Under the pieces are notes generated by a model. The model was not told where the DNA came from. It worked only from the letters and a program-made list of their open reading frames with translations, and did not search any database. Shown piece by piece: positions 1 through 64,000 of a stretch of 64,000 bases of DNA. The stretch is from Takakia lepidozioides (Eukaryota > Plantae > Bryophyta), in NCBI GenBank assembly GCA_030704615.1, contig CM060732.1, forward strand, positions 19,034,001-19,098,000, in the 5' to 3' direction. How positions within the stretch are numbered: position 1 is the first letter of the stretch; each line of letters opens with the position of its first letter. A program made the translations under genes and the position numbers.

Positions 1-36
1 GCAATAAAAGGAGTTGCCATGGATGGTGTCTATTAC

Positions 37-2287
37 CTGAGTCTTCGCAGTGATCCAGGAATCACCCCATATATAAATGCCATGGTTCCTGACTAGCACT
101 GCCGTTGCCTTTGGGTATGCTGCAATCTGTTGCATCAGCCATCCCATTTGAATTATGGGACTCATCAAATAGTACCTTGCGATCCATCTACATAGTCGTG
201 TCATGTACACTATATCCCACATCATCGCAAATATGCGGGAGGGATGTATTCTGAGTAGTCACAGGGGAGCCCTGGGGAGTCTGTCTAAGAGAGAGACAAA
301 CAAACTCCACAGGGGGTGACATGATGACAAAGCAACAGTATATTAACCCTACACAGCAGAACCAAGTAACCCCCTCATAAATCAAAAGCCTGGCACTGTC
401 ATTTTCCAGACATTTCACTGTTTTCTTGGCAGAAAGGAAACACTGCGTGTGGAAGTGCAAGACAACTTACCGCCTCTGCTAGAGAATCAGTGAGTTCATA
501 TTCTCGCGCTGAGTTCTCGATAATGGGAACGACAAGCTCATCATAGTATCCGTGTCCTATAATTCCTTTAATCATCTCCATGTGTGTTATCTGTAGCACA
601 GTGATGACAGACAAACCAATTTATTGTTTTCTAGTGTTCACCATAAAAGTTGGAGTTTGTACTGTAAAAACATGTTACATTTCAGTGACTAACACAATGA
701 CTCACAGAAGAAAGACCTTCCAGAATTAGTGAACAAATATAAGTCCCTCATTTAATTAAGTCCCTCTAAAGATATTGCCAGACAGTGCAATCTTTGCAAG
801 AGGGTCCAAAGAACTGCTCCTCGTCATATTCACACCCACATCACCTCCTTTAGACCCAAATCTCTAAAAGGGAGTTACTCAATTTTGTGTGGCCAATTTG
901 AATATGTAAACCTGGTTGACTTGCTTACATTTTGAGGGTTTTCAGTGGTAAGGGGCAGAACTAAGCCAAGACAGCTCTAAATTACAGACAGAACACAAGA
1001 GGAGTGAGATACCCGAAACTCTGTGGCAAAGGGGTTGATCATAGTTGCAAGGCATGACTCCAGCCCATGACTATGGATGACAGCTCCAGCATTTCGCATT
1101 TGATATGCCTACAGATCTCCATACATATAATCAACTGAAATTAGTCTCATTGCAGTAATGGCTGGCATTCTCACAAATCATACATCCCACCAGGCTTTAG
1201 ACCACTGCCAACCACATGCAAGACAGGTCCCCCGTCTCACAAACATACAAGTCCTTAAAGAATACTCTTTTACACTCAAATGCCAGTTCAAACACGAAAA
1301 AACAATGTATGGTGCCAAGCCGCCTCATAGACCCCATGATATTCCGTTACAGAGTCAGGTAAAGAGTAGAAGAGAACTTCGTGTAACTAGGACGATTGGG
1401 ATTTGGACCACTCTGCTCGGCTGGCTTGTTCATTCCGAAAGACGGAGTGTCCCCATTTAGTGTCCCAAGTGTTTGGCTGTCAGCTTATTGGCCAAAGCCC
1501 TAGATCTAGGTTTGAGTGGAGTGATAACTATAGACTGGGCTTGACATGCGAGGCTCAACAGGAGGGCGTGAGAGAAGACCTTCAAAAACAAGGGGCCACA
1601 TTCACTGCATTTGGGGGGCCTGTGAGGTGCCAGCTTTGGTGAGGGAGATGACAAGACTGTGCCATCAGATGCCAGCACGTACATATCAGCAGGCTCCATC
1701 CGCTCTTTCTGCACCCCTGTTCCTCCGAGTCATCAGCGTTGGCACACAACTAAATATGTTAGACAATTTTGTTTTGCTTCATTCACCCCTCATTATCCAT
1801 CAAGGTAAACTTTATACATGCCTTCAGTTTCTCGATACATTAGATATGTCTTGAACAATATGCTTCATCATCCCCCTTGCGAGCACACTGGTTGCAGTGG
1901 TGCACCAGACTTGGTCAACAACATAACTTCCTCAATTACCATAACTCACACAGTCAACGGTTCATCCTGAATTGTGTCTTCAGAAAACAGACCCACCTTC
2001 CAGAGAATTCCGAAATTCAAAAAACGCCCATGTCGTTCTCGAAAACCCGAGCATCGCCTACAAACAAACAAATAAGAAAAATACAGCCGAGACTCACCAG
2101 ATGGGGCCATGACGATGAGCCTTTCAGAGACAGGAACATCAGGGTCGTGCACTTTGAGGGTGATGCTGCCCCCCGTCCCCGACACCCACCCCTGATGATA
2201 AAAATGCTTGCAAAGCTCTGCCGCCAGGGTCTTGGTCTCAATCACAGCCGCCGTATCCTCAAACACCCTTAAACCATCATCCCCCAT
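37..2287 (-). CDS. DEP1: Methylthioribulose-1-phosphate dehydratase (MtnB/APIP-like), N-terminal part of plant DEP1; exons 2287-2098, 1716-1580, 1108-1013, 590-471, 126-37; continues beyond window start
   Basis: GT-AG introns join in frame: [20 protein letters not shown]...MAPSGVQKERM...[26 protein letters not shown]...[25 protein letters not shown]...[16 protein letters not shown]; class II aldolase HSH metal motif. Confidence 0.93.
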
Positions 2288-3639
2288 TCTTCCCAAATTC
2301 AGCTACAAGTGCCCAAAGGAAGCTGGCAGAGAGCGGAGCAACTCCGGACAAAGGGCGAGCGCTCCAGTTCAGCGCTAACACAGAATCGAATAGAGGACTG
2401 CAATAAGATGCTTGCCGTAATTCATGCCCAGGGGGGAAGCACTTGGTCCCGCCTTCAATATATCGTAGCGGGCCCACCACCAGTCAAGATCAACGACACA
2501 AAAATGATCCTTTTTCATTTTCTCAGATCTTCCTCTGGGGAATTCACAGATCTAGGCTATCATTTTGGCTGGTCCATTTCCCTTTCCCAAAATACTTTGT
2601 GGATTTACCGGGCCGATCCCATTGGCCCAAACCCACAGCCTTAAAAGCACTTCCATGAAAATGGCAGTCTTCTTTTAGGCTAACTTAAGGCTAGGCCGCA
2701 CCTGCCGGGTTAAGGAGCAAATATGGTGTACTACCCCCCAGATTTTCCTTAACTAGGGCCGCACATAGCGGAGTGGTTACGAACCCTATCGGGGCCTGTC
2801 TGGCATGCTTAACCGGAGGCGATAGGGGGTAAGGGGGGGGGGGGGGGGGGTAACTACTGTACGTTAGAGGTCCGTTTGGGAGAACCTTCGACGGATATCG
2901 GCGTTTTCCATTCCCGACACTCGCTTGACATTCGTTTGTTCCCCTCAAGCCCTTGTTCCCCATGAACTCTTGTTCAAAAAAATTCTCTAGCATCTGGAGA
3001 CACGGCGGTGGAGAACGGTGGTGAGCTCCAAACATTTACCAACGTGTGCATGTAGGGCTTTATCTACTCGATGGCAATCACATTTGTGTTTTTTTTCTCC
3101 TCTTGTGGTACCTCTTTCCCTTGACTCTTGAGAAGTTTTAGCTTCAGCAAAAGGTGTCATTGTCTCCTGATGTCTGCCAATCAAGCTTCAACCTAGGGCC
3201 CTCTCCACAGATAGCCAGGCTTCAAGCCTAACCCACAATGGAATACGCAGTCATAGATCGTAGTGTTTCCTAAGTAATGGTCCAGTTTGATAGCATCATC
3301 ATCCACTGGTTCCTGAAAATTGTTTTGCATGATGAGTAGGGTGCGATGCGAGGATGGTAGCAACAACAAACCCAAGTAATGCCTCTCTTCTTTCTTCCGA
3401 TTCCCCTGTCTCTCCAGGGCCCTTGCGCATTGCTTTCTTTCTAGGTGAGAATTAGTTGTTCGCTGACCTCTACTAGACTGAGAAGATGGGGAGGTGAATC
3501 CTGGACCTGTAACGTATATGTGTGCAGATTTTGGCTATATGATGTGGAGCCGTTGTTAATAATTGTTGCCGAAAGAGTAGGCTTCAGGTTGCCCTGAGTT
3601 GCCATGGCTGTGGAGTGTTACACTCTTTCAAGGAGTGAT

Positions 3640-3985
3640 TTTGCCCTTATGGTCGTTTTTTGCAGATGAGCCCTCCAACGCTGGTAACTGGAAAGTAGTA
3701 CTTCAGAAGGAGCCGCGCTCACGGCGCGTGGTACATGATGTCACTGGTGTCAGCTTGGGTGAGAATGAGTCATGCGTAAGGATGCAAGTGGCGGAGGCAT
3801 TGGAGGATGTGAATCCCAACACATAATTTGGACCTTCAACGACCCTTACCGAAGCTGAGATGGTTATTATTGTTATGATGAGGCCCCCACGAAGGGACGA
3901 ACCATGGCACCGAGATAGTGAGGATTGCAACACTGACCATGAGTGTAGTGAAAGTAGTAGCGATGAAGATGACTACATCTGGTAA
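3640..3985 (+). pseudogene. Decayed CACTA transposase 3' fragment (DUF4216-like end plus acidic tail)
   Basis: FFADEPSNAGNWKVVLQKEPRSRRV resembles FFSDDKTRGGNWKVVVHA*PRGRR at 30760-30835. Confidence 0.55.
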
Positions 3986-4262
3986 AAGGACAATAGCGTC
4001 ATGTTGACATTTTAACTGACACTCTGAGTGACATTTTGAGTTCCAAATCACAGGACACCCTGTGCTTCAGCCACTGGCCTGGTAAAAGGACAATAGCATT
4101 ATATGACATTTTGAGTGGTACACTGAGGGGCATTTTGAGTCCCAAATCACAGGACATCCTGTGCTGCAGCATCCACTTGTTGCGGTTATTTTCCCTGTGA
4201 ATGTAGCAGCGAGGAAGATGATTCCTGGTAAAAGGGCAATAGCGTCATGTTGGCATTTTGGG
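3980..4262. repeat. Short degenerate direct repeats (3 copies of TGGTAAAAGGRCAATAGC...CATTTT)
   Basis: Copies near 3980, 4080 and 4226; AAATCACAGGACA is also repeated. Confidence 0.7.
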
Positions 4263-6290
4263 TTGCTTCAGTTGTTACTCCACCTCTCTACTATCTCCCC
4301 CCCTTCCCACATCCATGCCTTACTTACTCTCTAGCTACGAACTGAATTCTGATGCCCCTGTTCCTCCCTCCCCCTCTCTATTACTCACGCTGAACAATCA
4401 ATTGTACAAAATGCTTGCCAAATCACAGGACACCATGTGCTTCAGCCAGCGGCCAACTCCCCCACTCCACTTATTCTTTTTCCTAAAGCATGCTTTCTAT
4501 TTTCCCTGTGTTCAGATTGTGGGGGTTGGGTGCAATGTGTTGGGGATGTACTTCTTTATAATGTTTATTCTGGTTTGGTGCAGTCGGGGGACAATTTGCA
4601 CAGCAAGTCACATGTTGGATCTGATGGGCATTGCAACTGTGGATGGTGATTCACATGTCTTCCCCACTAATGGGACCCCTCTGTTCATGCTTGGGATTTG
4701 GCAAGTTCGTAAACCCCCACTTTTTTTACTGTGTGCTTGCAGGTCATATGTGCTGCATGGGGCAGAGCCATTCAGTTGGCTACAGGTTTAATTCCTTCAC
4801 ACATGATAGTATGTGGCCCTATTTATGATGGCTTTGACTTACTCATAGAGAGGGCTCGTGTGTTGGTTATTCTATTTTGGCTTGTTTAAAAACCCTCACT
4901 GTGACAGGGATGAGGCTTCTATCATTGCTCAATTTTCCACTTGTGATGGTGGAGGAGAATGTTCATGAATCACAAGAAGGTCTGTGGCACCTCGGAACCC
5001 ATGAATTCAGAATCATGGAGATTCCAGATTCATATATAGCCAAAGTTGATCTTTTGCTTTGTGATTTCTCTCTGTTTCTCATGTTTGTGAGATTCGGTGC
5101 TTCATCCCTCTGCATGTACCACCCCGCTTTGTCATGATTGCGAGTTGGAATTGTAGAGATGACCTTTCTTTGAAAACATACATACTTTGTATGGGGGACT
5201 TGAGGTAAGCAATCCAGAGACCATTATGTGTTACAGACACTAATTACCAGTCCACATTATGGGTGTACTTTGCATGGATTTGCAATCCCCCACATTGTCC
5301 TTCCGAAAATAAAACTCTTTCTTGCTAGAGCTAGAAGCTCATGGGCGCTATACCTTCAACCATCCAGATGTGCTGTTATTTGTTCTGAATGTGGACATCA
5401 CCACATGTGCACTTGTAATTTTACCGCCCATTACCAAGTTGTTGCACCACACATGAAACAAAAGTATTACAGGTGGTCATACGGCAGTATACTGTGAGGG
5501 GATGCACATGTTTGTGATGACATGTGCTAGTAGGACTATTAGGGCTAGCAGCGAACTATTTGCATCATACAAGTTCTCCCGGGATGATTGGGACCTCCGA
5601 TTACAGCGTGAGTGGGATGTGTATGATAGAAATAGGGTTCTTTTGAGACATGGATCGCGTAGAGGGGCATTGTAGATATTCTCATGATGTACTTTGTATA
5701 CATCCGATTAATCGATTGATGTAAATTTTTTTCTTGTTGCTCGTGTGGGTTGCAACTTTGCATATGTGATCTAAACATACTTATGCACATGTGGACCAAA
5801 TATGAGCTTGAACCAAGTTTATTCAATGGGTCATTCTAGTGTTGAATGCAGCTACGTGTCATAGAGACGGAAAATTGTGTTTCGCTTGTAGATGATTTTT
5901 TTTTTTATTCCATTTTCAAGCCATATGCTTAATGATAGCATATGCAATGTGCGTGCAAAATTTGGGAGTAAACAAAAGTCATTTGGACCCATAACCAAAT
6001 TTTGTTCTCTCATTTGCACTCCAAAGTTGAGTTATCTTCAACTTTATGCACTCTTCATAAAGAGTTATGCAAAAGTAACCCTAGAAACACACTTTTTTTT
6101 TTTCCATTTTTTGCATGGATGTAGCGGTACAAAGCCTGATGTCACAGAATAAAATAGAGCTAAAAATAAAATCATTACACCCCTCAAAACCGCAATCATA
6201 TATTTTCTAAATGCAAATATTTATTTTTAAATTCATTTAAATTCGATTTAATTCAAAATTGGTGCAAGGGTGAGTGCGTCGTTGGGGAGG

Positions 6291-6293
<3 letters not shown>

Positions 6294-6359
<66 letters not shown>
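6294..6359. repeat. (TA)n microsatellite
   Basis: Direct read; absent at the homologous site near 60470. Confidence 0.95.
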
Positions 6360-6360
<1 letters not shown>

Positions 6361-6719
6361 TTTATCTGCTGGATCTTTGTACAGGTATTGCACACATATT
6401 TAAGCACATGTACCAAAAAATGAAGCTTGAGCCACATCCGTTTGTTGGGTGCAATGGCATGAGAGGATTTTCTTTCACATTAATAAACAAAAATTGGTTG
6501 ATAGGGTGAATGCGTCATTGCGGGGGCAAATGATTTGTTTGGGTTTGAAACTTTGCATGCGTGTACGTTGCGCACATACATGTAATTATTGAATGACATA
6601 TTTGATGCACACACACATTGAAGGTTGTTGTTTGCGTTTCGCTTATAATGAAGTGTATGGTTGCAAGGACACATTATAATATATGTCCCTATGTTCATTT
6701 GTCCGTATCAGGACTTTGT

Positions 6720-8821
6720 CCATCCCTTCCCAGTCTTTTCTCTTGGCACCCCATCCGAAAACAACCTAAGTACATCAGGCGGGAGCCGTGGGCAAGATGC
6801 CGCCCCAACGGTACCGGACGATGATGACGATGACAGTGACAGTGACAACAACAATGAGCATGGAATTAACCAGGAGGATGTGCAAGCCATGGAGGATCTC
6901 TTAATGCATCATGTGGGCGCTAATGCATCCCATGAAGAGGGAACCCGGCCAATCGATGATCCTGAAATGGCCCCCTCAAATGACATGGAGAGGGAGGCGA
7001 GAACTCCCTTGTACGAAGGGGCGAAAGTGAGTCGACTTTCAACAATCTTACTTTTGCTCAATCTTCAAATTCGATTTGGCATAAGTAATGTTGGGATGTC
7101 TGCCATAATGCGAACTATTGCAGACTATATCCTTGCTCCACACTTGAAACCCAAGATGTCACGGTCGCAGAAAGAGGCGCGCGAAGTCTTGGACTCTGTG
7201 GGGATGGGCTATAAGATTTTTCATGCATGTCCATGCGATAAAACCCTATACTACGGAGATGATTCGCATCTCACCAAATGCCCAAAGTGCAAGAAAGACC
7301 GATATCGAGATGATGTCCAAGGGAAAAAAGTACCACGCAAGGTATAAGCGCCATTTCTCCTCGCATGGAGATTACTTTATTTAATCTTCTCAATGTATGT
7401 AAAGTGTATTCCACAAAGTTTAGGGTTTAGAGAGTAGTACTAATGCAAGATCTGATTGTGGTTTTGGAAGGAGTGAGTGAGGAGTGGAAGGAGCGACGTT
7501 CGGTTTTGACCATTCACACCCAAATGAGGGAGAGGCTGCATAAAGAGAAAGACATAAGGGTGTCGTATTATGTGTGCTAATGGGATGATTACATGTGGGG
7601 GGCGTGGGGTATTTCATCCTAGAAAATGCATTACTTTCCAATCATCCCGCGATTGAGGGCATAGTACCGAAGCCCCGAATTGGCCAGACTCATGAGATGG
7701 CACGCCTCGCATTGGAGCCCCCCGGGAAAGGTGTGTGGGCCACAAGATTCACAAGCATGGAGGCATATTGAAGAGATGTGGCCTTTTCTCTTGGAGGACC
7801 CACGACATGTCCACCTCGGATGGGGTCAACCCATTCTCTGTCCAGTCATGTAGTCATTCCACTTGGCCGGTGACCATGGTGAATTACAACATCCTTCCGT
7901 ATCTTTCAATTAAAAAAGACCATATCATGTTGGCTGCCATTGTGCTAGGTGAGTGTACTCATTTCATGTTTATTATTGCCTTAGACTTTACATTAAACTT
8001 CTAATCTCTGACGCAATTCGGATGCAAGATTGATGAGTGACATAATCATGGAATAAGACGTGTAATTCATTTTGTAGTATAATTTGCATATTGGTGGAGC
8101 ATTGAAACAATGATGTGAATGTCTCTTAGGGAAAAAACAAGTGGCAAACATGGACACGTACTTGCGACCTCTTGTTGATGAACTCAAGGAGCTATGGAGA
8201 GGGTCCCGGCATTGGATGCTTCACTTGACCCTATGGGCCGAATTCCTGCAGAATACCCTTATCGCAAAGAGACCCGCTTCCTGAATCGAAGAAACAGATG
8301 GCCGGTAACAATCTTTTCAGATGAGAGACATCTTGCTTTGGACAATGCATGATTATCCAGGTATATTATATTCCCCATGAACAACCCGCATACATTCACT
8401 TGTCAATGCCGGATAATATCGATGAGGATTGGGATTGATTGAAGTAGCGGTGACAGTCTTGTGCACCGTAGTGGGGTAGATGACATTATGGGCCATGCAC
8501 ATGACAACTTTTTGTTTTTGCTAATGTGGCGGGATGTGTAGTACAGGATTAACTGTTTGCTCGGGGCTAAGCACCAAATGGTACCATGCATGCTTGCATT
8601 GTGGCGATGATCTTGATGCACATAGCTCCCGCCATCTTCACAAGATGGTGTATCCCAACTACCGCAAATTTTTTCCTATGAGCCATCGATGGAGAAGAAG
8701 AGAGAAACACTTGTTTGATGGCAAAGAGGAAGTACGTCCCCCCCCATGACACCGTCCGGGCAGTTTTGGGAGGACCGATGGAAGGAGGCCCATGCGGGCA
8801 CGGACGGTGAAGTGGACGTAC
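6720..8821 (+). pseudogene. CACTA Tnp2 (Transposase_21-like) transposase, 5' part, disrupted
   Basis: ARTPLYEG, YKIFHACPCDKTLY..CPKC, DGVNPFS..SHSTWPV...YN.PY, LLWTMHDYP, G.STKWYHACLHC motifs; stops and frameshifts. Confidence 0.85.
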
Positions 8822-9280
8822 CACTACAACAGATTGCGGCTTTTATGACTCCCATGGGTGCGCAGTCATGACAGATTTGTGGCAGAAATGCCATTTGCAG
8901 TCATAAAATGCTTTTGAAGTCATAATGCAGGTCTGGAGAAGGCGTATATGCGACTGCGTGGCTTCGGACTCTGCGCAACACAGGTCAAACATGTTTGACC
9001 ATGAATATTGGCATGGCAGATATGACTACCAGTCACGGTCATGGCTACACTAGAATGACGTGTGCATATTGCAAGACAGACATATGACTTCATGACTCTC
9101 ACTCTAATGCATTATGTCAGATCATCACATGGATGAATCACTACATGACTACACGTGTCGACACATGCTTTTATGGTTATATATATAATATATGAGTATT
9201 TATATCTTAAAAAAACGGAGACTCTTACCACTAGAATGAATTTAAAAAACCCAAAAAAAACAAAGATTTAAAAAAAATCA

Positions 9281-9490
9281 CATCGGCTGGTAAGTGCACA
9301 GTGTGTCGCCCTTGTGGTTTGGGGTTCAAACCCGCTACCCTTATCCCGTGTGTGGGATTGTTCGAGACGGTATGTCTTGACGTTGATCGTCCTGTAGGTC
9401 TTATGGCCCATAAATGAAGGCGGGTGAATTTTCCCCCTCCTCAAGGGCTTGTGGTTTCCTTTAAGAAAAAAAAAAAAAAAAATAAAAAAT
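9281..9490 (+). mobile_element. Putative tRNA-derived SINE
   Basis: B-box-like GGTTCAAACCC near 9323, about 190-bp body, poly(A) tail, AAAAAAAATCA on both sides as possible TSD. Confidence 0.45.
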
Positions 9491-9744
9491 AAAAAAAAAT
9501 CAAAAATGGGTTTTTAGGGTTTACAAAAAGGTTAAAAAACTTAAAAAGTTGCCCATCACAGTAGCGTGAACAGACTTAGAGCGAGCGGGAGGGAGAGAGA
9601 GAGAGGGTTGGGACTTAGAGCGAGCGAGCGGGAGAGAGGGCAAACATGCATGGGAGGCCCGCAGTTGGATCAACCTTCGCATCTGGAGCAAGCAACTCTC
9701 GAAACGCTAGGGTATGTGTGCGAGGAGGTTTCGGCTGGGAGCCC

Positions 9745-10662
9745 GCCGTTCTTGGGAGAGTCAGCTTCGTCTTAGCAGGCCGTGTTTCAATCTCTACCCG
9801 CTCGGCCCTGATTTTACAGCACGGAGCAGAGCTGGCATGAGTTTCTAAAAGATCCTTCACGATGGTGGGACAACCGCAATCGCAAGGTGTGGCTTTTTCT
9901 TAATGTACGATGTGAAGAAGTTTGTCCATCCTGCAAATGTGGGTTGGCTCTCCTGTTAGTACCATGATTTGGTATTCTTCCTGATGTTTACAAGGTTCTT
10001 GGGAGAGTTAGCTTGGTCTTAGTAGGCCGTGTTTCAATCTTTGCCCACTCAGCTGCACCGTGGTGGTTCTCACTGACCAATCTGACATTACCTAACTACA
10101 GACACAAGCAGCACACACTAGAGGTCATCTTGGGTTCATGTTCAGTCAAATCCTCCATAGGTCATGACACAAGGTCGAGGACAATGTGGTGAGGGCACCT
10201 TCTTCTTCGACCTATTTCAGCCTATTTTGCCCTCTCATCAGACTCGGCCCTGAATTTGAATCATGGAGCAGAGCTGGCATGAGTTTTTTTAAGATCCTTC
10301 ACGAGGGTGCGACCGCAATCGCAAGGTGTGGTTTTTTTTTAATGTACGATGTGCAGAATTTTGTCCATCCTGCAAATGTGGGTTGTTGGCTCCTGTTAGT
10401 ACCATGATTTGATATTCTTCCTGATGTTTACAAGGTTCTTGGGAGAGTCAGCTTGGTCTTAGCAGACCGTGTTTCAAAGTCTGCCTGCTCAGCTGCACCG
10501 TGGTGCAGGTTCTCATTGACCAATCCGACATTACCTGACTACAGACACAAGCATCACACACAAGGTCAAGTCCTCCATGGGTCATGACACAAGGTCAAGG
10601 ACAGTGTGGTGAGGGCACCTTCTTCTTCGACCTATTTCAGCATGTTTTGCCCTCTCATCAGA
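9745..10662. repeat. Tandem duplication, unit about 420 bp
   Basis: About 9822-10240 is repeated at about 10265-10662; GTTCTTGGGAGAGTYAGCTT occurs three times. Confidence 0.85.
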
Positions 10663-11489
10663 CGCCCTGAGATGCATATTGAATTTTGTAAGTTAGCTCA
10701 TTGCTAGTTGATAAGTAGGGTTGGGGTGTTTGCTGGAACAATTCTAGGCTGTCATTGTCAGCTGCTAGCAGGAAGGCAAGGATGTATGCATAGATAGCTG
10801 AAGGATTTTGTGCAGAGGCATAGATAGCTGAAGGAGCAGGGATAGAGTGTGGGCCCAAATTCGTCCAAGAGGGCCGGATTTCAAGCTCCATTATTTCAGT
10901 GTCATCCATTCAGCCAGGGATTTCCTGGTGACATTGCCAAGGCTTTACTCGCAACACGGTGCTTGTAAAGCTTCCTTAGCTTGAATGCTGATTATGCTTG
11001 AATTATTAGGTTTGTAAAGCCAGTTTTGAAATTTTCATGGTAATCAGCTCTCTTGAAAATCTGTAGGTTGCAAGCCATTTACAGCGGGCCGTGGGTGGAC
11101 TGGAAGACAGCCATTGAAAGTCCTGGTGCAAGTTAATACCAGTGGAGAGCAGAATAAGCTTCATATGCCCTTTTGGTGCTAGTTATCTTCATGTATGGTA
11201 CTGTTGAACACCAACAATCTTTTGGTGAGATTCTGTCTTGGTGCGCATGTCTGATAAAGAAAGACGGTAATGTTTGTTCTGAAACCTGAAGGCGTGAAAT
11301 GATTCAACACAACAAGAGCATTACGCGTGTCACAGTACAAGCTGTAAGAAAGCAAGAGATACATAGTTATACAGTCAAACAGACAACTATCAGTTTCTGT
11401 GGAATCTCTTGCCAATGGCAGGATGGGTTGGGAATAGCCAAGTCAGGAGGTGAATGCCTGTCAAATTACCACGTCCTTTTCAACACTGC

Positions 11490-11925
11490 CCCTGCCCTGG
11501 TGGACATGTACGCCAATTGTGGGTGCATTGAGGATGCAAAGGGAGTGTTCAACACTGTGGCTGAATGAGATGTGGTGTCGTGGAGTGCGATGCTTGCTGG
11601 GTATGCACAGCTGGGGTGCAGGATGGAGGCTCCAACCTTTGAGAAAATGATGGGGGGTGAAGGCCGCCGACATAACGTTTGTGTGCGTTTGCAGTGCGTC
11701 TGTAGCCCTGGAAAATGGCAAAGAGATCCCTGGTGACATCATCAAATCTGCAATTGTACCAGATGTCATCCTGAACATGGCTCTGATGGCCATGTATGCT
11801 AAATGTGGGAGCATTGAGGATGCCAAGGGAGTGTTCAACACTATGGCTGAACTAGATGTGGTGTCGTGGAATGCGATGCTTGAAGGGTGTGCAGAGCAGG
11901 AGCACGGGATGGGGCTTTGGACACC
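11490..11925 (+). pseudogene. Captured PLS-class PPR gene fragment
   Basis: ALVDMYANCGCIEDAKGVFN..DVVSWSAMLAGYAQ and ALMAMYAKCGSIEDAKGVFN..DVVSWNAML; in-frame stop and frameshift. Confidence 0.88.
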
Positions 11926-12891
11926 TGAAAGCAAATGATGGAGAAAAGGATGAAGGTACCTTCTTCAACATATTTCACCCTGTTTTCCCTGCTAGTGTTT
12001 GCTTTGACAATTCTAGGCTGTCATTGTCAGCTGCTAGCAGCAAGGCGAGGATGTATGCATGATTTTGTGCAGAGGCATGGATAGCTGAAGGAGCAGGGAT
12101 TTCGTGTGGGTCCAGATTCATCCAAGAAGGCCAGATTTCAAGCACAAGATTACCTGTGATTTCCTGTGGATCAATAGCTACAAGAAACCTGCATGGGTAG
12201 ATGGTCAACTGGGAGCAGCGGCACAAGTGATAAAATCAGACACTGCTAATGAAGGCATCTTCTTCAACACATTTCACCCTGTTTTTCCCTCTTATCAGAA
12301 TCGGCCCTAAATTTACATGTTCAATTCTGCAAGTTAGCTGGTTGAGTGAATCTAGTTTGGAGTGACTTTGACATGATACTGCCAATGTGACAACAGGAAA
12401 GTGTCAAAAAATAGGTAACAGAGATGAGAGGGGCTGCTATTTCATGAGCCATGAGCCATGAGCGGCATGAGCCATGAGCAGAGTCGTAAGTGTGGAAAAA
12501 AACATGAGCAGCACTATTTTCCGGAAATGAGTGTCCGCGGGAATAGGGTTTAGGGTGCCACGGTCATAGGGGGAGAAGGACCTCCCGATGAAGGAGGTTT
12601 GGCAATGTTATTTAGAATTATATATTGAAAGGCAATGTTTCGCGAATGGTAGGGTGGTACTGCTCTGTACAATGGGGGCCCATTTCAGCCTACCAGCCAC
12701 TTGCAAAATCCACCCACACTCCCAATCCCAAATGAAATGAGCAATGACGCATTCTCGGAACGATGGACACAGAATAGAATAAAAAGAGGGCACAATGAGG
12801 TTTTTATTGATCCACATGAATTGCATTTGAAGCACGTCTACTGTGCTGATTGTGCAATCAAATCTTTAGCCCTGTGCCTACTGAATACAAG

Positions 12892-13727
12892 TCACGTTGT
12901 CAATGGGACTTCGACTGCTCTCAGAACTAGCTCATGAGTCATGGGGCTCCTCCAGGTAAAGTCGATTGCAGCCGTTGTACCGCCCCTAGTGATGTTCACC
13001 ACAATGTCCTGCCCTTCAATCATACCACCATCGAATATGGAAATCTTCACGTTTTCGTCGTCCACACCAATGCGAATGTCCCCATACAATGGAGAAGAGG
13101 AGCGCACTCCTTCAGGAGAATAGGTCTCTCCGATGGAGTCCACCCACATCCAGTGGCAGCAGTTCCACCGCAACAGCATAGCAGTGCGTCTTCTTCTGCA
13201 TGGGTGACCGTCGTAGCTGGGAAAATCGGAATTGAGGATGCGCAGGAGCCACGGACTCCTCAGACCAAGATCGTCACCCCGCTCGAAGGCGTAGTGGCCT
13301 AGGATATACTCAAAAGCCACCAATGTTTCCACAATCGAACCAGTATCTTCTCTGTAATTGTGTACCAGATAACAATGTCTCCCGATGTGGCCGAATACAT
13401 TGCATAATCGATGCCTCCAAATGGGCAGTCGTCCCGGTTCCGGAAGCACGGCATCCTTGCAAAAGAGGACCTGAGGACGACTTGGATGCCGATGACAACG
13501 ACCTTGCGGACAGCTACGAAGCCCTTAGATTTTGGAAATGATGCGAAGCGGAAGAGCAGTCCGGCCTCCAATAATGGAGCATCTGGGTCCCACGTACCCA
13601 CCGACGGAGGTGGAACGTGTTCATCACGCCAGCGGTGGATGAACCCATACATCTTTCTCATCAACAAGTTATAGTTTGAGATCTGCCACTGAAGTCCATC
13701 CCCCCGGATGGAAATTCGGCGCCGCAT
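12892..13727 (-). CDS. Orphan cargo protein A (one frameshift near 13357)
   Basis: ORFs 13299-13727 and 12892-13449 join with a 1-nt shift and align along their length to the paralog at 13990-14590. Confidence 0.6.
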
Positions 13728-13989
13728 TTACATCGAAGAGGGGATGGACTTCGTCGTGTCCAGTGGCTATCGGCCCACCTGGCAGTGACTGCCCATAGTT
13801 TGCATGGCAGGGTAGGAAACTGAAACGGCTACATTCATGCAGCCGCCAATCTTCATCGGTCCACGATCCTGTAGGGGGGGAATTTAAATGTGCCTTGGAG
13901 TGTTTGTGAGGAATTGCAGCGTTAGCTTGAACTTTTTCCAGCCACCGCGCTGCTCCTCCTCCATCCGGGAGCTGCTGTCATTGAGCGTA

Positions 13990-14590
13990 CTCCGCTACTC
14001 TTTTTCAAGGATGCCGTGCCGCCGAAATCCAGCCAGACTGCCCTTATCATGGCCACGATTATGCTATGTTCAAACCAGAATCAGGAGACATTATTGTCTG
14101 GCTCTCTGTTTTCACAGACGCTGCTGGAATCAAGCAAGAGTCTTTGCGCGCAATGGAGTATCTGGAGGGCTATTACCGCTTTGAGCGAGGTGAGGGCGAG
14201 GGTCAATGCGGTCCGTGGGTCCTGAAAATTGTTGACCTCGATATACCAAGCTGGAAAGGGATGCCGGACAGATCACGCACGGCCTCGCTTTGGCGCTGGA
14301 ACTGCTGCCAGTGGACTAGGGAGGACGGCACCGGGGAAAACTATATACGTGCAGATCACTCCGCTCTTCCAGTGTATGAAGACATTCGGCTGAGTTGCGA
14401 AGACGAATTGCACGGGCACATGAGGCCCACAGTGACCTTGTCAATGTATGATGGTGGTATCATTGATGGACATGACATTGTCGTCGGCTCAAGCAAGGGC
14501 AGCAGAACGACCGAATTGCAGTTTACCTCGAGGTGCCGCAGCAGTGATGAGCTTGTTTTGAGGGGTATCGAAGTTCCGTCGACTTGGTGA
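13990..14590 (+). CDS. Orphan cargo protein B, paralog of A (frameshift near 14035)
   Basis: Shared blocks R.SF.RMPC.RN..DCP..G.DYAM....SGDI..W, PW.L.I...D.PS..G.P.R.R.A.L.RWNCC.W, Y.DIR, DGG.I.G.DIVV, ELVLR..EVP. Confidence 0.65.
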
Positions 14591-14807
14591 AGCCCATGTA
14601 GAAGGAGGAAGGGCTTAGTTTTGTCTGCAGTTGGTAAATGTGAGACATCGTGTCCAATCAATAAACCCATCGTACCTCACTTCTGTATGATTGTGTTTCA
14701 TTATGTTGAATAACTGTCGGAATTGGCCCACTGTTTACAATTTGATGTCTCATTTCTACAATTTGTGTGTCCGGATGAATATACCAGAGTAACGCCATGT
14801 CGGACAT

Positions 14808-15563
14808 GGAAATGCGGCACCGCATTTCCATGTCGGACATTGGAATGCGTTGCCGCATTTCCATGCCGACATGGAAATGTATGAACCGCATTTCAGTGTC
14901 GGACAATGGAATGCGGTGCATCATTTCCGTCCAGGTACACGAAATACCAACACGGGTCTATAAATTGGACAGACAACGAGGTTGGCATTGCAAATGCGGC
15001 GACGCATTCCCAGCTTGGCAATGGAAACTTCTTTTTGGACAAGGGAATGCGGTGCCGCATTTCCGTCCAACACTTCGAAAAGTGCACCCATTTCCGACCA
15101 GCTCGATGGAATGCGTTACCGCATTTCCGTGAGAGGGTCTGCAAATGGACAAATTGCGATGTCCGTTCTGGAAATGTGGCGCCGCATTTCCATGTCCGTC
15201 ATCGACTTTTTTTTGACAATGGAATGCGGTGCCAGTTTTTGCTGATGGGCCTGCAGTTCGAACAACGACCATCCCCAATATGGAAATGCGGCACCGCATT
15301 TCCAATTCCGCCATCTCGACCTCCTTGTTCGACCTCTGTAAGCGTGGTGGCATCCATGCAATGAGCGGGAGAGGCCAAAACTGGCGTGTGGACAAAGGAA
15401 ATTTTGGAAATGCGGCACCGCATTTCCAATCGGCCGATTACTTTTTACTATGCCAACATGAAATGGAAATTTTTTCCCTCCCCTGTTTTGGAAATGCGGT
15501 GCCGCATTTCCAAAAGAGGTTTTTAGAGTTGCCAAAATTTTGGAAATGCGGTGCCCCATTTCT
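14808..15563. repeat. Palindrome array 1: about 13 copies of GGAAATGCGGYRCCGCATTTCC, irregular spacing
   Basis: Copies near 14808, 14841, 14873, 14908, 14990, 15043, 15107, 15170, 15221, 15282, 15406, 15491, 15542. Confidence 0.92.
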
Positions 15564-15699
15564 GATTTTGGGAGCGTCGTGGTTTGGGCGATTGTGTGGC
15601 TGGAATGCACACTGGAGAGGGGTCACGAATGTCGGGGAGAATTTCCTTTATATACTCTGGAAGAGAATTTACATTTACAGAGACTTCATTAAAATTCTA

Positions 15700-16188
15700 T
15701 TAATCTTGAAAATCATCCGAATCCTCATCCTGTTCTACACTGTCCTGCTCCGCCTCCACCCCCTCAGTGCCTTTCTCATCTCCAGCGGACTGCTCGTTGG
15801 CCAGGCTTTCGAAAATCCCATCTTCCCCTTGCGGAACTGTCCATCTCACCTCCGTTGGGTCGTCTTCCTCCCTGTCTGCGTCGCTCTCATCCGCTGAATC
15901 ACATATGTACTTTCGTACCCGTCTACCTGTCTGAGCTGCTGCCAACTCTTTCCTTATCCTTCTGTCCTCCCTAGCCCTCTCCAAAATCTGCTCTACTTTA
16001 CTGGGATTCTCACTTCTTCTAATCGCTGTATTTGCGAGTTTAGCTGCATAACTAGGAAGGGAGTAGTCCCTCACCGGGCTCGTCATGAAGTCGGCCCTCG
16101 CAAAGAACGGGACATTCTTCCTGGCAGGAAGTGTAGGCCCTACATGTTTCGACCCGGACCCTGCAATCCTGCACATGACAATCATCAA
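15700..16188 (-). CDS. Small hypothetical cargo protein, basic helix then acidic tail
   Basis: 162-aa ORF with protein-like composition (KVEQILERAREDRRIRKELAAAQ...DESDADREEDD); no family recognised. Confidence 0.4.
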   Translation of the reverse strand: MMIVMCRIAGSGSKHVGPTLPARKNVPFFARADFMTSPVRDYSLPSYAAKLANTAIRRSENPSKVEQILERAREDRRIRKELAAAQTGRRVRKYICDSADESDADREEDDPTEVRWTVPQGEDGIFESLANEQSAGDEKGTEGVEAEQDSVEQDEDSDDFQD

Positions 16189-16269
16189 CGAGACTAATGA
16201 GAACCACAGTCGGGAAATTCGTTTGACAAAAATGACCCAGAAGGCTTTGCAAACTTACAATGTTTGCAC

Positions 16270-19200
16270 TCACTCGTATTCCGGGTTCTCCTCCGCATCA
16301 ATGTCCACTGTGTCTTCCTCGGACTCCGACGAATCCGAGGAGACTTCCGCTCTGTTGGGAGCCTTAACATTCCGTTGCAGCCCTTCCAGATGGGATCCCC
16401 ACACGGATGAATCCTCCTCGTAGGCAAAGAGGTGCCGGTCGGAAAACCGCCCAGCCCACATTGAGGCACCTGTTACAATGCCATCCACACATTACCACAT
16501 GGCGCTTCAGATGTTGCGAACTACATCCTAACGAGAATTTGCAGAACAGCATAGATCAAGATTCTGCATACCTGTCCCACAGATGAGGTCGAGCACTGTG
16601 CCCTCCACGTCTGTGCATGTCTCCATAATTGTCTGAATGAAGGCAGGGCTCCGAGTCCGTGAGTACCGCAGGGGTTCCGTTGAAGTGAGGCTATGAGGGA
16701 GAAGTTCCTTGGGAACGTTGTTGAACAGAACGTCGTAATCGAGGGGGTCGCAGTTCGGGTCAACCTTTCCTCCCTCCTTCCGGAAAGCAAAGGTGGAGTT
16801 CTCCTTCACAAAGCAGTATGCATCGAACTTCGTCTGCATACACAGGGGGAACGATTAGAAACCGAATGCGGCACCGCATTTGAAAACACCCAAGCAAATG
16901 AATGGACGAGTGCCAGTGTCGTAATCACCTTCTTCCCTTCCGACCGAAGGCCCAGTGTGTTGATGCACGTCCACTTCTTTTTCAGAATCGGGACGGCGCT
17001 CTTGCGGGTCCACTTCGCAATTCCTGTCTGAGTGTTTTTCCTCTGCTCGCCAGGACAACCACACAGCCTCTGTCGTCCAACACCATGCGGGCAAGCCCGA
17101 ATCCTTTCTTCCAAAAGTCCTCCGAGTACCTGTTCCAAGATGGCAAAGCTTGCAGTCCTTCCACAGGCTCTCCGTCCGGAATATCCAAGATGATCATATC
17201 GCAAGACCACTCGGTGGCATTTCCGCCCCTCCTACAATCCTTGTCTGCACACACCCTCTCAAAGAACGAGACCATATTCTGAAATCCTGGGGTGTCGGAA
17301 GGCTCTTCGGCAGTCGCCTTCTTCAGTGCTCTGCCCTTCAGACCCTCCATGGTCTTCATGTATGCCAACTTGGCTGCCCGTCCATCCAAAGCCGCCAAGA
17401 AACTCTCATTTACACACTGGACTACTGTTTCGGGAGCCACTTTCGGCCTCTTCATTTCCACCGGCTCGAAAGGGTGCCCCCCTGGGGGGTTGAAGAGTGC
17501 CTTCTTTGCCGAGCCAGTTCTCGTGCCTCTCGTGACAACGGTGGGCACAGGGGAGGCAGCCTGCGTTTGGGGGGGTGGGCTGGTTGCAAAGTCTCCATCG
17601 GAGTCCTCTTCCTCACCCTCTTCCTGAACAGGCTGTTTCTGCTTCTTCGTTTTGGCGGGTGTCACAACAGCTGCTCCTTGCTGGCGAGTCCTCTTCTTCG
17701 ACCCCTTCTGTTGGGCCTGCACAGCTGCATCCACCGTCTTTTGTGCCATCTCAGCTGCCTTTCTGGATTCTTCCAGAGCAGCAGATTCCTTTGCCGACTT
17801 TGGCCCAGCAGGGACACGTCTTTCCTTTCTCTTCTCTTCTGCCAAGGCGTGCAGATCTTTCTCAGACTCGTCAACAATACCGCCAGACATGTCCAGGTAC
17901 CAGGGGCATCCAACGAGATGCGCGGGATGCCATTGTTTCTGCATCTCGGGTGTGTAGACACAGCTTGGGCCCGCCACGGTCCAAGCCATGAAGAACGGGG
18001 GCTCTTGAGCCAGGGCCCCTGTCTGAAGGAGCACGTATTTCATATACCTGCAAGGCAGTCAGCATGCGTGAGCATAAGATTGGATGAACCTACTGGCAGA
18101 GTGCCACCGAAAACATAAAATGCGAATGCGGTGCCGCATTTCCGAGACAAACCTCGTAACCAGGCTTCGCATACAAGGGCAGCTGTGCTTCACCTGTAAA
18201 CAATTCGCATTGCAGCTTTCCCCGCTCCCTCCTGATGTGTAAACTCCACGCTCCTTCTTGCTGTCTGTAGCTCTCTGGCGAAAAGGTTGTCCTTGTACGC
18301 ACATCTGAAACGTGTCACGTAGTCTTCCAATGTCTGTGTTCCATCCCATTTGACGTACAAGCCGAACGAATTTGTGTGCATTACGACTTGCTCCTTCGCA
18401 TTCGACATTACCTGCGATTCCCAAATGCATTGTCACGTAGCAGTTCAGGGAATTCATTTCAGAAAAGCAAATCTGGGGAAGTACCTTGAATTACCTGGAA
18501 CCACCAAGTCATGCGGTTGAGCCACACATCCACTGCAGGGTCGGAAACTTCGAGTGGAAAAGACCACATTGTCCTTATGCTCTCGGATGCATTCCAGATC
18601 GACAGCCACCGTGTCTGCCATTTCCGATCCAATGTCAGGAGCTGGAAGAGAGTGGCTATTGCTAGGAAGGAACTTCAGTGCATTGAAACCTCACCTTCTC
18701 TTTCGCCTCAACACATGCCGTTGAGAGGTGATGCAGTTTCTCCAATTGCATGGTCGGCTGCATGGCCCGAGAATAGTGTTTTGCAATCTCGGGGATGAAG
18801 TCCTTTCCAAGTGCCGGATCTGCAATTGCCACCAGCTTCACAAGCTTTGACTTGTATTTGGTTCTGGACTTGACACCGGCTTCCTTCAAGTGCTCAGTCA
18901 ATGACTGCAACGTTTTGACCTGCCCCTCACTTTCCATGAAGAAGCGTTTGGCATGGGCCAAATCCAGCTTGATGTTTGACTGCCAACAAAAACATGCAGA
19001 AGCGTTACATTCGATTCATGTGGAAAGATTACTGGAAATTGGGGAAGGATGAGCAGAGGGAAATTGGAGGACGACTTACTTCGTATATCACCTCCACCAT
19101 TCCATCCATAGTGAGACGATACCATGTCCGGTCTGTTTTTGCAACGGCTTTCTGAATGAGCTCGGGCTCCAGCATTTCCGCAAACATCTGCGGATCAGTG

Positions 19201-20618
19201 AGACCAGTTTTCCTCACCCTGTACAGCATATGTGCCATGTGGGTATGCACGTACGCATTCTCAGTGACCCTGCAAGGCACACTCTCCAGTTCAGTACACG
19301 GAAGCACGGAAACAAACCAGAATGGAAACCGAAATGCGGCACCGCATTTCGAACGTGCTAGGGAGGGTATGAGTATCTTACGAGTTGAGGTCCGCCATGG
19401 CATTCTTGAGCAGGGAGGAGTCTGCCGCCTTCACCTTCAGGATGACACACTCCACCATGTAATGCCAGCCAATGTGCTTGGCATGGTTCTGCTTGATGTA
19501 CTCCCACCAGGCAAGAAGTCGGTGATTCCCGTCCCACACAAAGAACATTTTACCCGACATATGGCCGAAGTCTGGATCACCCTTCAGCGTCGCCTCGAAT
19601 TCGTCGTTGCGAGTGTGCCAGTGGGTATCCCACGTTGACAATTCATCGGCAGTGGGTCCACGAGTTTCGCCGTCCTCATTCTCAATGGAAACGTAAAACG
19701 CTGCCGATCCCAGACGGTACCCTTCTCGAAATGCGAACTTGAGCTTATCCACATCTCCGGGAAGGGCCTGCCTGACGATGGGAAGGGAGACCATGCGACA
19801 GAGTGGGATTCGAAGAGTCCGCTGGAATACCCTGCTGCCCAGAACTCTGCCAATGCTACTGTGTGTCTCCTCCAACATTTTATCCGCTGCACTTTTGAAA
19901 TCCTCCGGAGACATGTCTGTAGGTGCCGGTAGTGGCTGAGCAGCTGGAGCATCCTCAACTGGAGCTGCACTCTGGGCCTGTTTGCGGGCAATTCTGCCAT
20001 TGCAGAGGCCTCCTCCGGGCCTGCTTGCTCATCGGTGGTGAGGTCTTGCTGCGAACGTTGAGCGGCAGCACCCTCCTCCGGTACCAAATCGACAAAAACG
20101 GTCGATCCCATTGCCTTCGCTGCAGCAGAGACGGCCCCAACATCTGCAGGCGAGAAATCCTCCAGGAACTGAGCTTCAGCTCGTGGAAGCGGTTTTGCGG
20201 GAGATTGTTCGGCCGTCGCCCTGATTGCCTTCTGCTTCCTCATCCTTGCAGGTGAAGGTGTCTGCTGCAATTGAATCTGTCTTTTACCCTGCTGCTTCAT
20301 TCGCGTTGGGGGGGGTGAATCGGCCTGAGCCGGTTCAGAAACCAGTAGAGGGACGGGCTGCTTCTTCTTCGACTTTGCTGGAGAAGGGCCCGACCCCTGC
20401 TGGCGATTCTCCATGACCAAAGAACGCGAGTCGATCTCTGGGGCTTTGAACTTGCCCTTCGAAGCCGCGTCTTTGAAACGCACAGGGCTAGGCCCGGCAG
20501 GAATACCCGCGCTCGGGGATCGGGTGGGTGTACGTGCTGCAGCTAGCTCCTCGGACTCTTCCTGCGATCCCTCCAGCACGTCCACCTTTCCTGTTAGGCA
20601 TGCAAACATGTTCTGCAT
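16270..20618 (-). CDS. ParB/Srx-like domain plus beta-class N6-adenine/N4-cytosine DNA methyltransferase-like fusion, about 1,200 aa; proposed exons 20618-19382, 19269-19080, 18979-18696, 18644-18495, 18411-18194, 18047-16929, 16833-16572, 16469-16270 (5' end uncertain)
   Basis: FFVWDGNHRLLAW (19519-19533); SCDMIILDIPDG (motif IV-like, 17174-17185); RSPAFIQTIMETCTDVEGTVLDLICGTG/ASMWAGRFSDRHLFAYEED (motifs X-I-II-like) joined by phase-correct intron 16470-16571. Other introns are GT-AG and phase-compatible; two 1-nt shifts fall in A runs (near 19982 and 17021). Confidence 0.78.
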
Positions 20619-21235
20619 TCAAGTCTCCTAGCATTCAGTCTAAGAATTACAGAAGCAAAATGGGGGGTTCGGTGCTCGATCAGCTGCGCGCAGCCCGATC
20701 GCATGGAGCTCTCACTGGTGGCTGGGTTGCCTGAGTGGCCTGCTGCTCGGAGATGGCAATCTCCTCCTGTAGACGCATCTGCTTCCTCCCCTTCGGCATT
20801 GGCCTACGTCCGAAGTATAATTTTCGGAGCTTGCGACGAGGTCTCCTGTCTGGTGCACGAACTCCCCCCCTCTCAGGTTCGAGCATAAGAAGAACAGAGA
20901 CAGGGAAAAGGGGCAAAGAGTGCAGATGGAAAGGGCGCGAGAGGGGTGACTGAGGAGACACGACAAAAGTAGATGAAACGGCGGTGATGCACCACTTGGG
21001 TTCGAAAGGGTTGGACGAAAGTGTCTCCTCGTGGACTTTGCGTCATTACGAAATTCGAATCGTTCAGGGTACGCCTGCCGTCCGAAAAACAAACATCATT
21101 ATCCAACGGTCAGGCCCCGCCGCCTCATGCCACTTCAGTCAGATAGAGTGCCGACATGTGCCGCAATTCCGTTGCTCCACGTGTTCACATTTCAAGGCAT
21201 TTCCGTCCCAGCGTCTGATGAGTTGGAGTGAAAAT

Positions 21236-22707
21236 GCGAATGCGGCGCCGCATTTCCGTTAAGTACCATCACGAAGCTACACATCCGTACTTGTTGGAAG
21301 AAAATGCGGCACCGCATTTCCGTTCCACCTTCACATACCTTAGTTGTTGAACGGAAATACGGTGCCGCATTTCCGTCCCACAGCTCCATGTATGAGATAC
21401 AAAAGGGAAATGCGGCGCCGCATTTCCGTTCTGGAATGTCGAAAGGTGCGATTCGGACGGAAATGAGGCACAACATTTCAGTTCCCGTGGTTCATGATTT
21501 TCAATGTGAACGGAAATGCGGTACCGCATTTCCGTTCCCCCTTCACATACCTTAGTTGATGAACGGAAATGCCGTGCCACATTTCCGTTCGGGAAAGTAT
21601 AGAGGTCTCACCTGAACAGAAATGCGGTGCCGCATTTCCGGTCTGGAAAGTTTGAAGGTCTCACATGGATGGAAATGCGGCACCACATTTCCGTCCCACA
21701 GCTCCAGGCCTCATATACAAAACGGAAATGCGGCGCCGCATTTCCGTTCTAGAATGTCGGAAGGTGCGACTCGGACGGAAATGCGGTGCCGCATTTCTGT
21801 TCCCGTTGTTCACGATTTTCAGTCAGAACGGAAATGCGGTACCGCATTTCCGTTCTGTAGAGTATTAAGGTCTGACCCTGGCGGAAATGTTGTGCCGCAT
21901 TTTTGTTCCACAGCTCCATGCCTCACATACCAAACGGAAATGCGGCGCCGCATTTCCATTTTGGAATGTCGGAAGGTGCGACTCCGACGGAAATGCGGTA
22001 CCGCATTTCAGTTCCGATGGTTCACGATTTTCAGTCAGAACGGAAATGCGGTACCGCATTTCCGTTCTGGATAGTATGAATGTCTCAAGTGGTCGGAATT
22101 GCGCTGTCTCAAGCGGTCGGAATTGCACTTGGCTCCATGCAGCAGATACAAAATGGAAATGCGTCGCCGCATTTCCGTTCTGGAATGTCGGAAAGTGCGA
22201 CTCCGACAGAAATGCGGTGCCGCATTTCTGTTCCCGTTGTTCATAATTCTCAATCAGAACGGAAATGCGGTACCGCATTTCCGTTCCACCTTCACATACC
22301 GTGCTTGTTGGATGGAAATGCGTTACCGCATTTCCGTTCTGGAGAGTATGAATGTCTTGTGAGGACGGAAATGTGGTGCAGCATTTCTATCCCTCAGCTC
22401 CATGCATCAGATACAAAATGGAAATGCGGCGCCGCATTTCCGTTCTGGAATGTCGGAAAAGTGCGACTCGGACGGAAATGCGGTGCCGCATTTCTGTTCC
22501 CGTTGTTCATAATTCTCAATCAGAACGGAAATGCGGTACCGCATTTCCGTTCCACCTTCACATACCGTGCTTGCTGGATGGAAATGCGTTACCGCATTTC
22601 CGTTCTGGAGAGTATAAAGGTTTCCCCCGGACGGAAACTCGGTGCCGCATTTCCGTCGCTCTGGTGCATGACCAAGATGCAATACGGAAATGCGGCGCCG
22701 TATTTCC
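21236..22707. repeat. Palindrome array 2: about 28 units, 53-bp period (22-bp palindrome + 31-bp spacer), higher-order 4-5-mer structure
   Basis: Starts at 21353, 21406, 21459, 21512, 21565, 21618, 21671, 21724, 21777, 21830, 21883, 21936, 21989, 22042, then 22155, 22208, 22261, 22314, 22367, 22420, 22474, 22527, 22580, 22633, 22686. Confidence 0.95.
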
Positions 22708-23135
22708 GTCCACCAGCAATCGAAAGAATCACTCGGGACGGGAAATCTGGAAATCATGCTGAACCTGAATGGGTTGCATTGTTCCGAAACAACACAATTG
22801 CGGCCAGTCTTGATGAGCACAACTTGGTTGTCTGACCGTTTTAACTAACAGTACTGGCACTTGTCAGTGCGAACGTTCCTGTCTGCACCGAGAATACTGC
22901 TGGATCCACCCTCAGGAGAAACTGTCAGGAGATGTTATTTCGTCGCCGAATCGGCCATCATTGTCATACTTACTGGCTATGGAATCAAACCTCCCACCTT
23001 CATGCATGTAGCTTGAAACAATACTTTCCACTTCAATGTGCGACTTCCAATCGTCGATGGACTCCGCATGGTGCCTGTGAGCCTTGGTCTGTCGCTATAC
23101 TGAACCTCGCACTTGCCAACTTCGTGCGGTGTTCG

Positions 23136-26100
23136 ATGGCTCCGAATTCCTACGCTATAGTTTGCTGTCCTCCGCAACTTGGGAGAGCCTGGATCCCAAA
23201 CGAGGGAGGACTTTGCAGAGTGACTGAAACTTACCTTTGTTCCAAATTCAAGCTCAAACCGGGCACAGTTTATTTGGAAGAAGAAAGGAAGGATGTTCCT
23301 GGACAGGTTGACGAGACCATTGTCGTGCTAGGTAACGACGGAGGTTGCGGAATCGAATGGCACGTACCCCCATCAGACACCATCCTGTACCGAGCTGTGG
23401 GAATGCCCATTCCCTTTCCGAATCAGTCGCTGCCCACACCATCCACAAAGGAGTCCGGAAACCGACAGGCGGCCACTGCCAACAGAGAGGTATGCAACGA
23501 TAATCATTCCCGACCTGGACCGTCAAGACCCTCCATAGCTTCTCGTGTGGACGTATTCGACATTTCCGACGAGGAAGATGATTGCATTGAGGTACCCATG
23601 TCCTCCACACGGTCGTTCAAATCCGGCATGGACGTCTCTGTAGGTGCTACGCATGTGCCCTCGAGCATAACTCCAACCCGGTCCATTGTGCAGCTCCTAC
23701 GACAACATCACCTCGATGGTTCTCGCTCCGAGCTGGCTGCTCTCGACTATGCCAAATTCCCAGTCAGAAAGGTAACGTTTCTGCCTCCCGAAGTCGATGG
23801 CAATGTCATCTTCGAGTTTCCACCTGTTTCTTCGTCAAACAAAGCCTCCGGGATGTTAACAGACATGGATCGAAAGCATGACGGACACCCCTGGTGTGTG
23901 ACGAAGACCAGTAGCACGAAAATTGCTGATGGTGTTCGTGTACGATATGTCCTCTGTGCGGGGAAGCTGAGGTGCCTCAATCCCACCTGCTTCCACTTTC
24001 TCTCCAAAGGAGGGCGGAGAAACGAGACGGATTGGACTGGCACAACGCATCATCCATTCATTGTCTCCAGCCAAGCTCCTGCGGGTTCTTTCAAGTGTGC
24101 ACATTGCAAAGAACCACCGACGTGCATGTCCATGTGCAGAGCCAAGCAATATTACGTAATCCATTTGCTCCCGGACTTGACTAGAGCTTGCATACACGTT
24201 GGGGTCCACTGCCACCCCTTGGCGAGAGGCAACATGCGTGAGGCTGTGCAGGAAGCACACGACATCATAAAAGAGGAGGTGAAATTGAGCCCCGGAGCCA
24301 GACCAAAGCAGATTCAGCTGAAGGCAGCCCACAAGATTGCTCTTGGCAAAATCATGTCTGAAGATGGTTCCGACCGAGAGCCCTTGACCGAAGACGAGAT
24401 GCGTGACCTCTTGGAGTCCGTCTCGCACGTTTGTAGTCCGAATGTGCGGAATCACATCGTATCTTGCAAGCAGGAGTTCGGCAGGGGGTCGGACATGTAC
24501 TCAATCCTGGAGGTGAAACGAATGACTGGATATGACTACATCCAAGGTAGCAGGTTTCCAGGGCAAGGCAGCGAATCCGATCGTTGTTACATTTTCAAAA
24601 TGTCGACGTGTGGGCCTGGGAGTGGAGTCGACTTGGTCACTCGCATGACAACTGGAAACTTGTCGAATGCTTGGGTGATGTTTGATCACATCAAGCGAAT
24701 TACAAACCATCAGTGGGTGACTATGGGTGCGCATGTTTATGACTATCACTCCAAGAGGCTCATGACGATTGCAATCTGCGAGATGAAAGGGGAGGACACA
24801 CAGTCCGAGATGCATCTGTGGGAGGGCACAAGGGCGGGATTGCCAGAGCCCAATTTCAGGGGATTCATGGCAGACAACGCTCAGGCCAACTGGGCAGCGG
24901 TGCGGCGTGTGTACGGTGAGGACCCCAATGTTCCAATGGAGGGGAAAGAGAGATCCTGTGGATTCCATTGGATGCAGAGTCTATCCCACTACACTACCAA
25001 ATTTGTTGCTAGCTCATTCCAGGCTGAACACCGTGTCCTTTGTACGGCGTGGAAGGATGCACCCACATTTGATGACGCGGAGGTTAAGTTTGCTATCATC
25101 GAGGCTTGGTGGAACACGTCAGGTGCAGTGGAGACAACCAATCTGGGAGCATTGCACAGCTGGTTGGGGTGGTGGCATTTTCGGTATCGACAGTTCGGAC
25201 AGTACATGCGGGAGGTAGGCTGCTGTCATTTTCGTTCATTTGTCTTTCTGTTACGGACATTTCGATTGGTCCCTCACCATTGTTTGTGTCCTTCTAGGAG
25301 CGGTGCTTGGATTCCGACACGGACATGCCGAACACGAATATGGCAGAATCGGTCCACTCCTCCTGGCGAGCGTCTTCTGCCGCACATCTGGTGGACGTAG
25401 TGACGGCCACAACGGAGGACATCGACAGAGCAATCATGCAGCAAGCCACGTACTACAAGTTCCTGAGCGGCAAACAATGGGGCTTTGGGCCGGACAGGGA
25501 GGAATTGTTGGTACGAACAGCTTCGAGGTCCAAGAATCCACTGAAATGGGCGACAGCATTGCGAGAGAAGATCAAAGGGACGCCTCTGCACCGCAGAGGT
25601 GAACACCTAGAGGGGGACGTCCGGACTCGCCCTGTCAGGCGGAGGATTGAAGAGGAACCCGGGTGCGAAGAGGATTCCTGGAGATCCGACAGGAACATTC
25701 GGACAGCACCTCGAGGTCCCGTCATGTTGCCGCACAATGTGTCTTCCAGCAGTGGAAGCCCAAGAAATTCCAGATCGCCGTCGCCTTCAACCGGGGATTT
25801 CGTGCGAGAAATTCCCACCGCTCCCTTGCCCCAGATTCCGCCCGCTGTTATGCAGTATGGCCAAGCCATTGTGGAGACGACTGTGTCTGCATCACAGTGG
25901 AGAATTGCTCGCACAAAGCCGTCGTTTCGAGGAAGGTGTTCCGCAATTCGTGTGGATACACGGCAACGTTGTTTAGAGATGATAAGGAGGAATCCAGATG
26001 GGGCTGTCCCTGCTCCTACTTTTACAGGAAGATTTGTCCATGCAAAGTTTGCGGAGGCGACAACCACCCAGTTCTGGTTCTGCAGGCACGACATTATGAC

Positions 26101-26728
26101 TTGCGTGTATGGAAAGCCCAAGTACGGCATACAAACAATGCCAGAGGCTCCCCCGGTGTGGCCGGTGGAACCAGGCTGCGATCTGAGTCAGGTTGAGGCC
26201 GACGCCCTTACCGCCGCAGGATTTCGGATGGTGCAGCGCACTGACGTCCCCAGACAACCATTTCCGCTTCCACAGCCTCCACCACCGACCCCTGTGAGAG
26301 CAAGAACAATGGGACACGACAGCTCTAAGCATCCTACACACCGTTGGGGGAAACCGAAGAGGCGGCGACCTCCCTCAAAAGTGAACGAGACAAGGATGGG
26401 GAATGCACTTCGGATGAACTGTACAATCCAGAGCTCGACAGAAGTGCCCCCACCAGGATTCGGGCGTGTGTATCAGATGGCCACGGCGGGCTCAGCTGTT
26501 CGCAATGAGGTGTACACCATCACCATTTCAGAATTACCCACCTGCAATTGCACCGACTTCCAGATCATGGCGAACAAGGGGGCATCATACTGCCCTTGCA
26601 AGCATTTGTACTACGTGTACCTAAAGAGACTCCGTTGTAATTCCACAACTCATCACTTCATACATGCACCAGGGTTGAGCCCCCAGGAGGTTCACACTCT
26701 TCTGAATATGGATCCAGGGGACCAGTGA
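23136..26728 (+). CDS. Intact Mutator-family DDE transposase (about 1,169 aa) with GCM-like Zn domain and C-terminal SWIM finger; exons 23136-25214 and 25298-26728
   Basis: VMFDH, FMADNAQANWAAVRRVY, SCGFHWMQSL (CxxH), TNMAESVHSSW; SWIM CNCTDF...CPCKHL; CAGKLRCLNPTC...CAHC...C...HVGVHCHP; 83-nt phase-0 GT-AG intron joins the two long ORFs. Confidence 0.88.
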
Positions 26729-29014
26729 GCTTGGCTTGCGGTCCCATACAATGGTACGCCCATCCTTTTCGGATAGTAGAACTGTACTGCTGCCAGTACC
26801 TCAGACTCTGGCCACAGAAAGGTCCGACATATGTCTTGCCTACCAGTAACCTGTTTTGCTCGAACTAAGATATTACTATATCGTTCACTTGTTTCCACGT
26901 GCATGTATTTTTGTATGTTGGAGGGTTCATGTTTTTCTGCTTTCCGAAAACTTGCTTTCCTCATTCGACCTCCGACAAGGAAATGCGGCGCCGCATTTCC
27001 AAGTATCGTCGTAGGTACTGGTAGAGGCGGCCTTCGCCAACACCAAACCGCTCCGAAATTTCGCACGTGCGAACCCTAATGCGGCACCTTATTTCCCAGT
27101 TCAGTTGCAAACCTTTCCCGCCGAATACCCGAAGAAGACAGAATTGTGAAGTACTGCAGACTGTATTGGTGCAGACTCCATTGGTTCAATCGCGGCAAAA
27201 GGGTCAGCTTCATTCGAATGTTAAGGCATGTAAAACCGCGGAATACTCTATACAGGCCAGTATGCGACGTCCTTTTGCAGTGGTATACTGGATTTTCCGT
27301 TGCACGGTCACTTATTTCCATGAGCGGATCTAAAAAACCATGAGCGGACTTGTTACTGACGACATATCTTCGCCGCATTACATGATCTGGAACGTCCAAA
27401 AACGGCAAGGTCAAATAAAAAATTATTATTTTAATACTTGTTTAATCTGCCGCATTTCCAAATTTGGAGGAGTCCGCTCATGAAATCCGCGTATCTTAGA
27501 CTTCGGCTCACCGCTCATGCGGCTCATGCGGCTCATGGCTCATGGCTCATGGTTTCTGCTCATGAAATAGTAAACCTCGAGATGAGGAGAAGCTGTGGAA
27601 TGAATACTTATCTGAGCCCAGTCACTGATGGGTCAACCGGGGCAGAAAGGTGAATGCCTGCTACATTTCAGAGAGTAGCAGACGCAATTCAGTATATGAA
27701 CTAGTGTGCTACGCTGAGTTGGGTGTTTCCTAGAATAAATGTAGGCTGTCATTGTCAGCTGCTAGCAGCAAGGCAAGGATGAATGCTTGATTTGTGCAGA
27801 GGCATGGATAGCTGAAGGAATAGAGATAGAGTGTGGGTGACGCAGGGTGCTGGGCAATGGGCAAGATGTCTTTGTATAAACGTGAGTGACCTTCCTATCA
27901 TCCTGGGTTTCATTTTTAGTGCATGTTTCTTTGTGAAGTATCTGACGACTTCGCCAATACACACCAACCTTTTTGCTTTGGTTTGTTTAGGACATGGGAT
28001 AGAAGTTACCATAAACAACACTGGCATTGGTTTTTCATATATGGTATTAGATAATTCTCTTAATTGTTTCCGCCTTGGCAGGTTGCTCAGTGACCTTCCC
28101 TGGACGCTTTGGAGTATAGCGAGTGAGTGTCTCACAATGCAATATTGGTTGGTGTATCTTATGCAAGAACTTGGAAAACAAACAAATGTCCTTGCTGTAG
28201 TAATTCTTAAAGCCATGCAAGCCGTTTTTGATGGGTTGCAGATTGATGGAATACATGAGTAGTTAGAAGATCCTGGGTGAACACTTTTCAAAGTGTTATA
28301 GTTAGACAAAATAATTCACATGAGAACATGCGACTATTTAATGTATTTTTAGATCGCAACAAAAATGATAATGATAAATAGATTGGTAAATAGAGATGGT
28401 ATGCAATCTCTTGGTTTTGCTCAGCTTGTTGCAGTTATGTCTTGCTGCCTTGTTCTCTTTGTATTATATATTATATTTCATTGTTGTAATAGACATGTAC
28501 ATGACTGCTATCATAGTCATAATAATGACTACATCTATTTTCACTCTCCAATAGTACTACACCACGTGGCAGAAATACAAATATGTAAAAAAATAGCAAT
28601 ACACCCCAAAAAAACACCCATCATGACACATGTCAATCTGCTGATGGACCACGTGTAAAAACTGCAACGTGCCACGTGTTGCAACCGGATTAGCACACCC
28701 GTAGTCATAGTTCGCAGTCATGGAGAGCTAAACACTCTGCCACGTGTCATTTCCTGCATCGAGCACGTGCCACTCTTGCACAGCCGCTGACATGGACTAC
28801 ACTGTCCGTTCAGTCATTCAGTAAAGCCAGCGTGTATGACTACCCCCACAGCTGCTCTGGCGCCACGTGACAGCCAGCCTGGAGAGTCATATCTGCCATG
28901 TCACAACTGACTAGGTCTTTACGTCTGCAGAGTCAGGAAGTCGTAAATGGCTTCCATGATTGCATTTGCAGTCATAACACAGAGACGTAAAAGCCGCAAT
29001 TTGTTGTAGTGTAC

Positions 29015-31165
29015 CCGACATGAAATGACTTTCAATCTTCTACGAGTTGTCATATTGGGCGGTACATATTCCACAAAAACACCGTCAATATCCCTATGCA
29101 TGCATGTGATATTGCACATTTGGTATGCGTTGCATTGTCACTTTCACGTAAAAAAATTTGTGTAAGTCTTTGTGGGTGGGGATATATGTAGGACCTGAAG
29201 ATTCGTCATCTTCTAGATCCCATGCATATTGAGAAGAATGTCTGCTCGTTCCTTTTTTGGGTTCTTCATGGCACGCCGGCAAAGAAGGGAGTGGTTGCAA
29301 AAGGAGATTCTTTCGGTGTTAGAAAGGAGCTTGAGGAGCAGGGTCGCATGTGTCATCTATGGGCCGAACAAAATGGTGTGGACCCAAAGGGTGTTGTACG
29401 GTGGAAGTATAGGTGCGCACCTTGGCAATAGACAAAGGAGGAATACAAGAAAGTGATAGCCACCATAAGTGCTGTCCGAACACCAACTGGTTATGGGTCA
29501 ACCCTCCGTACGAAGTTCAGCGAAGAAGACGGGGTCCACGGTTTGAAGTCTCATGACTACCACAATCTATTGCAAGATATCTTGCCCATTGCAGTACGTG
29601 GGACATTGACTCCCGAGGTTCGTGAGACAATCTATAGATTGGAAGGCTTGTTCCGGTGGATTTGCTCCAAAGAGTTGGAAGAAGCAGATTTTCCATGCAT
29701 GAAGAAAGAGGCGGCGGAGGTAATGTGTATGTTGGAGATGCACCTTCATCCCTCCTTCTTTGACATCCAAGTGCACTTGGTAGTGCACATAGTGGAAGAG
29801 GCTTCGATTGCCGGCCCCGTTCATTCTCGGTGGATGTACTTCTTTGAGCGTTATATGAAGACTTTGAAAGGATTTGTAAGACAAATGGCGCACCCGGAGG
29901 ATAGCATGGCGGAGGGGTATACGTTGTAAGAAGCTATGTTCTATTGCAGGGAGTACATGACAAGGGTGGATGAGGAAGCCCCTCGGATGTGGAAGGAAGA
30001 GGAGGATGCACGAACCAATGACATCGTTTTGCCCAAAAAATCAAAGAGGGTATAATTGCCGACCTCGGTGATTGAGCAAGCGCATGACTTCATACTGAAG
30101 AACACCCCATCCATACATGAGTGGGACGCAAGATACAATAATCTTGTTCAGCAATGAGAGGAGGAGACGCTTGCATGGAGGTGGAACCATCCAAGGCCGG
30201 TTACTAGACGCCCACGATGAGGAGCGGGCCGCCGGAATGTTCCTTCACAAAATTTGCCCATGGAATTGCAGCCTCTAAGTTCATTCCAACAGTGGCTTCG
30301 GACTTTAGTTTATGACGCCGTTGCTCAAGGAGAGGTAGTTTCAGATATGGTGCAAGACATTGCAAGGGGCCTCTCTCAATTCGCGACCTCATACACGGCG
30401 GTTTGGGTTCACGGTCGTCATTTTCGCATTCGTGCTCTTGACATGAAGCGCAAAACAACCTTTGATTCTGGCTTGTGTGCCACATATTGGCAAGACTCCG
30501 TGTGGGGCAAGGGAGATACACGACCTGCTACGAGCAAACTTGAGTACATTGGAGAGCTTGAGAGCATACTCCAACTTCAGTATACAAGGTACCGACCTCT
30601 TCTCTTCAAGGGAAGGTGGTTCCAGCCACATCTTGTGGGGCCCTCTGCAACACTAGTGCAAGATGACTGTGGTTTCATGCGCGTCAATGCAGATAGGCTC
30701 AACCCTACTCATCGTCCCTCCGATGAGCCTTTTTCCCGGCCTTCAGACATGGAGCAAGTTTTCTTCTCCGATGACAAAACAAGAGGGGGGAATTGGAAGG
30801 TGGTTGTGCATGCTTAGCCAAGAGGAAGACGTATCTATCATGGTCTCGGATCTCCATGGGATGAGGCAATTGCGGTGGACGGAGAGACTGGTCATAATGA
30901 TGCTGATGATGGAGGTTGGGTAGAGGGGGTAGAAAATGATAATGACGCCCCGGACAATGCATCCTGGACCCTATATGATGAAGCTCTAGAATATACGAAT
31001 GTTGGAGAAGGAGACGAAGACACGGCCATTGACAACGAGGTGGAGGATGATTCGGAGATGCCTTTTGAGGGCCGGCCCATTTATGACGATGACTCCGATG
31101 ACCAAAAAGACTTGCAGCTTGATGAGGATGAAGAAGCTTCGGATGATGATGTTCAAGTTGATTAG
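29015..31165 (+). pseudogene. CACTA Tnp2 transposase, 3' part (DUF4218/DUF4216-like)
   Basis: LDPMHIEKNV, GLKSHDYH.LLQ, PSFFDIQVHLVVH, GPVHSRWMYFFERYMKTLKGFVR..AHPE.SMAEGY, YIGELESILQLQY, DEPF..PS..EQVFF; several stops. Confidence 0.9.
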
Positions 31166-32527
31166 ACACAAAATCAAAGCTACATAACAATTCTCGCACC
31201 GAACTGGACCCATCCCTTCGATTGATTGTACATGTACATGCATATTGTACTTTATTTCCATGATTGATCAAATATGGCTGTGGCTGGTAGTCTTTCAAAA
31301 AAGAAGGCAGAGGCAATGAATATGTTGGAGCAACACATATAGATGTGGTATCAAGAGAATTATCAAAATGAATGTCACAATCTATAAGAAGGTCCACAAC
31401 AACAAGCTAAACCATAAAGAAAAACAAACACCCTACCCCAGTACCATATGAAAAAAAAAAAAAAAAACGAAGAACCCCCAAGGGCCCTAAACCTAAACCT
31501 AGAAAGCCCTGCCGTCGCTGCCTGCGACCCCCACGCGTCGCCACCTGCGACGCGGTTTTTAGGATTTATGAGGCCGGGGGTCGCAAACGGCGACGGCCAA
31601 CCGTTGCCAACTGCGACCTGTTTTTTTGAATGGATTTATGAGGCCTGAGGTCGCAAACGGCGACCGCCAGACGTCGCAAACTGTGACCTGTTTTTTTGTT
31701 TTGCAAGAATAGGGCAGCCGGGCAGTTTGCGACGCCCGGCCGTCGCAGGGGCCTTTTGCCCTTCATGCCACCATGCGACGGCCTGGCGTCGCAAGAAAGG
31801 GCTGCAATGAAAGAAAGGGCAAGAACGGGTTTTTTTTTTTTCGGCGTGCGACGACCGGCCGTCGCCAGAAAGGGCTGCCTTCTGCCCTTTGCTGGGGGGC
31901 GACGCTTGGGCATCGCACGGAAGGGCTGCCTTTTGCCCTTCATCAACCCGTGCGACGGCCAGGCGTCACCACCTGGCCCCGGCGCCAGGTGGCGACCCGC
32001 GGGGTTTGGCTGCGACGGCCCGGTGTCGCAAACAAGCTCCGTGGGGTTGGCGTCGCACGTTCGGAGCCGCATGGGGCGTGGGGGCGCGGCTGGTGTCGCA
32101 AACCACCCCCCCCCCCCCCCCCCCCCCCTAATTTGCTGTATTGCAACTCTCCGACTGTGAGAGGGGTATCCTCAATGCAAGGCTTCTTATTCTTCTTGCT
32201 AAGGGGCTTTTCCACTATCTTTGTTTTCCCTCTCTCCACAACAGCCTCAACCTCCTCCATCTCTCTCTCTCTCTATGTCTCTCTCCGGCTCCCTCGGCAA
32301 TGACCAGAGGTCTCTCAAGGGCACATGGCACTGGGTCCACAAATGGAGCCTGCAATTACAATGGGTTTTGTGAGGCCCTTGGCCAATCTCTGCAAGTCAT
32401 GTACACAAACCAATAAAAACAACAAAAACAAAAAGAATGCAGTAGGCAATACAACAAAATGGCGAGAGAGATACTGGACTCATGATGCTTCGAGGCGATG
32501 GTATCCCTGGGCCTGAGCGTGGGCATC

Positions 32528-35500
32528 TCAGACATCTTTGAACAAAGTAGGCCACCAGTAACCTGCGAGTAGTATCTTCCTACTGGTAGTCTCTTCTCCA
32601 AAATGACCTCCAGCCACTCCTTTATGAACTTCCTCCAAAACTTTATTTACTTCATGGTGGTACAAGCATCGTTTTAGTACTCCATCAGGTCCTAGCTTAT
32701 ACATTCTGCTTCCTACCATAGTATAAGGTAAAGCTTTGATAGCGATTCTCTTCCTCTGCTCCTTACCATAACTAGGTGGGCACTGACCATGAGCAAGGTA
32801 GTATCTGATTGGCCACTGCCAATCTAACCAGTCATCTGCACTTCCCTGCACCTCCACTGCAAATAGACTCGCATCTGGTAATTGATCATCTATTCCTGTG
32901 GCTGGTTCTCCTGTTGATAACCGTGACAAGTGATCCGCCACAAGATGCAGTCTCCCAGGCTTGTAAACAACCTCGAACTCAAACTCGTGCAAGATTATCA
33001 ACCATCTTGCTATTCTTCCGCTTATCAGAGGTTTGTTTACCAGGTATATCAGAGCCTGGTGATCCACATAGAACATAAACTTCTTGCCCAACAGGTAATG
33101 CCTGAATTTCTTCACTGCATAGATCATTGCCAATGCTTCTCTTTCCGTTGTGCTATAGTTCCTTTCAGCACTGTTCATCAACCTGCTAGCATAGTACACA
33201 GGTGAATCTATATTTCCTGTAACATTTTGGGCTAACACCGCTCCCAACGCTTCTCCTGATGCATCGCAGTGAACATGAAATACTACATGCCAGTGAGGGT
33301 TAATCAGCACAGGTGTAGTTGTTACTGACAGTGTAAGTTCCTCAAACGCCTGCTGACATTCAGCTGTCCAGGCAAACACTGCATCTTTCTTCAGAAGCTT
33401 GCTCAATGGTGCTGCTACAAATCTTCTGTAATAACTGGTTTGCCCAAGGAATCTCATTAGACTCTTAACATTCACTGGTGGTGGAGAGGCTTTAATGGCC
33501 TCTGTCTTCCTGGGATCCACAAGAAGTCCCTTCTTACACACAATGTGTCCCAGAAGCACCCCTGAGTTCACACAGAAAATACACTTCTCTGGATTCAGGC
33601 CCAGACCTCTCATCCTGCATCTGGCCAGACATAACTCCAATTTATGTAAGTGCTCATTCTTAGAGCTGTACACACAATTTTCCAAGAACACCTGCATGAA
33701 ATCATCCAGATACTCATGAAAAGATTCACTTATTACTCTCTAAAAGGTTGCTGGTGCATTACAAAGTCCAAAGGGCATGACTTTGTATGCATAAGCACCC
33801 CAGTCTGTGATGAAAGTTGTCTTTCCTTGATCTTCTTCTGCCACTTGCACTTGATTATAACCACTGAAGCCATCCATGAATGAGTACATCTCATGGCCTG
33901 CCACAGTGTCCAATACTGCTTCTGTGAATGACAAAGGGAAAGGATCTTTCTTCGTACAAGCATTCAGCTTCTTGTAGTTCACACATACTCTTAGTTTACC
34001 ATTCTTCTTGGGAACTATAACAATAGGTGACAACCAAGTTGTATACTCTATTGGGTATATAAACTTAGCCTCAGCCAACTTCTTAATCTCTTCTCCAACC
34101 TTCTGTGCGTAGTTGGGATTCATTCTGTACCTCGCCTGCTTGATTGGTACTGACCCTGGTTCCAGTTCAATCTTATGCTGACAGACTTCAGGTGGTATCC
34201 CTTTTAGATCCTCATAGCTCCAAGCAAATACATCTCTGTATTTGATGAACAAGCTTTTAGCTTTTTCAAAGAATTCCGGCTCCAAATCAGCTCCTACTTT
34301 CACCATCCTCAGTTCCTCTTTAGTTCCCACATTCACTTCCCTCACCTGCTCATCAGCTGTGATTGTCCAACCAGTCACCACTTCATCCTGTAAGCTCACA
34401 GTGGCTGGTTCCTCTAGGATTTCCATTTCTCCTTCTCTTTCTTCATAGAAATGTGATGGGTAACTGCTGGTTTCCTCTTCAGTTGGTGTTGTTGTCACTA
34501 CACCACAGCAGATACCTTTTAAACAACTTAGGCTTTCCAGCCGCATCTCTGCAACCTGCTCCCACTCTGGGTGTGCAGCAAATAGGGTAGCTTCCTGCTC
34601 CTCATCCAGTCCTCCTCTCCAGTCATACTCTCTGACTCCTCGAGGTCTTCTTGTAGCAGGTAATCTACTAGATTTCTTTGTGGTAATTTGTATCTCGTGT
34701 ATCCCATTATGCACGGTTAGTAACTGAGAATTCCAGTCATGGAATACCCTGGCCTGTTTCAGCCACGGACGTCCCAATAATAAGGAGTAAGCCTCCATGA
34801 CTTCATCCATCTTCAACACAGTTACTGTGATCATAAAGATCATCTTCTGTATCTGTATCTTAACTCCTCTTATTAATCCCAATGGCTGTACACTTCTTTG
34901 ATCTGCCATTGTTACTGTAAATGGGGCTGGTTTCATGTTACTTAGACCAAGCTTCTTTCTTAATTGGTCTGTCATGATATTTACTCCAGAACCTCCATCT
35001 ATCAGTACATCAGTTAGTTCTGTGCTTCCAATTCTCAATTGGATTACTGGCATAGAATCATCAAAGTCCATGACTATTTCTCGCCCTTCCGGCTTCACAT
35101 TATAACTGGTCACCTTGCTATTCAGGTCTGTGTTTCCTGTCTCCTGGGCAATTCGATTGATTGCTTGATACAGCCTGTGCCTACAATAAGGTGCCACAGC
35201 CAATAGCTGTCCAATGGTAATCTCTGCTTTGGTCTGGCATATTACTTCAGCCAAAGTCTCTTCATTATTTTGCATGCCTGCATCTTCTTTCTTCCTTTCA
35301 TCCTCACTCCCTTCTTCTTCTTCATCAGAACCAGAGGAATCTGCCACAAGAATATCAGTACTCTTTTGCATTTCCCTTATGGTATCTGCCACTTCCTTGT
35401 GCAGTTCCTTCTCATCGTTCCAAGTCTCTTCATCTTCAGCCATATCACTGCCATCTTCATTATCATCATCTTCCTCAGCTAGTGGAGGTATTAGTTTGGC

Positions 35501-37417
35501 TTTGCTTCTGGTTACTATCATTGTACTTACTTCTGGTACTACACATGGCCTAACCATGTGAGCTGCCACCACTGGGCCCTCATTCACAAGAGCTCTTATC
35601 TCATTCTGGTGTCTTATCCAGAATGAACAGGCTGCCCTGCGATGTCCTGGCTGATTACAATAGTACCTCTCCCTTCCATGCCATTGTTATAACCACCATA
35701 CCTACCATAGTGGTCCTGATCATTGTTTCTTCTTGGCTGGGGCTGCACCTGATGCACCCTTACTTGCCTAGGTTCTCTTGCAGCTGTCCTTCTGTTGTAG
35801 TAACAATTCTCAGTAGAATGGTTATCCATTTTATAGATAGTACAGTATTTCTCCTTCATGTGGCATTTTGTGGTGGTATGGCCTTCATTCTGGCACTTTG
35901 CACACCATACACCCTTCCTCCAATGTGTTGCAGCCTCTGTGGCATACTTCTTCAAGATTTCTTCCAATCTTTTTTCATAGTTATCCCTCTTCAGCTTCTC
36001 CTTTCTCTTACTCTTCCTTTTTAGTTCTTGCTCTTCTTCTTCATCTGACTCATCCTCAGAGTCCTCATCATCCATTTTCTCTCTCCTGAGCATTCCCAAT
36101 TGCTCAATTCTGTTTGCAGTTTCAAATGCCTCCTCCACTGTATTATGGGGTAACATATCCACTTTCTTTTGCAACTCTTAGTCCACTCACAAACCAAGTC
36201 TTCTGTAAACCGGGTGCTGGTACTGCAGCCAGCTTTTTCATCATCAATTCCATCTTTTCTATATACTCCTCAACAGTTTCATGCTTCTTTTGCTTTAACT
36301 GTTGTAAACTTCCATACACTTCATCCTCAATTTTACTTGTCCTGAACCTATTTCGAAATGTTGTATTCAAGCCATTCCAGGTTAGGAAATGATTATCAGG
36401 GAATCTTGCATACCATTCACTTGCTTTCTTGATAAGTGAACAAGGAAACAATCTCATCTTGGCATCATCGCCATTCTCATTGTTCACTATACACATGTGC
36501 TCAAATTGGCTAATGTGTACATCGGGATCCCCTTTTCCTGAATATATTGGAAAGGGTGGTTTTGCCCGTGTTGGTTGTAACGCCATCTGTGGCCCTACCT
36601 TCTGCCCACTGACAGGTGCTGGCACCCTTGCTGGTGCTGGTCCTTCTGGACCTGTTGTTGTTGTGGTGGATCTTCCACCAAGTGGTGGCCCTTGAGCACT
36701 CCCTGCTTCTGGCCCCACGATATTCACAGTATTCCTAGCTTCAGTTGCACTACTTCCCACACTCCCTGTCCCCCCAGAGCCAGATCCAGGCAGCCCGCCT
36801 GATCCCCCTGAGCCGACACCTTCGTTGGCCTGTGATCCAAGTGCTCCACTTGATCCAGGTCCAACGGGTTGGGATGTCTTGGTTGTAGTCTCAACCTCAG
36901 CTGTTGGGTCTACTTCTTCATATTCTTCCTCTTCCAATTTCTTCTCTCTGTTTTCATCCTCCAAGTTCTGCCCTTGGGTTTCTTCTTCACTCATGTAACT
37001 CAACTGTAATGGTGTTGGAGAGTCTGAACTCTCCGTTGGCTCTGCCACATCCTCTTCTCCTTCTTCACCTTCCGCTTCAGAAACTGGAGTTCTTGCTTTT
37101 GGTGTTCCATGCCAACTCTTATCAAAGATTTCTGTCAAATCTTTTATCCAGGGATGTACCTCAGATCTTTCACCTCGTGATTGATCTTCTTCCTGTACCA
37201 ATTCCCTTAATCTTTCCTGCAAAGAAACAGAAGGAGTGGCATCCAACTCTAGTTCTTCCGGTATGGGTGATGTACTCTTTGATCTTAATGGTGTGAGAGG
37301 TCCAGATGATTCCCCTATGTCTATTCCTCTCTCCCAAAGATATGGATAATTAGCTTTCAGATAGCTTTCTCTTTTTATTGAATATCTCTGGCGTCTAGCT
37401 TCTCTTTCATCACTCAT
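32528..37417 (-). pseudogene. Ty3/Gypsy gag-pol 5' part (gag, zinc knuckles, protease, RT, RNase H, first half of integrase HHCC), in inverted segment
   Basis: Gag YSGKGDPDVHI, CAKCQNEGHTTTKC, PR VLIDGGSG, RT WLSPIVIVPKKNGKLRVCV and FMDGFSGYNQV, RH HCDASG...EREALAM, GGHFG...YWWPTLFKDV; frameshifts; expected FLDD reads FLEN. Confidence 0.93.
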
Positions 37418-37438
37418 GTCCCATGTCTTTCATTTCTT

Positions 37439-38134
37439 TTAATGTGGTAATAACCAAAACTCTCTTCTGTAATATCTCTCGTATATGCCTGGGTTTCTTT
37501 CAAGCTTCAATGCACCCTTGGTTATACTTGAAGTCTCCGTTACCATATAACAATATGGCAAACAAGTCTGAAAAGTTGTTCTTGGTGTGAGTTTGATCCA
37601 CAAAATATCCTTTGGAATCCAATTCTTTACCAGTACAAGCTCTTCATGCATATGAGTATAAACATTCACCTTTCTTTCTTCCCAGCCTTCAAACTCTACT
37701 CGCTTAATGGATAGCAATGCTATCACATAAACCAATGTTGGTAACCAACGTGCTCTTCCTCTACAGGCTACCTGATAAATCTTTATCACTCCTTTCTCCA
37801 GACCCCATTCCGGATCAGCATCATGCACTCGCTTAAGAATATTTTCTTTACAACCGTCTGGCAATTCCAAGAACCTTTGAAAGAATTGTTTGGACAATCT
37901 TTCTTCCTTCGTTCCACAGGGAATTTGATTCACTTCAAATTCTTTAATGGTCCAACCACCATGATCCCACCAGATGCCTGTCACATCTGGTTGTTCATGA
38001 CTCAGTTCCCCAGTATGGTCGCCAAATGTCGCGCGGCTTTTACTCACCCATCCCTTCGCTATCCGAGGCGGAAACTCCAAGATAGAAGAGTTGGAAATCT
38101 CTAAGTACTCAGCCCGCTCAGAACAATCAGTCAT
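37439..38134 (-). CDS. Extra 231-aa ORF upstream of gag, starting in the LTR
   Basis: Open frame spanning LTR end, PBS and leader, ending 22 nt before the gag ATG. Confidence 0.4.
   Translation of the reverse strand: MTDCSERAEYLEISNSSILEFPPRIAKGWVSKSRATFGDHTGELSHEQPDVTGIWWDHGGWTIKEFEVNQIPCGTKEERLSKQFFQRFLELPDGCKENILKRVHDADPEWGLEKGVIKIYQVACRGRARWLPTLVYVIALLSIKRVEFEGWEERKVNVYTHMHEELVLVKNWIPKDILWIKLTPRTTFQTCLPYCYMVTETSSITKGALKLERNPGIYERYYRREFWLLPH
38007..38024 (-). promoter_or_regulatory. Primer-binding site
   Basis: TGGCGACCATACTGGGGA two nt after the LTR terminal CA. Confidence 0.75.
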
Positions 38135-39049
38135 GACCTACAGCTAGTGTATCATGGGGGTGTTTCCTATTTGTTTTCCTTTCCGCATTCATGTTAGCTA
38201 CCTGGTTATTGATAATTAAGTATCAGTTTGCTTCATCAATCTATCGGATTCTATCAACTCATCCATTTCATTCCACAGCTTCACTCAGATCTCTCTACAC
38301 AGTGTGTGTGATTGTATCGTATAAGTATCAGATTATGATTTATCAGGTATCAGGCCGAAGCCACTGTGTCTCTAATCTGCTCTACAATATCACTACAGCT
38401 TTGCATATAACAAGCATCTACTAATCATCTCTCCTCCTTCACCGTGCTCTCCATCTTTGCTTCCGTTCTTACTCTCCGCCCGATCCCCTTTCCTGCATGA
38501 CCCAGAAGTCCTCCCCCGTGAAGTGCTTCCAAGAATCCCCCTTCTCAGTCCTTGCTTCCCCCTTTATCTTCCTACCCGTGGCTCTAACCGTTTCCCTCAC
38601 TAACCGTCGTCCGTGAACTAACATGTTCCATTTGTAGGTGTTGTTCCCACAGTCGTTCCCTGTCCTGCTCTCCGTTCCTTATGGTCGTGACAGCTGTGTC
38701 AAGCTGTGACTGGCTGTGTGAAATTGTGACGGGTTGTGACTGGCTGTTTGGCTGTGTCGGGCTGTGACTGGCGGTGTGGCTGTGTCGGCTGTGACGGGCT
38801 GTGTTGGCTGTGATGGCTGTGTCGGCTGTGATGGCTGTGTCGGGCTGTGACGAGCTGTGCTGACTGTGTCTGGCTGTGTCGGCTGTGACGACTGTGACGG
38901 GCTGTGTTGGACTGTGACGGACTATGTAACCCCCTTCTAAAGTGCGCTGCTGTCACCCCTAAGGCTCCTGTTGGTCTCAATCTGTGCAAAAATTAAGGGT
39001 ACCCTACAGATCTCGTATAAGTGTCTAAGTCCCAGAGAGTCCTCTAACA
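38027..39049 (-). repeat. 5' LTR of the Ty3 element (inverted)
   Basis: TG...CA, reverse complement of 44852-45893, internal CACAGCC-type repeats, flanked by ATGCC. Confidence 0.88.
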
Positions 39050-40500
39050 GGCATTCTGGGCAAGTGCTCATACGCAAGGCTTGCGGGATAAGAAATGTGA
39101 GATGGAACATATGTCCACATGATCCAAGTACATGACATCCCTCTGGGCCGTATGGATTCCTACACATCAAACAAACTGTGCCATCTGATATCCATAACGA
39201 CAAAACGCATCGTGGTATCTCTTCCCTCTGGGCCGGTTTGATGTGGCTGGTCATCCTTGTTGTGGTGTCTCACTCCTACTCTATCTCCAATTCCCGGTTT
39301 ATGCTTCTGTTCGACCCCGAAATTCTGTGCTCACATCGATCGAACATAGAATCCCAATCTGCCCAATTGATATACCTGGCGAACACGCTTGATTGATGCG
39401 ATGGAGATCGTTATACCTTGCATGTTGGCATAAATGCTATCCACGTTACGGTTCGACATGCGTGCGACATGTTGCAAGCCTGACAGTGCCCGCTCTACCC
39501 GTGCTTCTCTAGAGGCTAAATGGGTCGCCCATTGTACCCAGTTCTCCCAATCGCCATTCAATGGGACCCATGCCCGAATCTCCAACGTTTTGGACAAGCG
39601 CCATGTAGTTGCCATGACAATGTCCCGGTCCTTTGTAACGCTGTCGACATCTGATATCGGATTCATCTTGGATTGAATGGTGACCCTCGAGCATTCCCTG
39701 GTTTCCAGTACTGGTTCTTTTCATTTCCTCCTTCTCTCATCCGCAATTTGTTGTTCCTCAACCATGGTTTCATCGGCCACAGGGTCAAGGACGTCCGTAA
39801 TTTCGTGAATGATGAGGTCAATACTGCGATCGGGCATCACAAACTCCGCGTCCATGTCCACGACATTTGTTCGATCTCATTGTGGACAACAGTGCTTAAT
39901 TGTTTGGAGGCATGTCTTGCAATCTAGCTTCCCAACTCGGCTATGCGCAGTGTTTGCCAGTCTAGTCGGTCCTGCAGGGTCCTGATTCGCTGGTCTTTTT
40001 TCGCCATTTGTTCCTCTAACATTGCAGCCGCTTGTATTCCAAACGTGTCCGGGATGTACTCCAAATCGTATAGCATCCTTGCGTTCTTCCTACTAGCAGT
40101 TTGCCAATTCACTGGATGCAAGAGTATGACCTCCACGTACAACATGGATGCCAAGGTGTACGGGATTTGGCCCTTTAAGAGAGGTTGACCCCATAATGTG
40201 CAATGCAACCTCATTCGCCTATGCTGGAATGCAAGTTCGTGCAAGACCTGGACTCTGCGTAATTGTTTCGAGTTTGCACGTCATGCCTATCCAAAGTCCA
40301 CAATCGATTGATGTGGTACCACTTCACGAATTTTTTGCATCTCGCCATCGGCCACCTGAACTCTTCCGGAACATCCTCCCAGCCTTCTTCTGTTAGTATG
40401 TCAGGGTCACCATATACTTAACAATTCAAGTCTTGCCTTGACCATTTGATTTTCTTAGGGGGCGGTCCATGTTCATTGGGGGTCATCTCTTCCATGACGC
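39050..40500 (-). pseudogene. Disrupted ORF with coiled-coil and RING-H2-like finger, target of the Ty3 insertion; continues at 45894-46137 on the + strand
   Basis: CLMC...SCGHMFH...TCPEC stops at the LTR edge; TSD ATGCC/ATTCC; protein-like frame resumes after the 3' LTR. Confidence 0.6.
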
Positions 40501-40949
40501 TCTTCATCGTCATGGCCCTCTGCCATTCTGTAACAATCGGAGCAGCAAACACTAACGAGGTTTACTAATAAGACGTAATTCTAAACCCTTCACCCGAAAC
40601 GAGTTTGAGTAGGTGTCAAAATAGTTCATAAAAGCTAATTTTGTAGAATAAAATGATCTTGGAAGCCAGAGGAGGGCCAATGTTTCAATAGGAGCATCAT
40701 TTGGGCATGATACATCTCATGGTACCCAAAGCGCCTCTCCCGCTCATGTCCATGATACCTCCATTGGTGGCCAGTCCTCGGCCAGGAAGGGCCTCGCATT
40801 TGGCCAGCTCGATGCTGTGTGTGACTCTAGCTAGTGGCAGTTGGGGGTCAAGCCTCTCCTGAAGAGCAAGCACAACTCATGGCATCTTTGGCGGCAATGG
40901 GGGTTCCATTGCCATCAATGGGACAAACTTTGGCACCTGAACTCGAGGT

Positions 40950-41885
40950 CACAAGTATTGTCAGAGTTGTAATGAATGTCAGAGGCTAGGACCTTTGCAG
41001 AGATCTGGAAGGATGGCCTTGCATCCTACAATGCCTACGGAACCATTTCAGAAATGGGGACTAGACTTTGTTGGACCGATTAACCCACCAGCCAAGCATA
41101 CACGGAACAGGTACAAATTACAGCCACTGAGTATACTACGAAGTGGGTGGAAGCTAAAGCTTTGAGGGACAACACAGCCAAGTCCACAGCAAGGTTCTGT
41201 ATGAGAACATACTTACACGATTGGCTGTCCCTAGAATTTATCAGTGATCAGGGAAGTCACTTCATAAATGAGACCATTGAATTATTGACTAAAGAATTCA
41301 TGATTGTGCATAGGAAGAGTACAACATATTACCCACAAGGTAATGGGCAGGCAGAGGCTACCAACAAATACTATTGTACTATCCTTGGCTAAGATAGTCA
41401 ATGCAAACAGAACGGATTGGGATACAAAGCTGTTGACAGCTTTGTGGTCATACGGACTTCATATAAAGTCACCACTAAGTATACACCATTCCAATTAGTT
41501 TATGGTATGGAAGCCTTACTTCCAGTGGACTTCATGTTACCTACCATGAGAACGGATGGGGAAGGAAAGAGATGGAATTGCAAGATTCCAGTAAGGTCAG
41601 GAAACCCATGAATTATACCATGTGGAGAAGTACGTGCTGATGCAGCTGATAATATGACCAGAATTCAGATGAAGAGGAAGGAAACGTTTGACGAGAAAAA
41701 AGTTAAAAACTTTTAAGACGGGAGATTTGGTTCTATGGTTGCAGAAGAAGGGAAAAATTAAAGCTTCTAAGCTTAAATCACCATGGAAAGGACCTATGTC
41801 ATACAAAAGATGTATGATAACAACACGCCATGTTAAAACCATTAACAAAGAAATGCTGGGAAGAGTCAATGCAATAAGTTAAAGG
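40950..41885 (+). pseudogene. Integrase, second half (CC of HHCC, rve core) of the same Ty3 element
   Basis: HKYCQSCNECQR, PFQKWGLDFVGPI, TKWVEAKAL, ISDQGSHF, STTYYPQGNGQAEATNK, TPFQLVYG. Confidence 0.92.
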
Positions 41886-42029
41886 ATACAGTGGTATCCA
41901 TGACAAACCATTTGCCAGCATGATTTGCAGCATGTTGAAACGCAAGAGCAGTCCCGGCCTGCGCCAGTGTTACCAAGGAGAGTATGGAGCACTTGTCGCT
42001 TAGGCCAAGCATATATGACCAGGGCGGGC

Positions 42030-42305
42030 AGACACCAGCGTGACACAACCTATCACAGCCCTCAAGGGAAACACAGCCTATCACAGGTCTATCACGGACG
42101 TGACACAGCCTTATCACAGCCTATCAAGGCAAAACACAACCCTATCACAGCCCATCAAGGCGGAAACACAGCTATCACAGCACATCACGGCGCACACAGC
42201 CTATCACAACCTACCACCGCGTTTGTCACAGCCTATCACAGCTTACCACAGTGCACATCACGCCTATCACAGCGTACCACAGTATGACAACAGCCTGTCA
42301 AAGCT
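42030..42305. repeat. CTATCACAGC-type short tandem repeats in the retrotransposon 3' region
   Basis: Direct read; same motif family as the LTR repeats. Confidence 0.8.
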
Positions 42306-42374
42306 CAACACAATACTAGGGTTACACGATCCATTAGAAATCAGTGACAGGTGGACGCCCAATAACTTCAGGAA

Positions 42375-44760
42375 AATGGCCGACGGAAGAAAAGACGGAA
42401 ACCAGTTTAAAAAATAGACACGTGGAAGTCAGGGCGCGACACACAGTGAGAAGGAAGTGCAAGATCAGGTGTCATCAAGAAAGAGGACAAAGATGGCCGT
42501 CAAAGTACCTACTTAGCGCGTCGTCAAATTGGATGAAAGGCGGGGGGGCCCATTATGAATACGGTAAAAGGGGAACGAACAAACGACAAGTACAGAAAAG
42601 CGAAATTCTTGTCACATGTGTGATTTTCCTGTGGACTACCAGCAGGGAAAGTCCACTAAAGAAAATGAAATCTAAAAATCAGTCACAGCGGTTAAAGCCA
42701 ATAGAAAGCCAGAGAAAGATCAGAAATTGGAGGGAGGAAATTAAGCGCAGAGGCGGAGTCGTCTGAGTAAGGGGCATCTCGACTGAACAGACCATCAATG
42801 CTATAGCTTGGAAACTATGGAGGAACTAACAGACTTACGCTCGCAATATTACTTACGCAGTGGCATAGACACGAAAGAACCAGAGCGAAGAAGCTTTCTC
42901 TTGATCGATGCTTGCAAGCCCCGCAGGCTTACAAGAAATACCCATAGCTTTTGTGGCAACCATACGTTTATGCTTTGTGCACTACAGCATTTCTGCACAG
43001 TTGTTACAGCCAAAACATTTATGTGGGTCTAAAATGAGAGAGTGAGAGTGAATGGGGAATGGAAGGAAATCAGGGTGAAGAGCACCACCAAAATTCTGCA
43101 GAAACAAACGATTGCTACCCCCACAGGCGATACAGATACTGAAGGAGCTGAGATTGCAAGGATTGCAAAGCATAGATTGGACATTGCACCATATACAGTA
43201 CATGTTACATTCTTGCAGAAATTTGAGCTAAGGGACGGAACAACAACGGGAAGGGAGTTGAATTAGTAATTTACTCTCCCTATACCTCCAGCAAATTGGT
43301 TCGATTGCCAGCAGGTCAGGTGTATGTGGAGGAGCACAGGGCAAGACTGCAAATAGGGGATTATCCAAGAAGGGAGTTTCTTTAAAACTCGGGTTATGCT
43401 TGTACCAAGGCCGTGTACCCAGGGCTAAAGGAGGTAGGCCAGGTATTGAACGTTCTGATTGCCATGAACAGAACCAACAGTATTTGAGCAGATCCTTCAC
43501 GAAGGAAATACTCAAAGGCCCTGAAAGGACAAGAGGTAGAATGGGCGGACATAATGTAAACGCACTGGTAGAGGAGATGAAAAGATTACAAGGTACTACC
43601 GCAAAGTCTCCTATCATAGTGTCTGGCCCAATCATGCTCAAATAATTCTTGATTCTGGCATACTTGATGCGCAAAGAAAGAAAGGAGATGGAGTGTTTGA
43701 GCCAAGAAGAAACCACTGCAATGGAAGAGCAAGGCTCTTCACACAGTGAGGGTGGACTAGCAGGGCAACCGAGACTAAGAGGCAGAGACGGGGAAAGAGT
43801 GTGTAGTGGCGGGATCCACTGGCTTCACGGAAATCCGCATGATAAGTTTCCAAAGTTTTGTGCAGGAAGGGGCCCAAACAGCATAGAGAACTGCTTATTA
43901 CTGAAGCAGGACCTCAGAGAGGGAAGAGGAAGTTTACTTCAGTATCACAGCCATCAAAGCCAGATGATCGGCTTGTCACAAGGTTACAAGTTGTCCATGC
44001 AGCTCAACAGAAAAATTTGATTTGGAAAAAGAAGGGTTAGATATTCAACTACAGAACAGATAGTGGCAGAAATTGAGACTGGGGGACCTTCTCTATAACC
44101 TCATTTGTCTGGTCAAGGAGCAGAGATTCAGAGTTGCAACAGCTGCACAAGGGAAATCCTGAGTGCATATAATACACACACCTGTGTCGGAGCGGGGGTA
44201 CCACAGGTAGAATGTCAAGACACTGCCGCACCGGTGATGGAGGATGAAATGGTTCAGGAAGAAAATCCGGTGGTGGGACAATGGCATGAGTGGTTCGGTG
44301 AGACATCACACGTTGAGGATCAGGAGGAGGAACAGCAGCAACCTCACCATTGACCCTCAACAGGCAATGCTGATGAGTTCCATAGGCAGGACACTTAATT
44401 GTTGGGGACTTATGTCAAATCCCATGTTCCAAACTACAATTGACAGCCTGAGAGGGACCTCAAGAAGGAGTTTGAGGCTTGACTAGCCACTGAGTGGCAA
44501 ACAAGGGAGATGAGGAGGTCACTCTCAAGATGCAGCAGGACTTGGAAAATACAGAAGCGGCTGCAATTGGCCACGGACAATTGAACAATTGATGAGGCAG
44601 GCCTCGCGCAAGACCAATGCACGAAGCACATAAGCAACAGCTATACCAAATGCAGTACAGCATGAAAGCAAGTTGCAAGAAGTGAATGCACTACATACGG
44701 AGTTGCAGACAGTGCATGACAGGATGGCCATACAATGTGCTACACTCACAAACTATGCTA
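42375..44760 (+). pseudogene. Decayed extra ORF between pol and the 3' LTR
   Basis: Run of short protein-like frames on the sense strand ending in a Glu/Gln-rich coiled-coil; family not recognised. Confidence 0.45.
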
Positions 44761-44851
44761 TCTCAACGTCAGAAAGGTGCTCACTCACAAAAGGGTTGTT
44801 AATCGAAATCAGTAAACGTGAGGACACGGCTTTTTGAGAGGGGAAGGGTAA

Positions 44852-45893
44852 TGGTTGGAGGAGGTCGTGGGACTTAGACACTTATACAGGATCTGTAGGG
44901 TACCCTTAATTTTTGCACAGACTGAGAACCAACAGGAGCCTTAGGGGTGACAGCAGCGCACTTTAGAAGGGGGTTACACAGTCCGTCACAGTCCACACAG
45001 GCCCGTCACAGCCAACACAGCTGCACAGCACACAGGACAGCCAGTCACAGCCGACACAGCCAGACACAGTCAGCACAGCTCGTCACAGCCCGCACAGCCA
45101 TCACAGCGGACACAGCCATCACAGCCAACACAGCCCGTCACAGCCCGACTCAGCCACACAGCCAGTCACAGCGACTCAGCCAAACAAGTCGCACAGCCAG
45201 TCACAGCTTGACACACTATCACGACCATAAGGAACGGGAGAGCAGGACAGGAAACGACTGGGGGAACAACACTGCAAATGGAACATGTTAGTTCACGGAC
45301 GACGGTTAGTGAGGGGAAACGTTAGAGCCACGGGTAGAAGATAAAGGGGGAAGCAAGGACTGAGAAGGGGGATTCTTGGAAGCACTTCACGGGGGAGGAC
45401 TCTGGGTCATGCAGGAAAGGGGATCGGGAGGAGAGATAGAACGGAAGCAAAGATGGAGAGCACGGTGAAGGAGGAGGATGATTAGTAGATGCTTGTTATA
45501 TGCACAGCTGTAGTGATCGTGATTTGTATGAGTATGATTGTAGAGAGATTAGAAGACACAAGGCTTCGGCCTGATACCTGATAAATCATAATCTGATACT
45601 TATACGATACAATCACACTGTGTAGAGAGATCTGAGTGAAGCTGTGGAATGAATGGATGAGTTGATAGAATCCGATAGAATTGATGATGAAGCAAACTGA
45701 TACTTAATTATCAATAACCAGGTGGCTAACATGAATGCGAAAGGAAAACAAATAGGAAACACCCCCATGATACAATAGCTGTAGGACAGACTGATTGTTC
45801 TGAGCGGGTGAATACTTAGAGATTTCCAACTCTTCTATCTGCGAGTTTCCGCCTCGGATACGAATGGATGGGTGAGTAAAAAGCCGCGCGACA
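44852..45893 (+). repeat. 3' LTR of the Ty3 element
   Basis: Preceded by PPT GAGAGGGGAAGGG (about 44836-44848); TG...CA; followed by ATTCC. Confidence 0.88.
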
Positions 45894-46215
45894 ATTCCAT
45901 AACACCAAATCCATCGCCGTTTTTTATTAGCTGCTGGGCTTGGAGGATCGAATGCCCATAGGTTTTGAATACAATCGACAAAACCCCCCATTGGATGGGC
46001 TACCATTCACATTGATTGTTGCATTGGGGCAAGAAGAACTTCGTATGGGGATGCAGACAGAGAGAGATGCATGGCATAAATGCAGGAGGAAACCCGACAA
46101 CATCAAAGAACCCCAGTATTTCTGGGGTCACATCTAAGTGGAGATAACCATACGTACGGGAGGCATTCCGATTGGTGGAGAGAGAGCAGTTTTGCCGCAC
46201 TCTAGGGAGCGCATT

Positions 46216-46715
46216 NNNNNNNNNNNNNNNNNNNNNNNNNNNNNNNNNNNNNNNNNNNNNNNNNNNNNNNNNNNNNNNNNNNNNNNNNNNNNNNNNNNNN
46301 NNNNNNNNNNNNNNNNNNNNNNNNNNNNNNNNNNNNNNNNNNNNNNNNNNNNNNNNNNNNNNNNNNNNNNNNNNNNNNNNNNNNNNNNNNNNNNNNNNNN
46401 NNNNNNNNNNNNNNNNNNNNNNNNNNNNNNNNNNNNNNNNNNNNNNNNNNNNNNNNNNNNNNNNNNNNNNNNNNNNNNNNNNNNNNNNNNNNNNNNNNNN
46501 NNNNNNNNNNNNNNNNNNNNNNNNNNNNNNNNNNNNNNNNNNNNNNNNNNNNNNNNNNNNNNNNNNNNNNNNNNNNNNNNNNNNNNNNNNNNNNNNNNNN
46601 NNNNNNNNNNNNNNNNNNNNNNNNNNNNNNNNNNNNNNNNNNNNNNNNNNNNNNNNNNNNNNNNNNNNNNNNNNNNNNNNNNNNNNNNNNNNNNNNNNNN
46701 NNNNNNNNNNNNNNN
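46216..46715. other. Assembly gap (500 N)
   Basis: Direct read. Confidence 1.
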
Positions 46716-47117
46716 GCGGTCTAACTCCACGGCATACGCTCGTTTTTGGCCATAGTGATGTGATCAGCCCACTCGAGTGTGCAGAGGGAACCACAACGAT
46801 GCGAGTTCGAAGGCTGACTTCTTCATAGCCGCCCAAAACGCACCGCAGGGGTCACCATGCTTATTGGACCTCACGGTGCACAAACAATCTTTGCCGGAAT
46901 TTCTTTTATTGTCCCACCCTCTCCTTCTTTGTGACCTCCTTCCCCTCCACCTTTGTTCCCCACTGGCCTCCCCGCATGCACAATCACCACTTCGTCTTCA
47001 TGGGACCTCTTCATCTTCTTCTTCTTCTTTCCTTCCCCTTCCCTACTTCCACTGTCGCCGCCGCACCTCACTTCGGTAAGCTCTCCCCTTCAGTTATGTA
47101 CTCACTAGATGGCGGGC

Positions 47118-47765
47118 CTAACTCCCAACCTGCCCGCCCGGCCAACTTGGAGGCTCAGGCTGCTCACCGGGGCATAACGGTCCCCCCTTGATCTCCCAAA
47201 GAACCTCCAACGATTGGAACCAGCGGAATCCCTTTGGTAGTGGCAGTCCGGGAACAGCTCCCCACTCTTTGGTCGCTTTCCGGCTCGCTCGCTTACTCAC
47301 TAGTTTTGGTCACCACGGGCTTGCACCGTTCTTGGGATTACTACTCCCTATATATACTTCTGTAGGTGTCCCGGGGGTTTCACAAACAACCATGCCATTT
47401 TATGGCGAACCCCACGAACACGCTCGATCCCGGTGATGAGTCGCGGTGAGTCTTGGCCCACCCACCACGCCCTATGGACCGTGATGAAGTCCCAAGACTC
47501 CCCACGACTCCCACCACGAGGTATCCGCCCCAGGGTGAGTCTATGACACCCCACTAAGTCTCGCTACTAAGCTACCACCATCCCTTGTGGGAGCCACCCC
47601 CACCGCACCCGGTGTGCGGGGCTCCACCTAGTGAGACCTCTGCCTCCTTGAGTGCCTTGGGCACTCAAGGTGCTTCAGCCCCCCATAACCTATCGCTGCC
47701 ACTGCCCCCACAACAGGGGCAGCCACCTTGTGTCCAGACCCCCTGCCCTCAAGGCAAAGGGGCCG
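47118..47765. repeat. Direct duplicate of about 49665-50315 (integrase 5' region)
   Basis: Near-identical sequence differing mostly by 1-nt indels. Confidence 0.85.
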
Positions 47766-48604
47766 CGACCACACCCCTACCAGCAGGGAGTCGTCGGCTT
47801 GTCCAATTTTGTGGAACGAACATCCAAGTTGTGGCGTCCCACATCAAGGAGTTGTTTCCGTACCATGGCGTCCCTGGCAAAGAACCAAACCCCCACACTT
47901 GACTCTACTTGCCACTAGCTAGTTCGGCCGCTTCCTCCAAGTCCCGGCCAAGGGGGAGCCTCTCAAGCTCCTCCCAGTGCACTCTCCTTGGCCTACTTCA
48001 AGGCCAAGGAACGATCCTCCCGAGGATCGAATCGCCTTACTGCAACAACATTGCTTGCGACCGCTATGATGCCGCTTTTGGCACCACCTTGAGCAAGGGT
48101 TCACCTCGAACCCTCTTTGACTATGGAAGATAACCTTGAACCAACCGCGCGCCCAATCACTACAATTGGTCCGCCTTGGGAATGTTGGCCTGAGGTACGG
48201 GAACACGCCGAAGCCGCACTACGACTTTGTCCCGAGGCTACACGATTATAGTACGTGAACGGAAGCAAGAGCTTCCGCGTTAGCCCACACTACAAAGCAA
48301 CCCCTCGGTTGTAGCGCAGTTATAGTATGCGCACGCGCTAGGAGCGCACTAGCAAGTGAACTCCTAAAGAAGGCGCAAGTTTCCTTGCCCCTTGGATGGG
48401 AGTCACCCGATTTCGGCACTGCGCAAAAACACGATTAACCCAAATTACCTCTCCCACTTTTGTAAGCTAGCATGCATTCTACACACTAGCCAACCACACA
48501 TGCATCACCATTCCAACAAAATCGGACGCAAAACATTTGGAACCCATTTCCTTTATAACAAATTTTTGTACAATACAAGTTTTTGCAATCGGATTCCTAG
48601 CTAG

Positions 48605-50110
48605 CTAAGCCGGGGAAGCATGCATTTCCTCCCCATCAACGCTTCTTCCGCTTTTGAGGTCGCCCTTCAAAAACTGCAACCGCCTCAGATGCGTTTCCAT
48701 TTCTGAGGCACGCACCCAAGATGCCTCCACATGATGATAGCCCTTCCATTTGACGAGATACTCCGTTTCTCGATTCTTGAACCTCCTCGACTTAAGTACT
48801 GCCTCCACCTCGTACTCAGGTTCATTTTCATGATCCAACAGCACAGGTGGCTGACACAACACTTGATGCCGATTCGGACGCGCTTCATCTTTGAAGTAAG
48901 GCTTCAAAAGGGAGACGTGGAATACTGGATGCACCTTGTTGTTTGCCGGCAGCTCCATTTATACACATCCTCATTCATAACCTTCCGGATGCGAAAGGGT
49001 CCCGCATACGGAGGTACGAACTTGGACTCACTCCGGAGGTAGTCGGAAATTTTTGATGTCAACCAGACCTCTTGCCTGCCTCAAACTTCACTTCCCCTCA
49101 CTTCCGATTCGCCTGCCTTTCATACGTTTCCTAGCTTTGGCAATGTTGTACTTTGCGAGCTTCAAAAACGCTCGCGTTCTTCCAGTACCGCCGTACTGCC
49201 GGTTCCTCAACGTCCTGGGCGGCCCAACTTGTCGGCACAGGTGTTTTTCCATAGACCAATACGAAAGAAGGGGAAACTCCCGTTGCGGAGTGTTCTGTGT
49301 TATTATAACAGAACACTGCCGCGTCTAAGTGTTCCACCCAGTCTGTTTGGTCTGCCGACACGTAATTCCGCAAGATCTGCTTCACTACGGAATTCACTCT
49401 TTCCGTTTGGCCGTCGGTCGTAGGTCGGAAGGCGGTGCTCATATTCAGCCTCGTCCCTATCTTCTTCCAAAGTGCCCTCCAAAATTACTCGTAACTTTGG
49501 ATCGCGGTCGAGAGAGACAAATCCTTCGGGACTCCATGATGCTTTAAGACGTGGGCGAAGTAAAGTCGCCATGTTTCCTGCGTCGTTGCCGTCCCTTGGT
49601 GGGATTGAAATGGCCCATTTTACTGAACCTATCCACCACCACCATGATTGCATCGAATCCTTTTGACTCCCAACCTGGCCGCCCGGCCAACTTGGAGCTC
49701 CGACTGCTCACCGGGGCATAACGGTTCCCCCCTTTGATCTCCCAAAGAACCCTCCATTGATTTGGAACCAGCGGAATTCCCTTTGGTAGTTGGCAGTCCG
49801 GAACAGCTCCCCACTCTTTGGTCGCTTTTCGGCTCGCTCGCTTACTCACTAGTTTTTGGTCACCAATGGGCTTGCACCGTCTTGGGGTTACTACTCCCTA
49901 TATATACTTCTGTAGTTGTCCGCGGGGGTTTTCACAAACAACCATGCCATTTATGGCGAACCACACGAACACCCTCGACTCCCGGTGATGAGTCGCGGTG
50001 AGTCTTGGCCCACCCACCACGGCCCCTATGGACCGTGATGAGTCCCAAGACTCCCACGACTCCCACCACGAGGTCTCCGCCCCAGGGTGAGTCCTATGCC
50101 ACCCCACTAA
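48605..50110 (-). pseudogene. Chromovirus-type Ty3 integrase with chromodomain, frameshifted
   Basis: FDAIMVVVDRFSKMGHF, STAFRPTTDGQTERVN, VHPVFHVSLLKPY, EYEVEAVL..R...EYLVKWKGY...EASW. Confidence 0.9.
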
Positions 50111-51399
50111 GTCCGCCTAAGCTACCACCACCCCTTGTGGAGCCACCCCACCGCAACCGGTGTGCGGGGCTCCACCTAGTGAGCGCCTCTGCCTCCTTGA
50201 GTGCTTGGGCACTCAGGGTGCTTCAGCCCCCCCATACCTATCGCTGCCACTGCCCCCACCACAGGGGCAGCCCCTCTTGTGTCCCGACCCCCTGCCCTCA
50301 AGGCAAAGGGCCGCGACATCCACTCTCTCCTCTCTCTCCCTTCTCTTCTCTCCTCGGCAGCCCCTTCATTGATGGTAAAAAGGGACCCTCGGAGTGGTCG
50401 AGGCCTCTTCTTCTTACCTTTGGTGTTCGGGTCCTTCATGAACACCACGTGCCCTCCGTCATTGTACCCCACACGGACTGCACCAATGTGGCCAAGAATG
50501 TTGCTGCCTCTTGAAGACGAATAAACCCCTAAAATTAAAAAAGAAACAAACAACAAAGAAAATCATGCATGCAAAGGAAAAGACAAAATGGAACAAGGTA
50601 AGACAGTTGTACCTTTGCAAGCTTGGCCGACTCGGCCCCGGTGTCACCCGATGTGGCAGGAGTCCCCGTTGCCAGAAGTCCCCGCGCAATCCCCTCCCGG
50701 AGCGCCGCTGGAAGTAAATTCCAGACCACCGGCCCGTACCTCCCCCCCCCCCCCCCAAATGCTCCGCAGGGTAGAAGCCCTCACCCGGCTTGACTAATCG
50801 AGGCGTTTCTTTATGTCGGCCAACTCTTGGCCCTCCTCGTCTCCTCCTCCCTCATCCTCAACACTTCCCGAGACCCTTCAACCTGACCTTGGGCCTTGGC
50901 AAGTGCGGCCTTTGTTGCGGAGGAAGGGGTCTCTATAGGGGTGACATCCAAAAGTTGCCAAAACGGGCTCCCGATTGGGTGATGCGCTTGCCAAGGTACA
51001 TTTCACCCGTCTTGGTGGCCGGGGGGTGTGCTCAACTGAGCGCCCCGCCCAACAACAACCTCCCGAATAGGAGAGGTGGCTGAGCCAGCCCCTAGCGAAT
51101 CCAAGATGGGGACAAGAGGGGGGGGTATTGGCCTGAGGGGGCAGATGAGCCCTCTGGCTGCGGCTCCCGACGGGGCTGGTAAACCGTGAGACGCCAGCCC
51201 GCGTCACACATGTCGGCATCGCAAACGGGTTCTCCGCCCCTTTCTTTGGGGCCGGGGACTTCTTCTCTTTCCCATAAAGCCTGGCACCTGTCATGCAAAC
51301 CAAAAGTTAGCCTTGCGAGGAGGAAACATCTCTACATTCCAGATCCCAAAAAAAAAAAAAAAAAAACATGTGGGGGGGTGAGAGCAGAAAGTGCTGCTC

Positions 51400-54300
51400 C
51401 TCTCAGTCACTCCCCTCTCCCCCCCCCCCCCACCTTCTTTTTCTTTTTTCTCCTCCTCTCGCTCTCTCTCTCTCTCTCCCTCTCTCCGTCTCTATCCCTC
51501 TCCCTCTCTCTCTCTGTCTTCTGTCACTCCCAAAAAAAAAAAAAACAGAGAGGGAGAGAGGGGGCAGAAGAGAGGGAAGATATTCATGTCATGTCAAGAC
51601 ATGGACAAGACCCACTAGGGTCATTGTCAATTAAAGACATAAACAACCCAAAACAGGGCACCATCTAACATTTCCATTCTTGTCATAGCTTCCCATGAAT
51701 TGACATCACCCAATCAGTCATGATAAAACAGGGTGGGAGAGTGGGGTTTGTTCATGTATGGGATGCAAGCATCTTGAACACCCGAGACGGCCATCTTGGC
51801 CAATGAATCATGTGTTCATGTGTGGGATAAGATAAGATATTGCTGCCCTGTGCAGGTTGCAAGCCTCTTGGTTCAGCCTGCACACATACCTCACCAGCAA
51901 GTCATGTATTGAAGGAGCATAAAAATGCTGAGGTCATGCAAAGGGCAAGGTACCATGGTCCAGCCTGCCCTATTACCATTTCAAGACACGTTTTCACACA
52001 TACATCTTGGATATGACCCACAGGTTGCAGCATCTCACCTTTTCAGCCATTAATTATGGCAGGTCATGCATCAGCCAAGGCATAAGGACCAGCCTGCAAT
52101 TGTCAGAATCACAATATGCCACCAAGCAGTCCTACTGGGCATGATGAAATAAATTCCATATCATTTGTATTCACCCCGAGACATGTGATGATACAAGGTG
52201 TCAAGGGAATGTGAACTCAGCCTGTCAAATTGCAGGTTCAAGACTTGTACATACAAGCAGCTTGAACAGCCGAGATCCTGCCTCTTTTGCATATAAAAAA
52301 CCAGATTGCAGGTCATAGGCCTGATGTCATGACAAAGCCAAAACCATAGGTAGGATCCCATTGCAGCTTACCATCCTCATCCTTCAAGAGTTCCATGCTA
52401 AAGCATACAAAGAACACCTCACTGTGATCCAGTACTCAACAAAAGCAGGCCCAAAAAGGAGCAGGTCGGTGCCTTATCAGGCTGCCGCCATACCCTTCAA
52501 GGCCCACCATGTCCATAGAGACCAAAACCGCCAAAAACATACCACCTAAAACCAGATCCTCTGGGCAAAAGAACTTATAACCTAGCTCAATAATCCACAG
52601 GCCCTGCTGTCAAAGATCAAGGGTAGGGTATGGTTTGTATGCAAGCCTCAGGAGACAGGCCAGTCAGGCCGAGCTGCGCATCGACGGCAGAACGACAAAG
52701 GCCAAAAACCAGGCTGTAGCATGCCAAACCAGGAGCAGTCGGGTTGAAATCGGGGCTGCAGGCAGTAGCCACCTCACAGCGCAAAAAACCCACAGGTCTT
52801 CTCAGCCCATATCCCAATTTGCATGCTCAAGAAGATTCAAAGTAGGTGAGGATCATCACCTGGTCCCATCACAAGCCCCCACAAAAACCAACAGGTTAGT
52901 AAGGATTGTGGAACCCCAGGTGAATCACAAACCCTCACACTTGTCATCGATGTCAACTAAGAAACTCAAAAGCAAGAGAAAGAGATAAGAACACGAGAAT
53001 CCCTAAACTCCAAAGGCACCTTAAAGCGATTGGGGAAGAGGGTTATGCGCCATCACCACCCGCAACAAGCCGCCTCCACAAAGAACATAAGCAATGAAGC
53101 AAAGCAGGCACAATCGCAAGGCACTAGAAAGGAGGGAGAGAACTTCCCATCATAAGCACCCTTGCTAAGCGCAAAAAAAGCCAGAGGAGGGAAGATGCCA
53201 CTGCATTCATAGCGGTGTTTCCCGCTGCAAGAGAGACAAGGCGCCGCCTTCGCGCCCCCCCAGGCGCTCGTCCAGCATAGGTACGACACCACAAACGGGG
53301 TAGCCACCGAAGCACGTCCGCCATAAAACTCTCTTCGCAAGCTCAGAAGAATGTCGCGTGCTTCTGACAACGGGAGAGACGACATAGGGTTGTCCCCCGA
53401 TTATTTCGTGGATGAAAAACAGTAGGATGCATCCGTATACCCTGACGGATTTCATCCGCAACAAGGTTAAAAATAGGTTTTGGGGTAGGGGTTAGGGTTT
53501 CCACCGTAATTAATCATAATTAGGGGTAGTAAAGATCAATTCCAGGCCATAATCACATCATCCATAGACAGATCACTTGTGTCAGGATGAAAAAGTAGGG
53601 AATATCATCCGTGGTAGCGCCTTACCTCCATCTAGGTAATTCTATCATTCCTCACCAAACCATCCGCGAGTTGACAATTCAATTGAATTGCCAATTCACA
53701 ATTCAATTGAATCGTGTGCCGACAATTCAATTGAATTGCAAATTAGGGTTAGTTCAATTGAATTGCCCTTGCAATTCAATTGAATTGCGGTATGGATAAA
53801 AAGAGTCAATAAAAGAGGAATGAAAAATTATCACCCTGATAGTTTTTCATCCGGTATGGATGGAAAAACAGGATGTTGTTGGCAACCTCCATAGAGGTAA
53901 TTTTTCTTCCATGGTGACTCATCCGGTATGGATGAGAGTCAATAAAGGAGGAATGAAAAGGCCAAACGAACCATCCTAGAGGTAATTCAATGTCCATCCT
54001 GGTGGCTCATCCGGTATGGATGAAAAAGCCTGATAGAGGATGAGAAAACAAGAAGTCAACACTGATAGCAAACTGCCAATTCCTAGTAGAGAGGGAGAGA
54101 GAAGGAGAGAGGGAGGGAGAGAGAGTGCAAGAAAAAAGAAAAAGCAAGTGGGGGGGGGACTGACTGAGCAGTAGCAGCTGCTCAGTCAGTCCCCCCACCT
54201 TCTTTTTCTTTTTATTTTTCCTCGTCTTGCCCTCTCTGTCCCTCTCCCTCCCTCTCTCTCTCTTTGTCTTTTGTCACTCCCCACAAAAAAAAAAAAACAG

Positions 54301-57130
54301 AGAGGGAGAGGGAGAGAGGGGAGAGAGAGGGAGAGGGACATAAGGAGAGAGGGAGGGAGAGAGAGTCCCGAGAGAGTGCAAGAAAAAGAAGGTGGGGGGG
54401 GACTGACTGAGCAGCAGCTTTGTCCCTCTCTCCCTCTCTGTCCCTCTCCCTCTCTCTCTCTGTCTTCTGTCACTCCCCACAAAATAAAACAAAGCAGAGA
54501 GGGACAAAGGGGGAAGAATAGAGGGAGGAAGAGAGGGGGCACAAGAGAGGGAAGATACTTTTTGTCATGTCAAGACAAAGACAGGACCCCTAGGGTCGTT
54601 GTCATGAATAAGAAGAATAATCAGACATATCAGCCACTTAACAGTGGCACCATCCATCAATCATCAAGCTTAGAAAATCCAGAATTACATCCATGCACAG
54701 TAATGTGTTCATGTCGGTAATATTCATAGTCCAAAGAGTATTTCACTGATGCTGATTGACCATCAGTCATGATCATGATACACATTCAGAGGTTTGGGTG
54801 GGATGGCGGGTACTTGGCCATATTTTGGCCTTGATGTGGTGCAGGTCAAATGGTCATACAGATTTACAATCCAGATTGACTGATGTCCGCAAGCTGTAAT
54901 CCAAGCATACTTACTCAAACCCCATGGGTGTCATGGAGGGTTTTTTTTGAAAAAAAAAGAAAATTTGGATGTCACAGATTTAAATACCTTGCCCTGCCAA
55001 TATCACAGCTTGCCCCCACAGGGGAGGGGGATATGTCTGTTCAATTTTCAAGGATACCCCTATACCATTATTTCTTGCTACAACTGAAAATCAAAGTTCA
55101 TGACACAACAAGGCAAAAATAAAGGACTGCATACACACCCTATGACAGTATTTGACACTGTCAGCACACCCTATTCACATCATTCCACATTTGACCACGT
55201 CGTTACACCATGTCCAGGGGGTATTTCCACTTAACCACCTGGTACTACTTAAAAAACCAGTCACCAAATATATTGCTGCCATATTTCAGTGTCAGCCGAA
55301 TGGCCACAAGCAGAATCTTCACCATACCCTGGCCTAAGCATCTAGCTAACAAAGCCATCCGAATTGGAACATAACAGGGGTATTTTACCATCAGGGGTAC
55401 CCGAGTAGTTGCAGCAAACAGTTCCTTGCAGCCTCTCCTTTTGTTTCCAACTACCATTAGGCAAGCAAAGCAAACTAGGGCCTGAAAAACAGATGTGTGT
55501 CTCACACAAGCCATCATAAACACGGCTGTCACAACAAAGCAAAGGTCTTCCACTGGTGGGCCGAAAATAGTCCACCTTAAACCACACTACACTTGTTCTC
55601 ATCGATAAAAAGAAAGAGGTAGGGATCAAGAAAAACCATAGATTAGTTTAGTTTTCAAACATTTTAAGATGAATCCATGGCCAGCAGCCCCTTCCACAGC
55701 TCTGCAATCCACTTGGCATCCAGCAGCACCTAGACATCAATATATTAAGTGGAAGCCCTCACCTATGTCCGTCCCAAAAACAAACACAACGCATTGTGAG
55801 TTAGTGAGGATGCACGAGGTGAATGGCAGGCTTCCACACTTGTTATCGAGGTCAAATACACTTGAATCTAAGCACAGAGAATGCCAAAGAAAGTAGGGAA
55901 GCAAGACAAACAGAAAAAGAGAACCTTTTTTTTACTGTTTGGGGGATGGTCGCCATCTCTCCACAAGCCCAACCGTGCAGGGAGGTCTCCGCCAACACCA
56001 CAGCACTGCTACCTTAACCAAAGCAAAGTCTTGCCAAGCACAAGAAAAAAAGAGCTTTGTCTCATAAGGTAGGGTTTATAAAGGGGGGGAGAGAGAGACT
56101 TCCTTGTTCTACCAAGACGCCGCCATTCATCAAAGATCCAGAGGAGGGCTCCTATGGAAACTTCACAAATAGGCAGGCGGTACCTCCGCCATCACTGCCT
56201 TTGTTCCCTTGTGCAGCAAAAAACCAGACAGACGAGACAGTGAATCTTCCCTCATCTCTAAGCCACCGCCATCGCCTTAAAGCGCCCTCAGAGATGGCGC
56301 TCACAAGAGCCTTAAACACTCCAGGGATTTGTAGTTCACGGTATCTGCAGCACGAGCACCATCGCCACCTCCAAGCCGCCATCGCGCGCACTCTCGCAGC
56401 GCAAAAAGAAAGACATTAGGGTTGCGCAGGGCTTTACCCTGTCCAACTCGTCATTCATCCTTTCTAGGATGAAAATACATCCACCAGCCCATACGCCCGA
56501 CGGACGCTGTCCATTTCTCATTCATGGAAGATGAAAGCATCGTGTGTTCATCCTCTGTCTTGATCCCGATGGATGCGGTCCGTTTTTCATCTAGGTTAGA
56601 TGAAAAACATCGGGGCTTTTTAATTCATTTATACCTGTCTTGAACCCGACGGATGTAGCTAATTTCTCATCCAGTGCGGATGACAAATTAGATACTACAT
56701 AACCATCCGTAGGTATTTAGGTCCCGCCAGATGAAGTCTTTTTTTCATCCAGGCTGGATGAAAAATGACGGGAGTTTTGCAATCAGTATATTCCGGGTTG
56801 ATATCCGGGTAGATTAGGATGAAAAAAAACCTCACAGGTATTAATGAAGAAATGTCTCACTAGGAAAAAAGGATGTATTCTGGATGAAAATCATCCAGAT
56901 TCCTTGCAACCCAATTTTTAATTTTTCAAAAATGGAAGTTGGGACAACAATTCCATAAACCCAGTTTCCAGAGGGAGAGAGAGGGAGAGGGAGATAGGGT
57001 GCATGAAAAAACAAAAAAGAAGGTTGGGGGGGGGGGGGGGAGTGACTGAGCAACAGAAGCCTCTGCCCATGTCCCTCTCTATCCCTCTGTTTTGTCACTC
57101 CCCACAAAAAGGAACAAAGGAGAGAGGGAG
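51400..57130. repeat. Two diverged tandem units of about 2.9 kb
   Basis: Shared landmarks: GA/CT-rich TCACTCCC block, TGTCATGTCAAGACA...CTAGGGTC (near 51587 and 54562), CATCC/GGATG clusters (53400-54030 and 56450-56900). Confidence 0.6.
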
Positions 57131-58177
57131 AGGGAGAGCGCCTACTTGTGTGGCGTCGGCACAACTGCCTGCGGCACATGTCCCCGCCGCCGTAAGGCCT
57201 CTCTCCCCCGCTTCACCGCACCTCTCTTTCTTTCTTGTGCTGCTGCTGCTCCCGCCTTTGCGCGGCTTTCCTACCACCCAGGGGACAGAGGTGTTAGCAC
57301 CCTCTTAGGGTTTGGAGAGGAAGAGTGGCCACGCGGAGACGCCCTAGCGCCGCTCCAACGCCGCTCCAACCCTGCTCCAATCCCGCTGGTAAGCTCCCGG
57401 CCCCATTCCATCTGTGGTACCGCCTCCCCATCCTCGAGGGAGACGGGTCGATGTTTCCTCACCATCGCATTCTAATTAACACACACAACCAACACTTTCA
57501 TATCTCAAAAACTCGGTGGCAAAAAAAAACCTATGTTCCTTTTCCACCCTACGACAGCAAGGGGTCGCTACGCCCCAACGCCGGGAGGCCATAGTGACCC
57601 TGCGAAATTCAAACTCCAGAACCCAGTATCAAAAAAATACTATAAAGAAAAAAGAAAATCCCAAAAAGACCAGTCCAACATTGCCCAAGGGCCTGCAAAA
57701 AAAAACAAATGCACGGAATTCATTCATGCGGCTGAACCCTTTCCGTAGTCCTGCCTTGAGAAGGCACGGCCCTAAAAAAAAAAAAAAAAAACTATGAACC
57801 CCAAAAGGCCCTAAACCCTAAACCCCAAAAAGTGACCCCCTGCTTGCCCAGCATACAAGGGGGAGCCTGGGCATGCGACGCCCTGTCATGCTTCATGCCA
57901 CTACCCAGCGTCGCATCATGCGACGGGTTTTTTGACCCTGCCGCCGGGGGGTCGCAGGCTGCGACGGGTTTTTTTGCCTTGCCACGCGGGGGGGTCGCAC
58001 GCTGTGACGACCGGGCGTGGCAAGATTCAATGTAAATTCAAAAAAAAAAGGCGGGGCGCCGACGTGCAACGGCCGGGCATAGCAGATCGGCGCCGCGCCC
58101 TTTTTTTTTCCAAGTTCTTGAAGCACCTGCTCTTCCAACCATGTTTCGTGGTGAGGAGCGACCCATTGCACCTGAGG

Positions 58178-59825
58178 ATGGTGTACACAATCGTAGAAGG
58201 GCCCGGGCCCAAATTTCAGGTGATGCGGAGGATGTTGACACTTCGGGATCCATTTGGGCGCGCCGCGGGTTGCCCCCTCGCGGACCACCCCGTGGTGACA
58301 GCCCTGCTAGTGCAGAGGCACAATGCCCACACACGTCCATCTTTGACCCCCCCCCCCCCCCCCCCCCCCGAGAGGATTGAGTGTTGGTGCACTAAGTGTT
58401 GGGCAATGATACCGCCGGGCGGCACCAGACCGCCGAGGCGGCGACCGCATATTGTCGAAGAGCATTACAAGAAGAACGTGATTGCGGATGCGGCAAAGGT
58501 GAGTCTTTTTCCACCCCCTCTCATTCATAGTACATTTGGTATATGTAATAATAAGTATGATTGTTATTCATACATGAAACCAAATTACGTCATAAGTATT
58601 GATGCATCGTATACTACGCATATTGCAGCCACGACTTGATGCCCAAGTTTGCAATCACATTGCACGGGAGGCATTTCGCGCTGGTCTGCTTACAGAATTT
58701 GTGCCGGAGCCTGTGCCCGATGTGACCAGTTGGTTCCCCCAGCACCACGTAGACGAGATGCATAGGGTGAAGGGGTACCGTAGGTGTCGCAAGCGTTATG
58801 GCCCGCGACGAGCAGACCCACCCCCCCCTCCGGTTTCCTCAGGCGGTCCCCCTGATCCAGTGTCCTCATCTGATGATTCTCCATGCCGTACATGCAGTAG
58901 CAGCTTGCAGGCCGATTGTGCCCCCCCCCCCCCCCCCCCCCCGTCTGTTTCTTTGCCTGATCCATCTCCGGTAGTGCCTGATCCGGACGTTGTACCCTCG
59001 GCTGTACCTCCGGCATTACATCCTCAACCACCTCCACTTTCATCTCCTCCGCCAGCAGTACCACCTCCACCTCCACCTCGACACGCATGTGCTCCCCGAA
59101 CCCCTAGGATGGGTCGGCTTCGCCCTAGGTTTCCTCCCCTTCGGCTTGGGCGGCCTGAGCCGGATCCTCGCCCCCGATGGGAAGCGCATAGGACTATGTT
59201 ACTGATGACCGTTCAACCTCGTTGTTGGGGGGATCATCTCGACCCTCCTACCCCCATCCGAGAGAATGTGGAGTTCGAGTATTGGGGTAGACGGTATGTT
59301 GTGAGAGCCACTACTGACCCTGCTATGGGTCGGGGCTTATTCACGGTCAATGATATTGTGGTTCCTCGTGGGAGCAACAACATGGTGGATTCGTTTCCCT
59401 ACTACGGTCCATACTACACCTCCGGGGAGTTCTGTACATTACGCCTCAAAGCCCCATATATCCTACCCTACATTTTGTGTGTCAATGGACATGATGTACG
59501 TAGATGGGGGCTGTCTCCCATTGAGATCAGATGTTGTGATGGTGACCCCGATATCTTTGGCAATGTTGCTGGGCTGGTCAACAGTTTTTTTGGTCATCCT
59601 AGGAAAACCAATGTAGTATGGGACGAGCGAAGCGATGGGCATGAGAGCTTTTGTGGTCATACGTCGGTATACTGTGAGGGGATGCACATGTTTGTGATGA
59701 CATGTGCTAGTAGGACTATTAGGGCTGGCAACGAGATATTTGCATCATACGAGTTCTCTCGGGATGATTGGACCTCCGATTACAGCGTGAGTGGGATGTG
59801 TATGATAGAAATAGGGTTTCCTTGA
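58178..59825 (+). CDS. Proline-rich, SET-domain-like protein (about 505 aa); exons 58178-58498 and 58629-59825
   Basis: MGRGLFTVNDI, PYYG, DG...GNVAGLVNS, ASRTIRAGNEIFASY match SET motif order; phase-0 GT-AG intron; N-terminal CWCTKC...H cluster. Confidence 0.72.
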
Positions 59826-60839
59826 GATAAGAATCGCGTAGAGGGGCATTGTAAATCATGATGTACTTTGTATACATCCGATTAATCGATTGATGTAAAT
59901 ATTTTTTCTTGTTGCTCGTGTAGGTTGCGACTTTGCATATGTGATCTGAACATACTTATGCACGTGTGGACCAAATATGAGCTTGAACCAAGCTCATTCA
60001 AGTGTTGAACGCAGCTACGTGTCGTAGAGATGGAAAATTGCATTTCGCCTGCACATGATTTTTTTTTAATTCCATTCTAAAGCCATATGCTTAATGACAA
60101 CATATGCAATGTGCGTGCAAAATTTGGAAGTAAACAAAAGTCATTTGGACCCAGAACCATATTTTCTTCTCTCATTTGCACTCCAAAGTTGAGTTATTTT
60201 CAACTTCATGCACTCTTCATAGAGGGTTCTGCAAAAGAGACCATAGATTTTTATTTTTATTTTTTATTATTATTTTTATTTCCTTTTTTTTTGTCCAATG
60301 TTTTGCATGGATGTAGTGGTGCAAACCCCAATGCCACATAACAAAATAGAGCCAAAAATAAAATCATTACGCCCCTCAAAACCGCAATCCTATATTTTCT
60401 AAATGCAAATATTTATTTTAAATTCTATTTAATTCAAAATTGGTTCAAGGGTGAGTGCGTCGTTGGGGAGGTTTTTTTTTTTGGATGAATCTTTGCACAG
60501 GTGTTGCATACATATTTAAACATATGTAGGAAAAAGTGAAGCTTGAACCACATCCGTTTGATGGGTGCAATGGCATGAGAGGATTTTCTTTCACATTAAT
60601 AAACAAAATTGTTTGATAGGGTGAGCGCGTCCTTGGGGGGGCAAATGATTTTTTTAGGTTTGAAACTTTGCATGCGTGACGTTGCGCACATACATGTAAT
60701 TACTGAATGACATATTTGATGCATGCACACATTGAAGGTTGTTGTTTGCATTTCGTTTATAATAAGTTGTATGGTTGCAAGGATACATTATAATATATGC
60801 CCGTATGTTCATTTGTTCATATTAGAACTTTGTCTCTTC

Positions 60840-63246
60840 CTTCCCGGTCCTTTCTCTTGGCACCTCGTCCGAAAACAACCCAAGTACATCAGGTGGGAGC
60901 CGTGGGCGAGACGCTTCCCCCACGGTACTGAACGATGATGACGATGACAATGACAGTGACAGTGACGGTGACAACAACAATGAGGATGGAATTAAACCAG
61001 GAGGATGTGCAAGCCATGGAGGATCTTTTAATGCATCATGTGGGCGCTGATGCATCTGATGGAGAGGAAACCCGGCCAATCGATGATCCGAATATGGCCT
61101 CCTCAAATGACATGGAGAGGGAGGCGAGAACTCCCTTGTACGAAGGGGAGAAAGTGAGTCGACTTTCAACAATCTTACTTTTGCTCAATCTTCAAATTCG
61201 ATTTGGCATAAGTAATGTTGGGATGTCTGTCGGAAAGAGGCGCGCGAAGTCTTGGACTCTGTGGGGATGGGCTATAAGATTTTTCATGCATGTCCATGTG
61301 ATAAAACCCTATACTACGGAGATGATTCGTGTCTGACCAAGTGTCCAAAGTGCAAGAAAGACCGATATCGAGATGATGTCTAAGGGAAAAAAGTACCACG
61401 CAAGGTATAAGCGCCATTCCCCCTCGCATGAAAATTATTTTCTTTAATCTTCTCAATGCATGTAAAGTGTATTCCACAAAGTTTAGGGTTTAGAGAGTAG
61501 TACTCATGCAAGATCTGATTGTGGCTTTGGAAGGAGTGAGTAATATTAGCGACGTTCGGTTTGATCATTATTTTCCTAATGAGGGAGAGGGTGCATAAAG
61601 GGAAAGACATAAGGGTGTTGTATTATGTGTGCTAATGGGATGATTACATGTGGGGGACGTGGGGTATTTCATCCTAGAAAATGCATTACTTTTCGATCAT
61701 CCCGCGATTGAAGGCACAGTACCGAAGCCCCACATTGGCTGTTCTGATGAGATGTCACGCCTCGCATCGGAGCCCCCCGGGAAAGGTGTGCGGGCCACAA
61801 GATTCACAAGCATGGAGACATACTGAAGAGATGTGGTCTTTTCTCTTGGAGCACCCACGACATGTCCACCCGGCTTCTCCTCGGATGGGGTCAACCCGTA
61901 CTCTGTCTAGTCATGTAGTCATTCCACTTGGCCGGTGACCATGGTGAACTACAACATCCCTCCATATCTTTCAATAAAAAAAAGCCATATCATGTTGGCT
62001 GCCATTGTACCAGGTGAGTGTTCCCATTTCATTCTTATTATTCCCTTGGACTTTACATTAATCTTCTGATCTCTCGCGCAATCAGATACAAGATTGATGA
62101 GTGGCATAATCATGGAATAAGACATGTAATCCATTATATAGTATAATTTGCATATTGGTGGAGCATTGAAACAATGATGTGAATGTCTCATAGGGAAAAA
62201 ACAAGTGGCAAACATGGACACGTACTTGCAACCTCTAGTTGATGAACTTAAGGAGCTATGGAGGGGGGTCCCGGCATTAGATGCTTCACTTGACCCTATG
62301 GCCGGACAATCTTTTCAGATGAGAGACATCTTGCTTTGGACAATGCATGATTATCTAGGTATATTATGTTCCCCATGAAGAATCCGCGTACATTCACTTG
62401 TCAAGGCCGGATAATATCGATGAGGATTGGGATTGATTGAAGTAGCGGCGATAGTCTTGTGCACCTTAGTTGAGTAGATGACATTATGGGCCATGCACAT
62501 GATAACTTTTTGTCTTTGCTAATGTGGCGGGATGTGTACAGGACTAACGGTTTGCTCGGGGCTAAGCACCAAAGGGTACCATGCATGCTTGCATTGTGGC
62601 GATGATCTTGATGCACATAGCTTCCGCCATCTTCACAAGATGGTGTATCCGAATTACCGCAAGTTTCTTCCTATGAGCCATCGATGGAGAAGAAGAGAAA
62701 AACACTTGTTTGATGGCAAAGAGGAAGTACCCCCCCCTGTGACAGTTTTGGGAGGACCGATGGAAGGAGGCCCATGCAGGCACGGTCGGTGAAGTGGACG
62801 TGCCCGGCATGAAGCGACTTTCAATCTTCTACGAGTTGCCATATTGGGTGGTACATATTCCACAAAAATACCATCAATATCCTTATGCATGCATGTGATA
62901 TTGCACATTTTGGAGAGCTCATATTCTGTCAGTTACCAACGCAATTCCATTAGTGACGAAGGTCAACGAAGGTGAATATGAACATTTCAATCTGCCCAAC
63001 GAATCTGCCCGGAAAAAAATAAATTTTAGAGTTTGAAATTGAATAAAAGATCACATTCCAAAAAGCGAAAAGTACCTTCTACAAGGACAGAAGAGCTACC
63101 TTCGTTCAACTTAGGTCCAACAAATATATATATTTTTCACCAGCATCATTGGACATTTCTGTAGCATACGATAATCCAAGCTAGAGATTAAAACGGCTAA
63201 AAAACATGCAGAATTCTTCCACATTAGAAGTACATATCTCATGTTG

Positions 63247-63286
<40 letters not shown>

Positions 63287-64000
63287 CCCCAACATCCATT
63301 TATTTCGTTTTTACCTTTATGTTCTCCCGCTCAGCCTCCACCTTCGGTAGCCAAAGCTGCATGTCAGTACAATGTTGGTTTTATTTTTATTTTTATTTTT
63401 TTTCGACATCCATTTATTTCGTTTTTACCTTTATGTTCTCCCGCTCAGCCTCCACCTTCGGCAGCCAAAGGTAGCATGTCAGTACAGTCCCGTGTCATTT
63501 TTCATTATTGTTTCTCACAAATCCAAGCATACAATTACGGGCAGCCTGAGAAAAAATATTATATTGTCATGTGGCCGTCGTTTGCGCATCCACGTCACAC
63601 TGATGGCTGATGACTGATGGCTAATAGCTGATAGAATAGCAAACCCCCACATTTTTTATGAGTTACATTGTCACTTTCATGTCAAAATATTTGTGTAAGT
63701 ATTTGCGGGTGGGGGTATATGTAGGACCTGAAGATTTGCCATCTTCTAGATCCCATGCATATTGAGAAGAATGTTTGCTCGTTTTTTTTCCGGATTCTTC
63801 ATGGCACGCCGACAAAGAAGAGAGTGGCTGCAAAAGGAGATTCTCTCGGTGTTAGAAAGGAGCTTGAGGAGCAGGGTCGCACGCGCCGTCTATGGGCCGA
63901 ACAAAATGGTGTGGACCCAAAGGGTGTTGTATGGTGGAAGTATAGGCGCGCACCTTGGCAATGGACAAAGGAGGAATACAAGAACGTGATAGCCACCATA
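60840..64000 (+). pseudogene. CACTA Tnp2 transposase copy 2, disrupted
   Basis: Same motifs as copy 1; deletion near 61230, TAA at 61381, insertion 62912-63647. Confidence 0.85.
62912..63647. mobile_element. 736-bp non-autonomous TIR element related to the 15-kb MULE
   Basis: 8-bp TSD CACATTTT (62904-62911, 63648-63655); absent at the homologous site near 29115; right end read inward GGGGTTTGCTATTCTATCAGC followed by CATCAG repeats. Confidence 0.85.

What the first reader, a model, noticed from the sequence alone, without database searches (positions are those of the whole stretch)
16270..17210. Bacterial-type beta-class amino-methyltransferase domain with spliceosomal introns and a DIPD catalytic motif
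Seen: motif order IV (MIILDIPDG), then X-I-II (RSPAFIQTIM..VLDLICGTG-ASMWAG..DRHLFAYEED), with an intron exactly at the GxG loop. Known: this order defines beta-class 6mA/4mC MTases; eukaryotic examples are rare (4mC enzymes of bdelloid rotifers and Marchantia). The motif is DIPD, not DPPY/SPPY, and the last codon GAC is one base from TAC (DIPY). Inference: old horizontally acquired MTase, either still active in relatives or retained as a dead SAM/DNA-binding module.
Basis: partly seen in the sequence, partly recalled or inferred. Interest (0 to 1): 0.85.

Follow-up and report, generated by a model that had tools for sequence, protein, structure and literature searches.

The report
Plant transposon's ParB–methylase-like accessory gene
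This is the tail end of a spliced, here broken, gene inside a 15-kb many-copy jumping gene, encoding a bacterial-type DNA-methylase-like domain with an altered active-site motif that likely helps the element bind and protect its own DNA, a kind of helper gene already described, but never tested, in algae.

Summary
In detail: the motifs, their beta-class order and the intron 16470-16571 are there. An unrelated locus has the same intron at the same codon and phase. The domain ends a 9-exon, about 1,236-aa gene with an N-terminal ParB/Srx fold. That gene lies head-to-head with a Mutator-like transposase in a 15,150-bp young, many-copy element with an 8-bp target duplication and 43 copies of a 20-bp palindrome. 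Homologs occur in Riccia, Selaginella and Adiantum; 10 of 20 testable related loci show the same head-to-head transposase. DIPD is not a recent one-base loss of DIPY: Selaginella has DMPD, 0 of 15 Riccia domains have the aromatic, and no D-to-Y variant is listed among sibling copies. The domain is under purifying selection (9 of 11 listed variants silent). ParB plus N4/N6-methylase transposon accessory proteins are already reported in brown and red algae, untested. New here: a land-plant Mutator-like version with a conserved non-aromatic catalytic motif, in a young family suited to biochemistry. Catalytic activity is unresolved; a SAM-binding, non-canonical module is my best guess.

The parts
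12421..12428 (.). left copy of the 8-bp target-site duplication (GAGATGAG)
   Evidence: sequence; joints 12420->27579 with 8 shared letters in contigs of runs X1, X3, X4
12429..27578 (.). whole 15,150-bp Mutator-like DNA transposon; young, many-copy family
   Evidence: empty-site joints; consensus-like contigs about 0.2-2% different from this copy; very high summed depth
12429..12479 (+). left imperfect terminal inverted repeat (13-bp core plus CATGAGC repeats)
12892..13727 (-). unknown accessory ORF A, broken here by a 1-base indel at 13358
   Evidence: no Pfam or NCBIfam hit
13985..14590 (+). unknown accessory ORF B, paralog of ORF A (44% identity over 160 aa); 1-base indel at 14035
14809..15562 (.). 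cluster of 11 copies of the 20-bp palindrome GAAATGCGG-YR-CCGCATTTC
15700..16085 (-). small ORF right behind the gene, with a Y-x-LP-x-YA motif also found behind the methylase domain in 5 Riccia gene models; separate gene or alternative last exon, unresolved
   Evidence: E 0.001; E 0.049
16270..16469 (-). exon 9: end of motif I, motif II (AYEED), acidic tail, stop
16470..16571 (-). intron 8, GT-AG, phase 1, inside the motif I glycine loop
   Evidence: same position and phase in L006
16572..16833 (-). exon 8: motif X region (YSRTRSP) and motif I (DLICGTG)
16834..16928 (-). intron 7, phase 0, holds one palindrome copy (16863); donor 16928 preferred, other in-phase GTs exist
   Evidence: phase-0 intron at the matching place in L006
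16929..18047 (-). exon 7: linker and methylase motifs IV-VIII; motif IV DIPD at 17185-17174; 1-base frameshift at 17034 in this copy
18194..19269 (-). exons 3-6 (19269-19080, 18979-18695, 18641-18495, 18411-18194): helical middle region, collinear with Riccia P0156
19382..20585 (-). exon 2: low-complexity N-terminus (1-base break inferred near 19990) and ParB/Srx-fold domain with DGNHR box
20716..20799 (-). tentative exon 1 with start codon; in frame only if the second of two close AG acceptors is used
   Evidence: not independently supported
21237..22706 (.). array of 27 palindromes between the two divergent genes, 53-bp spacing in 23 of 26 intervals
23136..26728 (+). transposase, two exons (intron 25215-25297), about 1,169 aa, open frame: D515, D580, CxxH 608-611, E710, C-terminal SWIM-like finger
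   Evidence: (SWIM E 0.063); motif names recalled
27513..27578 (-). right imperfect terminal inverted repeat
27579..27586 (.). right copy of the 8-bp target-site duplication

Best explanation
The flagged stretch is the C-terminal amino-methyltransferase-like domain of a spliced, about 1,236-residue accessory protein with a predicted ParB/sulfiredoxin fold, encoded head-to-head with the transposase of a 15-kb Mutator-like transposon; the protein likely loads on the element's own 20-bp palindromes and helps the element stay active, with the methylase domain likely acting as a SAM-binding, non-canonical module rather than an ordinary 6mA/4mC writer. Shown: gene structure, element boundaries, repeated pairing with the transposase, family-wide loss of the motif IV aromatic, purifying selection, and that this copy is frameshifted while consensus-like sibling contigs are not. 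Inferred: nucleotide binding by the GxxR box, palindrome binding, SAM binding, the anti-silencing or transposition-helper role, and lack of canonical catalysis. Odds by step: transposon accessory gene 0.95; binds the palindromes 0.55; not a canonical base methylase 0.6.
For: Nine exons, 8 GT-AG introns, no internal stop once two 1-base breaks are read as X; collinear with Riccia P0156 (1,207 aa, E 1e-35). Three introns shared in position and phase with L006. ParB/Srx fold: model pLDDT 90.1; the top 8 VIA rows are all ParB/Srx-fold (PadC Z 7.8, rmsd 2.7, 94 aligned), next row Z 3.3; G144, H146, R147 and R63 at least 90% conserved in 53 sequences. Beta-class methylase: Atlas 0.95, PF01555 clusters; CcrM and M1.HpyAVI top. 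Element: 8-bp duplication and empty-site joints. A related transposase lies upstream on the opposite strand in 10 of 20 non-redundant loci with at least 5 kb upstream, divergent in 10 of 10. 43 of 43 palindromes lie inside the element, three in introns of this gene; 38 at up to 2 mismatches against 0 in 100 shuffles. Motif IV lacks the aromatic in Riccia (0 of 15), Selaginella (DMPD) and 10 of 11 locus clusters that keep D/N-x-P, while motif I and the motif II acid are kept. The aromatic stacks on the target base in rotifer N4CMT (PMC10406627). 9 of 11 listed common variants are silent, expected fraction 0.23-0.27, P about 6e-5 to 2e-4. Analogy: VANC binds motifs in VANDAL non-coding regions and introns (PMC5735166); Plavaka PAG3 sits beside inverted-repeat arrays.
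Against: No binding or activity data. The transposase is an equally natural binder of the palindromes. The palindrome has no match in 83 of 83 fetched loci, and of 10 related spacers only L009 was shown to hold a clear array (51-bp period, other motif); most of those loci are decayed. High CpG retention in the element (o/e 0.84 against 0.24 in the LTR element) is not specific, since CACTA remnants show 0.66-0.70. Keeping the SAM motifs plus D and P of motif IV over three plant lineages also fits a live enzyme, and one Adiantum protein keeps DVPF. The methylase model is low-confidence (pLDDT 41.8, TM about 0.3) and is of the Riccia homolog, not of this protein; the VIA wide search put Trm14 first and beta-class enzymes at Z about 6. 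The variant lists were cut to the best-supported rows.
Confidence: 0.5

Rival explanations
1. Active non-canonical DNA amino-methyltransferase: the ParB domain brings it to the element and it writes 4mC or 6mA on or near the palindromes, the stacking role being taken by another residue such as the conserved P-x-W-N tryptophan.
For: Motif I, motif II acid, motif IV D and P, and a basic residue at the motif X lysine position are kept; purifying selection; Adiantum DVPF; arm CpGs kept in 75 of 86 places while the central CG remains in 11 of 43; proposed for the algal proteins (PMC12477816).
Against: The aromatic is absent in nearly all readable members and position 4 varies freely (D, T, S, R, G, E, N, A); HPTxKP of motif X is rebuilt; the tryptophan aligns with one already present in CcrM, so it is not a new substitute; arm CpG retention also fits selection for a binding site.
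Confidence: 0.27
2. The palindromes are transposase sites and the ParB-methylase-like protein is a general transposition helper (a MURB-like or target-selection partner, or an NTP-gated clamp) with no role in epigenetic marking.
For: The main array lies directly upstream of the transposase; internal and subterminal repeats bound by transposases are common (recalled); a 2026 preprint abstract reports sequence-specific activation by the AtMu1 transposase itself (search listing only); the N-terminal region resembles DUF3723, a conserved Starship cargo gene (Atlas 0.90, lead only).
Against: The palindromes are internal, kilobases from the termini, and sit in three introns of the accessory gene, the VANC-like pattern; the termini carry a different repeat.
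Confidence: 0.18
3. A recently inactivated DIPY enzyme: this copy or family lost activity by a single TAC-to-GAC change.
For: GAC is one base from TAC; phage enzymes with DIPY and DLPY exist.
Against: Selaginella has the same D at this place (DMPD); Riccia 0 of 15 aromatic; no variant at 17176 among the rows listed at 3% in run X3.
Confidence: 0.03
4. A captured host-gene fragment (Pack-MULE cargo) or a chance motif resemblance without function for the element.
For: No Pfam hit for single window exons; this copy is broken.
Against: Shuffle control, shared introns, selection, pairing with the transposase in 10 of 20 loci, many paralogs in Riccia (26 hits).
Confidence: 0.02

Closest known systems
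ParB-like + N4/N6 DNA methyltransferase accessory protein of Sola1-1_Ec32, Ectocarpus (PMC12477816)
   Same: Two-domain architecture, size (1,104 aa against about 1,236 aa), gene on the strand opposite to the transposase in a giant DNA transposon, proposed self-binding and self-modification (passage read).
   Different: Host is a brown alga and the carrier a Sola-1 element; the passage gives no motif IV state; sequence relationship to this protein was not tested because the sequence was not on hand.
Plavaka accessory genes PAG2 (PF01555 + SET) and PAG3 (ParB + 2OG oxygenase), Bostrychia and other red algae (bioRxiv 10.1101/2025.02.11.637652)
   Same: ParB-like and PF01555 domains as mobile accessory genes, also on Chondrus Mutator elements; tandem inverted-repeat arrays next to the ParB gene.
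   Different: There ParB and methylase are on separate genes with other partners; the carrier is EnSpm/Plavaka; here they are fused and motif IV lacks the aromatic.
Beta-class amino-MTases, PF01555 (CcrM, M1.HpyAVI/DpnA, phage DLPY/DIPY enzymes, phage ParB_N-MTase fusions such as that of Vibrio phage D93)
   Same: Motif order, motif I and II, fold by several indirect tests.
   Different: No aromatic in motif IV, rebuilt motif X, introns; the ParB domain is of a DGNHR type with insertions and finds no phage match, so a joint transfer from a phage ParB-MTase is not supported.
Marchantia MpDN4MT1a/b and rotifer N4CMT (eukaryotic 4mC writers)
   Same: Beta-class fold of prokaryotic type in a eukaryote.
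   Different: They carry TSPPY/SPPY and are shown to be active host genes; no ParB domain is mentioned in the passages read; not described there as transposon cargo.
VANDAL/VANC anti-silencing system of Arabidopsis (PMC5735166)
   Same: [quoted passage not shown] That VANDALs are Mutator-like is recalled.
   Different: VANC is not described as a ParB or methylase protein in the passages read; its motifs are arrayed in one orientation, here they are palindromes; anti-silencing is shown there and only inferred here.

Membership tests
Beta-class amino-MTase (PF01555) | Motif order IV-VIII before X-I-II | tested here: met
Beta-class amino-MTase (PF01555) | Profile match at the gathering score | tested here: inconclusive
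   2 of 8 Riccia homologs pass, 5 below, 1 no hit; single window exons give none; the spliced window domain was scored only against my own profile
Beta-class amino-MTase (PF01555) | Circularly permuted Rossmann fold | tested here: inconclusive
   low-confidence model of a Riccia homolog; Foldseek top 10 all CcrM or M1.HpyAVI, 9 at E<=0.001; VIA mixed; Atlas 0.95
Beta-class amino-MTase (PF01555) | SAM-binding motif I (D-x-x-x-G-x-G) and motif II acid | tested here: met
   DLICGTG and AYEED align with phage enzymes; L006 lacks the first glycine
Beta-class amino-MTase (PF01555) | Catalytic motif IV [DNS]-P/x-P-[YFW] | tested here: not met
   DIPD here; aromatic missing family-wide with rare exceptions
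Beta-class amino-MTase (PF01555) | Forms 6mA or 4mC on DNA | not testable with these tools
   needs an assay
ParB/Srx superfamily | ParB/Srx fold | tested here: met
   best E 0.013, none at 0.001; Z 7.8, top 8 rows all this fold
ParB/Srx superfamily | GxxR nucleotide-binding box | tested here: met
   DGNHRLLA, conserved in alignments; meaning of the box recalled
ParB/Srx superfamily | HTH that binds a parS-like palindrome; CTP-gated clamp | not tested
Mutator/MULE DNA transposon | DDE transposase with CxxH and C-terminal SWIM | tested here: inconclusive
   motifs seen by eye and partly kept in related, decayed loci; SWIM E 0.063; no MULE Pfam hit; layout recalled
Mutator/MULE DNA transposon | Terminal inverted repeats and 8-11-bp target duplication | tested here: met
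   8-bp duplication and short imperfect TIRs; 8 bp also fits other superfamilies (recalled)
Algal-type ParB-methylase transposon accessory protein | ParB-like + PF01555 fusion opposite a transposase in a large DNA transposon | tested here: met
   against the description
Algal-type ParB-methylase transposon accessory protein | Sequence homology to the Ectocarpus or red-algal proteins | not tested
   sequences not on hand
Marchantia/rotifer 4mC writers | SPPY catalytic motif | tested here: not met

The most novel reading that the evidence does not exclude
A widespread land-plant transposon lineage carries its own read-write epigenetic machine: a ParB-like, nucleotide-gated clamp that loads on helically phased 20-bp palindromes and a methyltransferase with a rebuilt, aromatic-free active site that puts a bacterial-type mark (4mC or 6mA) on the element and shields it from 5mC silencing.
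Probability: 0.2. Interest if true: 0.9.

Novelty: new variant of a known kind. Interest (0 to 1): 0.52.

Why it matters
[quoted passage not shown] This family gives a young, many-copy element with a nearly intact gene, an obvious candidate site (a 20-bp palindrome at 53-bp spacing) and relatives in liverworts, lycophytes and ferns, so the question becomes directly testable. The conserved aromatic-free motif IV also warns that 'PF01555 on a transposon' need not mean 6mA or 4mC is written.

Tried and rejected
No whole genome is held, so no copy census or alignment of motif IV over genomic copies. No RNA holder listed. Two runs guessed to be RNA gave no spliced joint: X11's contig at 16576-16880 runs through intron 7 and stops before intron 8, and X9 laid nothing; no evidence on expression either way. 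Summed contig depth is not a copy number. The empty-site joints may come from paralogs of the repeated flank rather than from an empty allele; they fix the boundaries either way. Pfam on window exons: blank except weak SWIM; Pfam on 53 ParB-domain members: only weak hits, DndB in 3. PDB sequence searches weak. No prokaryotic or viral relative of the ParB domain: viral contigs, genome contigs, phages; none for the Riccia methylase patterns in viral contigs. A search with the window's motif IV region among shorter proteins found nothing. The Atlas could not read the window exon, so Atlas results are for Riccia P0156. A motif X-I profile recovered only L006 among 80 loci. DUF3723 kinship rests on one Atlas search at 0.90 and was not confirmed by Pfam. 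CpG retention as a sign of self-protection was rejected as unspecific. Rfam: no match. No tree was built, so donor and order of events are open. Look-ups in earlier findings by place and sequence were empty.

Full report
Observation. On the minus strand the window reads MIILDIPDG (D-I-P-D at 17185-17174), later YSRTRSPAFIQTIM...VLDLICGT, a GT-AG intron at 16571-16470, and GASMWAG...HLFAYEED up to a stop at 16272-16270. Two things were missed inside the stretch: a phase-0 intron at about 16928-16834 and a 1-base frameshift at 17034. The consensus-like contigs of runs X4 and X5 carry one more base there at full depth; in X1 and X3 about a third and a half of the summed depth shows it, so the loss may or may not be private to this copy. 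No whole genome is held. The host is likely a seed-free land plant, inferred from the named homologs and from PPR, CACTA and Ty3 remnants nearby.

The gene. The domain ends a 9-exon gene, 20799-16270, with 8 GT-AG introns whose phases fit. With two 1-base breaks read as X it gives 1,236 aa without an internal stop and is collinear with Riccia sorocarpa P0156 (1,207 aa). Exon 1 and the break near 19990 are inferred only. Locus L006, an unrelated intron-bearing contig, has introns at the same codon and phase after the ParB domain, before the TKFDAY strand and inside the motif I loop, which supports the splice model without RNA. Of 11 common variants listed for run X3 in 16294-17288, 9 are silent in my frames (expected fraction 0.23-0.27; P 6e-5 to 2e-4), and 11 of 19 in a diverged contig. 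These lists were cut to the best-supported rows (15 not shown). In one search's list, 5 of 5 coding variants from the ParB domain onward were silent and 8 of 8 in the low-complexity N-terminus were not.

Domains. The exon-2 domain has 501 relatives at 50% clustering. Its model (pLDDT 90.1) matches ParB/Srx folds: the top 8 of 48,161 chains by VIA (PadC Z 7.8, rmsd 2.7, 94 aligned; next row Z 3.3), Foldseek best E 0.013. For the methylase, single window exons hit nothing in Pfam, but the spliced domain scores 48.7 bits against a Riccia profile (300 shuffles, best 3.0), and that profile scores three phage PF01555 enzymes at 22-29 bits. Of 8 Riccia proteins scanned, 2 pass the PF01555 gathering score, 5 fall below and 1 has no hit. 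The Atlas places the Riccia domain with PF01555 clusters at 0.95. A low-confidence model of a Riccia domain (pLDDT 41.8) returns CcrM and M1.HpyAVI as Foldseek's top 10, while the VIA search is mixed.

Motif IV. Phage relatives read DPPY, DLPY and DIPY, so D-I/L-P is ordinary; the fourth residue is what differs. Selaginella has DMPD (2 near-identical proteins). Of 19 Riccia rows, 15 carry the motif and none has an aromatic. Adiantum has DVPF and DFPI. In the 80 best of 280 metagenome loci (44 clusters at 95%), 45 frame hits were aligned. Read by eye, 11 clusters keep D/N-x-P: fourth residues N, E, S, S, R, R, R, G, A, stop and W. I left out frameshifted rows and rows that lost D/N-x-P; three of those decayed rows have F or Y in that column. 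The W and the stop could be CpG decay of an arginine codon (inference). No variant at 17176 is listed at 3% in X3. So the aromatic-free motif is old and family-wide. Motif I and the motif II acid are kept; motif X is rebuilt but keeps a basic residue. In rotifer N4CMT the aromatic is modelled to stack on the target base (PMC10406627, passages), and SPPY-to-APPA abolishes activity (PMC8885841, passages).

The element. Joints 12420->27579 with 8 shared letters in X1, X3 and X4 define a 15,150-bp insertion, 12429-27578, with the duplication GAGATGAG and short imperfect TIRs. I laid 7 of the 17 listed runs. Long sibling contigs differ by about 0.2-2% and the depth is very high, so the family is young and many-copy; the number was not measured. 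A two-exon, open-frame transposase (23136-26728, + strand) shows D, D, CxxH, E and a SWIM-like finger. That layout is Mutator-like by recall; Pfam gave no MULE hit. In 10 of 20 non-redundant loci with at least 5 kb upstream of the ParB exon a related transposase lies upstream on the opposite strand, as here. The element holds 43 copies of a 20-bp palindrome, none elsewhere in the window: 27 between the two genes at 53-bp spacing, 11 downstream of the accessory gene, three in its introns and two singles. Its central two bases are always CG, TG, CA or TA (11, 15, 8, 9), while arm CpGs are kept in 75 of 86 places. The motif is absent from all 83 fetched loci; L009 has a 51-bp array of another motif beside its transposase.

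Mechanism. Best guess (0.5): a transposon accessory protein that loads on its own palindromes through the ParB-like and helical parts and helps the element escape silencing or transpose, with a SAM-binding but non-canonical methylase domain. Rivals: an active non-canonical 4mC/6mA writer (0.27); a general transposition helper, with the palindromes serving the transposase (0.18); a recent DIPY loss (0.03); chance or captured cargo (0.02). None of binding, expression or catalysis was shown. Against the self-protection idea, CpG retention is also high in neighbouring CACTA remnants.

Prior knowledge. [quoted passage not shown] The Bostrychia preprint describes PAG2 (PF01555 + SET) and PAG3 (ParB + 2OG) beside inverted-repeat arrays (10.1101/2025.02.11.637652, passages and section 8). 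VANC motifs accumulate in tandem repeats and introns (PMC5735166, passages). A 2026 preprint covers DAM domains of retrotransposons (10.64898/2026.05.21.726589, parts 1-2 of 5 and passages; 'ParB' and 'Mutator' 0 times). Iyer 2016 (PMC4738411, passages) lists ParB-HTH-fused chlorophyte Dam, a different group. Walker 2021 (passages) and the Starship preprint (passages) were used for contrast. I found no description of the land-plant Mutator-borne form or of its motif IV in searches. Iyer 2011 (cited) was not read and no supplement was opened; these could already list such proteins. Earlier scan notes report similar, mostly dead copies in other genomes; they led me to the algal papers and are not counted as support.

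Verdict. Real feature; new variant of a known, untested kind of transposon accessory protein; this copy is a pseudogene of a young family. Interest 0.52.

Noticed in passing
window 12892-13727 (-) and 13985-14590 (+): Two divergent paralogous ORFs of unknown function inside the element's left end (44% identity over 160 aa), each with a 1-base indel absent from sibling contigs; no Pfam, NCBIfam or locus hit.
   Followed up: partly
window 15700-16085 (-): ORF behind the methylase stop sharing a Y-x-LP-x-YA motif with the tails of 5 Riccia gene models; possibly a further conserved accessory gene.
   Followed up: partly
window 21237-22706: Palindromes spaced at 53 bp, about five helical turns, although the spacers differ; the central dinucleotide is always pyrimidine-purine, as CpG decay would give.
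   Followed up: partly
window 23860-24220 (+): Cys/His-rich stretch in the transposase N-terminal half that looks like a GCM/WRKY-type zinc finger (recalled, no hit).
   Followed up: no
P0156 residues 150-660: The Atlas links the ParB-plus-helical region to fungal DUF3723 (0.90), a conserved Starship cargo family; a lead that DUF3723 may be ParB/Srx-like.
   Followed up: partly
window 11460-11935 (+): Decayed PPR-repeat fragment in the repeated flank into which the element inserted.
   Followed up: partly
window 5900-8740 and 60060-62740; 29115-30820 and 63650-63950: CACTA-like transposase remnants, present twice in the window at about 88-95% identity (DUF4218, DUF4216).
   Followed up: partly
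window 32528-38137 (-): Ty3/gypsy retrotransposon with gag, protease, RT, RNase H and integrase pieces; CpG strongly depleted.
   Followed up: partly
window 38060-39050 and 44850-45860: About 1-kb inverted arms, 87-100% complementary, 5.8-7.7 kb apart, with GGCTGTG microrepeats; possibly a foldback element or inverted LTR pair.
   Followed up: no
window 58596-59825 (+) and near 5500: 409-aa ORF ending in a stretch that looks SET-like by eye (recalled); no Pfam hit at 0.01; its end is repeated near 5500.
   Followed up: partly
L009 4930-5367 and 7464-8308: Related element with 51-bp and 122-136-bp tandem arrays of other motifs between its transposase and ParB gene.
   Followed up: partly
window 46216-46715: 500-N assembly gap.
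   Followed up: no
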